Positions 1 to 64,000 of a stretch of 64,000 bases of DNA are shown here, one piece after another. Both the position numbers and the translations under genes were made by a program. The DNA lies in contig PBMR01000015.1 in NCBI GenBank assembly GCA_002722735.1, positions 33,673-97,672 on the forward strand, given 5' to 3'. The notes beneath the pieces were generated by a model. The model was not told where the DNA came from and did no database searches. It was given only the letters and a program-made list of their open reading frames with translations. The DNA is from Methanobacteriota archaeon (GTDB lineage Archaea > Thermoplasmatota > Poseidoniia > Poseidoniales > Thalassarchaeaceae). The number at the start of each line of letters is the position of its first letter. The stretch's first letter is position 1.

Positions 1-975
1 CGAAGTCGTAGTAGACGGATCCTATGGACTTCTTGCCGTTGATGTCGATGCCGTTGCAGTTGACATTTGCAGTGGAGTTGGTGACGCTACCCGCAGAGGT
101 CCTAAGACTGATACCGAAATCGCCACTGGTGATTTCGGCATTGTCGATTTCCACGAATGACTTCTCGGCCCAGATCGCGGCGCGGCCGCGGTCCCGATTC
201 CCGCATCCGTTGTCAGTGCTAGAGAGTGTGATATCACTGAGGGTGAAGGGGGTGATGGAGGACCCCGAGGAGTAAATCTGTAGGGCTGGGCCTACGATGC
301 TTCTGCTATCATCGCTGCCCACGACGAAGGTGCCGCCGACAAAGGTGGGTTGAGCGAGGTCCGTAGTTAGGACGCTACTGGTATTGACATTCAAGAACTC
401 AAGGTTGGTCAGAGTAGGGCTCGCACCATCTAGAACGAGGGCTGCGTAACGAAACTCACTGACTGCTGTGATGTAGTATGGCATCCCCCAGGGACCGTCG
501 AAAGTGACGTACCTCATCCCCGTCTCAGATAGATCGATGCTGCTCCTCATTAGCACCCCCTCGTTGCATGATGGGTCGTCGATCCAGATTTCCTGATTGC
601 TCTCGGACATGCCATAGCACTCCCCATTGGCACTGGAGTTGAGAGGCGCTTCCCACCTGAGGGTGATTCTCATCGAATCGTCGGCATTGCTGCTGCTGCC
701 ACACGAGACCACCCCGGCGCATAGGCTGCCACGAACGTCAAGATGGGTCCCATTGGGAAAGGAAATCGTGGCTCCCGCGTTGATGATGAGTTTAGCACCC
801 GGTGCGATTGTCACATCTCCAGTCAGTGTGTGTGTTCCAGCCCAAGTCTCAGTGCCCGTGATGGTGCCAGAGGTGGTCTCGTTGGACGCACTAACCGGAT
901 AGGCTGGTAGCACTAATGACAGTAGGATGCTAGTCAAGAAGAGGGCAGCGAGAGAAATGGAGCCGGCCTTTCCAC
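1..975 (-). CDS. Secreted protein, N-terminal part (gene runs off the window start); signal peptide, possible beta-helix/adhesin-like repeats
   Basis: Reverse-complement translation from ATG at ~975 is open to position 1 (MARCGKAGSISLAALFLTSILLSLVLPAYPVSASNETTSG...). The N-terminus is hydrophobic and signal-peptide-like, followed by G/S/T/N-rich repeats. It is absent from the ORF track because it has no stop in the window. Confidence 0.5.
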
Positions 976-1041
976 AACGCGCCATGGCTCCGGGTTCCAT
1001 CGGGGCGATTTAACCGTAGGGTAATATCGAGCCCTGAAATC

Positions 1042-2277
1042 TCAAATAGAGTTGAACTCGAGTGCCACTTGATCGGACCATGCTTTCGCATCCAGGACAC
1101 CATAACCTATCTTCGGGTCATGAGAACTTTGTTGGGAAGGGGTTTTTTGAGCCGATTTGGCCAACGCGACCTTGACAAGTGCCATCTCGTCTAGGTCAAT
1201 TATTCCATTCTGCCCGGCGATAATCTGGCCGTGTTCCTCCAGTAATAGAGCTAGAGCACCAGTGACCAATACTGTGGAGTCGCTGGTTCCTGTAGAGTAC
1301 GCGTAAGGGGGGTCGCTACTGCTTGAAACGCAAGACCACAGAAGTACGCCGGGGGCTGAGATCTCAGGCTTCTGATTTGGAAACGTTCTGTTCTCGCCTG
1401 AGTGTGGGTCGACAGTAGCACCAATAGCGCTATCTTTCCAAGCAGCCCCGTTTCGACCATGTGCTCCAACCGCGATGACCCCCTCGATGCTTGCAGGTGT
1501 CGAGACGTCATAGCCATCAGTGAATGAGTTCATGTTCCCCGCAGCGGCTATGACGAAGATGCCATCTTCCAAGGCCTCAGCCACAGCCTCAACGGTTTCT
1601 GATTCCACCCCCATCCCCGAACCCGGCTCACTGCCTAGGCTTAGAGAGATGATGTCAGCGTGCTGAGTGATACGGCACCAACGTATTGCCTGGGACACCA
1701 TTCGCTCGTCGGACGACTTTCCCGTAGGCCCCAGAGCGATTGCTATTGAGAGGGAGACCTCAGGGGCGGCACCAATATAGGTGCCGTTGGCAACAAGAAG
1801 GCCGGCCATTAGCGTACCGTGTCCCTCATTCCCGATGTCCCTGACATTATCATGCTCGTCGCCGTAGAAGTCCCTGAAACCCGCTAGGTGGATATTGGAG
1901 AAGTCAGGGTGTGAAATGTCGATTCCCGTATCCACGATGCACACGTTAACCCCGCTGCCGAATGTACCTGAACTCTGCAGTTCCCTGATTCCGGTATCCT
2001 CGTATGCCCATTCCGAGTCAGGCAGAACGAGTCCTAAGAAGGGCGCAATAAGGCTCCAAGTCAACAATAGGAATACAATTGTCAAGGAAAACATGATTGC
2101 CCCCCACGGCCAAAGCACCGTCATTATCGGGCCGGCGGGCCATCGCATCTCCCTAGCCTCCTCGTCGGAAATCCCATAGGCTTGGCCGGGGTAACCCGGG
2201 GCATCGCTATCGACTGTTGTAAGCAAGCTTGGCTCATCTGGTTCGGGCATCAGTTCGAGATGCCCGATCCCCGGCAT
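1042..2277 (-). CDS. Subtilisin-like serine protease (peptidase S8) with N-terminal membrane anchor
   Basis: S8 catalytic triad context: VCIVDTGID (Asp), HGTLMAG (His), GTSDSTVLVTGALALL (Ser). One TM helix near the N-terminus (WPWGAIMFSLTIVFLLLTWSLIAPFLGLVL). The track start at 2280 is GTG; an ATG follows immediately (MPGIG). Confidence 0.8.
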   Translation of the reverse strand: MPGIGHLELMPEPDEPSLLTTVDSDAPGYPGQAYGISDEEAREMRWPAGPIMTVLWPWGAIMFSLTIVFLLLTWSLIAPFLGLVLPDSEWAYEDTGIRELQSSGTFGSGVNVCIVDTGIDISHPDFSNIHLAGFRDFYGDEHDNVRDIGNEGHGTLMAGLLVANGTYIGAAPEVSLSIAIALGPTGKSSDERMVSQAIRWCRITQHADIISLSLGSEPGSGMGVESETVEAVAEALEDGIFVIAAAGNMNSFTDGYDVSTPASIEGVIAVGAHGRNGAAWKDSAIGATVDPHSGENRTFPNQKPEISAPGVLLWSCVSSSSDPPYAYSTGTSDSTVLVTGALALLLEEHGQIIAGQNGIIDLDEMALVKVALAKSAQKTPSQQSSHDPKIGYGVLDAKAWSDQVALEFNSI

Positions 2278-2322
2278 CACTGACCCTCATGATTCAGAGA
2301 GTCGGCCCCCCTATCACCCATT

Positions 2323-5300
2323 TCAGAAGGGGGCTCCCGGCCTTCTTCCTGTCCGGCGGGTCAGAGACCATAATGCCAATGCGAGCATGAGCAGTAGTAG
2401 ATAGGTAATCCACCCAAGCACTTCTTCCTCGGCCTCGGGCCAGAGTTGTGCCTCCATCACGCACACCAATACCTCGTCCACCTGCTCTGAACAAGACTCC
2501 AAATCATCCCCCTCATTGAATCCGGGGGGGACGATTTCGAAGATGATGAAGTACTTGTTAGTGGTGAAATTACTGAAGTCCATGGGGACGTAAAATAACG
2601 AGCTGCCCTGTTCTGGGACGTCGCTTACTACAGTCGAGTTCACCCCAGCAGTTGACTCGCACCTGATGTCGTTACACAGTCTTGCCCGCAGAGTGACGTC
2701 CTCTGCACTGACATGTGCCTCATTTACCACTTCCACCACATAAACTGGCTTCTGGCCCGCGATGGGGTTTCCACCACCTTGGAGCTGGATTGTGTTTCCA
2801 CGAATCGAGATGGCGGGCGAGTCCCTGAGGAGAGTGATGTGGTAGTCATAGGAATTGTTGTCGCTATCCCTCACAGTGAACTCGATCGTGTACTCCGGGA
2901 GGGGCCCCTCTTCCCCCTCGACTGCGTATGAGAGGGACATAGTCGTAATTCCCTCCGAGAATGGGGAGATTGGTTGCATCGTTGGCATTCCCACGTTCCA
3001 GTGCTCCGTTGATTGGTAGTCGAAAGTCAGGAGGTCGTCGCTGTTCCCCAGATTTTGGTACGGAATCTCCACGTTCAGGAGTTTTTCCCCGGAACTGAAG
3101 TAGACTGTGTCTACGTAGTCCTCGGTTACATCGAATCCCGAGAGCTTGGGGACCACCACCGACAGGCTGTGGTCGATGGAATAGCCTTCGGCAGTCGAGA
3201 GCTTGATCAGGATAGTGTGACCGAGTTGGAAATGGTGGGCTTGGCTCTTGTTGGCTGGACTGACTCTGACAACAAAGTTGTCTATCGTCTCAGTGTTATC
3301 GAGGCCCATCTCGAACGAGGCAGTGCTGTTCCATCCTCCGGAGGCATTCTCGAACTGGACAAGCCAGAGACCGCCGTCCGTCCCAAGGACTGTACCCGCA
3401 ACGTCGTATGTGTCGTATGGATTGTGTCCGGAGTAATTGATGTGCAAGATGAATTCTACAGGCAGGTATTCGCAGTCGGGCTCGGCTTCGCAGTCGGGGT
3501 CTAGCTCCAATGTGACAGCGCTTTCCCCGATGGCCGAGATTTCGATGTCCTGATTAGAGGCCCGTTCCAAGCTAAGTGTCTTTAGAGGGCTGTCCTGGCC
3601 GGCCCTCATTGTAACGCCTTGACCGCCAGAGTATGACATGTTCCTACTCCGTTGTTCAATCTCAAAGTCACTCGATGCATCGATTCGCCCAGTGGGCAGT
3701 AGCATCTCGAGGATTCCGTCCCCGTCCAATTCCTCGGACCATTCCACCCCCATTCCGACCGATATCACAAGATCGTAGTCATCAATCTCCAAAAGGGAGT
3801 GCGATTCCCCCTCATAGTCCAACCACTCTGTATCGAGGAAGAGTTTGCCGCCAATCGAGAGGTCTGAATCTACCGAACCCCCATCGGTATCGGCATCAAG
3901 CAAATCTACTGCGACTAGGTAGAGGCCCTCCTCGGGCGAGTCCACAGTGGCGTAGACAATCCATCGTCCGGGTTCCACCGAGGCAACCCACTCACCCGTC
4001 CACCCATCTACTTCGTTGCCAACCTTTTCCGGAACGACCCTTTCCCTGGAAATCCCATGCGTAGGAATCAGCACGATATCCCAGTCATCGTCAAATATCC
4101 ATTCATTGGAAATGTACGAGATGGTCCCGGAAACCTCGACGGATCCTGCGGTAATTTCGATATTCTCGATCTGGCCGATAGCACCTAGGGTGACGAAAAC
4201 TGATTCATTGGCAAAACCCGGCTTTTCCACGGAGATGTTCCACGAACTGCCGGCCGGGAGGTAGATTGCCCAATTGCCGCCATCATCAGTGGTCAACGAA
4301 TGGCTGGTGTTATCGATGGAAGAAATGTTCACTGAGACGTTGGCCAGGCCCTCTCCGAATCCCGGGAGCTCGTCATCATCGAGGTCCCAGTAGACCTTTC
4401 CGCTCATCTCGACGAGTCTTCGTACTGTCAGGTTGACAATATGTTCGACACCGACAGAGACCCCTGATTCGATTAAGGAAGAGTTGTCGATAACCCATCT
4501 CGCTCCCTGATTGTCAGACTGGTTCAATTCTACGTTCCACATCCCGGGGGTCGGTCTGATCTTGATGGTCTCCAAGAAGCCAGAGGTATCCTCAGTGAAG
4601 GAACCCAATCCCTCCTGAGAAGTGAACTTGAGTTCCATCTGGTTGAGACTGGTACCAGAATAATCCTCAAAGAGGACTATCGAAACTTCGGCCAACTCAG
4701 AGGTCTGGAAAAATAATCTGCTCCCGGCGCTGACTTGGGACACGCTAATGAGACGCCGAAGTCCTTCGAAAACATCTGAGCTAGTCTCAAACTCTTTCAC
4801 GATAACGATCCAGTCCCCTTCGAGCAGGTATTCCACTACCCTTCCTTCCTCGTCCGTGAGGAAGGTTTGGATCCAACCGTTGTCGCTATCGACGAACATG
4901 ACCTCGTGATTGGTTAGGAGACTACCGCTCTCGTTGCTGAAGGAGATGTTTACGAGCCATAGGGGCTCGAATCCCACAGACCTCTCAACAGTCGATGAGT
5001 CCATGCCCACTTGGAAAACGTCGTTGAGGTCGTAGAGAGTATCAAAGGGCTCATCGGCTGAGGCATTGGCCCTCTCCACGACAATCCTGTACCTACCTGG
5101 TTCCAGAGATACCTCGGCCCTTCCGGTGGAAACCCATTCGTCGCCATCGACAGTGACTTCGTAACCGGCGCCATTGGCCTCTAACGAATAGACAGAAAAC
5201 GGATATGTCACCGCGGTGCCGTTGGAGGCATTGTTGTCCCTCTCGTGGTCGATAAAGAAGTCGATAATGACCGTGCTGTTACCCTCTGGGTAGACGAGGA

Positions 5301-8300
5301 GTTCTAGATCCCACACGGAAGATGAGTTGATCTCCCTGGCTTCTGTGCTTGAGCCCATTTCTCCGGCATCAAGAACGAATGTCCAGTCCCCCAGAGGAAG
5401 AATCATCTCGAAGTAGCCGTTGGAATCAACCTCCTCCCTCCAAATTCCGTTTGTGACGCCGTCAGTATTGGTGGCGACGACATGGACGCTTTCCCAGCCC
5501 TTGATTGAGTCGCCGTAGTGGTTCCCGAGTCGGTTCAGGCTCACAGTGCCGGTTGCCATGGCACTCGAAACAACGCTCAGCGAAACAACATCCATCCCCT
5601 GTTCCACTGTGAATCGTGTTCCGTTGGATAAGAATCCGTCCATGCCCATGAGGACTTCGACAGTGGCGTACACCACCGCATCCACAGGGAGTATCACACT
5701 GAAGTTGCCGTCTTCGTCAGATGTGGTCGTGAGAGTGAACCCCCCCCATTGGAAAACTACCTCCGCGAGGCCTACGACTTGGGCTGGGATTTCATTTTCC
5801 TGCTTGACGTCTTGGGAGAAGCGCACTGTGCCGTTCACCGTTTGGCTGACTTGAAAGCTGAACGAGTCAGATACGTCCTCCTGGCCGATTTCTATGATTT
5901 GCCAGAGCTGCTTGTCTTCACCCAGAGTGTGGTTTAGTATCCAGGTTCCTTGGGAGAGCTCGGCCCTGTAGGATTCAATATCCGAGTCGTAGATAGCCAT
6001 GACCGGGGCAATAGACCCGTTTTCGGATCGCAGGCTGACCTCTAGGTCCGAGAGAGGGGAGTCCCCATCCAAGAGGGTGAAGTAGAGGTCGGACATTTCC
6101 GGAATGGGGGAGGGGAAAGTTGCCACGGCATCCTCCTCAGGAAGGAATTGGTAGGCCTCAGAAACCTCTGGGAAGCCGTCATCGTCGATGTCGACCTCGA
6201 CTAAGTAGTTACCCGGGATGATCGGTCCAATCTGGAAAGAGCCATCATCATCAGGGATGACCATGCAGGGAGGGGCTACTGTCTGGGAGGAGCACTCCGC
6301 AGTGGCATTCTCGGCCGTGTCGTTGCTTGGGAAGATGGAAATCTGGCTGAAAAGAGGCTCGCCAGATTGGTCGACCAAGCTCCCCTTTATGGCCCCTCCA
6401 GAGATAGAAAGATGCACTGGGGTCTGAAATGCATTCAACCCGATTAGGAAGCTACTCGCCAATCCCACTGCCGTGCCATCATCGAATTCGATAGAGACGT
6501 CGTACTCGCCCGGGAGGGAATCGGCGAAGTGGAAGGAGCCAGGTTGGACCATTGGACCACTGAAAATCCCGGTACCGGAGAACAAGCCTGTACCATTGAT
6601 AGTCCCATAGGCGGGCAGTGACTGCGTGGTGTCGGCCTCAAACTCACCAGATCCCACAAAAGTAGATTGGTCGAGGATTCTTGAGAACTGGCTAGTTTCG
6701 TCTGCGGTGAACCTGCCCGAGGCGTCTACAGTACCATTCACGAGGTAGTCGCCATTTTCGAGCAAACATGAGACAGCCCCATCAGGAATTTCATCGTCAG
6801 GGCAGGCAATGACCTCGATGTTTTCTAGATTCCCTGACAGCGTGCCCTTACCAGTAAACTGGCCCTCTCCGGTGATGCTGTGGTTGTTGAAGATAGTCTG
6901 GGTGTGTGTACCGGTAAAGTCGGTGACTGTCACAACGCCCTGTGAGACAACAGTGCCCTCACCAGTGAGGATGACTTGACCAATGCCGTTGAACTCCAGT
7001 GACTCGCCCTCTACCGTGCCATTTGAGGTGAGTGTTGAATATGGCTCAATGGCAACCTCGTCGGAGGATGGGGTCAGCACCACATGCGAGCCCACGACCG
7101 GATCACCGTCAAAGTCGAGGCCACCGGACCACACCAAGACCCCGGATGCAGAGGAGGGCTGAACTGAGATTGGTGCTTGGATTCGGGATTGGCCATTACT
7201 ATGGCCATCAGACCCAGAGACATTGACTATGGTCTCGGAGAGCCAGGTCGAGCCCGAGACGTTGCCTAGGATCCCCGTAATCGGGTTGATGTTTCTCTGT
7301 TGGTTGTGCTCGGTGAACAGCTCATACATCGAGTCACCGAGGTTAGAAGCCGTGGAGGGAGTTATCGACAAGCGAGCAGCCTCGAGATCAGGCTCGCCAG
7401 AGAAGGCAGAGACCCTAATCTTCCCCGAAGGGACAGTGAAGGAATACTCTCCGTTTTCGTTGGCTTGGGTATGGCCAATCGGAATCCAAAACGTACGCTC
7501 GTCTCCGTCGATCACGCTACCGTTCTCATCCGGTTCCTCTTCACCGCTGAATGCATCCCTCTCTATCAGGATCCTAGCATTTGGGACTGGTCCGATTCCT
7601 TCCAACTCGACCGTGCCCTCGACAGTAGCGCCACTGTAGTACTTGAGTACCTTTACAACCCTGTTCGAGTCATAAATTGTGCCGCATAACTGGCTGATCT
7701 TGGCACCAGTCTCATTGAGCTCACACTCGCTGTCGTCGTACCAGTTGGAGATGACGAAGTGATTCATCATCGCTCCGGGCAGGGCGAAAGCGTACTCCAA
7801 GGGAGAGCCCGGGGCACCCTTGATGTTCGTCTGCTGAGGGTTGAGCCAGACGGCTGGAGTCTCGGCATCTCCGGGAAGCCCCAAAGTCGAGGACCCGTAT
7901 CCAACGTAGACCCTAGCGACCATGGTCTCGAAGAACTCCGGTTGGTGCTGGTAGTCGATGTCGGTCATCCTGATGACCTCGGAGGGGTCTGAGGATACCC
8001 CAGAGGCCTGATCAATCAGGTCCCTTTGGTACGCTTCCTCGTATTGAGCCTGGGTCATCTCATCGGCTCCGGTCGGGTCATCACCCCTCTGGGTCTGGTA
8101 CATGGTGGAGATGTAGGTCCGCAAATCCAGTCCCGAGAGGTGCGTTGGCGCATGGAAGATGCCTGTCGTCTGCCCGCGATGGTATGATTGGTCCTCGTAG
8201 TAAGAGCCACCAAGGGGAAAGAGTCTGTTGTCGACGGCGAAGTAGCGAATCTCGTTATTTCGGGTCACTGTGCTTCCCAGTGGGGAGTCGTAGTCAGATA

Positions 8301-11300
8301 CCTCGTACTCGATTGAGGTGATGCCATGGTAGATGTCGACTAGGGTCCCCATATCGAAGGCGGTGATGAGGAAGGCGCGCATCATCCCCAGCCTTGCATT
8401 GTTTCTGTTCAGCGCAGTGGAAATGTCGTAGTATTCCTCTATCAGGTCCTTGGTGTACCTGTAACCACCAATGTCGTAGTGCACTGGCTCACCGATTTCC
8501 ACCGTGGCTGATGAGGCGCGGGTCACGTTGAACAGGGTCATGGCTTCGGATTGGCTGGAAGTGGGCTCGGAGACTTGGACGCCATCTTCGACAACCATCC
8601 AGACCTTTTCTAGTTGGGGAAGGCCATCGCTCCCAAGCCGCTCGCCGTACAGGAGTTCGACGTCATCGTACACTGCTACGACACCCATGGATCTGTTGAG
8701 GACGAAATCCCTGTTGCTGTTGGAGAGTATGCTCTCGAACTCCCCGACCTGCCCCAGGGTCATGTGCTCGCTTAGGGAAGCGATGAAATCATCGCCAAGT
8801 TGTCCGGAGTTCGACTTCTTATCGCCCTGAGCCAAGGTGGCGATGAACATGGACAGGGTGTCTTCTTGTCCGGCTGACAATAGCATCCCCCCACTGTTCG
8901 GGATTCCCGACTGGAAGTTGTCAGCAACGGTGGGATGTTGGCCCGAGGCCAGGGCCTGGAATCCGTAGTCCCACCAAGAGACAAAAGCAGGACGCTCGCT
9001 GAAACCTTGATCCGAGTCCTGCTCAGACAGCCAGTCGTAGGCGTGATTCCAGCCCTGGCTGTTAAAGCTGGGGCCGAACGTGCCCATGTACCAGAGGCCA
9101 GAGGCATCGGGATTGTACTCCTTGCCGTTCATTACGGAGAAAATATTGAAGAAGTCCTCCCTCAGTATGTCCGGAGCGATGTCGTAGATTGCCAAGTCGA
9201 CATCATAGGCCGATTCCTCCCCTCTTGGGATGCCTGAGTCAATCCCATAGGTGGAGTGCTGAGAGGTGACTAGCAGTAGGACAATCAGAATCGCCGGGAT
9301 GCCAGGACGAGCCTTCGTCGCAGGCCACAGTGATCTGAACCGGGCCCTAGGCGTCCCAATGCCTGACCTCCGCCATTCTTTGACGAATTCTGAGGAATTG
9401 GCACTGCCCCAGAGCATGGCGATACCGATTCCGCCCACCACCGCCATAGCAGGGGTTGCGTTGATGATGAATCTACCAGCGGTCCATGCCATGTATGTCG
9501 CGATGATTACCCAAAGCCCCAATAGCGTCATCTCGGACTTGTTCCGGCGACTCCCCCTCCATAGGAGGACAAAGCCACACCCAATTGCTATCAGAGCAAC
9601 CACGGGGCCATATGAGGCGAATAGCACCCCTCGACTGGGCGCCTGTGCCTCGCCAATGGTCCCGAAGATCTTGTTCTTTGAGAAGTAGAATCCCCCTGTG
9701 AAAAGTATGTCCCACCCACTGTATATCTCGAAGGTTTGGAGCAGGTAAAGAGCGGCTAGAATCGAACCGAACAGAGTCGTTCCGGTGATGATTACGAGAA
9801 GCCATGGCTTGTCCCTGAATGAGCTGGCCACCCAACCCAATGCAAATGTGAAGCCGATGATGTAGAACATCGGCTGCATGCCGCTGGGCGCGAAGACCAG
9901 GTTCAGGCCGGGCCAGCCGTAGAACGGCAGAGGTAGGAGGATTGCTGTCATCATCATCTGCAGCGCGGCAGCAGTGAACTGGAGGCTGTCCCTGCCACGG
10001 AAGATGTTGAAGGCAACCTGAACGGAATATGCAAGGAATAGGATTCCGGGACCGTAGACGAATCCCTTCCAGCCCAGCGCCATCAGGGTGAAGGCAATCC
10101 CGGACATCGTGGCGTTTGCCATAACCTTGGGGTTCTGCTTCCAGCTCTCCCTCATTCCGGCAAGCAGGTAGAGTGGGTTCCGACTGGTAGATTCGAATAT
10201 CCTCTTGTGCTCGAGTCCTGAAAGCGCCCTGATCCAGAAGTAGATTGCCGTTGCTAGGAAAAGCATGGCAAATGAGTCGTGGTCGGCCATGGCGAATGTC
10301 GACCTGCTAATGTGACCAGGCATCAGTGCGATCAGCCACGCAGACAGGATGCCGGCAGTTCTGCTGTGGACCTTGGTGGCAATTCCAGCGATGGGGATTA
10401 CGATTAGGGCCCCGTAGATTGCTGGAAGGGCGGAGACGCTCCACCAGACAGCCTCCTCTGCGGGAATCTCAAGTAGCCAGGAGAGGCCTAGGCCCCCTAG
10501 AGCGAGGGACCACGAGAACAGTGGCGGTCGAGGGTTCACGCCCCCTAGGGGGTACGCCCTATCGTGATCGAAGATGAGGTGGCTTCTCTCGGCAATCACA
10601 TAGTCGACGACCCTCTTCATGTACCATGGGTCAGACCCCCCAGTCATGTCCCAAAGACCCGTTCCAGAAGCGTTCATCGCCGGGATTACGTTCCATGCGG
10701 CCCTTACTACCAGCGCAGTTACCAAAGCTAGGCTGACCATAATCCCGTAGGAATTGGTCTTCCACCAGATTCTGAAGCCGCTTGGCTCCCTTTGAGGGGA
10801 GGTGTCCCCGAATACCCCTCGAGATGCAGCCATAATTCCGAATAGGTTCAGCCAGAAGCCGAGGAAGAACCACGAGAACGAGCCAATCATCCCCCCTTCG
10901 TCAAGAGGGGAGGGGAACTCGTTGCCGATCTCGTGAAGATGGCCCAACGTGTACAGTACCCAATTGATCGCTAGCAACGCACCGAGGACGTGCCAGCCCT
11001 CGGCCCGGAAGAAAGAGTGCAATAGGAGGGCAAATGTCGTGAACATCGCCCAAACGACCCCGAGATGACTGGACTCGGAGAAAGCCCCCAAGTCCTCGAT
11101 CTGCCCCATCCACACTAGGGGGATCAAATGGGCTACAAAGATGAGGGCAGCGTAGGATGGCGTCTCTAGGCTCCGTGCGGGCGTAGGGAGCACAGACATC
11201 ATCGAGCCGGAGCCCACTTCCTCCAATGTGCCCCTCAGAGCAATCATGACAGTAATTCCAAGTGCAACCGATGCAAACCAGAACGCAAAGAAGGCGGAGC

Positions 11301-11805
11301 CGATTGCCTGCCTCTCGATATCTACCAACTGGGATGTCACAGCATCGTCGATAATCCCCAATCCTGCAGCGTAAGACGTGGCGAGGTGCAGTCCCACAAT
11401 CGCGGATAGGAAGATGCTTGACTCCTCAAACTGCTTGGACTCAACCAAGAATCCAGTCACCGAACCTACTAGGAAGAATGTGGCGATGAACAAGTTGTCG
11501 AATGTAGAAGGGTCGAGAAAGTTCGCCGCGAATGAGATTGCCAACAGTCCGAATGACAGGGCCGAAACGCGGAGTCCTGAGCTGGAGCTGAGTCGCAGCC
11601 AAGGGGACATCCTTCCGATGCATGCTGAGGCTAGGGCTGCAAAGGGGAGGGTCAGGGAACTGGAAAGGTAGTCATTGTCAATTGTCCGTCCCTCGATTTG
11701 CGAGAGTGCTAGGAAGAGGATGGTCAGCATCGCGGTGATGGCGATTGGCGATGTGAGCTGGGGGGGTCGAGGGCTGTCTTGGGATGCTTCGTTATCGGTT
11801 TCCAT
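2323..11805 (-). CDS. aglB: Giant (about 3160 aa) archaeal oligosaccharyltransferase AglB/STT3 fused to an extra N-terminal polytopic membrane domain and a ~1700-aa C-terminal beta-sandwich repeat region with C-terminal TM anchor
   Basis: Uninterrupted 9.5-kb ORF. STT3 hallmarks are in order: TM1 followed by SDPWYMKRVVDYV...FDHDRAYP (EL1 DPxY/DxD region), a TIGE motif (TIxE-like, EL5), and AFVSWWDYGFQALASGQHPTVADNFQ (the WWDYG catalytic motif plus DNFQ). About 13 TM helices precede the WWDYG domain, and about 8 additional TM helices lie N-terminal to the STT3 core. The C-terminal 1700 aa is T/S/D/G-rich with repeated carboxypeptidase-regulatory-like segments (DEDGNFS..., GEYSFTVPSGKIRV) and many N-x-S/T sequons. 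It ends in a TM helix plus RRTGRRPGAPF. Confidence 0.7.
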   Translation of the reverse strand: METDNEASQDSPRPPQLTSPIAITAMLTILFLALSQIEGRTIDNDYLSSSLTLPFAALASACIGRMSPWLRLSSSSGLRVSALSFGLLAISFAANFLDPSTFDNLFIATFFLVGSVTGFLVESKQFEESSIFLSAIVGLHLATSYAAGLGIIDDAVTSQLVDIERQAIGSAFFAFWFASVALGITVMIALRGTLEEVGSGSMMSVLPTPARSLETPSYAALIFVAHLIPLVWMGQIEDLGAFSESSHLGVVWAMFTTFALLLHSFFRAEGWHVLGALLAINWVLYTLGHLHEIGNEFPSPLDEGGMIGSFSWFFLGFWLNLFGIMAASRGVFGDTSPQREPSGFRIWWKTNSYGIMVSLALVTALVVRAAWNVIPAMNASGTGLWDMTGGSDPWYMKRVVDYVIAERSHLIFDHDRAYPLGGVNPRPPLFSWSLALGGLGLSWLLEIPAEEAVWWSVSALPAIYGALIVIPIAGIATKVHSRTAGILSAWLIALMPGHISRSTFAMADHDSFAMLFLATAIYFWIRALSGLEHKRIFESTSRNPLYLLAGMRESWKQNPKVMANATMSGIAFTLMALGWKGFVYGPGILFLAYSVQVAFNIFRGRDSLQFTAAALQMMMTAILLPLPFYGWPGLNLVFAPSGMQPMFYIIGFTFALGWVASSFRDKPWLLVIITGTTLFGSILAALYLLQTFEIYSGWDILFTGGFYFSKNKIFGTIGEAQAPSRGVLFASYGPVVALIAIGCGFVLLWRGSRRNKSEMTLLGLWVIIATYMAWTAGRFIINATPAMAVVGGIGIAMLWGSANSSEFVKEWRRSGIGTPRARFRSLWPATKARPGIPAILIVLLLVTSQHSTYGIDSGIPRGEESAYDVDLAIYDIAPDILREDFFNIFSVMNGKEYNPDASGLWYMGTFGPSFNSQGWNHAYDWLSEQDSDQGFSERPAFVSWWDYGFQALASGQHPTVADNFQSGIPNSGGMLLSAGQEDTLSMFIATLAQGDKKSNSGQLGDDFIASLSEHMTLGQVGEFESILSNSNRDFVLNRSMGVVAVYDDVELLYGERLGSDGLPQLEKVWMVVEDGVQVSEPTSSQSEAMTLFNVTRASSATVEIGEPVHYDIGGYRYTKDLIEEYYDISTALNRNNARLGMMRAFLITAFDMGTLVDIYHGITSIEYEVSDYDSPLGSTVTRNNEIRYFAVDNRLFPLGGSYYEDQSYHRGQTTGIFHAPTHLSGLDLRTYISTMYQTQRGDDPTGADEMTQAQYEEAYQRDLIDQASGVSSDPSEVIRMTDIDYQHQPEFFETMVARVYVGYGSSTLGLPGDAETPAVWLNPQQTNIKGAPGSPLEYAFALPGAMMNHFVISNWYDDSECELNETGAKISQLCGTIYDSNRVVKVLKYYSGATVEGTVELEGIGPVPNARILIERDAFSGEEEPDENGSVIDGDERTFWIPIGHTQANENGEYSFTVPSGKIRVSAFSGEPDLEAARLSITPSTASNLGDSMYELFTEHNQQRNINPITGILGNVSGSTWLSETIVNVSGSDGHSNGQSRIQAPISVQPSSASGVLVWSGGLDFDGDPVVGSHVVLTPSSDEVAIEPYSTLTSNGTVEGESLEFNGIGQVILTGEGTVVSQGVVTVTDFTGTHTQTIFNNHSITGEGQFTGKGTLSGNLENIEVIACPDDEIPDGAVSCLLENGDYLVNGTVDASGRFTADETSQFSRILDQSTFVGSGEFEADTTQSLPAYGTINGTGLFSGTGIFSGPMVQPGSFHFADSLPGEYDVSIEFDDGTAVGLASSFLIGLNAFQTPVHLSISGGAIKGSLVDQSGEPLFSQISIFPSNDTAENATAECSSQTVAPPCMVIPDDDGSFQIGPIIPGNYLVEVDIDDDGFPEVSEAYQFLPEEDAVATFPSPIPEMSDLYFTLLDGDSPLSDLEVSLRSENGSIAPVMAIYDSDIESYRAELSQGTWILNHTLGEDKQLWQIIEIGQEDVSDSFSFQVSQTVNGTVRFSQDVKQENEIPAQVVGLAEVVFQWGGFTLTTTSDEDGNFSVILPVDAVVYATVEVLMGMDGFLSNGTRFTVEQGMDVVSLSVVSSAMATGTVSLNRLGNHYGDSIKGWESVHVVATNTDGVTNGIWREEVDSNGYFEMILPLGDWTFVLDAGEMGSSTEAREINSSSVWDLELLVYPEGNSTVIIDFFIDHERDNNASNGTAVTYPFSVYSLEANGAGYEVTVDGDEWVSTGRAEVSLEPGRYRIVVERANASADEPFDTLYDLNDVFQVGMDSSTVERSVGFEPLWLVNISFSNESGSLLTNHEVMFVDSDNGWIQTFLTDEEGRVVEYLLEGDWIVIVKEFETSSDVFEGLRRLISVSQVSAGSRLFFQTSELAEVSIVLFEDYSGTSLNQMELKFTSQEGLGSFTEDTSGFLETIKIRPTPGMWNVELNQSDNQGARWVIDNSSLIESGVSVGVEHIVNLTVRRLVEMSGKVYWDLDDDELPGFGEGLANVSVNISSIDNTSHSLTTDDGGNWAIYLPAGSSWNISVEKPGFANESVFVTLGAIGQIENIEITAGSVEVSGTISYISNEWIFDDDWDIVLIPTHGISRERVVPEKVGNEVDGWTGEWVASVEPGRWIVYATVDSPEEGLYLVAVDLLDADTDGGSVDSDLSIGGKLFLDTEWLDYEGESHSLLEIDDYDLVISVGMGVEWSEELDGDGILEMLLPTGRIDASSDFEIEQRSRNMSYSGGQGVTMRAGQDSPLKTLSLERASNQDIEISAIGESAVTLELDPDCEAEPDCEYLPVEFILHINYSGHNPYDTYDVAGTVLGTDGGLWLVQFENASGGWNSTASFEMGLDNTETIDNFVVRVSPANKSQAHHFQLGHTILIKLSTAEGYSIDHSLSVVVPKLSGFDVTEDYVDTVYFSSGEKLLNVEIPYQNLGNSDDLLTFDYQSTEHWNVGMPTMQPISPFSEGITTMSLSYAVEGEEGPLPEYTIEFTVRDSDNNSYDYHITLLRDSPAISIRGNTIQLQGGGNPIAGQKPVYVVEVVNEAHVSAEDVTLRARLCNDIRCESTAGVNSTVVSDVPEQGSSLFYVPMDFSNFTTNKYFIIFEIVPPGFNEGDDLESCSEQVDEVLVCVMEAQLWPEAEEEVLGWITYLLLLMLALALWSLTRRTGRRPGAPF

Positions 11806-11916
11806 CACACCCACCAGACCACGTAGCCAAAGGCTCAGCAGCGCGGCGACCTGAACGCTTGTTTTAACCGTTCGTAGAACGGTTGCGGCAATGAGGGGGC
11901 AGAATGGGTTCGCCCA

Positions 11917-13191
11917 TCATCTCGAAAGGGCACGGAATCCGATATCCGAGCGGTAGTGTGAGCCTTCGAGTTCGATGCTGCCGATGATCTGGTAGGATGA
12001 TTCGACTGCCTCCCCAAGAGTGGGGGCGATGCCAGTCGCGGAGAGGACCCTTCCACCGCTGGAATGGAGGTTGCCGTCTTCTCCGATAACTGCACCGGCG
12101 AGATGGGTGAACGCCCTAACCTGTCCCTCCTCGATGCATGCATCCCACCCAGATACCGGTCGGTCAGTGGCAGGGGTTCCGGGATAGCCCTCGGACGCGA
12201 GGACGACGGTGGCGGCATTGAGGTCGTGGAATTCAACCTCTGCACGAGCCAGAGATCCCTCTGCAGCAGCGAGTAGGGTCAGACCGAGATCGGAGGCGAT
12301 GAGCGGGATTGTGACCTGGGCCTCTGGATCCCCCAGCCTGACATTGAACTCCACCACACTGGGGGACCCATCGCGATCGATCATGAGCCCGACGTAGAGG
12401 CATCCCCGATATGGCGTGTCACCATTCCCAAGATGATGGTGCATTGGCTCGACGATCTCCTCAGTGACCCTTCTCATCACGGCCGGTGTCGCAACGGGCG
12501 CGGGAGCATAGGCACCCATTCCACCAGTATTCGGCCCCCTGTCACCATCATCCACGCGTTTGTGGTCCTGGCTGGCTGGGAGGAGGACGTAGCCTGACTC
12601 GTCCATCACGACAAGGACAGATGCCTCTTCCCCAGAGAGATGCTGTTCCAATAGGGCGAAGCCATCGGACTCCACTGCCTCACACAAAGCCTCCTCGGCA
12701 TCCTCTCTCTTGGACGTCACAGTCACCCCCTTGCCTCCGGCTAGAACGTCTCGCTTCACCACCCATGGAGGCTTGAACGAATCTAGCGAGGATTGGACAT
12801 CACCCTCGTCGTAGACCACGATGAAATCGCCGGTTGGTATGCCCAAGGACTTCATGACCCTCTTGGCGTGGAGCTTCGACCCCTCCAACTTGGCACCCTC
12901 AGAGTGGGGGCCGAAGCATGGGATTTCCTTGGCCCTGAGTCGATCCGCGAGTCCTTCGACGAGAGGGGACTCGGGCCCTACAACGACCAGGGCTACGTCG
13001 AGATCGACCGCGAGGCTCACCAGTCCATCGATGTCAGTGGAACTAATCCCGTGATTCAATCCGACCATGGACGTGCCGGCATTTCCTGGAGAAGCGTGAA
13101 CGGTGGACACGGACTCGCTTTGGGAGAGACCGATGGCCAGCGCGTGCTCACGCCCACCGCCGCCGACGATCAGTACGTCCATGCCAGCCAT
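11917..13191 (-). CDS. purD: Phosphoribosylamine--glycine ligase (GAR synthetase)
   Basis: MAGMDVLIVGGGGREHALA N-terminus and ATP-grasp motifs throughout; about 425 aa from the internal ATG. The track start lies further upstream. Confidence 0.85.
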   Translation of the reverse strand: MAGMDVLIVGGGGREHALAIGLSQSESVSTVHASPGNAGTSMVGLNHGISSTDIDGLVSLAVDLDVALVVVGPESPLVEGLADRLRAKEIPCFGPHSEGAKLEGSKLHAKRVMKSLGIPTGDFIVVYDEGDVQSSLDSFKPPWVVKRDVLAGGKGVTVTSKREDAEEALCEAVESDGFALLEQHLSGEEASVLVVMDESGYVLLPASQDHKRVDDGDRGPNTGGMGAYAPAPVATPAVMRRVTEEIVEPMHHHLGNGDTPYRGCLYVGLMIDRDGSPSVVEFNVRLGDPEAQVTIPLIASDLGLTLLAAAEGSLARAEVEFHDLNAATVVLASEGYPGTPATDRPVSGWDACIEEGQVRAFTHLAGAVIGEDGNLHSSGGRVLSATGIAPTLGEAVESSYQIIGSIELEGSHYRSDIGFRALSR

Positions 13192-13246
13192 GCAGTTGCG
13201 CTTGTGCTTGACACGATAGATTATCCCCTGGTCCGATATCATTTGC

Positions 13247-13900
13247 TCAGTACGGGACGGACTTCAGGCCGAGGCGGTATCCGAGGAGGTTGAATGACCT
13301 GTGGATGATCGGAGTGATTAGCAGCAGTATTGCCATTCCCATCATCAGATCCGAACTGCCAACAATAGACGGGTCCAGCAGTAACTGACCAAACAGGAAG
13401 GCGGAAACCGCGAATGGGAGGGTGTCGAGCAATGGTGCCTCAGAACTCTCATCGCCTTCCCTCTTGTGTCCGAGGCGACGCTTGACGAAGGAGCCTGCAG
13501 AGTCACCGGCCATGCAACCAAAACCCAATACGCATCCAAGCACGAAGACGGCCCCCCACTCCCCGCCAATCCAGAACCAGGCATCTGAAGAAACACCTGT
13601 CAATGGATCGATGAAAGGGGCATCTGAGTCCTCACTGCCCGGAGAAAGAGCGTGAGTTAGCATGCCGAGCAGCCCACCACCGAGGGTTCCTCCGGCTAGG
13701 CCGTTCCATGTCTTCCCATCTCCCAGAAGCCTGTTTCCATCACTGAGCACCCGACCCCCGTCAATGGGATTTGCGGCAATACCGGTCATTTCCGGAATCC
13801 ACTTGCCGCCAAGCATCGCAGTGGTATTTGAGAGGTATCCGGGAAGATAGAGCCACAGTACTAGCAAGGGTGCGATGAGGGGGCTGTACTCAGATGCCAT
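13247..13900 (-). CDS. CdsA-superfamily CTP-transferase membrane protein (CDP-archaeol synthase CarS-like or dolichol kinase-like)
   Basis: Polytopic membrane protein with a C-terminal GDSAGSFVKRRLG motif characteristic of the CdsA/CarS/dolichol-kinase CTP-transferase fold. Start moved to the internal ATG (MASEYSPLIAPLL). Confidence 0.5.
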   Translation of the reverse strand: MASEYSPLIAPLLVLWLYLPGYLSNTTAMLGGKWIPEMTGIAANPIDGGRVLSDGNRLLGDGKTWNGLAGGTLGGGLLGMLTHALSPGSEDSDAPFIDPLTGVSSDAWFWIGGEWGAVFVLGCVLGFGCMAGDSAGSFVKRRLGHKREGDESSEAPLLDTLPFAVSAFLFGQLLLDPSIVGSSDLMMGMAILLLITPIIHRSFNLLGYRLGLKSVPY

Positions 13901-14013
13901 CGGGTTGAGCACACCGCTTGGGCGGTTGAACTTTCGCACATCACGAATTGAGGGATATTGCATTGTTTCGCAGACATGCCGCCGTGATGTTCATTTCCCC
14001 CTCGGCCAGCCGA

Positions 14014-15756
14014 ATGACAATGAACGGCAGAAGAACCTTGGTGGTTTGCATGGTACTAATATCGGCTGGGATGGTTCTGCCACCGGGAGCATTGGCCGAG
14101 AGCGGGGAGGACATCATTATCGAATCTGACATGACTTGGGAACAGGACATGACCCTGTCACAGAATGTCAGGGTCATCAACGGTGGATCCCTGACATTCT
14201 CGAACGTCCAAGTAACACTAGAGAATGGAGTGGACATCTTCGTTGACCCAACGTCTTCGATAACGATTGATAACTCAGGATTGGTGGCTGCAGAGCCACC
14301 TAGTGGACTAGTTGGCTATGGCTACTGTGATGAGGGCAATCGTTCAGGCATCAAGGTAGAATGGCCGGACCCCGGACGGCGAATGGAAATTGTACTAACT
14401 ACGATTGAACCATCAAGCCTAGATGGGGTCACAGCATACTTTGGGGATGATTCTGAGTCCCTGAGTGGTGCAAATGACTCTATCGTTTTTGATTTGGGGA
14501 CGGAGGGCGAAATTTGGGTCGATTTGGTTGGGCCACTTTGCTACCCACCTTCTCTGAGTGATGTGAGGGTAAAAAGAGCGAATTCGGAGATTTCAGATTG
14601 TCAAGGTTGTCAATCGGGAAGCGCTGCCGACTTCGGACACAGAAACATGATGGTCCACGGCGATCCCGGGTTCACCATGACTATAGAAGGAGAAATGTGG
14701 TCTAATGGCTCAAGACTGGTTGGCGGGCAGATTGCCAATGCAGGTCGACTTTCGATCAACGATACTTCATTGGACAGGGTCGGCCCAGTCATTCTGACTA
14801 GCGACGATGCGGCGATAACCCTTTCAGGGACCACTCACTTCACCAATAGCACTGACGACCATGATGTCAGAACAAGGGCTTACAGCTCAATTGAATGGGG
14901 CGACAATGTGAGCGGATCCGGTGGTTTGACTGACAAGTGGGAGAGGCGGCTTGCAGGACAGCGTCTCAGTTTCGAAGCCATCTATGTCGCCTACGAAATC
15001 ACGGGCATGCACAACACCCCATCATACAGTAACTTCAGCAACTTGGACGGGGTTTCCTTCGTCAAGGGAGGAGGCGAGAGGGTCGTCGAGATCGCATGGT
15101 CCGATGACAACACATGGGAGGATGGGGCCATTTGGACCGAACAGGCGGTTGTGACCATCACTGACTACAGAACAGCGTGGAATCCCGATGGATCAGGGAT
15201 TGGGGACTACGGAGGAGGTCAATTCCCTCTTGGATGGCAGTCAGATGTCGTAGTCGACCAAGAAACGCCGAACGTAGGGTGGGTGTCCATCACCACAGTG
15301 GGAGATGACGGAAATTCGACCGATACGGCAGTATTGGGGGACTCTGTCGCAGTCGAGGCGGTGATTGCAAACTCTGGCACCGCAGCAGCCATCCTTGCCA
15401 TAGATTGCAATGTCACCAGTACTGGAATCGCTGCGGAGATGTCCCCAACCTGGCCCAATGCGATGATTGGGGCTGGGGGCGAAGAGATCATCCACTTCAC
15501 TTGGAGGAATTCCGTTATCGGCGAGGACAGTCTGACTTGCCGTGCCCTGACCCCTACGCAACTGGTTGACGATCTGGCCTATGGCGGCGGCGAGATGTCT
15601 AGCGGTGCCATCACTTGGGGAGAAGCCGAGGAAGAGGAGAATCTGCCTCACACCCTACCAATCATGCTGGCACTGGTCGTTGGAATCGCGATTGCGGGAT
15701 ACGTGGCCGTCAATAGGATGAACGAGGTCGATGAAGAAGGCCGTTCGCAGGAGTAA
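14014..15756 (+). CDS. Secreted/surface protein with signal peptide and C-terminal TM anchor (hypothetical)
   Basis: MTMNGRRTLVVCMVLISAGMVLPPGALA is signal-peptide-like. The protein is rich in N-x-S/T sequons. The C-terminus has a TM helix (LPIMLALVVGIAIAGYVAV) followed by a short acidic tail. The track start at 13948 is TTG. Confidence 0.5.
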   Translation: MTMNGRRTLVVCMVLISAGMVLPPGALAESGEDIIIESDMTWEQDMTLSQNVRVINGGSLTFSNVQVTLENGVDIFVDPTSSITIDNSGLVAAEPPSGLVGYGYCDEGNRSGIKVEWPDPGRRMEIVLTTIEPSSLDGVTAYFGDDSESLSGANDSIVFDLGTEGEIWVDLVGPLCYPPSLSDVRVKRANSEISDCQGCQSGSAADFGHRNMMVHGDPGFTMTIEGEMWSNGSRLVGGQIANAGRLSINDTSLDRVGPVILTSDDAAITLSGTTHFTNSTDDHDVRTRAYSSIEWGDNVSGSGGLTDKWERRLAGQRLSFEAIYVAYEITGMHNTPSYSNFSNLDGVSFVKGGGERVVEIAWSDDNTWEDGAIWTEQAVVTITDYRTAWNPDGSGIGDYGGGQFPLGWQSDVVVDQETPNVGWVSITTVGDDGNSTDTAVLGDSVAVEAVIANSGTAAAILAIDCNVTSTGIAAEMSPTWPNAMIGAGGEEIIHFTWRNSVIGEDSLTCRALTPTQLVDDLAYGGGEMSSGAITWGEAEEEENLPHTLPIMLALVVGIAIAGYVAVNRMNEVDEEGRSQE

Positions 15757-18559
<2,803 letters not shown>

Positions 18560-18742
18560 CCGAGCACCACGGCCCTTGCAGGGACCCATGTGCCTTGAAT
18601 CGCTCTGTGAGGGATGATATCTGGAGGTTCTAGGTAGGTGCACGTTCTATCGTATTGCAATTGCATTTCAAATGCAATACAATTAAGTGTCTCTGCCCAA
18701 CTCGAGGCTCAGGAGGAGTTCGAAGTGGCCGGCGTCAGTCCC

Positions 18743-19096
18743 ATGGTCTCGCTAAGGATTCCAGAGGATCACCTGATGGAACTGGACAGGCTCGTGGGAT
18801 TCGACGGGATGAGGAATAGATCGGATGTCATCAGGGAGGCTGTTCGCAGGCTTCTGGCATCTCCGCTGCCCGGACAGGGGGGCAGGGTCGAGGTCGATCT
18901 TGGTCCTGATTTGACCATCAGACTCAGCGACTACTGCAATCTCGTTGGTGAGTCAGCAGATGTCGTGCTCCGGCAGTCCGCTCGTGAGTACATTCGCAAG
19001 GAGTTGACCCAAGGGGCAACGGTAGAGGAACTCCTCACGAGACGCAAGGATGAGTTGCGTTCTCGATTTGATGACGATTCGAATGCTCTGAGGTGA
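18743..19096 (+). CDS. Ribbon-helix-helix (CopG/NikR-like) DNA-binding protein
   Basis: MVSLRIPEDHLMELDRLVGFDGMRNRSDVIREAVRRLL is a classic RHH beta-strand/helix pattern. It is divergent from the HD hydrolase gene. Confidence 0.55.
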   Translation: MVSLRIPEDHLMELDRLVGFDGMRNRSDVIREAVRRLLASPLPGQGGRVEVDLGPDLTIRLSDYCNLVGESADVVLRQSAREYIRKELTQGATVEELLTRRKDELRSRFDDDSNALR

Positions 19097-19132
19097 GAGA
19101 TTGAGCGAGGATGGGATGCACACAAACAACAC

Positions 19133-19157
19133 GGGGGGGCGGCAAAACCGCCCCCCC
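19133..19157 (+). terminator. Perfect 10-bp GC hairpin (GGGGGGGCGG-caaaa-CCGCCCCCCC) about 37 nt downstream of the RHH gene stop
   Basis: Seen directly in the sequence. A T5 run follows about 27 nt downstream. Function as a terminator versus part of a structured RNA is uncertain. Confidence 0.3.
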
Positions 19158-19210
19158 AACCACAAATCAATCCAATGCAGAGGTTTTTCCAATGGGCTTA
19201 GGAACATCAG

Positions 19211-19226
19211 GAGCCGTGCACGGCTC
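19211..19226. promoter_or_regulatory. Perfect 16-nt palindrome GAGCCGTGCACGGCTC in the intergenic region about 130 nt upstream of the 19353 gene
   Basis: Seen directly; a candidate operator for a dimeric regulator such as the adjacent RHH protein. Confidence 0.25.
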
Positions 19227-19352
19227 TCTAATGCAGCTGGATATGGCGCAAGTCAAGCACCGAGGGTGCTACGAAAACAAGAGCGAAACTGAGCGCACTC
19301 AACACACACCGTCCCGCACGAGAGTGCGGGGCACACCCTCCGGTCCTCTGAA

Positions 19353-22295
19353 ATGCAATGCCGCCAACCGAACTCTGATCATATGAGCAGGGGCATCACA
19401 GACTGGAGTCGATTCGAACGACTGACCCCCTTCAAGGTCACAGAGGTTCTCCTGGTGGCCAGTCAGTTCGACCGCTACCTCCTGGAAGAATCTGGCTATC
19501 TAGCAGAGATCCTGCAAGAGGAGTACTCGGTGCTGAACCTATCCCAGGCACCTAGAATCATCCATAGCCCTGATGCTGATGATGCCCTGAGCCTCATCGC
19601 CATTCGCAACTTCGAGTTGGTAATCACCATGACGAAAGTAGGATCGATGGACGCCTATACCTTTGCCAGGCTGGTTAAGGGGCATCATGTGGACTTGCCA
19701 GTGGTGATGCTGAGCCATAACACAAGGGAGTTGGCCACCCTCAGAACCGGTGATGGAATTGACAGGATTTTTGTTTGGGGAGGTGATAGTAGAATCCTAC
19801 TCGCGATTTGCAAGTTGATCGAGGATGAGAGGAATGTGGAGAACGACGTCAGGGACGGTGATGTTCAGGTAATTCTACTCGTCGAGGACAGCAGGAGGTT
19901 CTACTCAGCCTACCTGCCGCTCCTCTACACTCAACTGGTGCGGCAGACGACGAAGCTCATGGGGGAGGGGGGAAACTTCCATGAGAAGCTACTGAGGTTG
20001 AGGGCCCGGGCAAAGATCCTGCTCGCTTCGGACATGACGGCAGCCAAGGAAATAATTGACAAGTACTCAAGGAACATCATCGGAGTCTTCACCGATGGTA
20101 GATTTCCTAACCAAGGTGGTGAGAGAGACACTGCGGGCCTGGAGTTGATTCGTTATGCCCAGAGCGGTCATAGGTACCTCCCAATACTGCTGCAATCAAA
20201 GAATCTCGAGCTGAAGGAAGCAGTAGAGGAACTAGGTGTTCGTTTCCTCCACAAGGAAGATTCTTCTTTGTACCAGAGAATAGAGGAGTTCATGCTCGAG
20301 GAGATGGGTTTCGGCGATTTCATTTTCAGGATGGCCGATGGGACTGAGATTTGCAGATCATCGAATCTAGAGGAGTTCATTGCCGGGGTGGGGAAGGTAC
20401 CGATTGAGTCCATAGAGTTCCATGCGACGAGAAACGAATTCTCCCATTGGCTCCGTGCGCGAACCGAATTCTCGCTCGCAGCCTCCATCAGGCCGATGAC
20501 CCTGGATGATTTCGAGAGCTCAGAAGATGTGCGGGAGTACATATCTGGATTGATAAAATCCCATATTTCCAATGTCAGGAAGAAAACGATTAGGGATCAC
20601 GAATCTGGTTTAAGCGAGGTTGGTTTCCAGAGAATTGGACGAGGGAGCCTAGGGGGGAAGGGACGGGGCCTCGCGTTCGTCTACACGAAGATGGAGGAGT
20701 TGGGGCTAGGTGATGAGTTTCCAGACGTTGACTTCATTGTCCCAAACTCGGTAGTCATTGCCACGGGGGTCTTCGATGATTTCGTGGCTAGGAACGAACT
20801 GGCTAGATACGCTCATGAGGACAGATCCGATGATGAGGTGAATCGGGCATTCCTGAGTAGTCAATTCGGAGAGGTTGAAATCAATGAGATTAGGGGGGTG
20901 CTGGAGAATTCAGAATGGCCGCTGGCAGTGCGATCATCGAGCTTGCTCGAAGATTCCAGTCACCAACCCTTTGCGGGGGTGTACGCGACACACATGCTCG
21001 CGAATGATCATACTGACCTCGAGGTCAGACTCAAGCGACTGCTTGAAGCTGTTAAGTTGGTATACGCATCGATCTTTCACATGAGTGCCAAGAAATACGT
21101 CACGGCCACTGCCAACACCATTGAGGACGAGAAGATGGCAGTGGTTATTCAGGAGGTCATAGGGAAGGAGGTTTCGGGTCGCTTCTACCCCGAAATCTCC
21201 GGGACGGCAAGGAGCCGCAACCACTATCCAGTCGATCCTCTCAGAATGGAGGACGGACTGGCTGCCGTCTGCATCGGTCTTGGCAGGCAGGTCTCCTCAG
21301 GAGGCAAGTGCCTGAGATTCAGTCCAGGGCAGCCCAAGAGGGTTCACCAGTTCTACAACACCCAGTCGATTATCAATACCTCACAGAGTCGCTTCTTCGC
21401 CATTCCGATGGTTCAGGAATCGGGGCCGGTGCTCGCTGCTGAGGAGGAGAATCTTCTGCATCTGGGTTTATGTTCTGCAGAGGAGGACGGGGAGCTCTCC
21501 CTTGTCGGCTCCACTTACATCACTGCTGACGACCGGATCGTGGACTCGATCAAGGTCGAAGGGGGGCCAAGGCTAGTCACCTTCGCGCCGATCCTCAAGC
21601 ACCAGCGTTTTCCCCTCCCTCGCATTCTGCACCACGTGCTCATGACGTGCGAGAACTTCTTGGGCTCGCCCGTCGAACTGGAATTCGCCCTTACAGTCAA
21701 TCCCGAAGACGGGAGGCGCAAGTTCGCCATCTTACAAGTCAGGCCACTGATGGATGAATCGGTTGACATCGACATTGACTTGAACGAGGTCGACAAGGAC
21801 AAGGCTGTCTGCATCAGCAGCAAGTCACTGGGAAACGGCATCATCGACCATATTGTAGACGTCGTTTACGTGCACCCAAAGCGTATGAACAGGATGAAGA
21901 CGATGGATCTCATACCCATAATCGAAGAGATCGATGCCGGTCTCCGATCGGAGGACCGCCCCTACATTCTGATTGGACCAGGGCGTTGGGGGTCATCTGA
22001 CCCATCGTTGGGCATTCCCGTGCAATGGAACCAGATAATGGGGGCCAGGACCATCGTCGAGGTTCCTATGGATGACATTCGCGTGGAACCGTCCCAGGGC
22101 ACCCACTTCTTCCAGAACATCGTGACCTTCAACATAGGCTACCTGACCATCCTCGAGGGCGATCTGGTCGATTGGGAATGGCTCGATGGCACCGAGGCCT
22201 TGAGGGAGGAGAATGGACTACGTCACGTGAGACTAGGCTCGCCATTGAAGGTAGTCCTGGACAGTAGGGACTCCGAGGCCATTGTAATTAGATGA
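19353..22295 (+). CDS. Signal-transduction protein: two receiver-like (CheY-like) domains fused to a PEP-utilising-enzyme N-terminal ATP-grasp (PPDK_N / PEP synthase-like nucleotide-binding) domain
   Basis: The N-terminal 380 aa has REC-like alternating beta/alpha segments (VILLVEDSRRFYSAYLPLL...; GVFTDGRFP). The middle region matches the PPDK_N fold family (SLGGKGRGLAFVYTKMEELGL..., VRSSSLLEDSSHQPFAGVYATH..., VVIQEVIGKEVSGRFYPEISG). No phosphohistidine swivel-domain motif is seen. Confidence 0.6.
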   Translation: MQCRQPNSDHMSRGITDWSRFERLTPFKVTEVLLVASQFDRYLLEESGYLAEILQEEYSVLNLSQAPRIIHSPDADDALSLIAIRNFELVITMTKVGSMDAYTFARLVKGHHVDLPVVMLSHNTRELATLRTGDGIDRIFVWGGDSRILLAICKLIEDERNVENDVRDGDVQVILLVEDSRRFYSAYLPLLYTQLVRQTTKLMGEGGNFHEKLLRLRARAKILLASDMTAAKEIIDKYSRNIIGVFTDGRFPNQGGERDTAGLELIRYAQSGHRYLPILLQSKNLELKEAVEELGVRFLHKEDSSLYQRIEEFMLEEMGFGDFIFRMADGTEICRSSNLEEFIAGVGKVPIESIEFHATRNEFSHWLRARTEFSLAASIRPMTLDDFESSEDVREYISGLIKSHISNVRKKTIRDHESGLSEVGFQRIGRGSLGGKGRGLAFVYTKMEELGLGDEFPDVDFIVPNSVVIATGVFDDFVARNELARYAHEDRSDDEVNRAFLSSQFGEVEINEIRGVLENSEWPLAVRSSSLLEDSSHQPFAGVYATHMLANDHTDLEVRLKRLLEAVKLVYASIFHMSAKKYVTATANTIEDEKMAVVIQEVIGKEVSGRFYPEISGTARSRNHYPVDPLRMEDGLAAVCIGLGRQVSSGGKCLRFSPGQPKRVHQFYNTQSIINTSQSRFFAIPMVQESGPVLAAEEENLLHLGLCSAEEDGELSLVGSTYITADDRIVDSIKVEGGPRLVTFAPILKHQRFPLPRILHHVLMTCENFLGSPVELEFALTVNPEDGRRKFAILQVRPLMDESVDIDIDLNEVDKDKAVCISSKSLGNGIIDHIVDVVYVHPKRMNRMKTMDLIPIIEEIDAGLRSEDRPYILIGPGRWGSSDPSLGIPVQWNQIMGARTIVEVPMDDIRVEPSQGTHFFQNIVTFNIGYLTILEGDLVDWEWLDGTEALREENGLRHVRLGSPLKVVLDSRDSEAIVIR

Positions 22296-22335
22296 GGCCA
22301 ATCTTCTTGGTGGTTCTATTTGCAGGGGGGTTTCC

Positions 22336-24342
22336 ATGTCAGTTGGGAGCGAAGTCGAGGCACGACTATTCTTCGCCCATGAAAAGATTAGGGATTCGCA
22401 GAAAAAGATGGTCTCTGATGGGATAATTGCACTCCAAGAAGGAGTTTCCCTTTTGGCTGCGGCCCCAACGGGAATAGGGAAGACCGCCGCGGCACTCGCA
22501 TCTGCATTTGAAGTCACGAATTTCTACAACGCCAATCCAGAGGTTCCGAAGATCCTATTCATGACAGGGAGGCAATCACAGCACAGAATCGTTGTCGAAA
22601 CTGTGAGGCTAATCAACTCCAATCTCCCATCCGGAAACCCGAGAATCAGACTAGTGGATATAATCGGGAGGGAAGGTATGTGTGATAGCGTAAACAAATC
22701 TACCGGCGAATGCACCTGCGAAGAGGGTATTGTTGAACCTGCTCGGAAAGGTAGGAGAGCAGACTTGGAGGATTTCATCCTAGAAGAACCAAGACATGTT
22801 GACCGGGTGATCAAAGAGGGAGTTGCTAGGGGAATTTGTGCTTGGGCGACAGCGAGATCGGCAGTCAGAAGAGCGGACATTCTTGTCTGCGACTACAACC
22901 ACGTCTTCGTGGAGGAAGTCCGGGAAAATTCGCTTCCCGTGATGAGTGTGGATTTGGATAACGCGATTCTCGTGGTAGACGAAGCCCACAACCTACCAGA
23001 CAGAATCCGACTTGGTTTGGAGAGGATTGTTACGACAGAAGTGTTCAGAAGAGCAAGAATTGACGTTAACGCGCACAAGGAAAACCTTGAGGAGTCGACA
23101 AAGAAGCTTGACTTGCCGGCATCCAAAAGCCATAGTGATGCATTACTCCTGGAGAAGCAGGTCAAGGCATTGGAGGACGACTCCGCATTGAGCACGTGGT
23201 TCTCGGAGAAGACCGCTGAGAATGAAGCATCCAAGGTTGGTGATCTGAGAATAGATACTGGTGAGTTCCTCGGAGTCATTGCGAGAGCGATAGAAGGCAT
23301 CGAGGAAAATGGTCCTGAAGATGGGATTGCCAGAATAAAGAGAATGAACAGTAGGCTGCTTTCGGTTGTGGTTGATGAGGATGATTCTATAGAGGAGGAC
23401 GGGCAAAACGACTGTATCAGGCTGGCAGAGTTTCTGGATATCTGCATCAAGTACAGGGATAGTCCTGCCCTGTCTCTGATTTTCGATAACGTTCTGGAAG
23501 TCCCACGGGTGATTAGTCATCTGCTTGACCCAAGTGTTGTTGGTGGACCGATATTCAAGCAGTGCGCAGGCTCAATTCTAATGTCTGGAACCCTATTTCC
23601 TCCAGTCATGTACTCGGACATCCTAGGGATCCCCGAAGATAAAGCGATGTGCAAAGAGTACTATTCCGGATTCCCCCCTGATAACAGGCCGGTTTTTATT
23701 GCAAGAGACGTGACTAGCAAGTTCACAGAGAGGGAGGGAAGCTACTCCTCCATTCGCGACCACATTAGATCCGTACTGGAGAAGACGGATGGAAACGTAG
23801 CGGTTTTCGCCCCTAGCTATGCGATGTTGGATAGGATTTATGCAGACATTGACTATACGTTCGGTAAGCAGAGGTTTCGTGAGGAGAGGGGGATGAGCAA
23901 GAGATCGGTCGATGGTACGGTAGGAAGGCTGCATGAGTTGAAATCCATGGGGTTTGGAGCGGTATTATTTGGCGTATTGAGTGGTAAGTTCTCAGAGGGT
24001 GTTGACTATGCAGAAAATGTCCTTGATGCTGTGGTTTGCATAGGCCTCCCCCTACCCCCACCAAGTGCTAGGCAGGACGCCTTGCTAGAGTACTACGCTG
24101 GGCGCTTCGGGAGGTCGAAGGCATGGAAATATGCGAGTCTACAACCAGCGGTAAACAGTATCATGCAGGCTTTGGGTAGGCCGATTCGTAAGAGGGAGGA
24201 TAAGGCCATCATAGTACTACTGGAGAAGCGATTGCTTGAGAGGAGAGTCAGAGATTGCTTGCCCAAGTCTATGCACACTCGACAAACCACCAGCCCGTCC
24301 AGGACCTCCAAGCACGTAGAGCGCTTCTTCGAGATGTCATAA
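22336..24342 (+). CDS. xpd: ATP-dependent DNA helicase, XPD/Rad3 (DinG) family, with 4Fe-4S domain
   Basis: Walker A AAAPTGIGKTAAAL; DEAH box VVDEAHNL; four Cys in the FeS insertion (GMCDSV, GECTCEEG, GICAWATA); C-terminal helicase motifs (VLFGVLSGKFSEGVDY, GRPIRK). Confidence 0.8.
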   Translation: MSVGSEVEARLFFAHEKIRDSQKKMVSDGIIALQEGVSLLAAAPTGIGKTAAALASAFEVTNFYNANPEVPKILFMTGRQSQHRIVVETVRLINSNLPSGNPRIRLVDIIGREGMCDSVNKSTGECTCEEGIVEPARKGRRADLEDFILEEPRHVDRVIKEGVARGICAWATARSAVRRADILVCDYNHVFVEEVRENSLPVMSVDLDNAILVVDEAHNLPDRIRLGLERIVTTEVFRRARIDVNAHKENLEESTKKLDLPASKSHSDALLLEKQVKALEDDSALSTWFSEKTAENEASKVGDLRIDTGEFLGVIARAIEGIEENGPEDGIARIKRMNSRLLSVVVDEDDSIEEDGQNDCIRLAEFLDICIKYRDSPALSLIFDNVLEVPRVISHLLDPSVVGGPIFKQCAGSILMSGTLFPPVMYSDILGIPEDKAMCKEYYSGFPPDNRPVFIARDVTSKFTEREGSYSSIRDHIRSVLEKTDGNVAVFAPSYAMLDRIYADIDYTFGKQRFREERGMSKRSVDGTVGRLHELKSMGFGAVLFGVLSGKFSEGVDYAENVLDAVVCIGLPLPPPSARQDALLEYYAGRFGRSKAWKYASLQPAVNSIMQALGRPIRKREDKAIIVLLEKRLLERRVRDCLPKSMHTRQTTSPSRTSKHVERFFEMS

Positions 24343-24368
24343 TCAATGGGTTCATTCGGGTCCGTTCG

Positions 24369-24863
24369 ATGCATCGCTCCATGGTACGGTGGTCGAGAGT
24401 CGAGGTCGAGGTAGATGTCGACGATGAGGAAGGGGGTGTCAGCATGGATTCTCCCGGAACAGGGTTGGATGCGGACGCTCAGCAGATGCATGAGTTATTC
24501 CTTGGGGGACTGCCACACCTCTCCGAAGTTCAAGACCGTCATGCAGAGATCCTGGACGGAGTTTCCAACGCGGTAGACGGGACGAAGACATTCGTTAGGG
24601 CCGCGGTTCCGATGGGGGACTTCCTAGCAGAGTTAGGAGGGGCGTGGTCAGGCTCAGAGGCAGTAGTCCCCCTTCCCTCTTCCCTCCCAGGGGGAGTGGT
24701 CATTGAGACACTCATGGAAGAGGGGGTGCAAGTGGCACGCCTCATCTCGCCAGAGAGATTCGGCGGGATGCTCAGGACCTTCAGACTCCCCTTGGGCAAG
24801 ACCATTGCAGGAGCGACCTGGGAAGATGGTGTCCTGACCATCAGGATGAGTCAGCCTCGCTAA
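24369..24863 (+). CDS. Small heat-shock protein (Hsp20/alpha-crystallin family)
   Basis: C-terminal ATWEDGVLTIRM matches the conserved A-x-x-x-nGVLtv motif of the alpha-crystallin domain. Start moved to the internal ATG after the XPD stop; the track ORF start overlaps xpd. Confidence 0.65.
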   Translation: MHRSMVRWSRVEVEVDVDDEEGGVSMDSPGTGLDADAQQMHELFLGGLPHLSEVQDRHAEILDGVSNAVDGTKTFVRAAVPMGDFLAELGGAWSGSEAVVPLPSSLPGGVVIETLMEEGVQVARLISPERFGGMLRTFRLPLGKTIAGATWEDGVLTIRMSQPR

Positions 24864-27800
24864 GCCTCGGCCTCAATGGCCTTGGTGCTTCTTTGGGGGA
24901 TTTCTTGCAACTCCTCGATTTCCCGTAGAACCGAAGCTAGAGCGATCTTGGCATTCTCCCTATGATCCCCCCCAAGCTCGTGGCTAGAGTACCGCGCCTC
25001 CTCAAAAATCCGGTCGAGCGAGATTAGCGAGGACTCACTGATTGGCAGTGCATTGCGAATCGCGATTTCGAATTCCCTCACGGTCTCGAAATCCCTGCGG
25101 AGGAAGCCACTGCGCATCAGTACGGCGCACAGTTTCTGGTAGCATTCGAAGATTGCCTTCCTGAATTCGTCTCCCGATGCGAGCACGTCGGCAGTGTAAC
25201 TGAAGACGTCGGCGAGTTCCTTGATTGCCGTCTTGCGACGATGAGAAAGCACGACGAAGACCGAGGTAATCAAGACAGCGATGACCAATATAGAGACTAA
25301 GCCAAACACGACCGGGCCGAAGAAGGGGTCAGAGGAGTCCTCCTCATACCCTATTTGGACCCCCTCCCTAGGCAGATAGGCCAGGCTTCGAGCATCGATG
25401 AAATCAGAGTCCGAGTCCAGCATGACACTGAGCCTTCCCCACGAGGAGATGTCCGAGAGCGGAGGAAGGGGGGAGAGTGCCTTGAATTCGTACTCGAAGG
25501 TCCCCTCGGCATCAGTGAGGCGAGACATGGAGAAGTGAGAAGTGGTGCCATTCTGCAGCATAGCGATCATGGAAAGGCCCTCCACGGGTGAACCCGTGTC
25601 CCTAGCAGTGACATTGACAATCCCCCGTATCACCCTCTGACCGGTGGATAGTTCGATGCTGGATAAGGTGAAGTCGACCTCTATCACGACCGTGATTTCG
25701 ATATCCTTGGAGGCACCGTTTAGGAATCTCGACTGATCGGGCCCAATCTTGATGGTCACGATATTCTTGCCTGGGGGCATGAGCTCTTGCGCCTTTGCCT
25801 TCATCTGGAAGTTCATGGTGTTCGGATTGTCCCAGGGCCCCGTCTGGAGGGGGAGGGCGCTCTCACCCCATGAGAGGCTGATGGTAAGGTTCTCGAAGAT
25901 GCTCGAGTCGCCACCGATCTCCCTGACAAAGCCTTGAATGAGGATCGAGTGGGAGATGTTGCCCCTGATTATCTTCGAGGTGATGGGTTGGACCTCGATC
26001 AGCACGTCAGAGAGTGCGAAGACAGTCAGGTTGGCCTCGGTGGGGAGATAGAGGAACTCGCCCCCATATGAGAAGCTAATATTGTGACTCCCTCTTGGGA
26101 TGGCATACCCCAAGCTGTGACTGTAGTTGAACAGGCCACCCAACTCGGTGAAGACAGTCCCAACGACAATCCCGTCAAGAAGGACGGATACTTCTCTGTC
26201 ATCCAATCCCAGCTCGTAACCGGTGTCGCCCTCGTACAAGCGCCCAGAGAAGTTCCATTCGGACCCCCTAGTGGCTGACAATTCTTCGGTTTGGGCGCTG
26301 ATCACGGTGTGGTATGAGATAGTGAGGGTGGCTTCCACGTTGCCCTGCCTGTGGTACCCCTGGGCTGGAGCAATGACAGACAAAGTGTGGTTTCCAATAT
26401 CGAGGGAATCGGGGATTACCCATGGAAATGACCAATGGCCGTTATCACCGGTACTGGTGATGCCAATTAGAATTCCATCAAGGAATATCTCGATTGTGTG
26501 GTTCCCCAGCCAGCCTTCCTCAAGGTTGTCTTTGGCCGTTCCACGGAGGATTATGGTATCGTCCACTGCAGCGAGAGGAGGGTCCACAATGGAGATGAAC
26601 ACGGGGCCAAAGACAGTTATGACGGTGGATGAGTTGGATGACAGGACGAATTCCTCTCCGGCGAATTCGATTTCCACAATCCTATGGCCGAGAGGCATAT
26701 CAGGTGGCACTGGCATATAGACGCTGAACGAACCGTTGCCACCGACTTCCAGTCCAGTCATGAACTGGCCACCAACGGAGACTTCTATGCCCCTATCCGC
26801 CAAACCCCTGCCAACACCGTCTGTCAAGAGTCCTTGTATGAGAACTAGATCGGAACGATCGACTTCACCAGGAGAGGAGGTAATGATGACCTGGGATGTC
26901 TGGGTGACATTGAACCCGATGCTATTTGACGAAGGGAGATAGAACTCAGGGTTGAGTGAGTCCCCCTGCCCCATTGGATCGGCCCAAGTGAAGCCTCCGA
27001 GGAAGACAACACCCACTTGGTGAGACCCGAAGTACATGTCGAGAGGAAGGTCGTATGTTATCATCCAATGCCCATTGGTCGCATTGGAAATCGTAGTGTA
27101 AGTCGGTCCAACATCTGCCCCATCAATCGAGAGGTGGATGACCCCCCCAGCGAGAGTGCCATCCTCCAGCAACGGCTGGCCCCTCTCATCGAGCAGGGTG
27201 CCACTGAAGGTCACAGAATTCCCAACAATGGAGGGGTGGGTCGTTCCTGTAATCCTGAGTTCGCTCGGAACGAGGATGATTACGCGGGTCCAGACCTCGT
27301 CTCCAAGAAGTCCGGTAGTTCCGTTGACTCCAGTGAAGATGGCCGTCACAGTCATGGGACCCGGGTTACGGTCAGAATCAACGAGAAGTTCCGCAGAAGC
27401 ATTTCCATCGGGGTCCGTAATGCCATTCCACACTGGAGCGCCATCTATCTGCATTGTCAGTTGTGCAGACTGAACAGGGTTTCCAGCATTATCAATCAAA
27501 GACAATACGATGTTCACCCGATCCCCTCTGAGCGTCCTGCTGTCAGGATCGAGGTCTGTAGGATCGTCAATTGAGAGCAAGGAGAAACCCCGGCTGTCGA
27601 AGAGTGCTAATTCGGTTGCTGTGGTGTAGTAACTGACCTCGGGCGTGAATAACACGATGATACCGTGCGAACCACGGGGGAACGAGAGGTCCAGCCTGAG
27701 AAGAGCGCTCCAGTTCCCATCTGGTTCGTAGTTGAGTTGAGATACCGTGAAGGTATCTGTCTCGCCATCGATAGAGAATGTCAGAGTGGGATTGAGCAGG

Positions 27801-30800
27801 TTTCCCGTCCTGTCCGTGAGTGCGCTACCATTGCTGGAAACCAAAGATCCCGTGACGTTGAAGAACTCACCTGCAAGAGGATTGTCAATAATCGGATTGA
27901 TGGCCATGATGGCAGGTGATCTGACCGTAATAGTGCTAATCGTCCTGATTGTAGCGTGAAGGTCCTCTGAGCCGTTGAAGAACAAAGAAACGTTCACAAC
28001 ACCCAGAGGATGGTTGTGCGGAATATCGAATTCAAAGGCTATGCTGCCATCCCCTGAAGATAATTCCTGCTCCATCCAAGTGTCGTGGAACTTGGCTGAG
28101 ACGGAGAATCCGGATAATGCTTCGTCATTGTCACTGAACTCGACGAGGCGGGATGTGATGGTGGCCGTATCCCCCCTGTTGACGACGGTGACTAGGAAGG
28201 GGGTCGTGCCGACGAACTGGGGGATTCCCCTCACGAGAATCGAGGCATCACCGGTCCCAGTCAGGTAAAAGGGGGTTGTCCCGTTCAAGACACTCACCAC
28301 GACTGTACGCATTCCCTTGGTCACTCCATCGCCCAGGGTGTCTGTGGGTACGGAGAAGTTGAAGCTACCATTGCTGTCTGTCGTATGGTTCTCGATAAGT
28401 ATCTCTTCTGGTTGGTCGAGGAAGAAGACCTCGAGTCCCACTGGTCCTTCGACGGTCCTGTTCGAATCGATTGAGTCGAGGACTGTTCCTGCGATGGTGA
28501 AGTAATGCAGGGCAGTAACTTCGGTTGGAATACTACTGATCTCAACGAAGCTCGGGACCTGGACTGTTAGGTTGACGTTGCTATGGTTGCCAAGCCAGCG
28601 TCCGGCACTCTCAACACTTAAGTTATCAGAGAGATCATCTGGAGCATGGATTCTGACTTCGTAGAAGCCTGGTGCGATCGAAGAGGGGATTGTGGGGCTA
28701 AACGCAGCCACGCCGCCCGAACCCGTGATGGCAGAATCGAGTATCTGCTGGAGAGGCCCCCCCCAGTCGAAGTAAAGGTCGAGGTCCACGCCTGCAATGG
28801 CCTTTCCCTCATCTTCCACATCTGTGACAGTAGCGTTTACGATTAGATCGTCCCCTGCGACTAGAATGACCGCACTGGGCTCAGTTGTGACCACGAATTC
28901 TGATTGTATCCCCCCAGGGATCTCAGTGCCGTCGGAGATGGCGAAGTAGTGCCCACCAGGAGGGGGGTTGACAGTGAAGTCCAGCTTTATCCTTAATGTG
29001 TAGACCCCCGAAGCGACCCCGCTCGGCATCTCGAAGGATAGGTTGTAGCCGCCGGTCGCGGTATTCACCCACCCAGTGGCCAGAGGGTAGATGTCTGGAG
29101 CGGCAGGAAATCCATCGGGTGCCGGGGGCAGGCTCGAGGGGACCTCGAGTCTCAAGGTTACAGAAGAGTTGTTTCCGGTGACGGTCGAGAAGAGTACCAT
29201 GTCTCTGACGAATCCGGAGACCCGGTTGGTGCTGCCTCTGGGAGTCCAATCCAAGTCAATGGAGGCGCTGACGTTCGCCAAGCCCATAATCCGAATAGTA
29301 TCCTGGACTGAAGTCGGTTGCAACCACGTTGACCCGGAGTAGTTCATGACCCAATCATAGTCCCCGGCCTCCAACTCTCGGTCTGGCGTCCAAGCGACGG
29401 CGAGTCTCGGTGAACTTGGGTCGGTCACGTTCCATACCCCAGTCCCATCGAAATCGAGGTTGTAGCCCCCCTCAAACGAGGCGAAGGAACTCCCCGTGTG
29501 ATCTGTGAGGATGACTTCAACCTCTGCTGAAACCCCGCGCGGCTTGGATACCAAAGTGTAATTGAATTCAACAAAGCTCCTGATTCCGTAATCTGACAAC
29601 TGAACTTGGTCATTGGCGAAAAGACCATCAGCGTCGAACTGAATCCGTATTTCCACTGGCCCTGCAGGAATTGGCACCTCTGCAGCAGAGAAGCTCCAAT
29701 TGACGACGAACTCACCAGATGACAGGGGGTCCCAAGATGTATCGTTCATTTGCCAAGTGTGCAGAGTAGTGTACGGGCCTGAGATATCCAGTCTCCTCAT
29801 TTCCAGAATCAGAGTGCCGTTCAGTGTAGTTGGGTTTACGCCCCTGCTCAGAACGGTGCCGTTGAGGAAGATGGGGTTATCAATTTCGAGGACGGAGTTA
29901 TTGGAGCCCAAGGCCTCGAGTGTGACGGACAGGTTCGGAGATAGAGTGATGTTAAACTGCAGGGAAATGGAACCGGGTCTCGCATGGTAGGATGGAGGTG
30001 TGGCGTTGTTCATATCGTCCTCGTGCCAACCCGAAAAGCTGATTGAGGCATTAATCAGGCCCAGTGGCTCAGATTCAGCGATTGGGACTGAGAACTCATA
30101 GTACCCGCCTCCAGCCACAATTGTGGTGAGATTTACCTCGCCTTCGTTCACGGTAACATAGTTGAGGACTATTTGGAGGTCATCGACCTGGGACGGATCC
30201 AGTTTGGGAATACTGGACCAAGACAATTGCCCAATGATGGTGGTGTTTACCCCAATTCCTAGCATTGGCTGTTCTAGTGGGGGGGGTTCCGAGATCGAAA
30301 GCGCCACATTATCAGTGATGTTGATGAGCCACGGGAACGTGACCCCTTGCGTACCAACATAACCCTGCTCCGTGGTTTGAATCACCAGAGAACCGTAACC
30401 AGGCCGTATGGCTTGTGGGGGCAGGCCACTGAGGTTGAAGTTGCCGTTCTCATCGGTCATGGCAGTTGCAACCAAGTGATTGCTGGCAGCAGAGCGTCCC
30501 GGAATGTCGTCGGCATTGTCGGGGTCTACAAGGTACATGGAAATGGAGAGATTCTCGACAGCAGTCGAGTTGTCTACAAACTGCAAAGTCCCCTCAACCC
30601 AGATAGTCTCGGAGATTGAAATGTTCCTATCTATCGCACTCGGGCCCCAAGTCTCGTTGACAGCCTCAATCAGGGACATCGGTGGGCAGGCCTCGAATGG
30701 AACCCAACCAAGGTCCAAATCGCCCTGGTTCTGATTGGTTTGAAGGTGAACCTCCACCCAGCGGGAGAAGTCCTTGCCGAAGACAGCGAAAGAATCTCCG

Positions 30801-33800
30801 TTCCACGTCCCCCCCGAGAAACCTGTGACCTTCCTAGCAGGGATGCCGGCTAGCCGGACCATAACTGCGAATACGGTGGCAAACTCGTCACAACTCCCCT
30901 CGCGTGACGCGTTGAGTAGCCAATGGGAGATATCGCTGTCTGTCCCTAGGCCGTCCACCATCTTCGAGCCATCATGGTTCCTGAGGAATGTGATCGTCTC
31001 GTTTCCATTGGTAAGGAAGTCCTGAATGGCAGCCACCTTGTCCCAGGCTGATAAAGCTCCGGACTGGTTGATTACGGCCTGAGTGACGTTGTTGACGTAG
31101 GCACTGTCCTGGTCCAAGTACGTGACAGGGAGGTCGGTAGCGTAGGTGCTTCCTGTGAATGCGGTGGTATTCTCCTTTACCTCGGCCGAGAGGATGACCT
31201 CAGGAGCGGTTACGTACAGGACCTCGATGATTGATGTGTCGACTATGACGTCCCTAGTGTAATTAGAGAAGTTTAGTCCTGCGGTGAAATCAGACCAAGT
31301 AGAGTAGTTCTGCACGTTATAGGGCTGTATCAGTTCCTGACCCGGACCAATGTAACCCGCCTCGTCGAAGATGATCTCCCATGGGAGTTGTCCGCTATGG
31401 TTCCAGAACGACTGGTCGGCGACTCCCTGATTTGTCGACCAATCCGGGAGAATTTGAGTGAACCCAACTAGGCTGGAGTTGACCCCCCACGAAACCCCTG
31501 TGTAGGAATCGTACGTATGCCATCTCCAGTAGTGAGTAACCGTGGGATCCATTCCAATTGATTTGTTGGTGGCAATGAACATCAGCGCGTTCTCAATTAG
31601 GTCATCCGTTGGATCGAACGGGTCTCCAGGGGATCCGTCACAATCTGAGAGCCAGTACTCAGGTGGGCATTCTTCACCGTCGGGAACGCCTCCACCATCC
31701 GTATCAGGATCCCTCCAATCAGTGCCGATTTCTTCCTCTATGGTATCTGGTATCCCATCCCCGTCGCTGTCGAGTGGGTTGATGTCGTCATCCGGGTTGT
31801 TTTGGGGGTTGGTACCGTCGATGTACTCCTGGCCATCCTCCACCCCACCGTTGTCAGAATCAGCCACGTTCCACAGGGTGACCCAAGTATCGAAGGTGAG
31901 ATTCCCACCCATAATGCCGAAAATCATATCACAGCCAGTTGTGTTCTCAAAGTAGTTGTTGAGACCGTCGTCATCTGAATCAAGCAGGTTGTGGCATGGC
32001 TCCAAGGGGTTGGTTTGGTTCTGAATCTCCGACAGGTCGTCCACCCCATCACCATCGGAGTCTGTCAGGTTGACGTAGGAAAGGTACCCCCATGTCCCCA
32101 TCCTTTCCTCCCAATCTGCTATACCGTCTCCATCCAAGTCCGGGTAATCGTCGTCGCAATGGGGGTCGTTAACCGCACCAACTGTTGCATTCCAGCACCA
32201 AGACCCGTTGGTGAAGACGACGTTTGTTGCACCACCTGGCAACGGTGTGTCGACTCCTTTCAGCCAGTGGACATCGACGGATGTGAATCTGAATGGGGTT
32301 CGCTCGCCATTGAGTGTCTCGTAGTACGCCATTGGAGCGCCCGACTGTCGCCAATCAAGCGGGTTAGGGTTGATTCCGATGGTCGAATTAAGGGTCAGGA
32401 TATTCTGGTTTGAGTCCCAGTCGGTGATTGTGAAAACCAGTTCGACGGAGGACGTGCAAGGATCCGTATTGCGGAAGAAGTCACGCTCGTCTCCATCGTT
32501 AATACCCCCTCCATCGGAGTCGGAGACGTTCCACAGCGAGCAACTAACATTCTCCTGCCAATTTGGGAGGCCATCACCGTCGAAGTCCCCATCATCGTTT
32601 ACCCTTGTTGGATCAGTCTCTCCCTCGTCTACGACCCCGTTTCCGTTGAGGTCCTCCTCACCATCGTCCAGATAGTCCCCATCCGTGTTGTTGTCACGGG
32701 GATCCGAGCCCTGTGGTGGATTGTCGCCGTATGAGCCGTTGAACTCTATGCCATCGAGGATGCCATCTGAATCCGTATCCACGGCGGTCGGATCAGTCAG
32801 CAGGACGAGGGCCTCGAAGGAGTCATTGAGACCGTCACCATCGGTGTCGTTGTTATTGGGGTCAGTCTGCGTAATCCCGTCGACTTCGGCCGTGAATATC
32901 TGACAACCACCGGGACCGAGGGAAAGTACGGGATTGCAAGGGGATTCGGTGGCTGTCATATTGGTCGGCCCGGGTCGAAAGTACTGGGTGGGGGGGAATG
33001 TGGAGCCGTTCCTAGTGCCCCAAGCCGGATTGACGTATTCGTAGATATTGGCAAGGCCATCCCCATCAGGGTCTCCGTAAGTCCCATCCTGATTGGAGTT
33101 CGAGGTGGGGTCCAAGCCGTGAGCTGCTTCCCAACCGTCGGGCATTCCATCGCCGTCTGTGTCCCATCCATTGGGATCCTCGTCCATCAGGCCGTCACCA
33201 TCGTCGTCATTGGAGTCGCAATCTGCGTCTCCATCATTGTCTCCATCGTCGGAATCCACCATGCCATCCTTGTCGTTGTCAAAGGTGTCCGTGCAGATAT
33301 TGCCCATTGGATCCTCATCAGCCCCATCAGAACCCGTCCCTTGGATCAGTTGCATGGCAGACTCCTCATCCCAGTCGCTGACGGGGACGGTCCCGTTCCA
33401 CCAGACCCCATTGTCCAGATTGTTGGGAGTGGATGGCTCGTCCCACCCGTCTGGAATGCCGAAAAGGTACTCGTTTAGGTTGGTGAGGGCATCCGAGTCA
33501 GGGTCCCCAGTGGAGCCGTTGTCACCAGCAGATGATAGGGGATCGAGGCCATACTGCCACTCCCAACCGTCGGGAAGACCGTCGTTGTCGGAATCCCAGT
33601 CCTGTGGTTGGGTGTTGATGTAGAACTCGAGGCCATAGGAAAGACCGTCGCCGTCTTGATCGGTGGTTGCCATTGCCTCCCAAATCCCAAATTGCATCAC
33701 CGCGTGGCTCGATAACAGAAGGAAGGCCGTGAATACGAGTGCTGAGCGCTTCCTACCCCTGGGATCCAAGGCCTCGTAATCCCTAATTACGAACAGCAAG

Positions 33801-33808
33801 GCTACCAT
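24860..33808 (-). CDS. Giant (2982 aa) secreted transglutaminase-like cysteine-protease-fold protein with N-terminal thrombospondin-type-3-like Ca-binding repeats, multiple carboxypeptidase-regulatory/Ig-like domains, a C-terminal TM helix and a cytoplasmic DUF4129-like tail
   Basis: Signal-peptide-like N-terminus. About 15 repeats of DxDxDGxxDxxE (DQDGDGLSYGLE, DSDNDGLPDGWE, DTDGDGMPDGWE, ...). Transglutaminase core GSCDEFATVFAVMVRLAGIPARKVTGFSGG ... FSRWVEVHL. TDENGNFNLSGLPP-type CarbopepD_reg-like repeats. A TM helix (VVFGLVSILVIAVLITSVFVVL) precedes ~170 cytoplasmic residues ending ...LDRIFEEARYSSHELG (DUF4129-like). Very rich in N-x-S/T sequons. Confidence 0.7.
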   Translation of the reverse strand: MVALLFVIRDYEALDPRGRKRSALVFTAFLLLSSHAVMQFGIWEAMATTDQDGDGLSYGLEFYINTQPQDWDSDNDGLPDGWEWQYGLDPLSSAGDNGSTGDPDSDALTNLNEYLFGIPDGWDEPSTPNNLDNGVWWNGTVPVSDWDEESAMQLIQGTGSDGADEDPMGNICTDTFDNDKDGMVDSDDGDNDGDADCDSNDDDGDGLMDEDPNGWDTDGDGMPDGWEAAHGLDPTSNSNQDGTYGDPDGDGLANIYEYVNPAWGTRNGSTFPPTQYFRPGPTNMTATESPCNPVLSLGPGGCQIFTAEVDGITQTDPNNNDTDGDGLNDSFEALVLLTDPTAVDTDSDGILDGIEFNGSYGDNPPQGSDPRDNNTDGDYLDDGEEDLNGNGVVDEGETDPTRVNDDGDFDGDGLPNWQENVSCSLWNVSDSDGGGINDGDERDFFRNTDPCTSSVELVFTITDWDSNQNILTLNSTIGINPNPLDWRQSGAPMAYYETLNGERTPFRFTSVDVHWLKGVDTPLPGGATNVVFTNGSWCWNATVGAVNDPHCDDDYPDLDGDGIADWEERMGTWGYLSYVNLTDSDGDGVDDLSEIQNQTNPLEPCHNLLDSDDDGLNNYFENTTGCDMIFGIMGGNLTFDTWVTLWNVADSDNGGVEDGQEYIDGTNPQNNPDDDINPLDSDGDGIPDTIEEEIGTDWRDPDTDGGGVPDGEECPPEYWLSDCDGSPGDPFDPTDDLIENALMFIATNKSIGMDPTVTHYWRWHTYDSYTGVSWGVNSSLVGFTQILPDWSTNQGVADQSFWNHSGQLPWEIIFDEAGYIGPGQELIQPYNVQNYSTWSDFTAGLNFSNYTRDVIVDTSIIEVLYVTAPEVILSAEVKENTTAFTGSTYATDLPVTYLDQDSAYVNNVTQAVINQSGALSAWDKVAAIQDFLTNGNETITFLRNHDGSKMVDGLGTDSDISHWLLNASREGSCDEFATVFAVMVRLAGIPARKVTGFSGGTWNGDSFAVFGKDFSRWVEVHLQTNQNQGDLDLGWVPFEACPPMSLIEAVNETWGPSAIDRNISISETIWVEGTLQFVDNSTAVENLSISMYLVDPDNADDIPGRSAASNHLVATAMTDENGNFNLSGLPPQAIRPGYGSLVIQTTEQGYVGTQGVTFPWLINITDNVALSISEPPPLEQPMLGIGVNTTIIGQLSWSSIPKLDPSQVDDLQIVLNYVTVNEGEVNLTTIVAGGGYYEFSVPIAESEPLGLINASISFSGWHEDDMNNATPPSYHARPGSISLQFNITLSPNLSVTLEALGSNNSVLEIDNPIFLNGTVLSRGVNPTTLNGTLILEMRRLDISGPYTTLHTWQMNDTSWDPLSSGEFVVNWSFSAAEVPIPAGPVEIRIQFDADGLFANDQVQLSDYGIRSFVEFNYTLVSKPRGVSAEVEVILTDHTGSSFASFEGGYNLDFDGTGVWNVTDPSSPRLAVAWTPDRELEAGDYDWVMNYSGSTWLQPTSVQDTIRIMGLANVSASIDLDWTPRGSTNRVSGFVRDMVLFSTVTGNNSSVTLRLEVPSSLPPAPDGFPAAPDIYPLATGWVNTATGGYNLSFEMPSGVASGVYTLRIKLDFTVNPPPGGHYFAISDGTEIPGGIQSEFVVTTEPSAVILVAGDDLIVNATVTDVEDEGKAIAGVDLDLYFDWGGPLQQILDSAITGSGGVAAFSPTIPSSIAPGFYEVRIHAPDDLSDNLSVESAGRWLGNHSNVNLTVQVPSFVEISSIPTEVTALHYFTIAGTVLDSIDSNRTVEGPVGLEVFFLDQPEEILIENHTTDSNGSFNFSVPTDTLGDGVTKGMRTVVVSVLNGTTPFYLTGTGDASILVRGIPQFVGTTPFLVTVVNRGDTATITSRLVEFSDNDEALSGFSVSAKFHDTWMEQELSSGDGSIAFEFDIPHNHPLGVVNVSLFFNGSEDLHATIRTISTITVRSPAIMAINPIIDNPLAGEFFNVTGSLVSSNGSALTDRTGNLLNPTLTFSIDGETDTFTVSQLNYEPDGNWSALLRLDLSFPRGSHGIIVLFTPEVSYYTTATELALFDSRGFSLLSIDDPTDLDPDSRTLRGDRVNIVLSLIDNAGNPVQSAQLTMQIDGAPVWNGITDPDGNASAELLVDSDRNPGPMTVTAIFTGVNGTTGLLGDEVWTRVIILVPSELRITGTTHPSIVGNSVTFSGTLLDERGQPLLEDGTLAGGVIHLSIDGADVGPTYTTISNATNGHWMITYDLPLDMYFGSHQVGVVFLGGFTWADPMGQGDSLNPEFYLPSSNSIGFNVTQTSQVIITSSPGEVDRSDLVLIQGLLTDGVGRGLADRGIEVSVGGQFMTGLEVGGNGSFSVYMPVPPDMPLGHRIVEIEFAGEEFVLSSNSSTVITVFGPVFISIVDPPLAAVDDTIILRGTAKDNLEEGWLGNHTIEIFLDGILIGITSTGDNGHWSFPWVIPDSLDIGNHTLSVIAPAQGYHRQGNVEATLTISYHTVISAQTEELSATRGSEWNFSGRLYEGDTGYELGLDDREVSVLLDGIVVGTVFTELGGLFNYSHSLGYAIPRGSHNISFSYGGEFLYLPTEANLTVFALSDVLIEVQPITSKIIRGNISHSILIQGFVREIGGDSSIFENLTISLSWGESALPLQTGPWDNPNTMNFQMKAKAQELMPPGKNIVTIKIGPDQSRFLNGASKDIEITVVIEVDFTLSSIELSTGQRVIRGIVNVTARDTGSPVEGLSMIAMLQNGTTSHFSMSRLTDAEGTFEYEFKALSPLPPLSDISSWGRLSVMLDSDSDFIDARSLAYLPREGVQIGYEEDSSDPFFGPVVFGLVSILVIAVLITSVFVVLSHRRKTAIKELADVFSYTADVLASGDEFRKAIFECYQKLCAVLMRSGFLRRDFETVREFEIAIRNALPISESSLISLDRIFEEARYSSHELGGDHRENAKIALASVLREIEELQEIPQRSTKAIEAEA

Positions 33809-33877
33809 CCCTATTTTGCTGGTCCTACGAACGGGTCTTAAGAGGAATGGAGCGCCGTTCGGACATATGCAGGAGGT

Positions 33878-36814
33878 TTAGACTAGTTCAACATCCTCAT
33901 CGTCGTATCTGTCAGTTCTATGTCCACTATCCAAGACGGTGACAGGTGCTGGAATCTGCTGCTCTGCATCTGTTTCCACTGTTGCTTGATCATCGGAAAT
34001 CGCATCAATCAGTGACATCTGTGCGGCCCAACGACGCCGATTCATCCTGCTCTGGATCCCTGCAAAGAGGAGCAGTGCGCTGACAACAACCAGCACCAAT
34101 GTGATCGGGCGGGGATGGGTCAGCTCGTTGATGAGAATGTCGGGGATTGAACCAATCTCAACCACGGCATCTAGGGTGAACGTTGCTGTGTATGACTCGG
34201 AAAAACCTTGCTCGGTATCGAGAGGGGTGGCTGAGATTGAAATTGGGATTAAGTCACCGTTGTTCGCCGACTCAGAAACGGAAATCTCGACTGTGAAGGC
34301 GGTTTCCTCGAAGGCCCCGATCTCGATGAGTGGTGATCCGGACAAGCCTCCTATCTCGGCATTCCAGTCATTTTCCTCGACGTCGGACTCCAGCAGGACT
34401 GTGAGGGGGCTGTTTCCTTGGTTCTTGACTTTCATCTGAATCGAGTATTGGCCGCCTGGAACGAGTTTGGTGTTCTGAGACACCTGAAGGATTTCGAGCA
34501 TGGGGTCGTCAGCATCGATCTCGAAAACCATGGGCAGGTCAAAGTACCGCGGATCCCCATCCTCTGTGTCCTCGACGACCCTCAGGTATACGGTGTGGTT
34601 ACCGACTTCGACTTGGTTAGTCATAGTGGCGGTGACGAAGACCTCGGTAAAGTCGCCAGGTCCGAGCGAGACTCTGGGGATCGATTCGCCGTCCGCATCG
34701 GTGATTTGGAAATCCCATTGGCCGTAAGCTGGGTTGCGATCGGTGTTTTCCTTCAGGGAGGACGGGTTCTGCAATAACCACCATGTTGCTGCCTCATCCC
34801 CAGTCATGCTGTTGGTGATTCGAGCACGGAACTCGATTGTCGGCCTATCTGACCCGGGGGCGCATAGTGATACCTTCATGTGACCCAAGGGGGTTCCGTC
34901 ACAGTCCTGTGAAACCTCAGCGCGGACACCGAATGTCCTCTGGATGGTGAATGTCACAACTGATTTCAATGAGGAATTGCCGACGCTGGTGACCTCAACC
35001 TCGATCTCCCCGATATCTGGGTCTTCTCTGTCCAAACTAGGCTTGATTCCAAGAATGAACACTTGGGTCGCATGACGCTCCAACAGCGATGTATGGAAGG
35101 TTCCATCGCCCTCATCCTCCAGAATCCTCTGACCGGTAGTGTTGTCATGTAGTTGGAAAAGTGACTTGGAGCGTTTAAGGACGTCAATTCGGAACGAATC
35201 AGCATCGAAACCCGTGTTGAATATCTCGAGGATGAAGGGGTTGAACTCGTCGTAGTCGGTGAACCTCGGAATCGTTGGATCTATTGCGTCGGCCCTAGAT
35301 GAGTTGGCGATCGGAATCTTGTGGTCATCGGACCAGATAGAGGTGACGGGGGGTTGGTAAACATCTATCTTCTCGATATTCAGAATGAGAACGTCTTGGT
35401 GCACGACCGACATCACACCATCAACATCAGCCTCGGCAACGGCACGGATCTCGAGCTTCTTGGCCGTTCCAGTGAGGTCACCGGGAGCTGTGAGAGTGAC
35501 GGTGGGATTGAGAATGGTGCCACCCGAATTGAGTTCGTATCCGGCGGGTGAGTCGAACTCGATTAGCCATGAGCTACCGAGGTTGGTCAGGACCTCCAGT
35601 TCTACGAGCATCGACGTGGTGGAATCACCCCTATGGACTAGTTGGAGTGGAATTGGAGTAATTTGGCCGGGGGCGAAGTACTCCACGTTCCTATCGTGCC
35701 TGTGGTTGACGGATACTCCCCACTGGTGCATGGTGATTGGTTCGTGGTCAATAGCCACCGGATTGCCTTGGATATCGGTGACTCGAAGTTCTACGGAGTA
35801 CTCACCAGAAGGGAGGCCACTGGGGTATGTCCAGAGATATGTCCCAAAGATTCCGGTATTCGAGTCCTCGATGTCCTCATCATCCTCAGAAATTCTGTGA
35901 TCGACCACGTAGGTCCCTTCCGGGTCCCGCATCAGAAGTTCGACCTTCGCGATGTCGAACCTTCCGAACGAGCTCTTGGCATCGATAGAGAACTGCATTG
36001 CCCTGTCTTCTATGATGTCGTTGGGGAACCAATCGAGTTCCGGGCCTTCGGGGAGGTTTGCACCTTCCCTCTGTAGAACAATGATGCTTTTGCTCAGGGC
36101 GTTTGCATCGGCCTGCACGTTCGAGAACCTATTCTCGCCCGAGATTTGGTTCCACGCTACCTCTGCCGTGCAACTCGAGGAGAAGATTCCGCCATCGCAA
36201 CCGCTCATGCTCGCTCGCACATTGACCTCGAGTCGTTCGTCCTTGTCGACTGTGAATGACCGATCCCCCCCAATGTTGACTTCAAAGGATTCGTAGTCGA
36301 AGGAACAGGTGCTGGAGAAGGTGGAGTCGCACACTGCCCCCCCATCCCATGTCGAGCTGCCGACCGAGCCGCCAGAGGTCCGGACCGAGACAGTCCAATC
36401 GACACTGGACTGCGAGGATCCGGTAGCTTTTAGAAACAGATTGACCGGCAGGTAGTACGAATCATTGGCGTGGTACTTGCGCCCGAAGAACTCCATTGAG
36501 GAGATGAGTTCATTCGATTTGAACTCAACATTTGAATCGAGGGCGCTAGCAGTCTCCTGACCTCCGCTTTCGGGAATCTTGGTGGTAATCAGCCCGTCCA
36601 TTCCCGAGCCGTTCCCACTAGCGAAGTACAGGGTGTAGAAGTTGGCATCGGGGGGGCTTGAGTCGACTCTTGAGGGGAGTGGGGCGAGGTTGTCCCTGGA
36701 GTCTCCGGTTAGCCCGACTGGTAGTAGCATCAGGGCCACTATGGCATAGGTGACGAGGTGGGCTCGGCCGCATGACTCGATTCTTGAGCGATTTCGCACG
36801 ATTGTCCGTCGCAT
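33878..36814 (-). CDS. Secreted surface protein (978 aa) with signal peptide, beta-rich extracellular region and C-terminal TM anchor plus acidic cytoplasmic tail; directly upstream of, and co-oriented with, the giant transglutaminase-like gene
   Basis: ATG start; the N-terminal TM/signal segment is AIVALMLLPVGLTG; many sequons; C-terminal TM helix ITLVLVVVSALLLFAGI followed by RMNRRRW and an acidic tail. Confidence 0.5.
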   Translation of the reverse strand: MRRTIVRNRSRIESCGRAHLVTYAIVALMLLPVGLTGDSRDNLAPLPSRVDSSPPDANFYTLYFASGNGSGMDGLITTKIPESGGQETASALDSNVEFKSNELISSMEFFGRKYHANDSYYLPVNLFLKATGSSQSSVDWTVSVRTSGGSVGSSTWDGGAVCDSTFSSTCSFDYESFEVNIGGDRSFTVDKDERLEVNVRASMSGCDGGIFSSSCTAEVAWNQISGENRFSNVQADANALSKSIIVLQREGANLPEGPELDWFPNDIIEDRAMQFSIDAKSSFGRFDIAKVELLMRDPEGTYVVDHRISEDDEDIEDSNTGIFGTYLWTYPSGLPSGEYSVELRVTDIQGNPVAIDHEPITMHQWGVSVNHRHDRNVEYFAPGQITPIPLQLVHRGDSTTSMLVELEVLTNLGSSWLIEFDSPAGYELNSGGTILNPTVTLTAPGDLTGTAKKLEIRAVAEADVDGVMSVVHQDVLILNIEKIDVYQPPVTSIWSDDHKIPIANSSRADAIDPTIPRFTDYDEFNPFILEIFNTGFDADSFRIDVLKRSKSLFQLHDNTTGQRILEDEGDGTFHTSLLERHATQVFILGIKPSLDREDPDIGEIEVEVTSVGNSSLKSVVTFTIQRTFGVRAEVSQDCDGTPLGHMKVSLCAPGSDRPTIEFRARITNSMTGDEAATWWLLQNPSSLKENTDRNPAYGQWDFQITDADGESIPRVSLGPGDFTEVFVTATMTNQVEVGNHTVYLRVVEDTEDGDPRYFDLPMVFEIDADDPMLEILQVSQNTKLVPGGQYSIQMKVKNQGNSPLTVLLESDVEENDWNAEIGGLSGSPLIEIGAFEETAFTVEISVSESANNGDLIPISISATPLDTEQGFSESYTATFTLDAVVEIGSIPDILINELTHPRPITLVLVVVSALLLFAGIQSRMNRRRWAAQMSLIDAISDDQATVETDAEQQIPAPVTVLDSGHRTDRYDDEDVELV

Positions 36815-36915
36815 TCGGGATGTTAAAGCGTTCGGGATGCTGGAGCGTGCAATGCATCGGTTCTTGCATAGTTGGTTTCCGCTCGATTGAAAGCAAGCGG
36901 CTCAACTGGAGGTGT

Positions 36916-37001
36916 GCAGGGGTGCCCGAGTTGGACAAAGGGGCCGGACTTAAGCTCCGGTGCTTAGCGCTTCGTGGGTTCGAATCCCTCCCCCTGCACC
37001 A
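36916..37001 (+). tRNA. tRNA-Leu (anticodon UAA), encoded CCA
   Basis: Acceptor stem GCAGGGG/CCCCTGC with discriminator A. The anticodon stem CCGGA/TCCGG carries the loop CTTAAGC (anticodon TAA). There is a long variable arm and a TTCGAAT T-loop. Confidence 0.85.
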
Positions 37002-37015
37002 ATCAAATTGATGAG

Positions 37016-37420
37016 TCACTTGAGGCGAGTTACCGAGCAGCCTAGCTCACCCTCGAAGTCGGGGATATCCTGCTTGGTGATCTTGACCGATGCTGCCATG
37101 ACCTCAGTGGGTGCCAACAGCTCGTCAAGCAACTCGGAGGCTAGACTCTCGAGCAGTCCGAATCGACCCCTTGAGATCACGGAGTCCAAGGCAGTTTGGA
37201 GGTACTCGTAGTTCAGGACTTGGTTGATATCATCACCCAAAGGCGTCTGAGATTCTGACTGTACAGCGTAAATGTCGAACCTGACCGATTGGCTAGCGTC
37301 GTGCTCGAAATCATGGATTCCCACCTCAATCTCCCGAACTGCGTCCTCCAAGAAGACTATCGTGGCATCCTCCGAGGACTTCGAGAGTACCGACGCCAGC
37401 GCATCCACTAGCTCGGTCAT
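37016..37420 (-). CDS. Dihydroneopterin aldolase-like protein (FolB family)
   Basis: About 134 aa. VRFDIYAVQ..., DDINQVLNYEYL and RFGLLESLASELLDELL follow the FolB motif order (DD.ndtvnY, LiEtLAe.i). Confidence 0.45.
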   Translation of the reverse strand: MTELVDALASVLSKSSEDATIVFLEDAVREIEVGIHDFEHDASQSVRFDIYAVQSESQTPLGDDINQVLNYEYLQTALDSVISRGRFGLLESLASELLDELLAPTEVMAASVKITKQDIPDFEGELGCSVTRLK

Positions 37421-38184
37421 GACTCTCCCTCCGTCTCGAAGATAACGTCCCTAGGCCGCATAAGGAACCTTTCCCCAGAGTCAACGAAAATTACCTGCCC
37501 GGTGACAGAGCCAGCCCCCATCAGATAAGATACAGCACCGGCGATATCTTCTGGACCTGGTCCGTAACCCAAGGGAGCCTCAGACTGAGCCCTAGCAAAC
37601 CCAGAGGGGGATTGAAAGGGACTAGGGAGCGTGTGACCTGGAGCCACAGCGTTGACGCGAATGGAGGGTGCGAGCCCCCTCGCGAGGGCTTCGGTGAGAC
37701 CAAGCATAGCATATCTGGATGCCGTGTAAGAGAGATGGTCGGGATTCGGGGCTGCGATCTTCTGGTCAAGGATGTTCACCACAGATGCTTGGTGGCCTTC
37801 ACCGAGTCGCTGGCATAGTGATCTGATCAACAGCATTGGTGCCCTCACGTTCACGGCCATGTGGCCATCCCAAGAGGCCTCATCGAATGTCGTGATGTCG
37901 TCGTGGACGAAGGTCGAGGCATTGTTCACCAGTCCGAACACGCCTCCCAATGCCTCAGAGGCCTTGTCAATCAAAGTTGAGGTGGCTGCCGGATCCACCA
38001 AGTCGCACTGTACTGTTGTCGCGCTCCCCCCCATGGACGCGATTTCACTGGCGAGGTCCGAAGCCTCCGATGCAGAGTCGCGGTGGTGAATGGCAATGGC
38101 GTAGCCATCATTTGCAAGTTGGATGCAGATGGAGCGCCCGATACGCTTGGCACCACCAGTGACCAGAATAGCACCCCTGTCCAT
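37417..38184 (-). CDS. Short-chain dehydrogenase/reductase, pteridine-reductase (FolM/PTR1)-like
   Basis: ILVTGGAKRIGRSI (TGxxxRIG variant of the SDR glycine motif typical of pteridine reductases), NNAS, and YxxxK (YTASRYAMLGL). Stop/start overlaps the FolB-like gene. Start moved to the internal ATG (MDRGAIL). Confidence 0.6.
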   Translation of the reverse strand: MDRGAILVTGGAKRIGRSICIQLANDGYAIAIHHRDSASEASDLASEIASMGGSATTVQCDLVDPAATSTLIDKASEALGGVFGLVNNASTFVHDDITTFDEASWDGHMAVNVRAPMLLIRSLCQRLGEGHQASVVNILDQKIAAPNPDHLSYTASRYAMLGLTEALARGLAPSIRVNAVAPGHTLPSPFQSPSGFARAQSEAPLGYGPGPEDIAGAVSYLMGAGSVTGQVIFVDSGERFLMRPRDVIFETEGES

Positions 38185-38375
38185 GCAGCGCGGATGAACG
38201 ACTTGCATTTTACCGATTGCACGGCTCGCTTGGCATCTGATTAGCATGATAACGATTAATGTTGAGTCTCCATCCGGCAATCCTGATGGACAGGCGACTG
38301 TCGACCATTGACCCCAGGGATACCCTACCTGGTGGCTGTGGCGGAGTATCCAGAGGGAGTCCACGGGAGCGCCGT

Positions 38376-39353
38376 ATGGCTGCTAGAAGAAGGCTCCCGG
38401 ACTGGTTCAGGACCTCCCTTCCGACTGGAGTGGCCCAGATTAGATACAGGGAGACCAAAGCCAATGTACGCGAACATGGACTCTGCACAGTTTGCGAGGA
38501 GGCCATGTGCCCGAACGTCCACGACTGCTGGGGAAGGGGGACGGCTACCTTCATGATTGCTGGAGAGGTCTGTACGAGGGGTTGCAGGTTCTGCGCTGTA
38601 GGAACTGTCAGGACCCCCTCCCCACTAGACGCCAATGAACCTGGAGAACTGGCAGAGGCAATCGCGAGAATGGGATTGAGCTACGCCGTGATCACAGTGG
38701 TCAACCGCGACGATCTGTCGGATGGGGGAGCCGGTCACTATCGAGACTGCATTAACGTCGTCAACGAGAATTCGCCTGATGTCGGGCTGGAACTCCTATG
38801 CTCGGACCTCGATAGCAACATCGAAGCATTGAGCTTCTTGCTGGAGGGGCTACCGCTGCGCGTGTTCGCACACAACGTGGAGTGTGTGCCGCGACTAGAT
38901 GGTGTTGTTCGTGACCCTCGGGCCTCGTTCGAACAATCCCTTGAGATCCTCTCCGAGGCAAAGAGGCTACGCCCGGAGCTCCTAACCAAGACCAGCATCA
39001 TGGTAGGCCTGGGGGAGTCTGACGAGGAAGTCGTCGAGGCGATGAGGGAAATCAGACGGGCAGGGGTTGACATGATTACATTGGGGCAGTACCTGCAACC
39101 CAGCTACAAGCACCTTGCAGTCGACAGGTTTCCTGAACCAACCCAGTTCGCCGATTGGGATCGCATAGCCCGTGAGTTGGGCTTCAGGGCTGTAGCGAGC
39201 GGACCATTGGTGAGATCGAGTTACAGGGCAGGACTGCTCTGGGAGGAGGCCAGTGGAATGGAACCGGTGGTGACGAGGGAATCCACGGGTTCAGCTGTAT
39301 GTCACCCCATAGGAAAAGAGGCCCATGTGAAGGTCCGAAGCCAAATGTCATGA
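38376..39353 (+). CDS. lipA: Lipoyl synthase
   Basis: CTVCEEAMCPNVHDCW (auxiliary cluster) and CTRGCRFCAV (radical-SAM CxxxCxxC). Confidence 0.85.
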   Translation: MAARRRLPDWFRTSLPTGVAQIRYRETKANVREHGLCTVCEEAMCPNVHDCWGRGTATFMIAGEVCTRGCRFCAVGTVRTPSPLDANEPGELAEAIARMGLSYAVITVVNRDDLSDGGAGHYRDCINVVNENSPDVGLELLCSDLDSNIEALSFLLEGLPLRVFAHNVECVPRLDGVVRDPRASFEQSLEILSEAKRLRPELLTKTSIMVGLGESDEEVVEAMREIRRAGVDMITLGQYLQPSYKHLAVDRFPEPTQFADWDRIARELGFRAVASGPLVRSSYRAGLLWEEASGMEPVVTRESTGSAVCHPIGKEAHVKVRSQMS

Positions 39354-39373
39354 GTGTATGGGGTATTCATAGC

Positions 39374-40606
39374 ATGGCAAAAAAGAAGGAGTCCGGTCTT
39401 AAGGTTCCGACTGCCCCAAGTAGGCCGGGTGAAGAAGCGGATTTCGGAGACTGGCCTTGGAAGCCCGGAAATCTCGAGCGACCGGATCCTGCCAAGTGTA
39501 ACGCGGACGACACGGTACCTCACGCTCATGGCCTAGTCAGAGTACTCGGGAATGATAACAAGGCCTCAGGAGCATGGAACCCTGAGCTCAGCGCAGATCG
39601 GTTGCGCGAGGGGCTCGAGCACATGGTCAGGCTTCGAATATTCGACGAACGAATGATGAAGATGCAGAGGACAGGGCGGCTCTCGTTCTACATGCGCTCG
39701 CTCGGCGAAGAGTGCGTTGCAATTTCTCAGACGATGGCTCTTGAGGCCCAAGACTGGATTTTCCCCACTTACAGGCAGCCAGGAGCACAGTTTGTTCGCG
39801 GACGTGACATGGTCAGCATGATCTGTCACTGCATAGGAAATGTCGAGGACAATATCAAGGGGAGGCAGATGCCTGTCCATTACTCTTACAGAGAAGGTCG
39901 GTTCATCTCAGTATCTAGTCCCGTCGGAACCCAGTTCAGCCAAGCGGTGGGAGTCGCGATGGCATCCCAGTACAAGGGGCTCGATGAGGTCACGATTACA
40001 TGGATAGGCGACGGTGCCAGTGCTGAGGGAGACTACCACTACGCACTGAACTTCGCCGGCGTCTACAAGGCTCCCGTGATACTCAATGTCGTCAACAACC
40101 AATGGGCGATATCGACCCACGCAAACATAGCTACTGGAGGGGACGAGTTCGCCTCCAGAGGCCTGCCCTACGGATTACCCTCATTCAGGGTCGATGGGAA
40201 TGACTTCCTCGCTCTCTACGCGGTTACCAAGTGGGCACGCGAGCGTGCCGCTTCCGGTGCCGGAGCTACTCACATTGAGGTCCTGACCTATCGTGCAGGG
40301 GCTCACAGCAGCAGCGATGACCCAGGTCGCTATCGCCCCGGAGACGAACTCACGAAGTGGCCGGGCGGCGATCCGATCTACAGACTGAGGGACCATCTCA
40401 TCGAGATCGGAGAGTGGAGTGAGGCACAACAAGACGAACTCAATGAACGCATAGACGGGGAAGTGATGGGGGCCTACAAGGAGGCTGTCGAGTTCGGTGA
40501 CCTAGCCAACGGCCCGTACCCCTCGGCGGATACCATCTTCACCGAGGTCTACGAGGAGATGCCTTGGCATGTCAAGGAGCAGCACGACGAGTTGATGGAG
40601 GACTGA
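39374..40606 (+). CDS. 2-oxoacid (branched-chain-type) dehydrogenase E1 component alpha subunit
   Basis: TPP-binding GDGA...N region (ITWIGDGASAEGDYHYALNFAG...VVNNQWAIST) and a BCKDH-alpha-like N-terminal region (RQMPVHY). Confidence 0.85.
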   Translation: MAKKKESGLKVPTAPSRPGEEADFGDWPWKPGNLERPDPAKCNADDTVPHAHGLVRVLGNDNKASGAWNPELSADRLREGLEHMVRLRIFDERMMKMQRTGRLSFYMRSLGEECVAISQTMALEAQDWIFPTYRQPGAQFVRGRDMVSMICHCIGNVEDNIKGRQMPVHYSYREGRFISVSSPVGTQFSQAVGVAMASQYKGLDEVTITWIGDGASAEGDYHYALNFAGVYKAPVILNVVNNQWAISTHANIATGGDEFASRGLPYGLPSFRVDGNDFLALYAVTKWARERAASGAGATHIEVLTYRAGAHSSSDDPGRYRPGDELTKWPGGDPIYRLRDHLIEIGEWSEAQQDELNERIDGEVMGAYKEAVEFGDLANGPYPSADTIFTEVYEEMPWHVKEQHDELMED

Positions 40607-40608
40607 AT

Positions 40609-41619
40609 ATGCCGAACATGAACGTCATCCAATCCCTAAACAGTGCGCTTGACAATATGCTTGAGGATGATCCCGATGTAATCATCTTCGGTGAGGACGT
40701 CGGCTATTTCGGTGGGGTCTTCAGAACGACCGACGGACTTCAGAAGAAGCACGGATCGCACAGAATCTTCGACACCCCTCTTTCCGAAGGAGGCATAGCG
40801 GCGATAGCTTTCGGTATGGGAATCAATGGTCTGCGACCGGTCGTGGAGATACAGTTCGCCGACTACATCTTCCCAGCATACGATCAGATCGTCAACGAGA
40901 TGGCCAAGGTAAGGCACCGCTCCGGAGGAGAGTACTGGACTCCCGTGACCATCAGGACACCCGCGGGCGGGGGCATTCGTGGTGGGCATCACCACTCCCA
41001 GTCTCCCGAATCCCAGTTCACACACACACCAGGGCTCAAGGTGGTGTACTGCTCTACGCCATACAATGCCAAGGGCTTGCTTATCAGTGCGATAGAATGC
41101 AACGACCCAGTGGTCTTCTTCGAGCCTAAGAGGTGTTACAGGGGCCCGTTCTACGGCGACCCCCACAATGTCCCCACTTGGACTGACCACCCCGAGGCTG
41201 AAGTCCCAGAGGCACCCTACAGAATCCCACTGGGGCAAGCCCGTCTTGTCAGAGGGGGCAGTGACTGCACTGTAATCGCTTGGGGGGCAATGGTACACGT
41301 CTGCGAGCAGGGGATCAAAGATAGCGGCGTCTCATGCGACTTGATTGACCTCCAGACGCTATTACCCTGGGATAGAGAGGCAATAGTGGGCTCCGTGCAG
41401 AAAACCGGTAGATGCGTGATTGTCCACGAGGCCCCTAAGACGAGTGGTTTCGGAGCAGAGATGGTGGCTTCCATCCAAGAGCGCTGCTTCTATCACTTAG
41501 AGAGCCCAATCGAGAGAGTCACTGGCTGGGACACCCCATTCCCCCACACAACTGAATGGGATTACATGCCGGGACCGGGTCGTATCGCAAAGGCGATACA
41601 TAGGGTCATGGAGGAATGA
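40609..41619 (+). CDS. 2-oxoacid dehydrogenase E1 component beta subunit
   Basis: IFGEDVGYFGGVFRTTDGL..., SEGGIAAIAFGMG, and the transketolase-like C-terminal domain. Confidence 0.85.
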   Translation: MPNMNVIQSLNSALDNMLEDDPDVIIFGEDVGYFGGVFRTTDGLQKKHGSHRIFDTPLSEGGIAAIAFGMGINGLRPVVEIQFADYIFPAYDQIVNEMAKVRHRSGGEYWTPVTIRTPAGGGIRGGHHHSQSPESQFTHTPGLKVVYCSTPYNAKGLLISAIECNDPVVFFEPKRCYRGPFYGDPHNVPTWTDHPEAEVPEAPYRIPLGQARLVRGGSDCTVIAWGAMVHVCEQGIKDSGVSCDLIDLQTLLPWDREAIVGSVQKTGRCVIVHEAPKTSGFGAEMVASIQERCFYHLESPIERVTGWDTPFPHTTEWDYMPGPGRIAKAIHRVMEE

Positions 41620-42920
41620 GAGTGGCGAAGTACGTCTTCAAACTGCCTGACATCGGTGAAGGCGTCGTTGAGGGCGAGGTCGTTCAGTGGCACGTGGGCA
41701 TTGGTGACACTGTCATCGAGGATGCGCCGATCGTGGTTTTAATGACAGACAAGGCCACTGTGACCATCCCCTCCCCGACCAGTGGCGTTGTTTCTTCAGT
41801 CAGCGGGGAAGTAGGTGACATGATCGCCGTTGGATCGATGCTCGTCGAGTTCGATGCCGAAGGAGTCTCGAAGACCGTTGCAGACATAGAGCCCGTTCCC
41901 GAATCGGGCGCCGCCCACGAGCCTGAGTCAGCCCCCACCCCAGCCGCCAAGCCCACACCCGCACCCACATCCATCCCTGCACCCACACCGAAGCCAGCAC
42001 CCCCTCCTGCGGCACCACCGATTACGACTGCTGCAAAGAGGACGGATGGGAGGGTACTGGCAAGCCCAGCCGTTCGCAAGCGAGCCCTAGAGGCGGGAGT
42101 GGAGCTGGGCGTGGTCAGTGGGAGTGGCCCTGCCGGGCGCATCAGGCACGCTGACTTGGACGCGTTCATCGCTGCCGGAGGAGATGTTCTTGGAGCAGCG
42201 CCGGCTGCCTTCTCCACCAGTCGTACCGGCGTCACCGAGGTGAAAGTGGTCGGACTTCGACGTAAGATTGCCGAGCAGATGGTCAAGAGCAAGTCGTCAA
42301 TACCTCACTTCTCGTTTTTCGAAGAGGTCGATGTAACTGAGCTCGAGGAGCTTCGCCAGACGCTGAACTCCAACAGGCAAGACGGCCAGCCCAAACTGAC
42401 ATTCCTTCCATTCATCATGCTCGCCCTCGCTAAAATAATGCCTGAGCACCCCGAGTGCAATGCACACTTCCACGATGGCGAGGGGGTCGTTCATCGCCAC
42501 GCTGCAGTTCACATCGGCATTGCAACGCAAACCGAGCGTGGGCTATACGTACCTGTGGTCAAGCACGTCGAGGCCATGGATTCGTGGCAGGCCGCCTCCG
42601 AGCTCCTAAGGGCCTCACAAGCGGCCCGTGATGGGTCTGCCAGTCTAGATGACCTCACAGGATCGACCTTTACAATCACCAGCTTGGGCCGTGAGGGCGG
42701 CCTCGGAGCCACTCCCATCATCAACCACCCCGAAGTTGCGATTCTCGGAGTGCACAAGGCACGTGAGATGCCTGTGGTTCGAGGCGGGCACATAGTCGTC
42801 AGGCGCATCATGAACCTCTCTAGCTCCTTCGACCATAGGGTGGTCGATGGTGCCGACGGAGCTCGTCTGGTTCAGCATCTCAAGCGAATGCTCGAGCACC
42901 CGGCAATGATCTTCATGTGA
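41616..42920 (+). CDS. Dihydrolipoamide acyltransferase E2 (lipoyl domain plus catalytic domain)
   Basis: Lipoyl-lysine context VVLMTDKATVTIPSP; A/P-rich linker; catalytic SFDHRVVDGA. Confidence 0.85.
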   Translation: MRVAKYVFKLPDIGEGVVEGEVVQWHVGIGDTVIEDAPIVVLMTDKATVTIPSPTSGVVSSVSGEVGDMIAVGSMLVEFDAEGVSKTVADIEPVPESGAAHEPESAPTPAAKPTPAPTSIPAPTPKPAPPPAAPPITTAAKRTDGRVLASPAVRKRALEAGVELGVVSGSGPAGRIRHADLDAFIAAGGDVLGAAPAAFSTSRTGVTEVKVVGLRRKIAEQMVKSKSSIPHFSFFEEVDVTELEELRQTLNSNRQDGQPKLTFLPFIMLALAKIMPEHPECNAHFHDGEGVVHRHAAVHIGIATQTERGLYVPVVKHVEAMDSWQAASELLRASQAARDGSASLDDLTGSTFTITSLGREGGLGATPIINHPEVAILGVHKAREMPVVRGGHIVVRRIMNLSSSFDHRVVDGADGARLVQHLKRMLEHPAMIFM

Positions 42921-42928
42921 GGTCCGCT

Positions 42929-44365
42929 ATGGCAGAGACTCGGAAGTGCCAATTGCTCGTCATCGGTGCCGGCCCAGGTGGATACGTCACAGGGATACGA
43001 GCCGGACAACTAGGGCTGGACACGATCGTAGTCGAGGGCGATAGGGCCGGAGGCACCTGCCTGATCAGGGGCTGCATCCCTAGCAAGGCGATTATTCATG
43101 CAGCCGATCGCTTCGAGGCACTGCGCCAGCACTCTACAGAAGGAGGGCACATGGGCCTGTCAATAGACGGTGGGCCAGAGGTCGACATGTCCGCCCTCGT
43201 CTCATGGAAGGATACTATCGTGGACAAGCTCAACAAGGGCGTGGAAGGGCTTCTTAAGGCGGCAGGCGTTGAATTGTTGAATGGTTGGGCCACATTCTCC
43301 GGACCTAAGCACTGTACCGTGGAGACTTCCGAGGGCCCCGTGGGGATAGAGGCCGAGAACGTCGTCATCGCGACTGGATCGAGTCACATAGACCTTCCAT
43401 TCATGCCGTGTGACGAGGAGTTCGTGCTCTCGTCCACTGGCGCTCTAGATCTCAGCAGGCTACCCAAGAAGGCCGCGATTGTCGGAGGAGGGTATATTGG
43501 CCTAGAACTGGGTTGCGCCTTGACGAAACTAGGGACTGAGGTCACCGTTGTGGAGGGTCTGGACAGTATTCTGGCGATCTTCGACAAGGAATTGCGAAGG
43601 CCATTGGAAATTTGGCTCAAGAGACACGGAGTTACCGTTCACACCAACGCGCTTGCTCGCGGGATCGAGATCAAGGGTAAGGGAGCATCCCGCAAGGTTG
43701 AGTTGATGTTCGAGAAGGAAGGAGAGGAGGAGTCGATCAAGGTCGATAATGTCCTAGTAACAGTAGGTCGAAGACCCAATACCAAGGGCTGGGGATTGGA
43801 GAATATGGGTGTCAGGATGGATGCATCAGGGCGTTTCATCAGAATAGACAGCCAATGCCAGACCAACGTCCCCGGAGTCTTTGCGATCGGTGATGTATCA
43901 GGAGAACCTATGCTGGCCCACAGGGCTAGTGCACAGGGGGAAATGGTCGCTGAGATCATCGCTGGCCATCCTAGGGAGTTCGACAAGGTGGCCATTCCTG
44001 CAATAGTTTTCACAGAGCCCGAGATAGTCTCTGTGGGACTCACCCCCAGCGAGGCAGAAGAACGAGGAGAGAAGATCGTCGTCGGCAAGTTCCCACTCGT
44101 GGCCAGTGGCCGCGCACTGACTCTGGAGGCAGATAGGACAGGGGGTTTCGTCCGCGTCACTGCGCGCGAGTCCGACCATGTGATTCTTGGCGTTCAAGCA
44201 GTAGGGAGTCACGTGGCAGAACTGCACGGTGAGTTCGTCCTCGCACTCGAGATGGGAGCTCTGCTCGAGGACGTCGCAGGCACCGTGCACGCTCACCCCA
44301 CCATTACAGAGGCGTTCCACGAGAGCGTTCTGAAAACCCTAGGTCATGCGATTCACACCACCTGA
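42929..44365 (+). CDS. lpdA: Dihydrolipoamide dehydrogenase E3
   Basis: LLVIGAGPGGY (FAD), redox disulfide GTCLIRGCIPSK, and the C-terminal HAHPTITE interface motif. Confidence 0.85.
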   Translation: MAETRKCQLLVIGAGPGGYVTGIRAGQLGLDTIVVEGDRAGGTCLIRGCIPSKAIIHAADRFEALRQHSTEGGHMGLSIDGGPEVDMSALVSWKDTIVDKLNKGVEGLLKAAGVELLNGWATFSGPKHCTVETSEGPVGIEAENVVIATGSSHIDLPFMPCDEEFVLSSTGALDLSRLPKKAAIVGGGYIGLELGCALTKLGTEVTVVEGLDSILAIFDKELRRPLEIWLKRHGVTVHTNALARGIEIKGKGASRKVELMFEKEGEEESIKVDNVLVTVGRRPNTKGWGLENMGVRMDASGRFIRIDSQCQTNVPGVFAIGDVSGEPMLAHRASAQGEMVAEIIAGHPREFDKVAIPAIVFTEPEIVSVGLTPSEAEERGEKIVVGKFPLVASGRALTLEADRTGGFVRVTARESDHVILGVQAVGSHVAELHGEFVLALEMGALLEDVAGTVHAHPTITEAFHESVLKTLGHAIHTT

Positions 44366-44374
44366 GGCGAGCGG

Positions 44375-45049
44375 ATGGGTCAAATCACTGTGCTTCGAGC
44401 AGGCGTGGTCGAGCATCGTTTAATGGCCGAGGTAATGAAGGAGATGCAGCAGCAGAGAATTGATGGCAATATTTCCGATACCCTGATTCTGGTCGAGCAT
44501 CCTGAGGTGGTAACAGTCGGCCCCAAGGCGGTGCGGGAAGGCGTCGTAGTGGAGGGTTACCCGACCTCGCTAACCGATAGGGGCGGGGGTATCACCTGGC
44601 ACGGACCGGGGCAGTTGGTCGTTTATCCGATCATCAAATGGATCATCGAGGAGCAGAGCGTCCGGGGGATAATCGGCAGGCTCGAGGACTGGGCAATTAG
44701 TGCCTTTTCCGACTGTGGCATAGAGGCTTACAAGGACCACTCGATGCAAGGAGCATGGGTCGACGGACACAAGATATGCTCAATCGGGCTATCATTCCTT
44801 CACTGGGTCAGCCGCCACGGCATGTCCATCAACATCCAGACCCCGGGCACCCGCGTAGAGGACCTCAAGGGATGCGGCATGAGGGCTGGCGTGCACACCA
44901 GCCTCGCTCAACTGGGCTACACCCACGACCCCACGGGCAGGGCTCTGGACATGACACGCATCGAGGAGGCATTGCTCGGCACATGCGAACAACACCTCGG
45001 ACGCGCACCCCTGGATCCCATCGAATGGAGCCCGGAGATGCCCGCATGA
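44375..45049 (+). CDS. lipB: Octanoyl/lipoyl transferase (LipB family)
   Basis: LILVEHPEVVTVG and DRGGGITWHGPGQLVVYPI match the LipB RGG.tyHGPGQ motif. Confidence 0.75.
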   Translation: MGQITVLRAGVVEHRLMAEVMKEMQQQRIDGNISDTLILVEHPEVVTVGPKAVREGVVVEGYPTSLTDRGGGITWHGPGQLVVYPIIKWIIEEQSVRGIIGRLEDWAISAFSDCGIEAYKDHSMQGAWVDGHKICSIGLSFLHWVSRHGMSINIQTPGTRVEDLKGCGMRAGVHTSLAQLGYTHDPTGRALDMTRIEEALLGTCEQHLGRAPLDPIEWSPEMPA

Positions 45050-46236
45050 GTCGACCTCGCAAAGGCGAATTAGCGCATCACTGGACGCTGGATCCCGAGA
45101 CGTGCTTTCTGAATCATGGCTCCTTCGGGGCAACGCCGACTGTCGTCCTCGAGGAGCAGAGCGGTCTGAGGGCTCAAATCGAAAGGGAACCGGTCCGGTT
45201 CATCGAGAGGGACTACCTCGGACTGTGGAACCGTGCGCGATCAGCCCTCTCCGAGTTCCTCAATGCCGATCTCGATGGCATGACCTTCGTCACAAACGCG
45301 ACAGCAGGGGTGAATACCGTTCTGCGAAGCCTCGATCTTGCGGAAGGGGACGAGATCATCGTTCCAGATCATTCCTACCAGGCCTGCTGGAACGCCGTCG
45401 ACTTCGTCACCGAGAAATCAGGTGCGAAGACGGTTGTCGTGAAGATTCCGTTCAGGGTCGGGGGAACGCAGGAGGTAATCGACATCGTTATGGGTGCTGT
45501 GACGGACAGGACGGTCCTAGCACTGATTGACACTGTGACCAGCCCTACTGGCATGAGGATGCCTTTCGAGGAGTTGGTCGTCCAATTGCAATCCAGAGGG
45601 GTCGATGTCCTTCTCGACGCTGCCCATGGCCCTGGCATCGTCCCCCTCGATCTTACCGAACTCGATGTGGCGTACTGCACCGGCAACTGCCACAAGTGGC
45701 TGTGCACCCCCAAAGGCTCGGCCTTCCTGCACATTCGCAAGGACCGCAAGGGCCTCGTTCGTCCGTTGAGCATCAGTCACGGTGCTTCGCACGTGGGTGA
45801 TGCGCAGGAGATATTCGAGTTCGAGTTCGCATGGCCCGGGACTCATGACCCGACGCCGTGGCTGTGCATCCCGAAGGCGATCGAGTACATTGGGAGTCTC
45901 ACAGAAGGTGGCTGGCCCGAAATCATGGAGAGGAACCACGCTCTGACCGTTGAGGGGCGGAGGATAATCTGCGATGCACTGGGAACCACCGCCCCATTCC
46001 CGGACTCGATGGTCTCTGCGCTCGCAGCAATCGAGATGCCGGCCGATGGAGAGGTCGGGGCCATCGGCCTCGAGGGAGATCCATTCCACAATCACCTCCT
46101 TGACAAATACGGAATTCAGGTCCCGGTCTTCCCATGGCGCCATCACGACGTCAGGTACCTCCGCATCTCGGCCCAGTTGTACAACCACATAGACGAGTAT
46201 CGGTATCTGGCCCATGCTCTCAAGGAGAGCGTGTGA
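45046..46236 (+). CDS. Class-V aminotransferase-fold PLP enzyme (isopenicillin-N epimerase / cysteine-desulfurase-like)
   Basis: ATGA overlap with the lipB stop. Fold-type I PLP enzyme with GNCHKWL (the Lys of H-K is the Schiff-base candidate). Confidence 0.65.
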   Translation: MSRPRKGELAHHWTLDPETCFLNHGSFGATPTVVLEEQSGLRAQIEREPVRFIERDYLGLWNRARSALSEFLNADLDGMTFVTNATAGVNTVLRSLDLAEGDEIIVPDHSYQACWNAVDFVTEKSGAKTVVVKIPFRVGGTQEVIDIVMGAVTDRTVLALIDTVTSPTGMRMPFEELVVQLQSRGVDVLLDAAHGPGIVPLDLTELDVAYCTGNCHKWLCTPKGSAFLHIRKDRKGLVRPLSISHGASHVGDAQEIFEFEFAWPGTHDPTPWLCIPKAIEYIGSLTEGGWPEIMERNHALTVEGRRIICDALGTTAPFPDSMVSALAAIEMPADGEVGAIGLEGDPFHNHLLDKYGIQVPVFPWRHHDVRYLRISAQLYNHIDEYRYLAHALKESV

Positions 46237-46260
46237 GGGCGTGGAATCATTGAAGCGGGA

Positions 46261-46857
46261 ATGCTTGGAGGGCAAATCATGCCAGAGGCTGTCGTGGCAA
46301 TCACAGGGGCTTCGGGCGCACGCTATGGCGTCAGGCTGATTGAAGCGCTGGCAGAAGCCGGTTGGGAGATGAGGCTGATAGTGACGCGCGAAGGCGCGAT
46401 TAATCTCGACCTCGAATGCGGGATCACTCCGAATGACCTCTCTTCCAGATTCGGCTTCGCATTAGAGGACAATGACAATCTGGCTGCTATTTCGGCCTCG
46501 GGCTCCGCTCGGTTCGATGCATATGTGGTCTGTCCGGCCAGCGGCACTACGATCGGCAAGATCGCTGCGGGAATTAGTGACAATCTGGTGACCAGGAGTG
46601 CCTTAGTGGCCATGAAGGAGCGACGCAAGCTCATCCTAGTTCCACGTGAGACTCCTTACTCGACCCCTCACCTCAAGGCGATGGCCAACCTCTCCGAGTG
46701 GGGAGTGGTAATCCTGCCTGCAAGTCCCGGATTCTACCACTCGCCGTCCACGATCGAAGAACTCGTTGACTTCGTAGTGTCTAGGATCCTCGACCAGATG
46801 GGCGTGGAGAACCGCCTTAGCGAGCGTTGGTCCGGCGAAGAGGTAGACGTCGGCTGA
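46261..46857 (+). CDS. ubiX: Flavin prenyltransferase UbiX/Pad1 family
   Basis: VVAITGASGARYGVRLIEAL, PASGTTIGKIAAGISDNL, about 198 aa. Confidence 0.75.
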   Translation: MLGGQIMPEAVVAITGASGARYGVRLIEALAEAGWEMRLIVTREGAINLDLECGITPNDLSSRFGFALEDNDNLAAISASGSARFDAYVVCPASGTTIGKIAAGISDNLVTRSALVAMKERRKLILVPRETPYSTPHLKAMANLSEWGVVILPASPGFYHSPSTIEELVDFVVSRILDQMGVENRLSERWSGEEVDVG

Positions 46858-46928
46858 ATGACGTCCGACTGGCACCTATCTGGCATGGGTTCAAGAACGA
46901 CCCGGAAGCGCTCGGCAACGGTGATTGC

Positions 46929-48692
46929 GTGAGTCAGTGGGGCTCCAGAACCGTCGACGAGCTCAAGCAGGAGTTGCGTTCTAGAGGGATGCCGGTATCT
47001 GGCAAGAAGTCTGAGTTGATCGAGCGATTGGAGCTTGCAGGCTCGGATTCATCCGTCCTCGATGCGGAAATCGTCATCGAAGACGCGTTCTCCTCGTCTA
47101 CGGTTATGAGCCGCCTCAAGGAGGGTCCCGCAACCGTCATTTCACGAGCAAAGGAGTTACCGGTTGCCACAGTGGTGGTCGCTGTGCTACTGGTAGTCGG
47201 AGTTACCGGTGGGGCCTTGCTCTTCGCCGATGACCTCGTGGAGTGGATTCAAGGTGAGCCAGACTACGTCCTGATCGACTTCGACAGCAACCAGACCAGG
47301 GCGTATGCTGAGGAGCTCGTAAGCCTCGGCCACCCCCAATGGCAAGGCAGGCTGTCCGGAACGGTAGAGGAGGAGAACACGGCCCAGTCTATCAAGCTCA
47401 ATTTCTCTAGCAGCGGTATGCCAGCGACGCTTGAGACGTTTGAGGTCCCCCTATTCTACATGGGTAACGAATTCGAAATCATGATCTGCTCACCTGGGGG
47501 CATCGGCAACATACTCGGCGGCCCGACCCCGTGCTCTGTGGCCGATGTGAACAGGGACGAGACTGAGTTCACCCACAGAGTGGATTATGTGGTCCAGGGA
47601 TACAGTGGCGACGTCGACATAGTCGCTAGCAGCGATGTCAACGTGGTCGATCTGGGAAAGGGCAACGAGTCCGCTGACTGGGGGTCCGCGGCCAACGGCA
47701 TAGGGCTCGTGTGGCTGATGGACGAGCATGATGGCCAGCCTGCCACTGAGAGTAACACGGTACTTCTTCTCAGGGCCCAAGAGAACAGCCTGAGAGGTCT
47801 GATTACCGTAAACGCTAGACAGAACTGCGACGAATTGGTGACCGACGATTGTGTGCCCTACTTCAAGTCATCAGACATCACACAGTTCGATGAGAAGCCC
47901 TATGATATTGGATTCGTCATGGTATCGAAGAGCGTTGGCGAGATGATCACAGATCAGGTCATCAATGGCGAGGACATGCTTCAATTCGTTATTGAGGTGG
48001 ACAACCAGGTGAACGTCAATGTCCACGTGCCGTGCGGGATAATCGAAGGCGAGTCTGATTCGCTGATAATCATCGGAGCCCATCACGATACGGTGTACAA
48101 CGGTCAAGGAGCTGTCGATAATACAGCTGGTACTGCCACCGTACAGGAGATGGCTCGGCAATTCGGCATTCTCCACTCAGAACTCGGCCAGCCCAAGCAC
48201 ACTATCTATTTCTGCACCTGGGGTGGTGAGGAGGAGGGGCTTTGGGGCTCATCGGAGTGGGTCAAGAAGCACCAGAGCACGCTCAGGGATAACCTGAGAC
48301 TGTACGTCAATCTCGACATGAACCACGTCGATGCCCAGAGGAACTCGGGACTGACCCTTCAGGGCAACAGCCCTAGTGATGTCAGTCGAATCGAGGGTCT
48401 GGTCACTGCCTTCACAAAGTCCTACCCTGATCTCGCGTCCAAATACGACATCAGCGTCAGGCTGCTGGATTCGATAGAGATGCCATACAACTCTGACCAC
48501 GCCCCATTCGTATACGGCCTCGACGAGGGTGACGAGGGGCAGAAGCACTACGGCAAGGCCATGATGTGCTATGGATCCGGTTCCGAGGAGTACCACACGT
48601 ACCTCGACAGTATGGATCGCTTCAACGAGGAGAGTCTGGTCGTTTCCGGGATAATCTACGGCTCTTTGGTGCGCTACCTAGCATGGGGCTAG
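46929..48692 (+). CDS. M28-family metallo-aminopeptidase with N-terminal SAP motif and one TM helix
   Basis: SAP consensus TVDELKQELRSRGMPVSGKKSELIERLELAG; TM VATVVVAVLLVVGVTGGALLFA; M28 metal ligands HHDTV...GAVDNTAG, GGEEEGLWGS, SDHAPF. Start uncertain: the track start is TTG at 46827 overlapping ubiX; an in-frame GTG at 46929 is used here. Confidence 0.6.
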   Translation: MSQWGSRTVDELKQELRSRGMPVSGKKSELIERLELAGSDSSVLDAEIVIEDAFSSSTVMSRLKEGPATVISRAKELPVATVVVAVLLVVGVTGGALLFADDLVEWIQGEPDYVLIDFDSNQTRAYAEELVSLGHPQWQGRLSGTVEEENTAQSIKLNFSSSGMPATLETFEVPLFYMGNEFEIMICSPGGIGNILGGPTPCSVADVNRDETEFTHRVDYVVQGYSGDVDIVASSDVNVVDLGKGNESADWGSAANGIGLVWLMDEHDGQPATESNTVLLLRAQENSLRGLITVNARQNCDELVTDDCVPYFKSSDITQFDEKPYDIGFVMVSKSVGEMITDQVINGEDMLQFVIEVDNQVNVNVHVPCGIIEGESDSLIIIGAHHDTVYNGQGAVDNTAGTATVQEMARQFGILHSELGQPKHTIYFCTWGGEEEGLWGSSEWVKKHQSTLRDNLRLYVNLDMNHVDAQRNSGLTLQGNSPSDVSRIEGLVTAFTKSYPDLASKYDISVRLLDSIEMPYNSDHAPFVYGLDEGDEGQKHYGKAMMCYGSGSEEYHTYLDSMDRFNEESLVVSGIIYGSLVRYLAWG

Positions 48693-48857
48693 GGCTGGCT
48701 CTCGCAGTAGGCTCACACCCTACCAAATAGTCCTCACGATGGCCATCGCCATATCGTGTGCCATCAACGTGAAGTCTGGTGCCGCTTCGGCTAAGGGCAG
48801 CATGGGACAGTTGGTTGGTCTTTGCTTTCAACCATGCTCATGTAATGCGGGATTGGC

Positions 48858-49172
48858 ATGAAGGAGTTAGTTTCCATTGCCGATTGGGCGGAGGCAATGT
48901 CCAGAGAGAGGGTTCTGATCATGGTTTCCAAGAGTGACTGCGACGAGTGTGAGGCGGCACTGGCTGGCATTTCCTATCTTGATGAAGAAGACGTCTGCAT
49001 TCTATCTCTAGACAATCCCGAGGCATTTCTGCTGAAGGACGAACTTGGGTGGTTGGAGATGGAAGTCGACGTGGTCCCTTTCTGGAGGCTCTTCGTTGGA
49101 GGCGAGGTTGGCGGAACCGTTCGTGGCCCGAACCTCGAACGCGTCAGGTCGATGCTTTCCGAGTCGGACTAG
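48858..49172 (+). CDS. Glutaredoxin-like thioredoxin-fold protein
   Basis: VLIMVSKSDCDECEAAL (CxxC) ... VVPFWRLFVGGEVGG (cis-Pro / GG motif as in glutaredoxins). Confidence 0.45.
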   Translation: MKELVSIADWAEAMSRERVLIMVSKSDCDECEAALAGISYLDEEDVCILSLDNPEAFLLKDELGWLEMEVDVVPFWRLFVGGEVGGTVRGPNLERVRSMLSESD

Positions 49173-50912
49173 TCACATCCTCTGCGGAACCTCGATTCCA
49201 AGCAGTCCCAGACCGAGTTCCAGCTCCCTAGCTGTCAGGTCGCACAGGGCAAGCCTGCTGTGAACCGTGCCCTCTTCCTCGGCCGAGAGCACTGGGCATG
49301 CCTCGTAGAACGAGGCGAAGGCCGAAGCGATCGAATGCAGATGGGCGCAGAGCCTATGCGGAATGTATGCATGGGTGGACTCATCCACTACCGCTGGGAA
49401 GTCAGTTAGTCGGCGAGCCAGTAGGCACTCCTCAGGGAGGGAACAGGAGATTTCCGATTCGCTCAGAGAACCACGGTCCCCGCCCCACTTGCGGAAGATG
49501 CTGCAAATCCTAGCATGGGCGTATTGCAGATAAGGAGCCGTGTCGCCGTCAAAGGAGAGCATCCGCTCCCAATCAAAGACGTAGTCCTTGGTCCGCTCGG
49601 TCGAAAGGTCGGCGTACTTCACCGCGCCGATACCGACGATTCGCGCCACGCGCTCTCGCTGCTCTCCCTGAAGGTCAGGGTTCTTCTCCTCGATAGCCGC
49701 CCTTGCCCTCGTAACAGCCTCAGCAAGAAGGTCGAAGAGTTTGATCACATCTCCCTCGCGACTCTTCAGAACCTTGCCATCGGCATCCATCACAGAGCCG
49801 AAGTTAACATGTACGGCATTATGGCCATCATCCATGAATCCCGCCTGCCTAGCTACTTGGAAAACCATCTCGAAGTGCTGCTTCTGAGGCGTTCCTACCA
49901 CATAGAGGAAGGAGTCGCACTTGAGGCGCTCGACGCGGTCGATAATGCAAGCGAGGTCGGATGTAGAGTAGTTGTAGCCACCATCGGCCTTCCTGATGAT
50001 CATCGGGAGGGGTTCGCCTTCACGATTCACCCATCCACCCGGATAGGCGACATCAGCCCCCTCGCTGTGCTCGAGGATGCCTGCATCGCCCAGACGATCG
50101 ACCACCACTGGCAGGAGGTCCTGATACCTCGACTCGCCCATTATGTCGTCGTCAGTCAATAGGACACCCAGCATCGAGTAGACCTCGTTGAAGTATCGCA
50201 TTGATTCGTCAACGAGGACGCGCCACAGGCGCAATGTCTCCTCGTCACCACCTTGGAGCAACACCACACGCTGCCTTGAGCGTTCGGCGAACTCCTCCTC
50301 AGTGACGAACTTGGCACGGGCTTGCTTGTAGAAGGAGTCGAGGTCACCGACCCCCAACTCGTTGGCCGCCTCGGCCTCCCCGAGGTCGAGCAGGTGTTCA
50401 ATCAGCATGCCAAACGGCGTTCCCCAGTCACCGACGTGGTTCTCCCGGTGCACGAGGTGACCCCTGAACTCAAGCATCCTGACTATGGCATCGCCAATCA
50501 CAGTAGAACGGAGGTGGCCGACGTGCATCTCCTTGGCCACGTTGGGTGCTGAATAGTCGACTGCATAGGTTCGACACTCTTCGAGGCCTATTCCCAGTCG
50601 TGGATCCGGCATCATTGCCTCAATGCGTCTAGAGAGCCAGGACGGTTGTGCTCGGAGATTGACGAAACCACTGACTGAAGAGGCATCGGCGATTCCATCC
50701 AAGGCACCTCCAATCAGGCTGACGACCTCGTCAGCGATTTCGGATGGAGATCTTCTGAGAGTCTTGGAAAGCGCGTGGCACGGTAGAGCAGCATCCCCGT
50801 GGTCCTCCACCGTTGAGCGCCCTAACAATGGAGTCCAGACTGACTCGTCAACGCCCATTTTCGACATGGCCTCGGCCAAGGGAGGGCGAGCATCCTCAAT
50901 CAGGTTCCTCAT
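49173..50912 (-). CDS. argS: Arginyl-tRNA synthetase
   Basis: Class I HIGH region HVGHLRSTVIGDAIVRMLEF; anticodon-binding C-terminal domain. Start at the ATG two codons after the track GTG. Confidence 0.85.
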   Translation of the reverse strand: MRNLIEDARPPLAEAMSKMGVDESVWTPLLGRSTVEDHGDAALPCHALSKTLRRSPSEIADEVVSLIGGALDGIADASSVSGFVNLRAQPSWLSRRIEAMMPDPRLGIGLEECRTYAVDYSAPNVAKEMHVGHLRSTVIGDAIVRMLEFRGHLVHRENHVGDWGTPFGMLIEHLLDLGEAEAANELGVGDLDSFYKQARAKFVTEEEFAERSRQRVVLLQGGDEETLRLWRVLVDESMRYFNEVYSMLGVLLTDDDIMGESRYQDLLPVVVDRLGDAGILEHSEGADVAYPGGWVNREGEPLPMIIRKADGGYNYSTSDLACIIDRVERLKCDSFLYVVGTPQKQHFEMVFQVARQAGFMDDGHNAVHVNFGSVMDADGKVLKSREGDVIKLFDLLAEAVTRARAAIEEKNPDLQGEQRERVARIVGIGAVKYADLSTERTKDYVFDWERMLSFDGDTAPYLQYAHARICSIFRKWGGDRGSLSESEISCSLPEECLLARRLTDFPAVVDESTHAYIPHRLCAHLHSIASAFASFYEACPVLSAEEEGTVHSRLALCDLTARELELGLGLLGIEVPQRM

Positions 50913-50922
50913 CTTCACAGCC

Positions 50923-52170
50923 TCATGCGATAGGATACCTCAACAGGGCAGCGATCCCTCCGAATGCCGTGTTCAGGGTATCTCCCTCCTCAGTGTCGAG
51001 GGAGATGAGTCTTACTTCGGCCGAGGTATGCCCTGCGAGGATTGACATCTCGTCGATCAGCTCCATGGTTCTGTCAGAGTCCTCGTGAACGTTGTCAGAT
51101 TTGCATTCAGGGCAATCGGGAGTTTCCGAGAGGTTGTTCTGAGTCGCCTCCCACTCGTGTTTGCAAACCTTGCACAGCCACACGACACGTCTCTTACTCA
51201 GGGACTCCGATAGCAGCAGGGTAGCCACTGCTCCCTGTTTGAGGGCAGATCTCACCATTGCCTCACCGTAGGTTGCCTTGGGGACGCTCTGCATCACCTC
51301 ACGCAGGAACTCGTCTACTAGGGTGCGTTCGCGATCGAGCTCAATTTGATCCATCATCGAGCCAGCCCTTTGGATCAACTCCCTCAGGCCACTCTCGTTA
51401 GAGTATCCGACATCGAAGAATGGCTCCGTGATGAGCTTCTTGATTTCGTGATGGAAGTAGTCATGCTTGACCACGTAGTCCTTGGTTGCTCCCGGTCCCC
51501 CGATAATGATGCCCCTCAGGTCCTGGATCATAGGCAGCCAGTAGTTGCAGGCCCTCTCTGTCGCCTTCTTGAAGAACTTGTGAGCAGCTTCCTCTATGAG
51601 TCGCTCGAAGCGTTGCGCCGATTGTCCACCCCGTCCGTGCTTGGAAGGGACCAGCGAAGTGATGTGCTCTTGGCAGTGGAGGCGCTTGCCCGAAGCCAAA
51701 CCATAGGCGGCCTCGGAGCGATCGATGACGAAGAGCCCGTACGAGGTTCGATCGATGAGCATCTCCTCGAGCTGACTGATCTCAAATGAGGAGTCGCACC
51801 TGTACCTGAATGAGGAGAAGGGCTCGGGGGGGTCGTCTATGACGGTGGTGACAAGCCTAGTCTTGTTATTGCCAACTATAACGTGACCGACGAAGATGGC
51901 AATGCCACCCTCGCCCGGGGTCTTGTAGCGGTTAATGGTGGAAACGGCTGATTCGAGGGCGTCGGACACGTGCTTCCTAGTAGACTTCGACTTGATGTTG
52001 GCAGCCTGGCCGGCCTCTTGACCCAGTTGCTGCCTAACATCACTGATCATGCGATCAGGGGGTATGACCACCGTGACGAGTTCGGTGCCCATCCCCCTCA
52101 TCTCGGAGAGTTCCTTGACAGCCTTCTTCAGGCGGAGCCTCCGCTGCTGCTGCGCGAGCTCCTCGGACAT
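50923..52170 (-). CDS. prf1: Peptide chain release factor aRF1
   Basis: NIKS stop-codon recognition motif (AANIKSKSTR), GGQ motif (HGRGGQSAQRFERL), and a C-terminal zinc ribbon. Confidence 0.9.
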   Translation of the reverse strand: MSEELAQQQRRLRLKKAVKELSEMRGMGTELVTVVIPPDRMISDVRQQLGQEAGQAANIKSKSTRKHVSDALESAVSTINRYKTPGEGGIAIFVGHVIVGNNKTRLVTTVIDDPPEPFSSFRYRCDSSFEISQLEEMLIDRTSYGLFVIDRSEAAYGLASGKRLHCQEHITSLVPSKHGRGGQSAQRFERLIEEAAHKFFKKATERACNYWLPMIQDLRGIIIGGPGATKDYVVKHDYFHHEIKKLITEPFFDVGYSNESGLRELIQRAGSMMDQIELDRERTLVDEFLREVMQSVPKATYGEAMVRSALKQGAVATLLLSESLSKRRVVWLCKVCKHEWEATQNNLSETPDCPECKSDNVHEDSDRTMELIDEMSILAGHTSAEVRLISLDTEEGDTLNTAFGGIAALLRYPIA

Positions 52171-52266
52171 GTCGTTCCTCCGTGAATTGCCGCAATGGGC
52201 GGCATTTCAACCCTTCAGCGCGTCTTGAGCGTAGGCATTGAAAGGCAGGGGGTCCACCAAGGGTCG

Positions 52267-52968
52267 ATGGCGACCGTGGTCGTGGCTTTGGGTGGTAGCC
52301 TGCTGCGTCCCGAGGTCGAGGAGCGTCACGATTGGCTCTTAGAGCTGGTTTCCATAGTGAGAGACCGTGTAGCCGTTGGTGACCGCTTGGGCCTAGTGGT
52401 CGGCGGCGGCGCTCCGGCGAGGGAGGGAATTGAACTGGCAAGCCCCATTATCGATGACGTCGACCATTTGGACAAGATTGGAATCGCTGCAACCCGCCTG
52501 AACGCCACCATCATCAGAGAGGCGCTGGCCGATGGGGGCATACCTGTCTCGGGCTCGATCCCCCATAGCGTGAACGAGGCCGTCGAGGCCCTACTCAGTC
52601 GCAAGGTGATTGTGATGGGGGGCACCGTTCCCGGTCACACTACCGACGCGGTCGCAATTCGATTGGCCATAAGTGGTGGGGCTGGCAAGTGCGTCATCGC
52701 CACCAATGTCGCGAAAGTCCATGAGCAGGACCCAAATGAGAATCCCGAGGCTGAGGCCTTCGACAGACTCACGTTGGAGCAGTTGCAATCAATCGTCGGA
52801 CCGGCGAAGCATGCCAAGGCAGGGGGCTCGCAAGTGGTAGACCCCATTGGCGTGGGAGAAGCCGTGAGGCATGGCCTCCCCTTGGACATCCTAGATGGAA
52901 GAAAACCGCAGAATATCCGCTCGGCCCTCGAGGGCGGTGACTTTGGCGGAACCGTAGTGGCCGGGTGA
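52267..52968 (+). CDS. pyrH: Uridylate (UMP) kinase, archaeal type (amino-acid-kinase fold)
   Basis: VVALGGSLL, VVGGGAPAR, DKIGIAATRLNATIIREAL, and GHTTDAVAIRLA match archaeal PyrH. Isopentenyl-phosphate kinase is not excluded. Confidence 0.6.
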   Translation: MATVVVALGGSLLRPEVEERHDWLLELVSIVRDRVAVGDRLGLVVGGGAPAREGIELASPIIDDVDHLDKIGIAATRLNATIIREALADGGIPVSGSIPHSVNEAVEALLSRKVIVMGGTVPGHTTDAVAIRLAISGGAGKCVIATNVAKVHEQDPNENPEAEAFDRLTLEQLQSIVGPAKHAKAGGSQVVDPIGVGEAVRHGLPLDILDGRKPQNIRSALEGGDFGGTVVAG

Positions 52969-52969
52969 T

Positions 52970-53284
52970 ATGTTGAGTCGCAAGGAAACCATCCTCAAGG
53001 CTGCGCGGAGGACGGCTCAGGAGGCACGTGCAGCAGCCTCACGCAGGAGGGACGCTCCTTCTAGCAGGCAGGCCGAATCAGGAGTCAGGTCGCACAGGCA
53101 CTGCGTGGTATGTTGGACACCCATCCCCCTCGACAACGACCCCCCCATCTGTGACAAGGACGATTGCGCCACTATGCAGGAAAAGAAGGAGAGATCCAGA
53201 CGCAGGCTGACCTTCATGATGTACCTCTTCCCGGCCATCGCTGTGTTCTTCGTGATTCTCGAAGTCTTGGGGCCGTCAGGTTGA
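52970..53284 (+). CDS. Small Zn-ribbon protein with C-terminal TM helix (hypothetical)
   Basis: HCVVCWTPIP...PPICDKDDC (CxxC..CxxxxC); a basic stretch; TM MMYLFPAIAVFFVILEVL. Confidence 0.4.
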   Translation: MLSRKETILKAARRTAQEARAAASRRRDAPSSRQAESGVRSHRHCVVCWTPIPLDNDPPICDKDDCATMQEKKERSRRRLTFMMYLFPAIAVFFVILEVLGPSG

Positions 53285-53312
53285 ATCGGTAGGGCACTTA
53301 GAGGATGATGTC

Positions 53313-53900
53313 ATGATGGTCAGGATAATGTCCCTTCTTCCCGGCATAGTCGGTCTTGCCTGTGCGATCGTTCTCATTGCCAGTTTAGTAGGCTACTACC
53401 CCGATGAATCGCGCATGGAGATCCCTATCGTCCCGTGCTCAGACGACGATGCAGTAGGTTGCCAAGTGGGGATGACTGGTGAGGACCTCTCAGTGCCACC
53501 CGCGTTCATGCTGCTCGATATCGATCTCGAGGTCGAATGGGAGGAGCCGGGGAGGAGTTGGCTGGCCGTGGTTGACGCTGCCGCTGCCGACGAGTGCCCG
53601 CCCGACTCGAATGGCCTCACGGCCTGCACAGAGGAGGACTTGGCAGAGTACATCGTCACGGGTGGATCGGACGCTGACGGTTCGCTGATCTTCGAAGTTG
53701 GCCCTGGAGGCTATCGGTTCATCACCGCCGGCAAGGACGGATCTACCCTCGACACGCAATTGGTGGTGCTGAGCACCTCGGTTCACCTGAACAACTACTT
53801 CGAGATAGCGCTTGCCATCGTAACCGTGCTGCTCTTAGCCGGAGCTGGTGAGATGGCTTTCCCAGTGCGAGTTCTGTGGAAGCGCTTCAGGGATGCCTAG
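53313..53900 (+). CDS. Membrane protein with N- and C-terminal TM helices and acidic extracellular domain (hypothetical)
   Basis: Hydrophobic N-terminal (LLPGIVGLACAIVLIASLVGY) and C-terminal (IALAIVTVLLLAGAG) segments. No recognisable motif. Confidence 0.4.
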   Translation: MMVRIMSLLPGIVGLACAIVLIASLVGYYPDESRMEIPIVPCSDDDAVGCQVGMTGEDLSVPPAFMLLDIDLEVEWEEPGRSWLAVVDAAAADECPPDSNGLTACTEEDLAEYIVTGGSDADGSLIFEVGPGGYRFITAGKDGSTLDTQLVVLSTSVHLNNYFEIALAIVTVLLLAGAGEMAFPVRVLWKRFRDA

Positions 53901-53947
53901 GGTTGGGGTTCAGCATCCTTGAAGAACCTCATCTCAGTGGACCGAAC

Positions 53948-54076
53948 ATGACGGGTATGGCGTGTCCTAATTGCGGTTCTTCCATTGAAGTCGACAAGGA
54001 TAGGGGACTTTCCCCTTCCTACGGGGGCTATGACCTGTACTGCGTGGTTTGCGGTCATGTTTGGCACATTGATTGA
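53948..54076 (+). CDS. Very small zinc-ribbon protein (about 42 aa)
   Basis: MTGMACPNCGSS...YCVVCGHVWH has two CxxC pairs. It could be spurious. Confidence 0.3.
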   Translation: MTGMACPNCGSSIEVDKDRGLSPSYGGYDLYCVVCGHVWHID

Positions 54077-54082
54077 TTTGAC

Positions 54083-55132
54083 CTATGCAATACGACCATG
54101 CTTCTCATCATTGCGCGGCCAATTCTCGGGAAGCTTGAGTGGATCTAGAATCTCGTCGGCGGCGATGATCTCGATGAGTTGCGCCCTCAACTCCTCCAAG
54201 CCCTCCCCAGTCTCTGCGCTGATTCGCATTTCGTCGCTCCCTGCTGTGGACTCGAGGAGGTCGGATTTACTGCTAACCACGATGATGGGCCTCTCTGAGA
54301 TGAGTTCGCGAACCTCACCGAGCAGGTTCTCCTGCTCCGAGACAGGAGTTGTGGAGCTTTGCGAGAGATCGACTAGGAAGACCAGTGCGTCGCCCAGATG
54401 CTCGAGAGCCGCAATCGCCTGCATCTCGATCGGGTTCCTCTCGGCCATAGGCCTGTCCAACAGACCGGGCGTATCGACCATCTGGTAGGACCGCCTGCGG
54501 TGAACGAAGTGCCCCAGATGCAGTTGCTTGGTGGTGAATGGGTAGGATGCCACTTCGGGCTCACCACTGGAGAGGGCGCTGATCAGTGCGGACTTGCCCA
54601 CGTTGGGGGAGCCTGCGACGACGATACACGGCTCCGTGGGATCGATTGCCGGTAGTTTGCGAAGGGCGTTCCTAGCCTCTCCCAACCACAAAACCTGGGG
54701 GGATATCTGATCGATGATCGAGGAGAGTCGACCATAGGCGTGACGCCTGGCCTTGTGGAAGCCATCGATGTCCCTGAGCCTGAGAATCTTCCTCTGGGCC
54801 TCCCCGGCGATGCGATGGGACTGCTCTGCGGCCCATTGTAGGGCAGCCAAGTTTCTTCTGTACTCATCACACCCAACGGCGGCGTCGACCAGAGCACGAT
54901 CGAACTCAGTGAGGGCATTGAGGCTGGGCCATCGGCCGACATAGGAAGTCAACGTCTTAGCGATGACGTCGGAAGCGGATTGAACCATCCTGTTCATCTG
55001 CTTCCGGACCCGATGGTACTTGTCCGGATCCTCGACCAGATCAGCTAGGTTTCTCGCCCTCCCGAAGGCCTTGTCGAGGATCTCCTGTGGATAGAGAACC
55101 GTTGGGATGCCACGCCATTCAACCGATGCCAT
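54083..55132 (-). CDS. NOG1/Obg-superfamily GTPase (archaeal nucleolar-GTP-binding-protein-1 homologue)
   Basis: G1 GSPNVGKSALI, G2 YPFTT, G3 DTPGLLD, and the NOG1-type N-terminal helical domain. Confidence 0.8.
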   Translation of the reverse strand: MASVEWRGIPTVLYPQEILDKAFGRARNLADLVEDPDKYHRVRKQMNRMVQSASDVIAKTLTSYVGRWPSLNALTEFDRALVDAAVGCDEYRRNLAALQWAAEQSHRIAGEAQRKILRLRDIDGFHKARRHAYGRLSSIIDQISPQVLWLGEARNALRKLPAIDPTEPCIVVAGSPNVGKSALISALSSGEPEVASYPFTTKQLHLGHFVHRRRSYQMVDTPGLLDRPMAERNPIEMQAIAALEHLGDALVFLVDLSQSSTTPVSEQENLLGEVRELISERPIIVVSSKSDLLESTAGSDEMRISAETGEGLEELRAQLIEIIAADEILDPLKLPENWPRNDEKHGRIA

Positions 55133-55251
55133 TGGCTTGCCTCCCTCATCGCCGCCACGGCATCGCACTTCAAGGCATTAGTCAAGTCCAAAACCGTCAG
55201 AACGGCTAGTAGAACCCGTTTCTTTTTCTATGACGACACGAGCGTCGAAGC

Positions 55252-55701
55252 GTGACAGATGAACGTAGGGGGAGGCGGGTCGAGGACCTGCCAGATTGGG
55301 CGAGGCGCTTGTATGAGGAATATGGCTCTCCAGAACTAGAAGGGCTCGGAGATGTGTTCCACGGTCCGCTGATGGACCGCAAGTCGGGCCTCAGGAAGGA
55401 TGATCTTATCGAGGTCCTTCTAGACATAAGGATGCTGCCTGAGGACCGCGAGCCATGGGTCAGGGGAATGCTGATTGGTACCACACGAAACGCCATCGAG
55501 ATCCTCGACCAGCGCGGCGACTTCCGTTCTGTGGCAAGGGACGTGATCGTCGAGGTCAGACTGATTACACACCTTCGTAGGACCTACATCGAGGATAGGG
55601 AGTTGCTGAAGTTCGAGAAGGATGACATGCGCCGCCGCTCGGAGATGCACGAGAAGGCCGAGAAGACCGGTGAGGGCTACGAAAGCAGCCTATGGGGCTG
55701 A
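55252..55701 (+). CDS. Hypothetical protein (149 aa)
   Basis: ORF with a GTG start. Charged and helical; no motif recognised. Confidence 0.35.
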   Translation: MTDERRGRRVEDLPDWARRLYEEYGSPELEGLGDVFHGPLMDRKSGLRKDDLIEVLLDIRMLPEDREPWVRGMLIGTTRNAIEILDQRGDFRSVARDVIVEVRLITHLRRTYIEDRELLKFEKDDMRRRSEMHEKAEKTGEGYESSLWG

Positions 55702-55851
55702 TGGGATGGTCTGCAGACCCGCCATGCCGTCTTCAAGCTCAGATGAAGGAGGCGAGCTATGATCAACTCCCGTAAGACTGGTGGGCTGACAGAGCCTAGT
55801 TTCATCCTCGTGACCGAGTTCAAGCGGAATTGAGGTGCTGCGTTGTCCCCA

Positions 55852-56160
55852 ATGACATTCAGGATGCATGTCTTCATCTGCACCAATGAACGTCCAACGG
55901 AGCATCCGCGCGGTTGCTGTTCAGCGAAGCGCTCCCTAGACATCATGACCCACCTCAAGCGTGCAGCGCGGGCAGAGGGATTGGATGACGTCAGAATCAA
56001 CAAATCAGGATGCCTCGGATACTGTGAGCAGGGGCCGTCCTGTGTGATTTATCCCGAGGGGACGTGGTACACACTGCCCGACGACGAGGGGCTGGACAAT
56101 ATCCTCAATCACCTCAAGGGAGGGGAGATTGCGCAGGAATATTCGATGGTGAGAGAATGA
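55852..56160 (+). CDS. Thioredoxin-like [2Fe-2S] ferredoxin
   Basis: HVFICTNERP...GCC...SGCLGYCEQGPSCVIYPEGTWY is the Cys pattern of Trx-like 2Fe-2S ferredoxins. Confidence 0.55.
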   Translation: MTFRMHVFICTNERPTEHPRGCCSAKRSLDIMTHLKRAARAEGLDDVRINKSGCLGYCEQGPSCVIYPEGTWYTLPDDEGLDNILNHLKGGEIAQEYSMVRE

Positions 56161-57173
56161 AGAAAGTGGTCTATCCCAAGATCGGAGGTCCTGACTCCAT
56201 CGAGATCGTAGAGGCGAAAGACCCAGTGGCTGGGCCCGGAGAGGTTCGTGTCAGGGTCCACAGGGCGGGAATCAACTTCGCAGACCTCATGATGCGCCAA
56301 GGCCTGTACGGTTCCGCACCAGACTTCCCCTTCACCCCCGGGTACGAGGCCTCTGGGGAGGTTCTGGATGTGGGGTCAGGCGTCGAGAGGGTAGCCAAAG
56401 GGGATCGGGTAATCGCCATGACCGGGTTTGGGGGGTATGCCGAGAAGATCGTGGTCACCGATGACCGAATAGTCAAGTTGTCCGATTCCATCAGCTTCGA
56501 CAAGGGTGCGGCCATTCCCGTGGCCTACGGGACCGCCTATCACATGCTCGTCCACCTCGGAAGCCTGTGCCAAGGCGACTCCGTGCTGGTGCACCACGCC
56601 GCGGGTGGAGTTGGCACCGCTGCCGCGCAAATCTGTACCGCCTTTGGTGCCTCACTGGTTTTCGGGACTGCATCGGGGCCCAAGCAAGAATTCGTGGAGT
56701 CGATGGGGATGCGCTTCATCGATAGGGAGAGAGAGGACTTCGTCGAGGTGTGCAAGCGCATGACCGATGGAGAGGGCGTCCACCAAGCCATCGACCCCGT
56801 AGGTGGTAAGCACCTAATGAGGTCTTACAGGGCACTGCGAAACGGTGGGAGGCTGCACGTCTTCGGTGCATCCTCTGCGGTTCCCGGGGAGCGTCGCTCG
56901 CTGCTCGCTGCGATGAGGATGTGGCGGAGCACACCGCGCTTTAATCCGCTGAAGATGATGAATTCCAACAAGGCGGTCTTCGGAGTTCACATGGGACGTC
57001 TCAAGGACGAACAGGTCTTCAGGGACCACCTCGAGTCCCTATCCAAAATGCTTCTGAAGGGGCAGATAGATCCTGTAATCGACTCGGTCTGGCGCTTCGA
57101 GCAAGTCGCTGACGCCCAACGACACATGCATGACCGCAAAAACCGGGGTAAAGTCCTACTCGACTTCTCGTGA
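56157..57173 (+). CDS. NADPH:quinone oxidoreductase / zinc-free MDR-family alcohol-dehydrogenase-like protein
   Basis: MDR fold: GEVRVRVHRAGINFADL, Rossmann HHAAGGVGTAAAQI, about 338 aa. ATGA overlap with the ferredoxin stop. Confidence 0.75.
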   Translation: MKKVVYPKIGGPDSIEIVEAKDPVAGPGEVRVRVHRAGINFADLMMRQGLYGSAPDFPFTPGYEASGEVLDVGSGVERVAKGDRVIAMTGFGGYAEKIVVTDDRIVKLSDSISFDKGAAIPVAYGTAYHMLVHLGSLCQGDSVLVHHAAGGVGTAAAQICTAFGASLVFGTASGPKQEFVESMGMRFIDREREDFVEVCKRMTDGEGVHQAIDPVGGKHLMRSYRALRNGGRLHVFGASSAVPGERRSLLAAMRMWRSTPRFNPLKMMNSNKAVFGVHMGRLKDEQVFRDHLESLSKMLLKGQIDPVIDSVWRFEQVADAQRHMHDRKNRGKVLLDFS

Positions 57174-57503
57174 TCACAGCCCCTCTGGAACGACCATTGT
57201 GAGAACCTCACCATTACAGGCGAATTCAATGTCATCGGGGATACTGATTCCCCCAGCACCCCAGGAAGCACTGACGGCCTCTCCAATCACTCCGTAATGA
57301 TCAGACTCGATCACCGCATTCATCGTTTCCAGATCAGGCCATATGGTGCCCGCGATTATTCTCTCGTCATCTGCGACCAATGCCCCCCTCAAACATCCAT
57401 TCTGCATAGCGAATTCGAGGAAGTTGTCCTTCCAGGATGTCACCATTTCTTCTGTCACTTCATTACCACCGGTCTTGACGACCCAGTACCTTGCTATTGG
57501 CAT
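57174..57503 (-). CDS. Hypothetical small protein (109 aa)
   Basis: ATG-initiated ORF abutting the quinone oxidoreductase stop. No motif recognised. Confidence 0.35.
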   Translation of the reverse strand: MPIARYWVVKTGGNEVTEEMVTSWKDNFLEFAMQNGCLRGALVADDERIIAGTIWPDLETMNAVIESDHYGVIGEAVSASWGAGGISIPDDIEFACNGEVLTMVVPEGL

Positions 57504-57573
57504 GAATGGGCCTGAGAATAAATTCGTATAACCATTCCCTATGGATTGCTAATCGAGGAAAAATGGGTCTCGA

Positions 57574-57990
57574 TTAGAGTCGTACAGGACGGGTCGCGCC
57601 ACAGGCTTGGCACTTCAGTTGGGTTGTGCGGTCCTCCCTGACGAACCTAGTGTCCGGGGCTTTGCACTCGCCGCACAGGATGAAGGTCTTGACATATGAG
57701 ACGATCTTCTCCTTAATCCGCTTAGGGGGGATGCGTCCCTTCAGCATGATGCGTACCTGTTCCCGACTGCCTGAGGTCCCAAGCTCGTTCAACAGGAACT
57801 GGAATACGTGGTTGGAGTCCCTGTCCATCGCATCGACAATATCAGAGAAGTTCCTCAGGATGGTCTGACTGCCTTCAATCATGATATCAGGCTCTGGCAT
57901 GGTCCAGCGAGAGCGCTCGCTAATGTCCTTGGGAATGCGTTCTCTGGCTCGGTCCAGCAGCGCCTCGTAGTCGGGGGTGCTCACGGCCAT
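57574..57990 (-). CDS. eif2b: Translation initiation factor 2 beta subunit (aIF2-beta)
   Basis: C-terminal zinc ribbon CGECKAPDTRFVREDRTTQLKCQACGATRPV typical of e/aIF2-beta. The start is placed at the internal ATG, giving about 139 aa. The 244-aa track ORF is an upstream in-frame extension. Confidence 0.75.
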   Translation of the reverse strand: MAVSTPDYEALLDRARERIPKDISERSRWTMPEPDIMIEGSQTILRNFSDIVDAMDRDSNHVFQFLLNELGTSGSREQVRIMLKGRIPPKRIKEKIVSYVKTFILCGECKAPDTRFVREDRTTQLKCQACGATRPVRL

Positions 57991-58074
57991 GCGACCGGAG
58001 GGGCCCTTTTCACCCCACCGGGCGCGAGAGAGTCCTTGCCAACGGTCAAGGACCGCTTCAGTGCCCAACGACAC

Positions 58075-58524
58075 GTGAGTGAGCCGCTTGAGGTCAAGGT
58101 CGCGCGGACCCATCCGGACGCGCGGATGCCGACCAAGGGAAGCGTGCATGCAGCAGGCTGGGACCTGTACTCGCTCGAGGATACCGAGGTCCCCTTCCGA
58201 GCTAGCGTCAGGCTGCGGACAGGTTTGCACGTTGCAATACCAGTCGGCTACGAGGGACAGGTTAGGGCTCGCTCTTCTCTCGGCTCGAAGGGGCTCATCC
58301 TGCCTCACAGCGTCGGTACGATTGACGCGGACTACAGGGGTGAGCTGTTCGTCCTCGTGACCTGGATTGGAGAAGGCAACTCTTACGTGGTCGAGGCGGG
58401 AGAGAGGATTGCCCAGTTGCTGATTACCCCCATACCGAAGTCAGCATTCACCGAGGTGAGTCTCGAGGAGCTGGGGGAAACTGCGCGCGGAAAGGGGGGA
58501 TTCGGTAGCACCGGACGCTTCTGA
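58075..58524 (+). CDS. dut: dUTP diphosphatase (trimeric dUTPase)
   Basis: Motifs AAGWDL, RSSLGSKGLIL, GTIDADYRGEL, GERIAQLLI, RGKGGFGSTG. Start taken at in-frame GTG 58075 (150 aa); the ATG at 58126 is an alternative. Confidence 0.75.
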   Translation: MSEPLEVKVARTHPDARMPTKGSVHAAGWDLYSLEDTEVPFRASVRLRTGLHVAIPVGYEGQVRARSSLGSKGLILPHSVGTIDADYRGELFVLVTWIGEGNSYVVEAGERIAQLLITPIPKSAFTEVSLEELGETARGKGGFGSTGRF

Positions 58525-58591
58525 GTCGTCGCTATAGCCCATAATCCCACAGATTACCCCCGGTGGATTCATAGCATCGCATCGTTGGGGA

Positions 58592-59179
58592 ATGGTGATG
58601 CAGTTGAGCGTTGACGAACTCAGGGCCAAGGTCGAGGAGTTTCGTTCCAGTGGGCTTAGCACCCAACAGATCGCCGACGAGCTTTCGCTGTCCCAGACCA
58701 CCATCCAGTGGCTATCGACCAGTGACTTCGTAATCGAGGACAAGCCATCGGACGTCAAGGTGGGATGGAGATCCATCGCTGTGAAGGGTGAGCGGATTGA
58801 AGCGGCGGCATTCATTTTCTGCGACATCATAGAGGAGATGGTCGGGGATGAAATCGACACCATAGTGGGAGTCAGCATCAACGGCATCGCCTTCGCCCAG
58901 TCAATCTCCTCCCAACTGAGCCTCGAACTCTCCGTAGTCAGGAGCATCAGCGAGGACCGCAGTGGCCACCTCTCGGAGGTCTATGCCGGTATAGCCGGCA
59001 AGCGCGTCGTGGTCGTCGACGACGTTTTCTCAACAGGCACCACCATGAGGAAGACCGCTACCAGTCTGAAGGAGGCTGGGGCGGACGTCAGGCTCTGCTT
59101 GGTGCTTGTGAACAAGTCTTGGACTGATGACGTCGATGGCGTTCCACTTCGATCCCTAGTCAGAGCGGCGACAGTCTGA
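58592..59179 (+). CDS. PyrE-like type-I phosphoribosyltransferase-domain protein with N-terminal HTH (GfcR-like transcription regulator)
   Basis: N-terminal HTH (LSTQQIADELSLSQTTIQWL) plus PRPP-binding loop VVVVDDVFSTGTTM. Confidence 0.6.
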   Translation: MVMQLSVDELRAKVEEFRSSGLSTQQIADELSLSQTTIQWLSTSDFVIEDKPSDVKVGWRSIAVKGERIEAAAFIFCDIIEEMVGDEIDTIVGVSINGIAFAQSISSQLSLELSVVRSISEDRSGHLSEVYAGIAGKRVVVVDDVFSTGTTMRKTATSLKEAGADVRLCLVLVNKSWTDDVDGVPLRSLVRAATV

Positions 59180-59188
59180 GGCGTGGTC

Positions 59189-60766
59189 ATGCACTGGGCG
59201 GATTACACCGCGCAGAGACTGAGTGGACGTGGCGGGGCTCAGGTCGCAGCCTCGGGCATCACGCCTTCGGGTCAATTCCATATCGGGCACCTTCGCGAAA
59301 TCCTAACTGCTGAGATGATCCACAGGGCCTGCCTAGACGCTGGTCTAGATTCACGCTACCTCTTCATCGTCGACTCCATGGACCCGTTGCGCAGGGTCTA
59401 CGACTTCCTCTCCTCGGACTACGGACGGTACATTGGTCACCCGTTGGCCTACGTGCCCGCACCGGGCCCCGATGGCGAGCTCGGTGACGGCACCACCAGC
59501 TATGCAGAGCACTTCCTAGCCCCATTTATCGATGCCCTGAGGACCATTGGCGTGAAGCCAGAGGTCGTGATGAACCACGAGGCGTACCAAAGCGGTGCCT
59601 TCGCCCATAGCATAGACCTCGCCATCCAACACAAGGAGGAAATCAGGGAGCTGATAGAGGAAATCTCCGGCAGGGAGGTCCCAGAGGGGTGGTTTCCCTA
59701 CAACCCCATCGGCTCCGATGGCAGCCTCGACGGGGTGAGGGTAACTGGTTACGAGCACCCTCGGGTGCATTGGGTGGACGGTCACGGCGTTGAGGGATCC
59801 TCGGATATTCGCAAGGGCGAGGGGAAGCTCCCTTGGAGAATCGACTGGGCAGCCAGGTGGGGTATCCACGGTATCACCTGCGAGCCCGCAGGCAAGGACC
59901 ACGGTGCTGCAGGCGGCAGCTTCGACACGGGGATTCCAATCAGTCACCTGCTCGGGGGAGACCCTCCTGAGAAGATGGTATACGAGTGGATCCAACTAAA
60001 GGGGATGGGTCCGATGTCTAGTTCCGCGGGACTCACTATCGGCCCGATGGAGGCACTTGACCTAGTGCCACCCGAGATTCTACGCTACGTGATAGCACGC
60101 AGTAAGGTGAACCGTCACATCGACTTCGACACAGGGGCCGCTCTTTTTGAGACCGCTGACGAGTACGAGAGGCTGGTCGCAAACCCCCCCTCGAGCAGCG
60201 AAGAGGATATGAGCAAGCGACAGCGAGTGGCCATGGAGACCCAACTAGGAGCCGTCCGCCTGAGTCAGGTCGAGATTGGGGGCGATCCGACGGACTCGGT
60301 TGGGGGCGTCTCCTTTCGCCATCTCGCAATGCTCGCACAGATCAAAACTACCGATGAGGGAGTCTGGGAATCCCTCCAACGCTCGGGACATCTCGAGGGC
60401 GAGCCCAGCCAGACTCTCTCCGGCAGGCTCGCTCGAATGCGTACTTGGATTGATGGACCGCACTTCCCCGAGGGGGCTAGGATTGTCATCCAGACCGAAG
60501 TAGGAGACGAGGCGCGTGCGAACCTGAGTGACGAGCATAGGGGCTTCCTCTCCGAGCTAGCAGGAGCCATCTCCGACAGCGAATGGAGCAATATGGCGAT
60601 CGACGACTGCATCAGGGGGGTCTCGGACGAGGCTGGAATCGCCAAGCGACAGGCGTATGTTGCTCTATACTGGGTTCTGCTCGACAGGAGCCATGGCCCA
60701 AGGGTTGCCTCGATAGTCGCTGAGATGGACAGGGGTGACTTCCTCGCCCTGCTCGAAGATGCATAG
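59189..60766 (+). CDS. lysK: Lysyl-tRNA synthetase, class I (archaeal LysK)
   Basis: MHWADY... N-terminus and GITPSGQFHIGHLRE are conserved in class I LysRS. A KMSKS-like loop (MSSSAG) is present; about 525 aa. Confidence 0.8.
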   Translation: MHWADYTAQRLSGRGGAQVAASGITPSGQFHIGHLREILTAEMIHRACLDAGLDSRYLFIVDSMDPLRRVYDFLSSDYGRYIGHPLAYVPAPGPDGELGDGTTSYAEHFLAPFIDALRTIGVKPEVVMNHEAYQSGAFAHSIDLAIQHKEEIRELIEEISGREVPEGWFPYNPIGSDGSLDGVRVTGYEHPRVHWVDGHGVEGSSDIRKGEGKLPWRIDWAARWGIHGITCEPAGKDHGAAGGSFDTGIPISHLLGGDPPEKMVYEWIQLKGMGPMSSSAGLTIGPMEALDLVPPEILRYVIARSKVNRHIDFDTGAALFETADEYERLVANPPSSSEEDMSKRQRVAMETQLGAVRLSQVEIGGDPTDSVGGVSFRHLAMLAQIKTTDEGVWESLQRSGHLEGEPSQTLSGRLARMRTWIDGPHFPEGARIVIQTEVGDEARANLSDEHRGFLSELAGAISDSEWSNMAIDDCIRGVSDEAGIAKRQAYVALYWVLLDRSHGPRVASIVAEMDRGDFLALLEDA

Positions 60767-60916
60767 CCGATGCAGGGAGGGGCAATCCATTACCGAAGTG
60801 AGTCAATGCCCAGTCAATCGAAAAATCTCCCTGACATCGATAGTTTTCCAGAGTCGTGATTTGTGACATTGGGAGGTCGAAAATAAATTGGGGCCCACTG
60901 GTGGGGGGTGTGCCCC

Positions 60917-62695
60917 CTACTGCTCCCAGCCCTTAACCTCGTAGTAGTCCTCGACCAATCGATCGATGTCGATGATCGTGCCCTTGGAAGGGCCGTCGGG
61001 GATCGGCTTGCCGACGAAGCGCTCGGGCAGGGTGTCATCCTCCCGAGTCAGCCCTTCCCGCAGGTTGAACTCCCTCTCGACCTGGCTTACGTGGGAGCAT
61101 ACCAACCACAGGTCTTGGGCTGTAATCTCCTTACCAAGCAGGCCCGAATAGGCCTCCGCTGCGAGATCGAAGTCTATCACATCCATTGAGCAGGAGATGT
61201 TCTTGCAGACAGTCATGCTGTCCGAGAGGAGGCCCAAGTGCTCTGCATAGTTCACCAAGGCACCCTTCCCCTCCTCCTTTAGGCGGTGGGCGGCGTCGCG
61301 GTTGCCGATGCGACGAAGTGCCAACTCCTCGTCACCGGTGAGCTCGATGGTCGGCTCACCTCGATAGTGGTCGCCACCACGTGAGTTCACGGCATTCATC
61401 AGCCCGAATCCCTTGATCCCTCGTGGGTCCGCAGAGAAGAGTTCGAGCCCCTTGACCTCGGCGGTGAGCTTTCTGGCCTCAGTACCAAACTTCTGGGCTG
61501 CTATCTTCGTCCCCTCGGCAAGAAGGTCGCCGATCCCCTCCCTGTAAGCTATCATCTCGGGCAATTTGAGGAGGGCTTCCTTGGAGCCCCACGAGAGGTC
61601 GATGCCATCGCAGTCATCATCTGTGATGATTCCCTCGTGCTTGCATTCCATGAGCCATGCCATGACCTCGCCCGAGCTGATGCAGTCCAATCCCAACCGA
61701 TTCACCAGATTGGAGACGTGGACTGCCAGCTCAAGGTCAGTGCACCCACACTTCACGGTGAATGCGGCTTGGGCCTCGTACTCTGGGCCCTCCCCCTCGC
61801 TATAGCTGGTGTAGTTGTAGCGTGAGCAGTAGACAGTGCAGTTGTAGCACGACTTGGGCTTGACCATGTGGTCTCGACGGAGAGCCCTAGAACCAACCTC
61901 CTCCAATCCCTCGAAGAGGGTACTACGATAGTGGTAGGCCGGTAGAACCCCCATGTCAGACAGGGACTCCATGATCCGCGTAGTCCCGTAGAGGCGCCGG
62001 GATTCGAACTGCCGATGACCCTCGATTGCCCCCATGAGGTCGTCGCATGCCTTGTCGAAGCGGGCGGGGTCCACCGGGATGACTGGCTTGCTGCCGCGGA
62101 CGGCGATGGCCTTGAGCTTCTTGGAGCCCATGACAGCACCCATTCCTGTGCGGCCGCAGGCACGCGCCAAGTTGCATGAGATGATAGCGTACTTGACCAG
62201 ATTCTCACCTGCGGGGCCGATGGTGGCTACCTGCAGGTCGGGGTCGCCATGATCGTCGATTAGCTGCAGGGTCGTTTCGGTAATGTCCATTCCAGCGAGG
62301 TGGGACGCATCCCGGAGCTCAATCTGGTCACCGTTGACGTAGAGGTAGACCCAACTCTCAGACGCGCCCGAGAACACGATTTGGTCTATGCCGGCCCAGC
62401 GTAACTCGGCAGCGAAGAATCCCCTTGCCCCCGAGTCACCCAGAAAGCCAGTCAGGGGGCTCTTGGCACTGGCGATGAAGCGGCATGTGGCCTGGAGCTT
62501 GCTTCCAGTCAGGGGGCCGACTGAGATGCAGAGGAGGTTCTCGGGACCCAATGGGTCGATGCCTGCATCCAACTCCCGGAGAAGGGTGACGCTGTTCCAC
62601 GTCCGGCCTCCGATGCCGTTCTCCGGAGTTTTGTCCCAGTGAAAGCTTCCTTCGGTGAGGTCGACCCTCAACGCATTTCCTTGGTAGATGCTCAT
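60917..62695 (-). CDS. aor: Aldehyde:ferredoxin oxidoreductase (tungstopterin AOR family)
   Basis: MSIYQGNALRVDLTEG..., ISVGPLTG, and the C-terminal AOR domains. Start placed at the ATG right after the upstream ferredoxin stop. Confidence 0.85.
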   Translation of the reverse strand: MSIYQGNALRVDLTEGSFHWDKTPENGIGGRTWNSVTLLRELDAGIDPLGPENLLCISVGPLTGSKLQATCRFIASAKSPLTGFLGDSGARGFFAAELRWAGIDQIVFSGASESWVYLYVNGDQIELRDASHLAGMDITETTLQLIDDHGDPDLQVATIGPAGENLVKYAIISCNLARACGRTGMGAVMGSKKLKAIAVRGSKPVIPVDPARFDKACDDLMGAIEGHRQFESRRLYGTTRIMESLSDMGVLPAYHYRSTLFEGLEEVGSRALRRDHMVKPKSCYNCTVYCSRYNYTSYSEGEGPEYEAQAAFTVKCGCTDLELAVHVSNLVNRLGLDCISSGEVMAWLMECKHEGIITDDDCDGIDLSWGSKEALLKLPEMIAYREGIGDLLAEGTKIAAQKFGTEARKLTAEVKGLELFSADPRGIKGFGLMNAVNSRGGDHYRGEPTIELTGDEELALRRIGNRDAAHRLKEEGKGALVNYAEHLGLLSDSMTVCKNISCSMDVIDFDLAAEAYSGLLGKEITAQDLWLVCSHVSQVEREFNLREGLTREDDTLPERFVGKPIPDGPSKGTIIDIDRLVEDYYEVKGWEQ

Positions 62696-63210
62696 CCGTC
62701 CACCCTCACTCCCGAAGCCCATCCCTCTCTGATAGGTTCGGACTCGATGGTCGCGTAGTTAGCTCGTTTCTGCCCTGGCTTGCCATCAAAGCCCATGAAT
62801 GCCCTCAAGGAGATCTCTACGTCCTCGGTGTTCGATAGGGCCCCAGTCGGGCAGACCTCGACACAAGCGGGGGGCCCGTCACCACAGAGATCACAGAACA
62901 GGGGCAGGTCGTCGTGATAGCCGACGGCCCCCACGGGACACGCCTCATAACAGGCTCTGCAATTGATGCAATCATCCTCTTCCAATACAATCTCCCCCCT
63001 GGATCCCACTGAGAGGGCTAGAGTCGGACACTCAAGGCACGGCTTCTCCAAGCAACTCAGGCAAGCGATGGCCAGATCTATCCCCGACCCCTCCATCTTC
63101 GCCACACGGATGCGTGACAACTCAGAGGAAACACCGACATAATGCCCCGCACTGCAGGACACTTCGCACATCCTGCAGCCCACACAGAGACCGATGTCAC
63201 AACGTATCAC
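62692..63210 (-). CDS. 4Fe-4S dicluster ferredoxin-type protein (AOR-associated electron carrier)
   Basis: Multiple CxxCxxC...CP motifs (CVGCRMCEVSC, CLSCLEKPCLECP, CINCRACYEACP, CDLCGDGPPACVEVCP). GTG start. Confidence 0.7.
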   Translation of the reverse strand: MIRCDIGLCVGCRMCEVSCSAGHYVGVSSELSRIRVAKMEGSGIDLAIACLSCLEKPCLECPTLALSVGSRGEIVLEEDDCINCRACYEACPVGAVGYHDDLPLFCDLCGDGPPACVEVCPTGALSNTEDVEISLRAFMGFDGKPGQKRANYATIESEPIREGWASGVRVDG

Positions 63211-63252
63211 AAGTCCACCTCGTCCACCCCTTTTCCGGCTACGCGTACCGCC

Positions 63253-64000
63253 TCAAGCATCGACGGGGGGCAACTTTCTCTGGGCGGCTTCGATGAGCTC
63301 ACCGGGGTACTCGTAGTTGCTGAGCTTCCCCCCATTGAAGTCGATATAGGCCTGGACGTCGAAGTGCCCGTGGCCGGACAGGTTGAACAGGATAGTCTTC
63401 TCCTCACCGGTACGAGCGCATTCCATTGCCTCAGTCATCGCAATTGCAACGGCATGAGCCGTTTCGGGAGCCGGTAGGATCCCCTCCGCGCGAGTGAACT
63501 GCTGAGCTAGCTCGAACGTGTCCACCTGGGGTATGGAGGTGGCCTCTATGCATCCCAATTCCAGAAGGTGGCTGACCATGGGGGACATCCCGTGGTACCT
63601 GAGGCCCCCCGCATGGAGGGGCGGCGGAATGAATGAGGAGCCGAGCGTATGCATCTTGGTGAGGGGGGTCATCATTCCGGTATCCCCGAAATCGAACGCA
63701 TAGGTTCCTCTGGTCATTGACGGGCATGCGGCGGGCTCGACTGCAATCACTCGGACATCCCCTTCCCCGCGCAGCATCTTGCCGATGAATGGGAAGGCGA
63801 TGCCAGCGAAGTTGGAACCCCCTCCGGCACAACCTATGACTATGTCCGGGTAGTCCCCTGCCATCTTCATCTGCTCGATACACTCCAAGCCGATGATTGA
63901 CTGATGAGTCATGACGTGGTTCAGCACGCTTCCGAGGCAGTACTTCGTGTCCGGATCAGTCGCAGCCTGCTCGACTGCTTCGGAGATGGCCATGCCGAGT
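63253..64000 (-). CDS. trpB: Tryptophan synthase beta-chain-like PLP enzyme (TrpB family), C-terminal part; gene start lies beyond the window end
   Basis: VIGCAGGGSNFAGIAFPF (PLP phosphate-binding loop) and LSGHGHFD. The ORF remains open to position 64000. Confidence 0.7.
   Translation of the reverse strand, partial: LGMAISEAVEQAATDPDTKYCLGSVLNHVMTHQSIIGLECIEQMKMAGDYPDIVIGCAGGGSNFAGIAFPFIGKMLRGEGDVRVIAVEPAACPSMTRGTYAFDFGDTGMMTPLTKMHTLGSSFIPPPLHAGGLRYHGMSPMVSHLLELGCIEATSIPQVDTFELAQQFTRAEGILPAPETAHAVAIAMTEAMECARTGEEKTILFNLSGHGHFDVQAYIDFNGGKLSNYEYPGELIEAAQRKLPPVDA

Follow-up and report, generated by a model that had tools for sequence, protein, structure and literature searches.

The present analysis has shown that the 64,000-nucleotide stretch of DNA under study (the window), which comes from a member of Thalassarchaeaceae within Candidatus Poseidoniales (Marine Group II), encodes an STT3-family AglB oligosaccharyltransferase (OST) of 3,160 amino acid residues. 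The explanation that we find best for this giant protein, with a probability of roughly one half, is an AglB fused with a doubly anchored, glycosylated surface-coat scaffold. Few archaea of the surface ocean are as abundant as those of Marine Group II, which are uncultured and for whose cell envelope we know of no account. As the only recognisable OST of Marine Group II, we saw here a ~340-kDa protein; two thirds of it lie outside the enzyme and are nevertheless conserved across the order. No description of the giant AglBs was found in the literature searched, and an earlier mention may nevertheless exist.

The complete gene occupies 2323..11814 on the minus strand, a point missing from the original prediction; there, ORF calling and translation gave a single unbroken ORF of 3,163 codons with the stop codon at 2323-2325. 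A GTG start at 11814 yields 3,163 aa and the annotated ATG at 11805 yields 3,160 aa; the latter product is identical (100%) to P0001, as expected from the original prediction of an uninterrupted 3,160-residue ORF. Homologues of 3,140-3,340 aa were collected from ENA, JGI, NCBI, Tara and fosmids, and every one of them belongs to Candidatus Poseidoniales. The full-length homologues share 32-89% identity, are collinear with few gaps, and come from more than 100 independent assemblies as well as from fosmids of 2014 (Sanger-era). The giant AglB gene is a real single gene.

The TM core of the enzyme (residues 346-860; 9235..10779, minus strand) was delimited by PF02516, a partial TIGR04154 match, the alignment with 3waj, Foldseek and conservation, and it takes the 13-TM GT-C fold in the AF2 model and the Foldseek comparison. 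Pfam STT3 (PF02516) matched residues 393-793 with 44 bits (cut-off 24.5), and the same model scored above its cut-off in all the 15 family members tested; the STT3 assignment made earlier from the letters alone is thus supported by a significant profile match. The best match in phmmer, hmmsearch and Foldseek was the AglB of Archaeoglobus fulgidus (AfAglB), followed by STT3A/B and PglB. With AF2 model 1 (residues 1-1200, pLDDT 68) these three were found by Foldseek at probability 1.0, with E values from 2.5e-8 (AfAglB) to 3e-3 (PglB). The catalytic loops of this model are of low confidence, pLDDT being below 50 at residues 381-432, 698-735 and 903-976. The score for TIGR04154 archaeo_STT3, which represents the archaeosortase A-associated AglB subfamily, was 159 bits over model positions 4-571 of 831, below the cut-off of 450 for membership, and no PGF-CTERM-like signal was found at the C-terminus of the giant AglB.

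The OST motifs, DXD-type in EL1/EL2 and others, were taken from the list in PMC8342417. Those named in the original prediction (DPWY, D.D, TIxE, WWDYG and DNFQ) are all among the ones located by coordinate in the one ORF: GSDPWY (residues 393-398, with D395) and D416-H-D418 (residues 416-418) in EL1, D511-H-D513 (residues 511-513) in EL2, TIGE (T719-I-G-E722, residues 719-722) in EL5, and DNFQ at residues 965-968, while WWDYG (residues 947-951; nt 8962-8976, minus strand) was aligned to that of AfAglB. D395 lies in GGSDPWY, which aligns with GGNDPWY of AfAglB, and is kept in 82 of 83 Thermoplasmata relatives; D511-H-D513 aligns with D-H-H of AfAglB, and the acidic motifs of EL1 and EL2 are invariant in the Poseidoniales family. 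The T and E residues of TIGE are likewise invariant in the family and present in 83/83 of the Thermoplasmata relatives, as is WWDYG (83/83). Taken together with a further conserved core residue, R781, the set D395, D416, D511/D513, TIxE, R781, WWDYG and DNFQ is conserved across the Poseidoniales family and the 83 Thermoplasmata relatives. As read from the alignments, every checkable catalytic motif for metal, sequon and lipid phosphate binding is kept. Since the catalytic residues are retained, the giant AglB has most likely kept the activity of an OST, moving dolichol-linked glycans onto Asn-X-Ser/Thr of exported proteins on the membrane's outer face; the excess of sequons in the window's exported proteins is an indirect sign of such transfer. 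In situ transcription of aglB is on record for a Thalassarchaeaceae MAG (PMC9723583).

The closest match in both sequence and fold, AfAglB-L of A. fulgidus (PDB 3WAJ/3WAK/5GMY/7E9S), is also the best-characterised archaeal OST. The two proteins are ~16% identical and have in common the 13-TM GT-C core, GG(N/S)DPWY in EL1, D-H-(H/D) in EL2, TIxE in EL5 and WWDYG followed by (N/D)(P/N)FQ. AfAglB-L has only 868 aa, with small peripheral beta units, and lacks an N-terminal extra domain and a second TM anchor. The external catalytic domain of the giant protein (residues 861-1520; 7255..9234, minus strand), placed by the alignment of WWDYG to AfAglB, is bigger than in the solved AglBs, and its residues 1001-1450 are common to the Thermoplasmata giants (76 of 85 tier-2 proteins match). 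In this domain D965-N-F-Q aligns with N-P-F-Q of AfAglB and matches neither DGGK nor DNXTZNX[T/S] exactly. Past the WWDYG stretch, no sequence relative of residues 952-1520 was found in the PDB, and the DK/MI motif (the Ser/Thr pocket) was not located in a sequence-based search of the same residues. The structure jobs were cut at residue 1200, which split the external catalytic domain over two models and left it poorly modelled, and the DK/MI motif has no assignment because of this division.

Beyond the external domain lies an extracellular extension of ~1,600 aa (residues 1521-3128; 2431..7254, minus strand), defined with AF2 model 2, Foldseek, Pfam, hhalign and the sequons. It consists of about 15 beta-sandwich modules of transthyretin/CarboxypepD_reg, CnaB/SpaA and CARDB/DUF11 types and of a unit whose beta strands are very long (residues ~1600-1760), and was modelled at pLDDT 85-94 from residue 1520 on. 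CarboxypepD_reg was detected by Pfam at residues 2487-2554 with 52 bits, and above the cut-off in 14 of 15 family members. The structural matches in Foldseek were Gram-positive pilins, SdrD, MG domains, SlaB and an ice-binding RTX adhesin. The modules resemble one another through weak profile similarity only (hhalign probability 60-90%), which rules out near-identical tandem repeats. A DxDxDG motif is found at residue 1875, and the cysteines of the extension occur only as six close Cys pairs. Identity across the family is 44-67% per 100-aa block, with no domain shuffling, which speaks for a structural and not a variable chain.

The extension carries 36 sequons (2.2 per 100 aa) where 14.5 +/- 3.3 were expected, a 2.5-fold enrichment with z ~7; in 31 homologues z ranged from 1.8 to 10.8. 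Counting the sequon positions that occur in 70% or more of the sequences gives 15 in the extension and 19 in the whole protein. The original prediction was therefore right about beta-sandwich modules and an excess of sequons, but had overstated the latter as saturation. The window's other giant surface ORF is more enriched (82 sequons against 28 expected) and its cytoplasmic ORFs have z ~0; as the enrichment is common to other surface proteins, it points to exposure and not to a special self-glycosylation role. Between the external WWDYG domain and residue 3132 there is no TM helix, and this, the sequons and the paired cysteines speak for an external location of the extension. At the extreme C-terminus, hydropathy has confirmed the proposed TM anchor at residues 3132-3150, and with conservation it defines an anchor plus basic cytoplasmic tail at 2326..2430 (minus strand). 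The conserved basic tail is LTRRTGRRPGAPF, the family consensus being RRxGRRxxAPF with the final F invariant. With the STT3 core on one side and this second anchor on the other, the external part is held by the membrane at both ends.

At the other end of the protein, an extra N-terminal membrane domain precedes the core (residues 1-345; 10780..11814, minus strand; AF2 model and positive-inside count). The AF2 model supports such a domain as originally proposed, with ~10 predicted TM helices instead of ~8; the helices span residues 21-331, mostly at pLDDT 75-94, and K+R residues number 7 in the inside loops against 1 outside. Charged residues predicted inside the membrane (E130, E131, R168, E272 and E295) are conserved. 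Only Poseidoniales have this domain; the Thermoplasmata homologues lack it, and no match to it was obtained by BLAST against ORFs flanking the Thermoplasmata genes. No consistent Pfam match at E up to 10 and no PDB relative was found, and hhalign detected neither an internal duplication nor any kinship with the STT3 core. When 5.8 billion proteins were searched with a profile, only fragments of the same gene and no standalone homologue came back; the sensitivity was poor, as scoring was limited to 8,000 word-sharing candidates and even the full-length family was missed.

The survey for AglB homologues longer than 2,000 aa has found many of them throughout Thermoplasmatota, among others in the cultured Thermoplasma, Oxyplasma and Cuniculiplasma. 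AglBs of ~2,050-2,770 aa with the same plan of core, extension and anchor are the norm in this phylum, as in Thermoplasma volcanium TVG1271204, Oxyplasma meridianum, Cuniculiplasma and Caldiplasma sukawensis WP_458329147. The OST architecture is hence unusual, as had been suggested, in comparison to the characterised enzymes but not within Thermoplasmatota, and the usual AglB size range (~600-1,050 aa) fails to describe a whole phylum. The Thermoplasmata giants share an external domain that is likewise enlarged and homologous to residues 1001-1450, a CarboxypepD_reg-type beta-sandwich chain rich in sequons (median z 5.6) and, in 82 of 85, a C-terminal TM segment with basic tail as in Poseidoniales. 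They have 27-38% core identity to the window protein and are ~1,000 aa shorter, since the N-terminal 10-helix domain and extension residues ~1451-2300 are absent; only this domain and ~850 aa of the extension are Poseidoniales-specific. Their genes have no S8 or beta-helix neighbours and are followed by a 2-TM ORF of ~220-290 aa.

The enzyme is thus permanently joined to the Poseidoniales-specific 10-helix domain, to the ~1,600-aa extracellular chain and to a second membrane anchor. On the preferred reading, the extension would be a structural, N-glycosylated arch or mat, probably stabilised by Ca2+ and disulfides, and would form part of a non-crystalline surface glycoprotein coat of the cell. 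It would keep the glycosylation site embedded in this coat and could itself be a substrate of AglB; the self-glycosylated stalk or envelope tether of the original prediction is plausible as its role. The S-layer and surface glycoproteins of the Sulfolobus SlaB type are also C-terminally anchored, sequon-rich beta-sandwich chains. The extension differs from them in its fusion with an enzyme and in its two anchors, and is not known to form a lattice.

Giants with the same plan are found in the S-layer-less Cuniculiplasma and Oxyplasma. In these two genera cryo-ET has revealed an unordered exterior protein layer ~20 nm thick, the identity of which was not assigned, and N-glycans are present on their pili and archaella (PMC12448462). 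By our own estimate, a chain of ~10-16 modules of ~4 nm each, with both ends anchored, would reach a height of ~20-30 nm. It can be speculated, as an improbable extension of the coat reading, that in the mostly S-layer-less Thermoplasmatota the OST is itself a main component of the coat, in that the AglB extension forms the ~20-nm exterior layer, with an equivalent coat in Marine Group II, and that the N-terminal domain adds a function linked to the lipid donor. The proposed link between extension and layer is based on their co-occurrence and on the length estimate, and the supplement searched contained no AglB expression data for Cuniculiplasma or Oxyplasma. Because the same plan occurs in cultured S-layer-less Thermoplasmatales, the role of the extension, including membership of the exterior layer, is testable there.

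Among the other explanations, the one that fares best, although we consider it doubtful, is that the added domains support catalysis as built-in accessory subunits, as in eukaryotic OST. Unfolded substrates would be captured or held by the beta-sandwich chain, or this chain would determine how far away the translocon lies, and the 10-helix domain would handle the dolichol-linked donor (flipping, recycling or docking). The conserved and collinear arrangement of extension and N-terminal domain and the invariant charged residues in the N-terminal helices are in its favour, and so is the vacancy for an archaeal lipid-linked-glycan flippase, none of which, to our knowledge, has been identified. On the other hand, no similarity was detected between the N-terminal domain and any family of transporters, flippases or OST subunits, and the Thermoplasmata enzymes presumably work without this domain. 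Eukaryotic STT3, which acts in a multi-subunit OST, agrees in its catalytic fold and in having a WWDYG motif whose fourth residue is Tyr. The giant AglB, in contrast, is a single polypeptide with no homology to ribophorins, OST48 or Ost3/6, has TIxE and not the eukaryotic SVSE, and lacks DNXTZNX[T/S], the motif with a double sequon. The NOMO rod of the ER BOS complex, also a chain of transthyretin-like modules with a terminal TM anchor, was matched weakly (NOMO Pfam models in 1-2 members; PDB NOMO2 at E = 0.004). These matches might be taken to favour accessory subunits; the extension and NOMO do share a fold class, but the matches are generic to the transthyretin-like fold.

The gene neighbourhood raises another, unlikely, explanation, in which the exported giant is a precursor cleaved into an AglB of ordinary size and a C-terminally anchored surface glycoprotein. 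A membrane-anchored S8 subtilase, which could perform the cleavage, is encoded 42 nt downstream of the giant AglB (1042..2280, minus strand; Pfam and synteny), and its alignment indicates an N-terminal TM segment followed by an external catalytic domain. Next to it the window edge cuts a gene for a secreted beta-helix protein, whose 5' part (1..1000, minus strand) is an open frame with a signal-peptide-like start; its orthologues have 1,400-1,470 aa and a Beta_helix domain. STT3, S8 peptidase and beta-helix protein follow one another in this order in the window and in six of six Poseidoniales loci examined, down to ~32% identity, and the subtilase is possibly a functional partner of the giant AglB. 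Cleavage is opposed by the Thermoplasmata giants, which are fused likewise and have no S8 neighbour, by the finding of no natural gene fission among hundreds of homologues, and by the lack of any known cleavage site.

We regard as very unlikely an adhesin whose Ig-like chain attaches to particles, algae or polymers and whose STT3 part acts mainly as its anchor in the membrane: the pilins, SdrD and the ice-binding RTX adhesin are the nearest structural matches of the extension, but the catalytic residues do not vary, both ends of the chain are anchored, no lectin or CBM module is recognisable in it, and typical adhesins are far less conserved.

The reading of the ORF as two or three genes joined by mis-assembly or a missed frameshift, which the original prediction had named as a risk, deserves practically no weight: assembly L011 does present the locus as three ORFs (408, 804 and 1,999 aa), but collinearity of the one-ORF layout at the same length across the other assemblies and fosmids rules it out. 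The first split in L011, the sole split seen, results from the loss of one G from a G6 run within the catalytic GGSDPWY motif. The adjoining S8 and HD genes are split as well, and for both reasons the L011 break is a sequencing error. Error-prone assemblies can split giant genes in this way, so that domain-level surveys may miscount them.

The giant AglB gene was found to occupy 2323..11814 (minus strand) as an uninterrupted open reading frame of 3,163 codons from GTG, and translation of the window from the ATG at 11805 yields the 3,160-residue protein stated in the original prediction. Out of 5.8 billion proteins searched, 459 homologues were recovered, and the best 120 of these, from ENA, JGI, NCBI, Tara and Logan assemblies, are nearly all 3,120-3,340 aa long with 100% query coverage and 46-89% identity. 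The alignment of 31 sequences showed full-length collinearity with few gaps. In 100-residue blocks the core is 67-85% identical to the query, the extension 36-67% and the N-terminal domain 35-51%. Deeper homologues of 32-39% identity also align end to end, including the invariant final Phe. Moreover, one member of the protein cluster of giant AglB was found on 28 contigs, and deposits of 2014 include fosmid-derived versions with 3,141 and 2,944 aa. The sole split version found is the orthologue at L011, a Poseidoniales comparison locus on an 887-kb contig (GCA_038142585.1, 10001-19576), which is called as three ORFs of 408, 804 and 1,999 aa. Its first frame change is a five-G run where the frame needs six, inside the catalytic GGSDPWY motif, and the adjoining S8 and HD genes are likewise split; these features indicate indel errors in that assembly, an example of giant genes being fragmented by error-prone assemblies. 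A mis-assembly or joining of separate genes, against which the prediction had advised a check, is thus ruled out by full-length collinear homologues across independent assemblies, and giant AglB is a real single polypeptide.

Every catalytic motif that had been named was located and checked by coordinate (numbering from GTG): GSDPWY at residues 393-398, DHD at 416-418 and again at 511-513, TIGE at 719-722, WWDYG at 947-951 and DNFQ at 965-968. Motifs of the GSDPWY/DHD/TIxE/WWDYG type are class-defining for this enzyme (PMC8342417). The Pfam STT3 search proposed earlier gave a match at residues 393-793 with 44 bits against the curated cut-off of 24.5, and the NCBIfam archaeal STT3 model TIGR04154 matched residues 360-981 with 159 bits, far under its 450-bit cut-off. 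The closest solved structure by phmmer and family profile is A. fulgidus AglB-L (AfAglB), followed by eukaryotic STT3; D395 aligns with the Asp of the AfAglB GGNDPWY, D511/D513 with its D-H-H motif and WWDYG...DNFQ with its WWDYG...NPFQ. AfAglB, STT3A/B and PglB were also the top Foldseek matches (probability 1.0) of AF2 model 1 (residues 1-1200, pLDDT 68, pTM 0.62), in which the catalytic loops and the external catalytic domain, the latter straddling the boundary of the two models, are poorly modelled. The family shows no variation at D395, D416, D511/D513, T719-I-x-E722, R781, WWDYG and DNFQ. Of 83 more distant relatives, 74-83 retain these residues; the exception is the EL2 pair D511/D513, which is less cleanly aligned and retained in 60/83 and 64/83. 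Residues 952-1520 have no sequence relative found in the PDB, and the DK/MI motif could not be located there by sequence. Judged by sequence, giant AglB holds the intact AglB active-site inventory, the DK/MI motif not being placed, and is presumably an active enzyme.

From residue ~1520 onwards AF2 model 2 (residues 1201-2400, pLDDT 78) is all-beta with pLDDT 85-94, and ~8 sandwich modules are visible; a further ~7 would fit residues 2400-3128 by length. The modules are only weakly related to one another in profile self-comparison. Gly-rich GxGxF repeats at ~1600-1760 (window 6535-7017, minus strand) are predicted to form antiparallel strands of unusual length (14-25 residues) with pLDDT >90, a unit which differs from the flanking modules and for which no specific fold match was found. 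Foldseek matched the extension to proteins with CnaB, transthyretin or Ig-like domains in a chain, including the B. anthracis TIE protein, Gram-positive pilins, SdrD, alpha-2-macroglobulin MG domains and Sulfolobus SlaB. A Pfam CarboxypepD_reg match lies at residues 2487-2554 and the domain occurs in 14/15 family members, among which DUF11, CARDB, SpaA, SdrD_B and NOMO-type models are sporadic. The predicted carboxypeptidase-regulatory/Ig-like sandwich modules are supported by Pfam, AF2 and Foldseek. The closing TM anchor is present as a helix at residues 3132-3150. The tail behind it (residues 3151-3163, window 2326-2364, minus strand) carries a conserved RRxGRRxxAPF with invariant terminal Phe at the same position in all homologues; it exceeds the needs of a simple stop-transfer signal and may serve in sorting or interaction.

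The extension contains 36 sequons against 14.5 +/- 3.3 in shuffled sequences, and enrichment was seen in all 31 homologues tested (z 1.8-10.8), with 15 positions in the extension and 19 in the whole protein retained in at least 70% of sequences. No such enrichment is present among the window's cytoplasmic proteins. Further, 12 of the 14 cysteines are extracellular, arranged as six close pairs, and a DxDxDG motif lies at residue 1875. These features are signs of an exposed, glycosylated position. The extension is an external beta-sandwich chain, rich in sequons and anchored at both ends, and is conserved and not variable.

An exhaustive HMMER search with residues 1-1200 against 1.84 billion cluster representatives recovered two tiers of homologues. 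Those of the first tier (3,146-3,230 aa, identity down to 40%) carry the N-terminal domain, and the named ones are Poseidoniales; the second comprises >100 representatives of ~2,000-2,775 aa with 27-38% identity and the STT3 domain from residue ~10-100, owned by Thermoplasmata MAGs and Caldiplasma sukawensis. Most "short" matches are fragments of second-tier proteins. As in giant AglB, a TM helix and basic tail end 82/85 Thermoplasmata second-tier proteins, and their extensions are also sequon-rich (median z 5.6). Residues 1001-1450 are common to 76/85 of them, whereas residues 1451-2300 are found in 3/85 only. Homologues of 2,050-2,120 aa are the AglBs of cultured Thermoplasma volcanium GSS1 (TVG1271204), Thermoplasma spp., Oxyplasma meridianum and Cuniculiplasma. 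The proposed survey for AglBs above 2,000 aa thus yielded many, and large size proved common to Thermoplasmata and not peculiar to the window; the Poseidoniales form is set apart by an N-terminal domain of orphan status and by having the longest extension. Since giant AglB sequences are public with automatic STT3 annotation and the 2,076-aa T. volcanium GSS1 protein stands in a complete 1.58-Mb genome record, oversized AglBs are not new to databases. No paper describing or explaining them was found in the literature covered.

The favoured reading is that the extension would belong permanently to the surface coat as a glycosylated structural part and would keep the catalytic site inside that coat. 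The S-layer-less Cuniculiplasma and Oxyplasma have an unordered exterior protein layer ~20 nm thick with N-glycosylated filaments (PMC12448462), and both encode the 2,100-aa AglB form; this co-occurrence makes the coat proposal attractive. In situ transcription of aglB is on record for a Thalassarchaeaceae MAG (PMC9723583).

On the other hand, the additions might aid catalysis, as built-in accessory subunits or through donor handling by the N-terminal domain. The extra N-terminal membrane domain is present as had been predicted, with ~10 helices in a high-confidence AF2 prediction (residues 1-345) in place of the ~8 expected. Its putative loops hold 7 K+R inside and 1 outside; this bias fits an N-in topology, and the even helix number would leave the STT3 topology undisturbed. 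E130/E131, R194 and E272 (E127, R191 and E269 in ATG numbering) are invariant charged residues in or near its helices, and R168 and E295 are retained in at least 90% of sequences. Neither internal duplication nor kinship to the STT3 core was detected, no consistent Pfam or PDB relative was found, nor a standalone homologue in a profile search of low sensitivity, and the domain was seen solely as part of the giant AglB gene. A catalytic aid is conceivable but doubtful.

The order purD, giant STT3, S8 peptidase, beta-helix protein (~1,400 aa) and AAA_16/TPR protein was observed in 6/6 Poseidoniales loci examined, and also in the window, where the edge cuts the beta-helix gene. In Poseidoniales the giant STT3 gene is always followed by that of the membrane-anchored S8 subtilase (window 1042-2280, minus strand), with orthologues in the Poseidoniales comparison loci L001 (17595-18833), L003 (17952-19196), L009 (15510-16727) and L010 (14408-15622). 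The subtilase is ~405-414 aa long; a single TM helix joins its conserved cytoplasmic head (~55 aa) to the catalytic domain outside. It may process giant AglB or other surface proteins; that it cleaves giant AglB into an enzyme and a separate surface protein is unlikely. An adhesin role, with pilins and SdrD among the structural matches in its favour and the conservation of the extension against it, is highly improbable.

In five of five Thermoplasmata loci (L004-L008) an ORF of ~220-290 aa with 1-2 hydrophobic segments overlaps or abuts the AglB stop codon, which suggests a conserved partner different from the Poseidoniales one. The beta-helix protein (window 1-1000, minus strand, start only) is secreted, has several sequons and begins with a segment like a signal peptide; complete orthologues have 1,400-1,470 aa with Beta_helix and Big_7, and the AAA_16/TPR protein follows. 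The gene of CDP-archaeol synthase lies two genes upstream of giant AglB and shows the organism to be archaeal. ORFs without a Pfam family were observed at 13948-15756 (plus strand, 602 aa), with a hydrophobic segment at its end and mild sequon enrichment, and at 33878-36814 (minus strand, 978 aa); an unannotated ORF of 556-631 aa occupies the corresponding position by CarS/purD in L001, L003, L009 and L010. A second giant ORF at 24860-33808 (minus strand, 2,982 aa) combines a transglutaminase-like core with a TSP3 repeat, a C-terminal DUF4129 and a weak CarboxypepD_reg match. Its 82 sequons, where 28 would be expected (z 11.5), make it another large surface protein, probably heavily glycosylated, and as its enrichment is above that of giant AglB, sequon enrichment marks exported proteins generally. 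Finally, 38259-44365 (plus strand) encodes lipoyl synthase and then the E1 alpha, E1 beta, E2 and E3 components of a 2-oxoacid dehydrogenase in a complete operon, an unrelated piece of ordinary metabolism.

Follow-up and report, generated by a model that had tools for sequence, protein, structure and literature searches.

A tandem-receiver ATP-grasp protein from an archaeal contig belongs to a large family whose genes are often linked to glutamate dehydrogenase

Domain architecture and its closest described relatives

Several described systems share part of their architecture with the protein analyzed here. PEP synthase and pyruvate phosphate dikinase (PPDK) have the same nucleotide-binding ATP-grasp domain with its catalytic residues, followed by a GGxTSH-type swivel domain and a PEP/pyruvate TIM barrel. 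Enzymes of the type of rifampicin phosphotransferase (RPH) and of the prodigiosin/undecylprodigiosin ligases PigC/RedH (PRK06241) also use a PPDK_N-type ATP-grasp domain and, like our protein, have no TIM barrel and carry a C-terminal module with a conserved histidine after the ATP-grasp domain; in RPH and PigC there are also a canonical swivel domain and a large domain dedicated to substrate binding. Among response regulators, PleD places two receivers (REC), the first of which is phosphorylated, upstream of an enzymatic output domain, a GGDEF cyclase. In Thermoproteus tenax, the OrfY protein (PDB 4cso), which carries the label 'transcription factor' and whose function is unknown, stands alone and consists of two repeats. 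In the window, by which we mean the whole 64,000-nucleotide stretch of DNA that was analyzed, a single unbroken open reading frame of 980 codons plus stop encodes, in this order, a predicted pseudo-receiver, a canonical receiver, a DUF5752/OrfY-like module, a PPDK_N ATP-grasp domain, and a conserved C-terminal domain of 178 residues. We found no published work on the REC-REC-ATP-grasp architecture or on DUF5752, and no biochemical data on any family member, in PMC open-access and bioRxiv full text. The features discussed below are as follows (evidence in brackets):

19353..22295, + strand: whole open reading frame (open reading frame list, translation, homologue lengths, codon check)
19434..19856, + strand: REC1, predicted pseudo-receiver, residues ~28-168 (AlphaFold, Foldseek, hhalign to CheY, 82-sequence columns)
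19860..20306, + strand: REC2, predicted canonical receiver, residues ~170-318 (hhalign to CheY, conservation, Pfam Response_reg in homologues)
20310..20597, + strand: small DUF5752/OrfY-like module, residues ~320-415 (Pfam DUF5752, PDB 4cso profile match, invariant columns)
20625..21758, + strand: PPDK_N-type ATP-grasp nucleotide-binding domain, residues ~425-802 (Pfam, NCBIfam, PDB sequence match, invariance)
21759..22292, + strand: conserved C-terminal alpha/beta domain, residues 803-980 (domain-only AlphaFold model, invariance)
15757..17202, - strand: GdhA-type (family I, hexameric) glutamate dehydrogenase (Pfam, identity to bacterial flanking glutamate dehydrogenases, linkage statistics)

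An initial annotation of this DNA had described the product as a 980-residue protein joining two CheY-like receiver folds to a PPDK_N ATP-grasp domain. The domain evidence confirms this fusion. The length agrees with the number of codons, while the true start is probably M11, at 19383, giving a protein of 970 residues, because close homologues are all 969-971 residues long and one 100%-identical database protein has 970.

The N-terminal region was modelled as receiver folds, as the initial annotation had proposed: in the AlphaFold model of the whole protein (pLDDT 82) there are two successive (beta-alpha)5 units, at residues ~31-165 and 173-317. The tandem receivers found PleD as their best Foldseek match (E = 1e-7), and single receiver domains matched at TM 0.75-0.79. 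The Pfam Response_reg model scores below threshold in the window protein itself (E = 0.0077) and matches 32 of 41 aligned homologues (best E = 3e-11). The hallmark residues of REC2 are E178, D179, the putative phospho-acceptor D248 (codon 20094-20096), S282, and K301, with D248 opposite D57 and S282 opposite T87 in the hhalign alignment to E. coli CheY. Across 82 aligned family sequences, E178 is found in all 82, position 179 is D in 77 and N in 5, and D248, S/T282, and K301 are each kept in 81. The candidate phospho-acceptor aspartate noted earlier in the second receiver thus comes with a full set of partners conserved in 77-82 of the 82 sequences, and this receiver looks phosphorylatable. 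In REC1 the acidic pocket is missing: S37 and Q38 stand where the acidic pair is expected, residue 38 varies across the family, and CheY D57 falls opposite residue 93, which is Met in the window protein and mostly M, T, or N (32, 25, and 18 of the 82 sequences). We therefore classify REC1, from these residues, as a pseudo-receiver. The arrangement resembles that of PleD in having one phosphorylatable receiver of two upstream of an enzymatic output domain, but it is the second receiver that appears competent, and the output domain is an ATP-grasp. No cognate histidine kinase was found in the window, and among the 110 genes neighbouring bacterial homologues HATPase_c occurred in only 3.

The small module at residues ~320-415 matches Pfam DUF5752 (PF19027) in 12 out of 12 excised fragments (best E = 4.6e-9), including that of the window protein (E = 7e-6, 25.9 bits against a cutoff of 23). 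It consists of a beta-hairpin and helices, with conserved FGDF, H357, F363-S364-x-W366, and R370. Its profile matches OrfY in the PDB (E = 2.6e-5), with which it shares the motif VPxESxxYH...RNxFSxWL; unlike the two repeats of OrfY, a single DUF5752 copy is set between receiver and ATP-grasp domain.

ATP-grasp and C-terminal domains

The ATP-grasp assignment is based on a clear match to Pfam PPDK_N (PF01326), which scores 103 bits (cutoff 27; E = 2e-29) over residues 432-802. Its invariant residues in 82 sequences from at least 15 phyla (G434-G435-K436, R527-S528-S529, E533-D534, E777, Q795, and R797) indicate that the catalytic, nucleotide-ligand, and Mg2+-ligand residues are intact. These same residues argue against the reading that the domain only binds ATP or AMP, with the protein acting as a non-catalytic sensor of nucleotides or energy charge and serving as an allosteric regulator or scaffold. 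Such a role would fit the absence of a canonical acceptor domain. Pseudo-enzymes usually lose catalytic residues, whereas here none of those expected varies between phyla, the Mg2+ ligands E777 and Q795 and the R527-S528-S529 loop included, and we consider a pure sensor very unlikely.

The nearest NCBIfam models are PigC, RedH, a PRK06241 PEP-synthase-like model, and RPH, all as partial matches to the ATP-grasp domain only. PigC scores 52.6 bits against a cutoff of 1300 and RPH 22.8 against 999 (residues ~456-625 only), and the PEP synthase models, with cutoffs of 598-1063, reach 25-44 bits (residues 460-625 only). A PDB sequence match to Listeria RPH (5hv1/5fbs) spans the VRSS...ED...FAG motif. 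The analogy to RPH drawn in the initial annotation stands insofar as phosphotransferases of the PigC/RedH/RPH type are the nearest models; it is limited by a match confined to the ATP-grasp domain. Compared with RPH and PigC, the window protein has no large substrate-binding domain, no swivel domain can be detected at its C-terminus, and its N-terminal extras are the tandem receivers and DUF5752.

An ordinary PEP synthase or PPDK with N-terminal receivers would account for the PPDK_N domain and for the database name 'PEP/pyruvate-binding domain-containing protein'. The domain content refutes this reading, to which we give next to no credence. Neither the swivel domain PEP-utilizers nor PEP-utilizers_C, the TIM barrel (PF02896), matched at E ≤ 1 anywhere in the protein, and the protein ends 178 residues past the ATP-grasp domain, a short C-terminus that accompanies the partial and far-below-cutoff NCBIfam scores. 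In agreement with the earlier failure to find a GGxTSHAAI-type motif, a regular expression for GGxTSHAA-type swivel motifs found none in any open reading frame of the window. Since the TIM barrel is absent and a swivel phosphohistidine domain cannot be recognised, the protein is, judged by its domains, not a PEP synthase or PPDK, as had been suspected; with the GGxTSH swivel domain and TIM barrel missing, PEP could not be made by the known mechanism.

The last 178 residues nevertheless form a conserved domain, and the domain-only AlphaFold model is confident (pLDDT 90.4, pTM 0.89). Its motifs are LIGPGRWG(S/T)xD...LGIPV (875-890), E903, and PSQG(S/T)HFFQN (913-922), in which G875, G877, R878, G880, E903, S914, G916, H918, and F919 are invariant in 82 out of 82 sequences. 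The pair (S/T)917-H918, with the H918 codon at 22104-22106, is also kept in all 82. In the model, these motifs lie at the C-terminal edge of a parallel sheet, which is a typical ligand-binding position, and (S/T)917-H918 sits at a strand-loop-helix junction, at the N-terminus of the helix that follows a strand. It is only this conservation and local geometry that make H918 a candidate phosphocarrier.

We considered whether the C-terminus might be a divergent swivel phosphohistidine domain, and set this aside after Pfam, PDB profile, Foldseek, and hhalign comparisons were all non-significant (Prob ≤1.2%). Pfam returned nothing for 15 C-terminal fragments at E ≤ 10, swivel PF00391 included, a PDB profile search with the domain gave no sequence match, and the best Foldseek match of the domain-only model in the PDB was the unrelated Cpn60 (E = 0.099). 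This last result is a weak negative, because Foldseek with the whole model returned receiver-domain matches only and missed even the PPDK_N relatives. Comparison by hhalign with swivel profiles of 1, 7, and 127 sequences (built on PpsA and PtsI of E. coli together with PDB chains and 120 proteins from databases) gave Prob 0.5-1.2%, with 1.1% for the 127-sequence profile. By eye, the order of secondary structures and a terminal 'LLDG/SRxxxA-I' hairpin look swivel-like, with H918 in the TSH position. The register favoured by hhalign, equally insignificant, is a different one, with GPGRWGS opposite GGRTCH. We do not claim swivel homology, as the profile comparisons are insignificant and the two registers disagree. 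The absence of a phosphohistidine domain, asserted in the initial annotation, therefore holds as an absence of detectable swivel homology and goes too far for a conserved, folded domain with an invariant (S/T)917-H918.

An invariant histidine and a near-invariant receiver aspartate (D248, 81 of 82) in one polypeptide could also form a self-contained, atypical phosphorelay, in which the ATP-grasp domain phosphorylates H918 and H918 hands the group on to Asp248 of the same chain, with an output in the form of a conformational change or a protein interaction, for example with glutamate dehydrogenase. The absence of a linked cognate kinase would fit, as would the name 'histidine kinase' on several homologue records, and Enzyme I of the PTS is a precedent for PEP-utilising-type His domains that phosphorylate proteins. 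Those names were assigned automatically, however, and no HisKA or HATPase_c domain supports them; orphan response regulators, with no kinase gene next to them, are common; and we know of no precedent for transfer from an ATP-grasp domain via His to a receiver Asp. We regard such a relay as improbable.

Family distribution and linkage to glutamate dehydrogenase

The initial annotation proposed that the phyletic distribution of the fusion be checked. The fusion turned out to be widespread, with full-length, colinear homologues of 38-44% identity in at least 598 GTDB species from at least 15 bacterial phyla and Thermoplasmatota. A profile search gave 1904 clusters (at 50% identity) at E ≤ 1e-30, and its best 150 representatives all aligned over profile positions ~5-972. 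Among 80 loci drawn from the at least 598 species, identity was 38-89% over residues ~21-980, including the GPGRWG and SQG(S/T)HFFQN motifs. On these comparisons, the window gene is a typical representative of a very large family whose annotation is generic. Its database names ('PEP/pyruvate-binding domain-containing protein' at NCBI, 'histidine kinase', and 'CheY-like chemotaxis protein') all mislead for a REC-REC-DUF5752-PPDK_N family. A Rosetta-stone search of long family variants (1130-1639 residues) found no glutamate dehydrogenase (GDH) or other informative extra domain.

In the window, the gene lies where it had been placed before, between an RHH_1 protein (18638-19096) and an XPD/DinG-type helicase with ordinary XPD domains (22336-24342). 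The helicase raises the possibility of a joint defence or DNA-repair module, as it lies on the same strand, beginning 41 bp downstream, and matches the PADLOC model 'typeIV_DinG' (E = 2.3e-86). The pairing is not conserved, however: the helicase adjoins the family gene in four loci, all from close Marine Group II relatives, and in none of the bacterial loci. The window protein has no PADLOC match, the helicase match is a generic XPD/DinG one, and there is no CRISPR type IV context. The defence reading was rejected on these grounds, and we attach hardly any probability to a shared module.

The earlier view that the neighbourhood offers no functional hint proved wrong, because a GdhA-type GDH gene is the one neighbour of the family conserved across phyla; in the window it lies upstream. 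There the gene (15757-17202, - strand) is divergent and 2.2 kb away, with two other genes between. Its product matches ELFV_dehydrog_N (E = 4e-52) and ELFV_dehydrog (E = 6e-88) and is 61-66% identical to the GDHs flanking bacterial family members. A GDH gene occurs in the flanks of 58 out of 84 loci, within 400 bp in 41 of them, of which 32 are co-directional, and is absent in ~30% of loci with full flanks. The next commonest unrelated neighbour cluster reaches at most 5 loci, and no other recurrent Pfam family was found among the neighbours; an apparent second conserved cluster consisted of paralogues of the family itself. In three further loci with independent gene calls, the family gene directly adjoins GDH in every case, with alternating family-GDH-family-GDH arrays among them. 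The linkage extends to the lineage of the window itself, in which Marine Group II relatives have GDH at position -3, and an archaeal homologue of 45% identity has it directly downstream.

Linkage of this kind across at least 15 phyla points to control of nitrogen metabolism. From linkage alone, a protein that modifies GDH and one that shares regulation or a pathway with GDH look alike. The second case would suit a signal-gated kinase of a small molecule, which the initial annotation had named along with a protein as a possible substrate; similar to RPH or PigC, it would phosphorylate or activate a metabolite or xenobiotic, with GDH adjacency reflecting only shared nitrogen or carbon regulation. 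In favour of such a kinase, the nearest ATP-grasp models (PigC, RedH, and RPH) all act on small molecules, the DUF5752/OrfY-like module and the C-terminal domain could together form a ligand site, and the C-terminal motifs occupy the sheet-edge position described above. The substrate-binding domain and canonical swivel domain of RPH and PigC are both absent, though, and the neighbours include no biosynthetic or resistance genes. Moreover, the tight pairing with GDH, often co-directional and in one-to-one paralogue arrays, is more specific than loose co-regulation would predict. We consider a small-molecule kinase unlikely.

Proposed function and implications

We tentatively favour, at somewhat less than even chances, a response-regulator-controlled, ATP-dependent phosphotransferase of the PEP-utilising ATP-grasp lineage, nearest to RPH and PigC and working in the GDH node. 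The conserved residues suggest that an unlinked histidine kinase would phosphorylate Asp248 of REC2, with REC1 as a partner domain that cannot itself be phosphorylated, similar to the REC-REC tandems of PleD type. This phosphorylation might turn on the PPDK_N ATP-grasp domain, whose residues are intact. The activated domain could then phosphorylate the invariant (S/T)-His918 on the C-terminal domain, which would act as a swivelling phosphohistidine carrier without recognisable homology. From there the phosphoryl group would pass to a target that gene linkage suggests is most probably GdhA, resulting in post-translational control of GDH; a metabolite of the glutamate/2-oxoglutarate node may be the target instead, on the same linkage. 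The more specific proposal, that the family is a previously unrecognised, two-component-controlled, ATP-dependent GDH modifier, a kinase or dikinase with a new type of phosphohistidine carrier domain, is possible but doubtful.

Conceptual analogies, with no relationship in sequence or fold, are the GlnE adenylyltransferase of glutamine synthetase and the regulatory proteins of PEP synthase and PPDK, in which an enzyme that uses nucleotides, and that acts on a central metabolic enzyme or is encoded together with it, provides a post-translational switch. In addition, a 'trans-acting gene downstream of gdhA' was reportedly found in Bacteroides by Baggio and Morrison in 1996, and the family might be this gene. 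In that work, on the insert of pANS100, GdhA was reportedly inactive without the downstream segment of ~3 kb. A search with a Bacteroidota profile gave, among the matches listed, only uncultured Bacteroidota and Ignavibacteria and no cultured Bacteroides.

GDH stands at the junction of carbon and nitrogen metabolism, and to our knowledge the control of its activity is poorly understood outside a few model organisms, a gap that includes the abundant, protein-degrading marine Marine Group II, the Acidobacteriota of soils and sediments, Bacteroidota, and Ignavibacteria. If the proposal is true, a post-translational GDH switch would exist in bacteria of the FCB group, Acidobacteriota, many other phyla, and Marine Group II archaea. 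The PEP-utilising ATP-grasp enzymes would then also include a form in which a receiver input is combined with a non-canonical His domain at the C-terminus. With thousands of members, and adjoining gdhA in about half of the sampled loci, the family offers a testable candidate for this missing regulatory layer.

The target gene and its family

The target gene forms a single uninterrupted frame, whose codons give the residue numbers used here:

19353-22295, plus strand: target ORF, 980 codons

Its database counterpart with 100% identity and every close relative measure 969-971 aa, which makes Met11, at 19383, the probable true start. The window is a chromosomal segment of a Marine Group II archaeon (Poseidoniales/Thalassarchaeaceae, Thermoplasmatota). 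It codes for CDP-archaeol synthase, aRF1, class-I LysRS and the NOG1 GTPase and carries an operon for a 2-oxoacid dehydrogenase. MAGs of 'Candidatus Thalassarchaeum', Poseidoniaceae and Thermoplasmatota supply the closest homologues of the target.

The architecture of the target is very common. When a profile made from an alignment of archaeal members was run against 1.84 billion representative proteins, we obtained 8525 matches at E<=0.001, of which 1904 reached E<=1e-30; the top 150 (E<1e-234) were mostly colinear proteins of ~1000 aa spanning profile positions ~5-972, the rest being shorter or partial. With a Bacteroidota profile, 7998 of 8000 candidates reached E<=1e-50. Scanning one genome per GTDB species for two C-terminal motifs confirmed at least 598 species, the best 80 of which show 38-44% identity to the window protein across residues ~21-980 and belong to Acidobacteriota, Bacteroidota, Ignavibacteria, Chlorobiota, Fibrobacterota, Eisenbacteria, Krumholzibacteriia, Gemmatimonadota, Zixibacteria, Marinimicrobia, Planctomycetota, Myxococcota, Bdellovibrionota, Desulfobacterota, Pseudomonadota, Actinomycetota, Bacillota and Thermoplasmatota. 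The names that databases attach to these proteins are either generic or incorrect ('PEP/pyruvate-binding domain-containing protein', 'CheY-like chemotaxis protein', 'histidine kinase', 'Response regulator', 'DUF5752 family protein'), and a full-text literature search returned no paper on the REC-REC-DUF5752-PPDK_N architecture and none on DUF5752. Judged by its sequence, the target is a clear member of this large, unnamed REC-REC-DUF5752-PPDK_N-Cterm family; the window gene is thus ordinary for its family, and its architecture is already in databases. Variants include P0173 (1557 aa) and P0200 (1524 aa), which carry an N-terminal extension of ~550-580 aa without a Pfam match, and P0255 (1639 aa), which has two PPDK_N domains.

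Receiver, ATP-grasp and C-terminal domains

A full-length AlphaFold model of the target (41-sequence alignment, mean pLDDT 82) and profile searches divide it into five modules:

Residues ~28-168: first receiver (REC1), receiver fold with the acidic pair replaced by S37/Q38 and Met93 at the CheY Asp57 position
Residues ~170-318: second receiver (REC2), all five receiver hallmark residues present
Residues ~320-415: DUF5752 module, small beta-hairpin plus helices
Residues ~425-802: PPDK_N ATP-grasp domain, Pfam E 2e-29
Residues 803-980: C-terminal domain, modelled alone with pLDDT 90.4 and pTM 0.89

Across 82 family members, column 93 of REC1 holds M, T or N and never Asp, which marks it as a degenerate pseudo-receiver. 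REC2 is predicted to be phosphorylatable, with E178 kept in 82/82, D179 as D in 77 and N in 5, and D248, S/T282 and K301 each in 81/82. The target itself matches Pfam Response_reg below threshold (E 0.0077), and 32 of 41 homologues match it (best E 3e-11); in a whole-model Foldseek search of the PDB, the best match was PleD, a REC-REC-GGDEF protein (E 1e-7), and single receiver domains matched at TM 0.75-0.79. These results bear out the two receiver folds named in the initial annotation, and the alignment identifies its candidate phospho-acceptor as D248, accompanied by E178, D179, S282 and K301. Pfam DUF5752 was found in all 12 excised fragments of the third module (best E 4.6e-9), which also matches PDB 4cso ('OrfY protein', function not known) at E 2.6e-5.

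The ATP-grasp domain is intact, its GGK436 loop, R527-S528-S529, E533-D534, E777, Q795 and R797 being invariant or nearly so, and we regard a non-catalytic nucleotide sensor as very unlikely. Among curated models it comes closest to PigC, RedH, PRK06241-type 'PEP synthases' and rifamycin phosphotransferase, each match being confined to residues ~456-625 and scoring far under its cutoff. A Pfam scan of the target returned neither the PEP-utilizers swivel domain nor the PEP-utilizers_C TIM barrel, so that a true PEP synthase is extremely improbable; with neither domain found and whole-protein scores far under cutoffs, we rejected membership in the PEP synthase/PPDK and RPH/PigC families alike. 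In its proposed working mode the target resembles the RPH/PigC branch of PEP-utilising enzymes, and in its response-regulator control the PleD-type tandem receivers.

The most conserved motifs of the target lie in the C-terminal domain (LIGPGRWG(S/T)xD...LGIPV, E903 and PSQG(S/T)HFFQN), where all 82 sequences examined share G875, G877, R878, G880, E903, S914, G916, H918 and F919. Homology of this domain to swivel domains is unsupported, since it gave nothing in Pfam at E<=10, no match in a sequence-profile search of the PDB, nothing better than E 0.099 and TM 0.26 with Foldseek against the PDB, and a probability of only 0.2-1.2% in hhalign against swivel profiles of growing depth (E. coli PpsA and PtsI; then PDB 2ols, 8a8e, 9dae, 2e28 and 5fbs; then 120 database PEP-utilizers proteins). 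The Foldseek silence is weak negative evidence, because the whole-model search missed even the PPDK_N relatives that Pfam detects at E 2e-29. The invariant (S/T)-His sits at a helix N-terminus after a beta-strand, a placement locally like that of the TSH motif, and belongs to a loop (915-926) that is disordered in the full-length model (pLDDT <50). By eye, the order of secondary structure can be overlaid on a swivel domain, and the terminal hairpin 'VVLDSRDSEAIVI' ('LLDGRxGxAxI' in bacterial members) resembles the swivel 'V-DG--G-VY' end. As hhalign favours another register, just as insignificant, we keep H918 as an inferred candidate phosphocarrier. The initial annotation had described a protein with no GGxTSHAAI-type motif, hence probably not a bona fide PEP synthase, and no phosphohistidine domain: the motif is indeed absent and no swivel domain is recognisable, but an invariant (S/T)-H918 remains in the conserved C-terminal domain. 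Such a histidine could also belong to an internal relay from the ATP-grasp domain through His to Asp, which we consider unlikely.

Conserved linkage to gdhA

The family is linked to gdhA. We called ORFs in 84 loci and clustered four neighbours per side; the only recurrent neighbour was a gene of the Glu/Leu/Phe/Val-dehydrogenase family (52/84 loci), and the runner-up unrelated cluster occurred in at most 5. A tblastn recount with the window GDH as query raised the number of loci with a GDH gene to 58 of 84, several of the 26 negative loci having shortened flanks. About 54 of the 58 are GdhA-type (>=55% identity to the window GDH), and the GDHs beside family members belong to the family-I hexameric GdhA type and share 61-66% identity with it. 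The GDH lies <400 bp away in 41 loci, on the same strand in 32 of these, with gaps of roughly 20-300 bp. Three additional loci, whose genes had been called independently and carried precomputed Pfam annotation, all had the two genes directly adjacent. When the Pfam domains of 110 other neighbours were tallied, nothing else recurred, and histidine-kinase ATPase domains occurred in only 3. The neighbourhood in the window is as follows:

13948-15756, plus strand: 602-aa ORF, TTG start, no Pfam match, adjoining the GDH gene
15757-17202, minus strand: window GDH, two genes upstream of the target, divergent
17243-18643, minus strand: HD + HD_assoc_2 protein between the GDH and RHH genes, weak PADLOC dGTPase match (E 1e-7)
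22336-24342, plus strand: XPD/DinG-type helicase (DEAD_2, HBB, Helicase_C_2), 41 bp downstream of the target

This GDH arrangement is common to close Marine Group II relatives. An archaeal homologue with 45% identity has a GDH directly downstream on the same strand, and two other archaeal contexts are without one. The RHH and XPD genes noted earlier as uninformative neighbours are present and conserved in close relatives only; the view that the neighbourhood gives no functional hint does not hold for the GDH. Joint action with the helicase in defence or repair is barely credible: the helicase is probably a generic archaeal XPD. Its PADLOC hit ('typeIV_DinG (CAS-IV-A associated)', E 2.3e-86) occurs without a CRISPR type IV context, and that model is probably not specific. 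The HD gene also keeps its position only in close relatives, and the 602-aa ORF has an unannotated counterpart of 577-578 aa in syntenic Marine Group II contigs.

In some genomes two family paralogues are interleaved with at least two GDH genes. Loci L030, L043, L044, L094 (1-9473) and L095 (1-13000), from Bacteroidota and Ignavibacteria, hold two paralogues with two to four GDH-family genes in family-GDH-family-GDH arrays, including a shorter GDH type of 415 aa that shares only ~30% identity with GdhA. In two independent loci (L095 8021-8239, L096 8005-8217) an ORF of 70-72 aa without a Pfam match separates the family gene from this shorter GDH and may encode a third component. In two distant loci, archaeal L004 (3697-7974) and L015 of Fibrobacteraceae (2841-4175), saccharopine-dehydrogenase-like genes immediately precede the family gene, in L004 together with AlaDh_PNT_N and an aldehyde dehydrogenase; they may indicate a lysine-to-glutamate catabolic context. 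Bacteroides GdhA is reportedly inactive in E. coli unless a downstream segment of ~3 kb is given in trans, and ~3 kb is the size of one family member. The matches listed in a search with the Bacteroidota profile did not demonstrate a Bacteroides family member, and we treat the segment's identity as a lead, not as evidence.

Metabolic setting and proposed role

Elsewhere in the window we find:

2323-11814, minus strand: giant ORF, 3163 aa (STT3 oligosaccharyltransferase domain and CarboxypepD_reg in syntenic contigs' gene calls)
24860-33808, minus strand: giant ORF, 2982 aa (transglutaminase core and Big_3_5/DUF4129 in syntenic contigs' gene calls)
38259-45049, plus strand: complete 2-oxoacid dehydrogenase complex operon (lipoyl synthase, E1 alpha, E1 beta, E2, E3, lipoate-protein ligase)
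60917-62722: aldehyde:ferredoxin oxidoreductase

Both giant ORFs probably encode Marine Group II proteins of the cell surface or of glycosylation. The operon, the GDH and the aldehyde:ferredoxin oxidoreductase together fit an amino-acid-catabolising lifestyle.

So far as the literature could be searched, the cross-phylum GDH linkage of the family and the definition of its C-terminal His-bearing domain are new. The linkage might be regulatory only, the protein acting as a small-molecule kinase, which we think somewhat unlikely. We tentatively propose instead that an unlinked kinase would phosphorylate D248 and thereby gate the ATP-grasp domain, which would place a phosphoryl group on H918, from where GdhA, or else a metabolite of the glutamate/2-oxoglutarate node, may receive it.

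Follow-up and report, generated by a model that had tools for sequence, protein, structure and literature searches.

A giant membrane protein of Poseidoniales related to TgpA, with a degenerate catalytic site in its transglutaminase-like domain

A 64-kb stretch of archaeal DNA (the window) carries on its minus strand a gene for a 2,982-aa type-I membrane protein, predicted to be a glycoprotein, which is related to the membrane transglutaminase TgpA and has lost the catalytic His of that family. The gene was delimited from the ORF list and its translation (24860..33808, with the stop codon at 24860-24862; coordinates below are on the same strand unless stated). The architecture of the protein, the indicators of its membrane topology, its homology to TgpA, the His loss, the invariance of Cys973 and Cys1041 and the purifying selection acting on it are established. 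With moderate confidence, we take the protein to be a TgpA-derived, non-catalytic, N-glycosylated surface fibre, which would serve adhesion or envelope organisation and not proteolysis or cross-linking.

A conserved giant protein of marine Group II archaea

The 2,982-residue reading frame that the original prediction had picked out is genuine and no assembly artefact: at least 22 independent contigs from ENA, NCBI and Tara assemblies encode a protein identical to it, and 94 blocks of the sequence collection list it. A further 59 full-length orthologues come from Poseidoniales (marine Group II, MGII). Measured as stop-to-stop reading frames, they are 2,948-3,096 aa long, mostly 2,982-3,017 aa; residue-column counts given below were taken over 60 full-length sequences. 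Relatives were drawn from 185 stretches of species-representative genomes that matched, and 80 loci were examined; every one was labelled Poseidoniales, Thalassarchaeaceae or with a broader archaeal name, with a single homologous ORF per locus. The host group of the giant protein is the Poseidoniales of marine Group II, here Thalassarchaeaceae/MGIIb. Purifying selection is strong in all domains, with dN/dS of about 0.04-0.14 across the head, the transglutaminase (TGase)-like domain, the stalk and DUF4129. The most conserved parts in the orthologue alignment are the head, which ranks first (0.8-0.9 identity over residues 51-450; dN/dS 0.06-0.07), and the DUF4129 core (0.84 identity over the block 2901-2950).

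The N-terminus resembles a signal peptide in sequence and hydropathy, as had been proposed (residues 1-47; 33668..33808). RGRKR is followed by a hydrophobic core, with the hydropathy peak at residue 24, and by AMA/TTD; the block is poorly conserved (0.40 identity among orthologues). The one transmembrane (TM) helix foreseen in the original prediction is found as a single strong hydropathy segment, with peaks up to 2.94, at residues 2829-2855 (25244..25324), and is directly followed by HRRK, a positive-inside arrangement. N-x-S/T sequons number 82, compared with 28 expected, and none lies in residues 2801-2982. The TM helix, the HRRK and the sequon distribution bear out a type-I topology with a cytoplasmic C-terminal tail. 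Judged from these motifs, the giant protein is very probably located at the cell surface and heavily N-glycosylated.

The ectodomain begins with an acidic head (residues 48-726; 31631..33667), in which TSP3_bac matches and motif counts predict calcium binding. There are 14 canonical TSP3-type DxDxDGxxDxxE motifs and about 3-4 degenerate ones, in agreement with the roughly 15 thrombospondin type 3/dockerin-like repeats expected. The pattern [DN]x[DN]x[DN][GDN]xx[DNE] occurs 14 times within residues 1-740, where chance would give 1.4 and none of 500 shuffles had more than 5, and the Ca-ligand positions are 97-100% invariant over the 60 sequences. TSP3_bac (PF18884; cut-off 25) scores 27.4 bits with the whole protein and 41.4 bits with residues 1-403. 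The head also has six short-range Cys pairs (172/197, 291/302, 423/451, 538/551, 605/626 and 714/723), which are invariant in the 60 sequences, bar one X at 551.

Residues 1056-2800 (25409..30643) make up a stalk of 15-16 tandem, diverged repeats of ~105 aa. An iterated, self-trained profile tiles 15 non-overlapping units from residue 1056 to 2708, and self-matches of the single sequence recur every 100-108 residues or so. Many repeats had been predicted here and many are found, but their assignment to the CarboxypepD_reg family was not sustained. The matches to that family (PF13620) reach 23.9, 20.3 and 17.9 bits, all below the curated cut-off of 32.3, and comparable sub-threshold matches were obtained with Big_1, Big_3_5, MG2 and Invasin_D3. 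The units are therefore best left without a family name; they are probably beta-sandwich or Ig-like, and the stalk is likely to be extended.

A 978-aa gene (33878..36814) lies 69 nt upstream on the same strand, and in 50/50 orthologous loci with full flanks it is also directly upstream (median identity 61%); it is a probable co-transcribed partner. Its translation predicts a membrane-anchored surface protein, with an N-terminal hydrophobic segment and a C-terminal TM, for which no family was found in Pfam, NCBIfam or the PDB. A tRNA-Leu (36916-37001, opposite strand) lies between this gene and the next one on the same strand. Elsewhere, the window encodes a CDP-archaeol synthase, in keeping with an archaeal host, and a 3,163-aa AglB/STT3 fusion, in keeping with N-glycosylation. 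The synteny is not peculiar to the gene pair: the whole neighbourhood, of housekeeping character, keeps the same tested neighbours in 50/50 full-flank loci, which rules out an adhesin of a hypervariable island.

Several of these features could also be expected of a main building block of the MGII envelope, that is, an S-layer-like or glycocalyx lattice and not an adhesin for external particles. The Ca-binding heads would associate laterally and the DUF4129 tails would organise the lattice from inside. The fixed length of ~3,000 aa, the near-universal occurrence in the genomes examined, the identical sequence in many samples and the syntenic housekeeping context are consistent with such a role, as are the very high sequon density with a giant AglB nearby and the adjoining second membrane-anchored surface protein. 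However, profile searches revealed no similarity to known S-layer families. Also counting against a lattice, a C-terminal TM with a folded cytoplasmic domain is atypical of known archaeal S-layer proteins. We consider a lattice role unlikely and continue to prefer the fibre.

The transglutaminase-like domain and its catalytic site

A TgpA-like ectodomain occupies residues 727-1055 (30644..31630), as judged from Pfam, a PDB search and AF2/Foldseek. Pfam Transglut_core (PF01841) matches residues 958-1040 (30689-30937) with E 4.8e-12 and 46.6 bits (cut-off 23), and the best sequence match in the PDB is TgpA (6G49). In the AF2 model (pLDDT about 75-95 for residues 873-1046, poor for 727-872), C973 starts a helix (973-986), which is followed by strands 1014-1024 and 1032-1038. 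The model has the papain-like alpha+beta fold, in which a helix with the Cys at its N-terminus packs on a beta-hairpin. Its top Foldseek matches are TgpA 6G49/6G4H (E 1.5e-7, probability 1.0), and the next are other TGase-like proteases and TG2. These results uphold the transglutaminase-like fold claimed from the sequence. Furthermore, a profile of the orthologues matches 16 TgpA-like proteins (620-870 aa) with E 1e-11 to 1e-23, and a weak YWR..Y..G..W motif upstream of the core is collinear with the TgpA-like proteins. The module had been placed at the end of the extracellular region, but the core lies within the protein's first third, and ~1,800 residues separate it from the TM helix.

Column counts show the catalytic site (Cys973 to Cys1041; 30686..30892) to be degenerate. 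At the nucleophile position, Cys973 (GSCDEFA; 30890-30892) is invariant (60/60). The catalytic His of TgpA (DAHAW) aligns to Ser1015 (DFSRW; 30764-30766), both with 6G49 and with the TgpA-like proteins. This position is occupied by Thr in 48 and Ser in 12 of the 60 sequences, with no His, and by S/T/D/N/L/A in representatives of the wider clade. The His of 'WVEVH', cited earlier as part of the core, is H1021; it follows the canonical His position by six residues along that strand and varies between H, Q and R within the clade. The position of the catalytic Asp has Glu1039 (30692-30694; Glu in 59/60). Since the His-retaining homologues most often have Glu here too, the acid is conserved and the change from Asp to Glu is uninformative on activity. 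On the test set in the original prediction, conservation of the Cys/His/Asp triad, the proposal of a protease or a cross-linking enzyme is not supported, the catalytic His being absent from 60/60 sequences and from the clade representatives.

The site has also gained a Cys. Cys1041 (30686-30688), at acid+2, is present in 60/60 sequences. Among 98 representatives, a Cys at acid+2 is restricted to the His-less clade; the others mostly have Thr there, with one Ser and two gaps. The loss of the His and the gain of the Cys represent one inherited event in one clade, with no repeated covariation. The 14 extracellular Cys all show full or almost full conservation, and since 12 of them form sequence-local pairs, 973 and 1041 remain as a seventh pair. 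This arrangement suggests a disulfide, C973-C1041, across the dead active site.

Could the protein still be active outside the cell, as an enzyme with a non-canonical site? Cys973 would then be the nucleophile, aided by Glu1039, Asp974 or Cys1041, and the substrates to be cross-linked, trimmed or deamidated would be glycoproteins of the envelope or proteins that the cell has captured; Cys973 and Cys1041 might together form a redox switch. The fold is preserved, the Cys starting a helix as it should, and the 60 sequences show little or no variation at C973, D974, E1039 and C1041. The dN/dS of the core is the lowest of the protein (0.034-0.07), and a nucleophile-position Cys that never varies, together with a core dN/dS of 0.04, would fit non-canonical activity too. 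Moreover, TgpA, the closest characterised relative, has transglutaminase activity in vitro (PMC3507681). However, the general-base His is missing in all members, the residue in its place varies freely across the clade (S, T, D, N, L or A) as would not be expected of a catalytic residue, and the alternative, His1021, is displaced down the strand and itself variable. As the other extracellular Cys are all paired, 973 and 1041 look structural, which also argues against an enzyme. We regard an active enzyme as quite improbable, and the non-catalytic fibre as the better account of this domain.

The cytoplasmic tail and a proposed role

The cytoplasmic tail (residues 2856-2982; 24863..25243) is a predicted helical bundle with DUF4129, based on Pfam and AF2. 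It comprises ~127 residues and not ~170 as first estimated, but the DUF4129-like character and the FEEARYS motif are as described. Pfam DUF4129 (PF13559; cut-off 24.8) matches residues 2889-2953 (24950-25144) with 24.7 bits when the whole protein is scanned and with 30.4 bits (E 4e-7) when the tail is scanned alone; it is matched by 46/46 tail homologues. A cytoplasmic Cys pair, Cys2889/Cys2894, is invariant. The AF2 model of the tail (pLDDT 78) is all-helical, and one continuous helix of 48 residues (2830-2877) runs from the TM into the cytoplasm. A PDB fold search with the model gave no significant match, only generic four-helix bundles.

The MoxR AAA+ ATPase and DUF58 are the usual genomic partners of the TgpA-type module. 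A domain scan detected neither of them, whether in the window's ORFs of 200 aa or more or among the called genes of copies of this same locus, in line with the absence of such neighbours already remarked upon. A transmembrane sensor has to be weighed here: ligand or Ca2+ at the head would signal via the TM helix to DUF4129, and the bundle would in turn control a partner in the cytoplasm that takes the role of MoxR/DUF58. Conservation of the DUF4129 core at the level of the head, the invariant Cys2889/Cys2894 pair and the continuation of the TM as a single helix into the cytoplasm in the AF2 model would suit such a device. However, neither a signalling domain nor a partner gene was found nearby, and a ~1,700-residue stalk on a single helix is mechanically implausible for signalling unless the protein is oligomerised. 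A sensor is very improbable.

In the surface fibre that we favour, the giant protein would descend from the TgpA-type family, characterised by an extracytoplasmic TGase-like domain, a TM and DUF4129. A Sec-type signal peptide would export the ~2,780-residue, heavily N-glycosylated ectodomain, and the C-terminal TM helix would anchor it in the membrane. The stalk of 15-16 repeats would keep the strongly conserved head at a distance of tens of nm from the membrane, the head consisting of about 15 TSP3 calcium sites, stapled by the six disulfide-like Cys pairs, and the TGase-fold domain. The latter would no longer be a canonical enzyme, with its His lost and Cys973 probably disulfide-bonded to the new Cys1041, so that the papain-like cleft would serve binding or structure, as in EPB42 and Rad4. 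The DUF4129 bundle may either tether the fibre to a putative partner or oligomerise it. The net role would be that of a Ca2+-dependent surface fibre recognising a putative conserved ligand.

A bolder version, which we offer as speculation with a small chance of being right, is that the protein is the main fibre of the MGII envelope or glycocalyx. The former active-site Cys, in the new Cys973-Cys1041 pair, would provide a structural lock or a site of redox chemistry or covalent capture, and DUF4129 would couple a Ca2+-dependent lattice to the cytoplasm without MoxR/DUF58. If true, the protein would for the first time make the MGII cell surface accessible at the molecular level, whether as a receptor for viruses, as an organelle of attachment or as a target for enrichment, and would provide a first functional context for DUF4129.

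MGII archaea, which are uncultured, have been described as outnumbering all other planktonic archaea in the surface ocean (PMC6461757). Thrombospondin-type genes are widespread in Poseidoniales and have been read as adhesion factors (Rinke et al., 2019; PMC6461757), but so far they have been counted only as generic adhesion genes (PMC6461757). Our literature searches brought up no account of the MGII archaeal envelope. The present results provide one defined protein family in the Poseidoniales genomes examined, of ~3,000 residues and nearly fixed length. As it is conserved and very probably surface-exposed and glycosylated, it is a candidate for interactions with phages and host particles; antibody- or lectin-based cell enrichment and metaproteomic tracking are further candidate uses. 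A TgpA membrane transglutaminase scaffold appears here inflated tenfold into a probable pseudoenzyme that is still under strong selection, and the label 'transglutaminase domain-containing protein' on these archaeal genes is no proof of enzymatic capacity.

Comparison with known systems

In TgpA (PA2873, Pseudomonas aeruginosa) and TgpA-like proteins, as in the giant protein, the ectodomain is succeeded by a TM helix and then by a cytoplasmic DUF4129. The sequence, the fold and the placing of DUF4129 after the TM all agree with the suggested kinship to the compact TGase-TM-DUF4129 module. However, TgpA has about 670-770 aa, a polytopic N-terminal DUF3488 and an intact Cys-His-Asp triad. DUF3488 (PF11992), which the TgpA-like proteins P0017-P0019 carry, has no match in the giant protein, where there is only one hydrophobic N-terminal segment and a cleavable-type signal peptide takes its place. 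The giant protein also differs in adding the 680-residue TSP3 head, in the ~1,750-residue repeat stalk inserted between the TGase-like domain and the TM helix, in an 8-residue hairpin insertion, in the absence of the catalytic His and the extra Cys at acid+2, and in having no MoxR or DUF58 in the window.

The architecture is less unusual than it had seemed, since there are other TgpA-like proteins of comparable size (2-3.3 k aa) on Mb-size contigs, such as P0133 (3,142 aa) and P0150 (3,030 aa). They have the same order of Transglut_core, Ig-like array (Big_3_5, CarboxypepD_reg, Big_1, MG2), TM and DUF4129. Unlike the giant protein, they retain 4-6 TM helices at the N-terminus, carry HEAT repeats, lack TSP3 repeats, and have 0.2-0.6 sequons per 100 aa, compared with 2.7. 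They have 3-4 copies of Transglut_core, with C-H-D/E-T intact in the best-scoring copy examined.

The head has a counterpart in Myxococcus CglD and MtsD, surface proteins implicated in adhesion/cohesion that likewise have DxDxDGxxDxxE arrays. The partial NCBIfam matches to them (75 bits for CglD and 55 bits for MtsD) are far under the equivalog cut-offs of 400 and 800 bits, and so reflect the repeats only. Unlike the giant protein, CglD and MtsD are without a TGase-like domain, a TM helix or DUF4129.

Inactive transglutaminase-like scaffolds, EPB42 (band 4.2), Rad4/XPC and FBXO21, have been reviewed (PMC10318531), where EPB42 is described as catalytically inactive and human menin as being without the catalytic Cys. 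EPB42, Rad4/XPC and FBXO21 resemble the giant protein in keeping the fold under selection after loss of a catalytic residue and, if our reading holds, in scaffold or binding use. They are eukaryotic and intracellular, unlike the giant protein, and the sequence relation is at the superfamily level only. The giant protein keeps its Cys and gains a second one.

The giant gene, its relatives and its neighbours

The ORF at 24860..33808 on the minus strand encodes, as the original prediction had it, a protein of 2,982 residues (ORF list and translation), here called the giant protein. A public collection has the identical protein in 94 blocks, and it was found, with the same neighbours every time, on 22 contigs read from independent assemblies in ENA, NCBI and Tara. 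A misassembly or gene fusion was considered and rejected, since identical full-length copies in many independent assemblies argue against an artefact. The window carries a CDP-archaeol synthase gene and is thus archaeal. In a scan of species-representative genomes, relatives of the giant protein are encoded in 185 stretches, and the titles of all 80 loci retained name Poseidoniales, Thalassarchaeaceae, 'Marine Group II' or a broader archaeal group. The source is therefore a member of Marine Group II, most likely one of the Thalassarchaeaceae (MGIIb). P0101, a homologous fragment labelled Poseidoniaceae, has 54% identity in the tail, which suggests that the family is order-wide. The genome scan supplied the 59 full-length orthologues; a word-indexed homologue search gave mostly fragments. 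Sized as stop-to-stop reading frames, the orthologues have 2,948-3,096 residues, nearly all 2,982-3,017, and with the giant protein they make up the 60 sequences compared below.

The giant gene lies in a syntenic housekeeping neighbourhood (FolB, SDR, LipA, 2-oxoacid dehydrogenase, XPD-like helicase) in 50 of 50 loci with full flanks. The predicted absence of MoxR and DUF58 neighbours was confirmed: neither is found in the ORFs of at least 200 aa of the 64-kb window (Pfam scan) or among the genes annotated at six retrieved copies of the locus. On the same strand, a 978-aa gene (33878..36814, minus strand) lies immediately upstream at a distance of 69 nt. Its product has a hydrophobic segment near the N-terminus and, towards the C-terminus, a TM helix with a predicted 55-residue cytoplasmic tail; it is a membrane-anchored surface protein of no family recognisable in Pfam, NCBIfam or PDB sequence searches; a diverged DUF58/vWA partner was considered and dismissed, the matches in all three being noise. 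The 978-aa gene keeps this position in 50/50 loci (61% identity), but linkage is not thereby proven, because the whole neighbourhood is equally conserved. A tRNA-Leu(TAA) gene on the opposite strand (36916..37001, plus strand), between FolB and the 978-aa gene, parts the latter from the next same-strand gene. From this arrangement and the constancy of the 978-aa gene we infer that the two genes may form one unit, with the tRNA-Leu as its upstream boundary. At the other end, a convergent ORF (24255..24863, plus strand; its length varies with the gene caller, from 139 to 202 aa) overlaps the giant stop codon by 4 nt. All 50 of 50 loci keep it, at about 40% identity, and no family is recognisable in it. 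A promoter and terminator scan with a bacterial sigma-70 model was discarded, as it gave fewer sites than shuffles and the model is inapplicable to an archaeon.

Elsewhere in the window, aRF1 (50923..52170, minus strand) has a zinc-ribbon or treble-clef-like insertion inside eRF1 domain 3 (residues 325-371, matching DUF4379, Zn_Ribbon_YjdM and HypA). An M28 peptidase (46827..48692, plus strand) begins with a SAP domain (E 2.7e-12), an unexpected partner for such an enzyme. The only domain of a 980-aa protein (19353..22295, plus strand) is PPDK_N (PEP-utilising, ATP-binding) in its C-terminal half, and its N-terminus has weak response-regulator similarity. Its gene was found in only 12 of 50 loci, a count tempered by its place at the limit of the 10-kb flank compared.

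Head, stalk, anchor and tail

The TSP3-type repeats that had been proposed are borne out. In the putative calcium head (residues 48-726, 18% Asp), the canonical DxDxDGxxD motif occurs 14 times, where 1.4 would be expected and shuffles reach at most 5, and TSP3_bac (Pfam) scores above its cut-off. The ligand positions of the motifs are 97-100% invariant in the 60 sequences, and 3-4 further degenerate copies were read by eye in the translation. The stalk was tiled by an iterated profile into 15 non-overlapping units of about 105 residues, spanning 1056-2708, and probably has a sixteenth. These units resemble CarboxypepD_reg, Big_1, Big_3_5 and MG2 only at sub-cut-off Pfam scores; their original assignment to CarboxypepD_reg was rejected, every score being under the curated cut-off.

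A single strong TM helix (residues 2829-2855) is followed by HRRK. Some 1,800 residues separate this helix from the transglutaminase-like domain, which had been thought to lie near the membrane end. A cytoplasmic tail is present as predicted, with about 127 residues rather than about 170. Its DUF4129-like character also holds: the Pfam match (residues 2889-2953) is 0.1 bit short of the 24.8 cut-off when the whole protein is scanned, but reaches 30.4 bits when the tail is scanned alone, and DUF4129 is matched by 46/46 tail homologues. In an AF2 model of the tail (pLDDT 78), a continuous 48-residue helix crosses the membrane and leads into a helical bundle. Foldseek against the PDB gave no counterpart of the bundle at E <= 0.001, only generic four-helix bundles, and thus no fold identity for DUF4129. 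At the start of DUF4129 (window 24950..25144, minus strand), the cytoplasmic Cys2889 and Cys2894 (FECYQKLC) are invariant in 60/60 sequences, and the pair could be a metal site or a dimer-interface site.

N-x-S/T sequons number 82 in the giant protein, where 28 would be expected, and its final 182 residues are free of them, in line with the claimed topology (surface ectodomain, one TM helix, cytoplasmic tail), which proved right. Sequon density is 2.2-3.5 per 100 aa in the Poseidoniales clade and about 0.2-0.6 in most other homologues of the domain. An AglB/STT3 fusion of 3,163 aa, unusually large, is encoded 13 kb from the giant gene (2323..11814, minus strand). Besides some 10 TM segments at the N-terminus and one TM helix at the C-terminus, it has an STT3/AglB oligosaccharyltransferase domain (Pfam E 2.8e-11; the WWDYG motif is at residue 947) and a long extracellular region, which contains a CarboxypepD_reg domain (E 7.5e-14).

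Conservation varies along the giant protein. Orthologue identity is 0.8-0.9 in the distal head (residues 51-450), 0.84 in the DUF4129 core (2901-2950), 0.65-0.71 in the transglutaminase-like domain and 0.5-0.65 in the stalk. By the Nei-Gojobori method, with three close orthologues, dN/dS is 0.06-0.07 in the head, 0.04-0.07 in the transglutaminase-like core, 0.11-0.14 in the stalk and 0.06-0.10 in DUF4129. This pattern is not that of a fast-evolving, copy-number-variable adhesin.

The transglutaminase-like domain and its lost His

The domain was correctly placed in the transglutaminase family. Transglut_core covers residues 958-1040 (Pfam E 4.8e-12, above threshold), and the best PDB sequence match is 6G49, the periplasmic domain of P. 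aeruginosa TgpA. An AF2 model, confident over residues 873-1046, has 6G49 also as its best fold match (E 1.5e-7, probability 1.0), followed by transglutaminase-like proteases and TG2. The orthologue profile matches 16 TgpA-like proteins (620-870 aa) at E 1e-11 to 1e-23. In the same comparison a weak YWR..Y..G..W motif is collinear about 120 residues upstream of the core, and from this motif the homology probably spans the whole TgpA ectodomain.

The Cys-His-Asp triad that had been put forward is not intact. In every alignment Ser1015 (DFSRWVEV) stands opposite the catalytic His of TgpA-like proteins (DAHAWVEV), and the 60 sequences have Thr (48) or Ser (12) in this column. An exhaustive profile search gave 9,872 domain homologues; in representatives of the Poseidoniales-type clade (P0108-P0115, P0122) the His position is S, T, D, N, L or A. 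The His of 'WVEVH' (His1021), quoted in the original prediction, was rejected as a displaced catalytic residue: it is on the same strand, six residues beyond the canonical position, and is Q in 3/60 orthologue sequences and R in several clade representatives. The acid position holds Glu1039 instead of Asp, which is uninformative, since Glu is the majority there in His-retaining homologues.

The nucleophile position, C973, and C1041, two residues after the acid position, are invariant in 60/60 sequences. The acid+2 residue is Thr in nearly all other representatives examined and Cys in every His-less clade member; the association of His loss with Cys gain goes back to one inherited event rather than to repeated covariation. 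Of the 14 extracellular Cys, all of which are invariant or nearly so, 12 form short-range pairs in the head, leaving C973 and C1041 as partners. We infer a disulfide between these two across the former active site, which would make the domain a pseudoenzyme. Inactive transglutaminase-like domains serving as scaffolds are well documented, for example in EPB42, Rad4 and FBXO21 (PMC10318531).

Proposed role and comparison with TgpA and other giants

With a little more confidence than doubt, we see the giant protein as a non-catalytic, Ca2+-binding, N-glycosylated surface fibre. It would be anchored by its C-terminal TM helix. The conserved head, made of the TSP3 array and the locked transglutaminase-like cleft, would bind a conserved ligand or a neighbouring copy, and the DUF4129 bundle would serve as a tether or oligomeriser on the cytoplasmic side. 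That it is the main envelope lattice protein overlaps partly with the surface-fibre reading; we think this unlikely. An active non-canonical enzyme is more doubtful still: the nucleophile Cys is kept, but it is the predicted disulfide partner of C1041, and Thr or Ser at the His position leaves the enzyme claim unsupported. A transmembrane sensor is very improbable. The original interpretation is borne out in part: it stands in its families and topology, while its enzyme reading lacks support.

Databases already contain the domain family, the tail and also giant forms of such an architecture, and function is deduced; the host organism is important, and the putative pseudoenzyme twist is the notable point of the giant protein. 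Family fragments are publicly annotated as 'transglutaminase-like domain-containing protein' or 'DUF4129 domain-containing protein'. In the literature searched, no paper ties Poseidoniales to this transglutaminase/DUF4129 protein, and DUF4129 itself is rarely mentioned there. Rinke et al. counted 'thrombospondin genes' as Poseidoniales adhesion factors (PMC6461757).

Other giants (P0133, P0150, P0172, P0207 and others) are uncharacterised TgpA-like proteins of 2-3.3 k aa encoded on Mb-size contigs. They start with 4-6 TM helices, after which come HEAT repeats, 3-4 copies of Transglut_core, an Ig-like array (Big_3_5/CarboxypepD_reg/Big_1), a TM helix and DUF4129. In P0133 and P0150, the best-scoring Transglut_core copy examined in each is intact. 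For both P0150 and P0207 the longest contig reported has 1,167,110 bases; the two may thus be paralogues from a single genome. The order of transglutaminase domain, Ig array, TM helix and DUF4129 is thus a recurring theme, of which the Poseidoniales giant protein is a distinct variant. TgpA itself (688 residues) spans the inner membrane with six TM helices; its periplasmic transglutaminase domain has a conserved triad, and the protein shows transglutaminase activity in vitro (PMC3507681). The giant protein has in common with TgpA the ectodomain fold and the TM-DUF4129 ending. It is without DUF3488 and the catalytic His, and no MoxR/DUF58 genes accompany it in the window; what it has in addition is the TSP3 head and a very long stalk.
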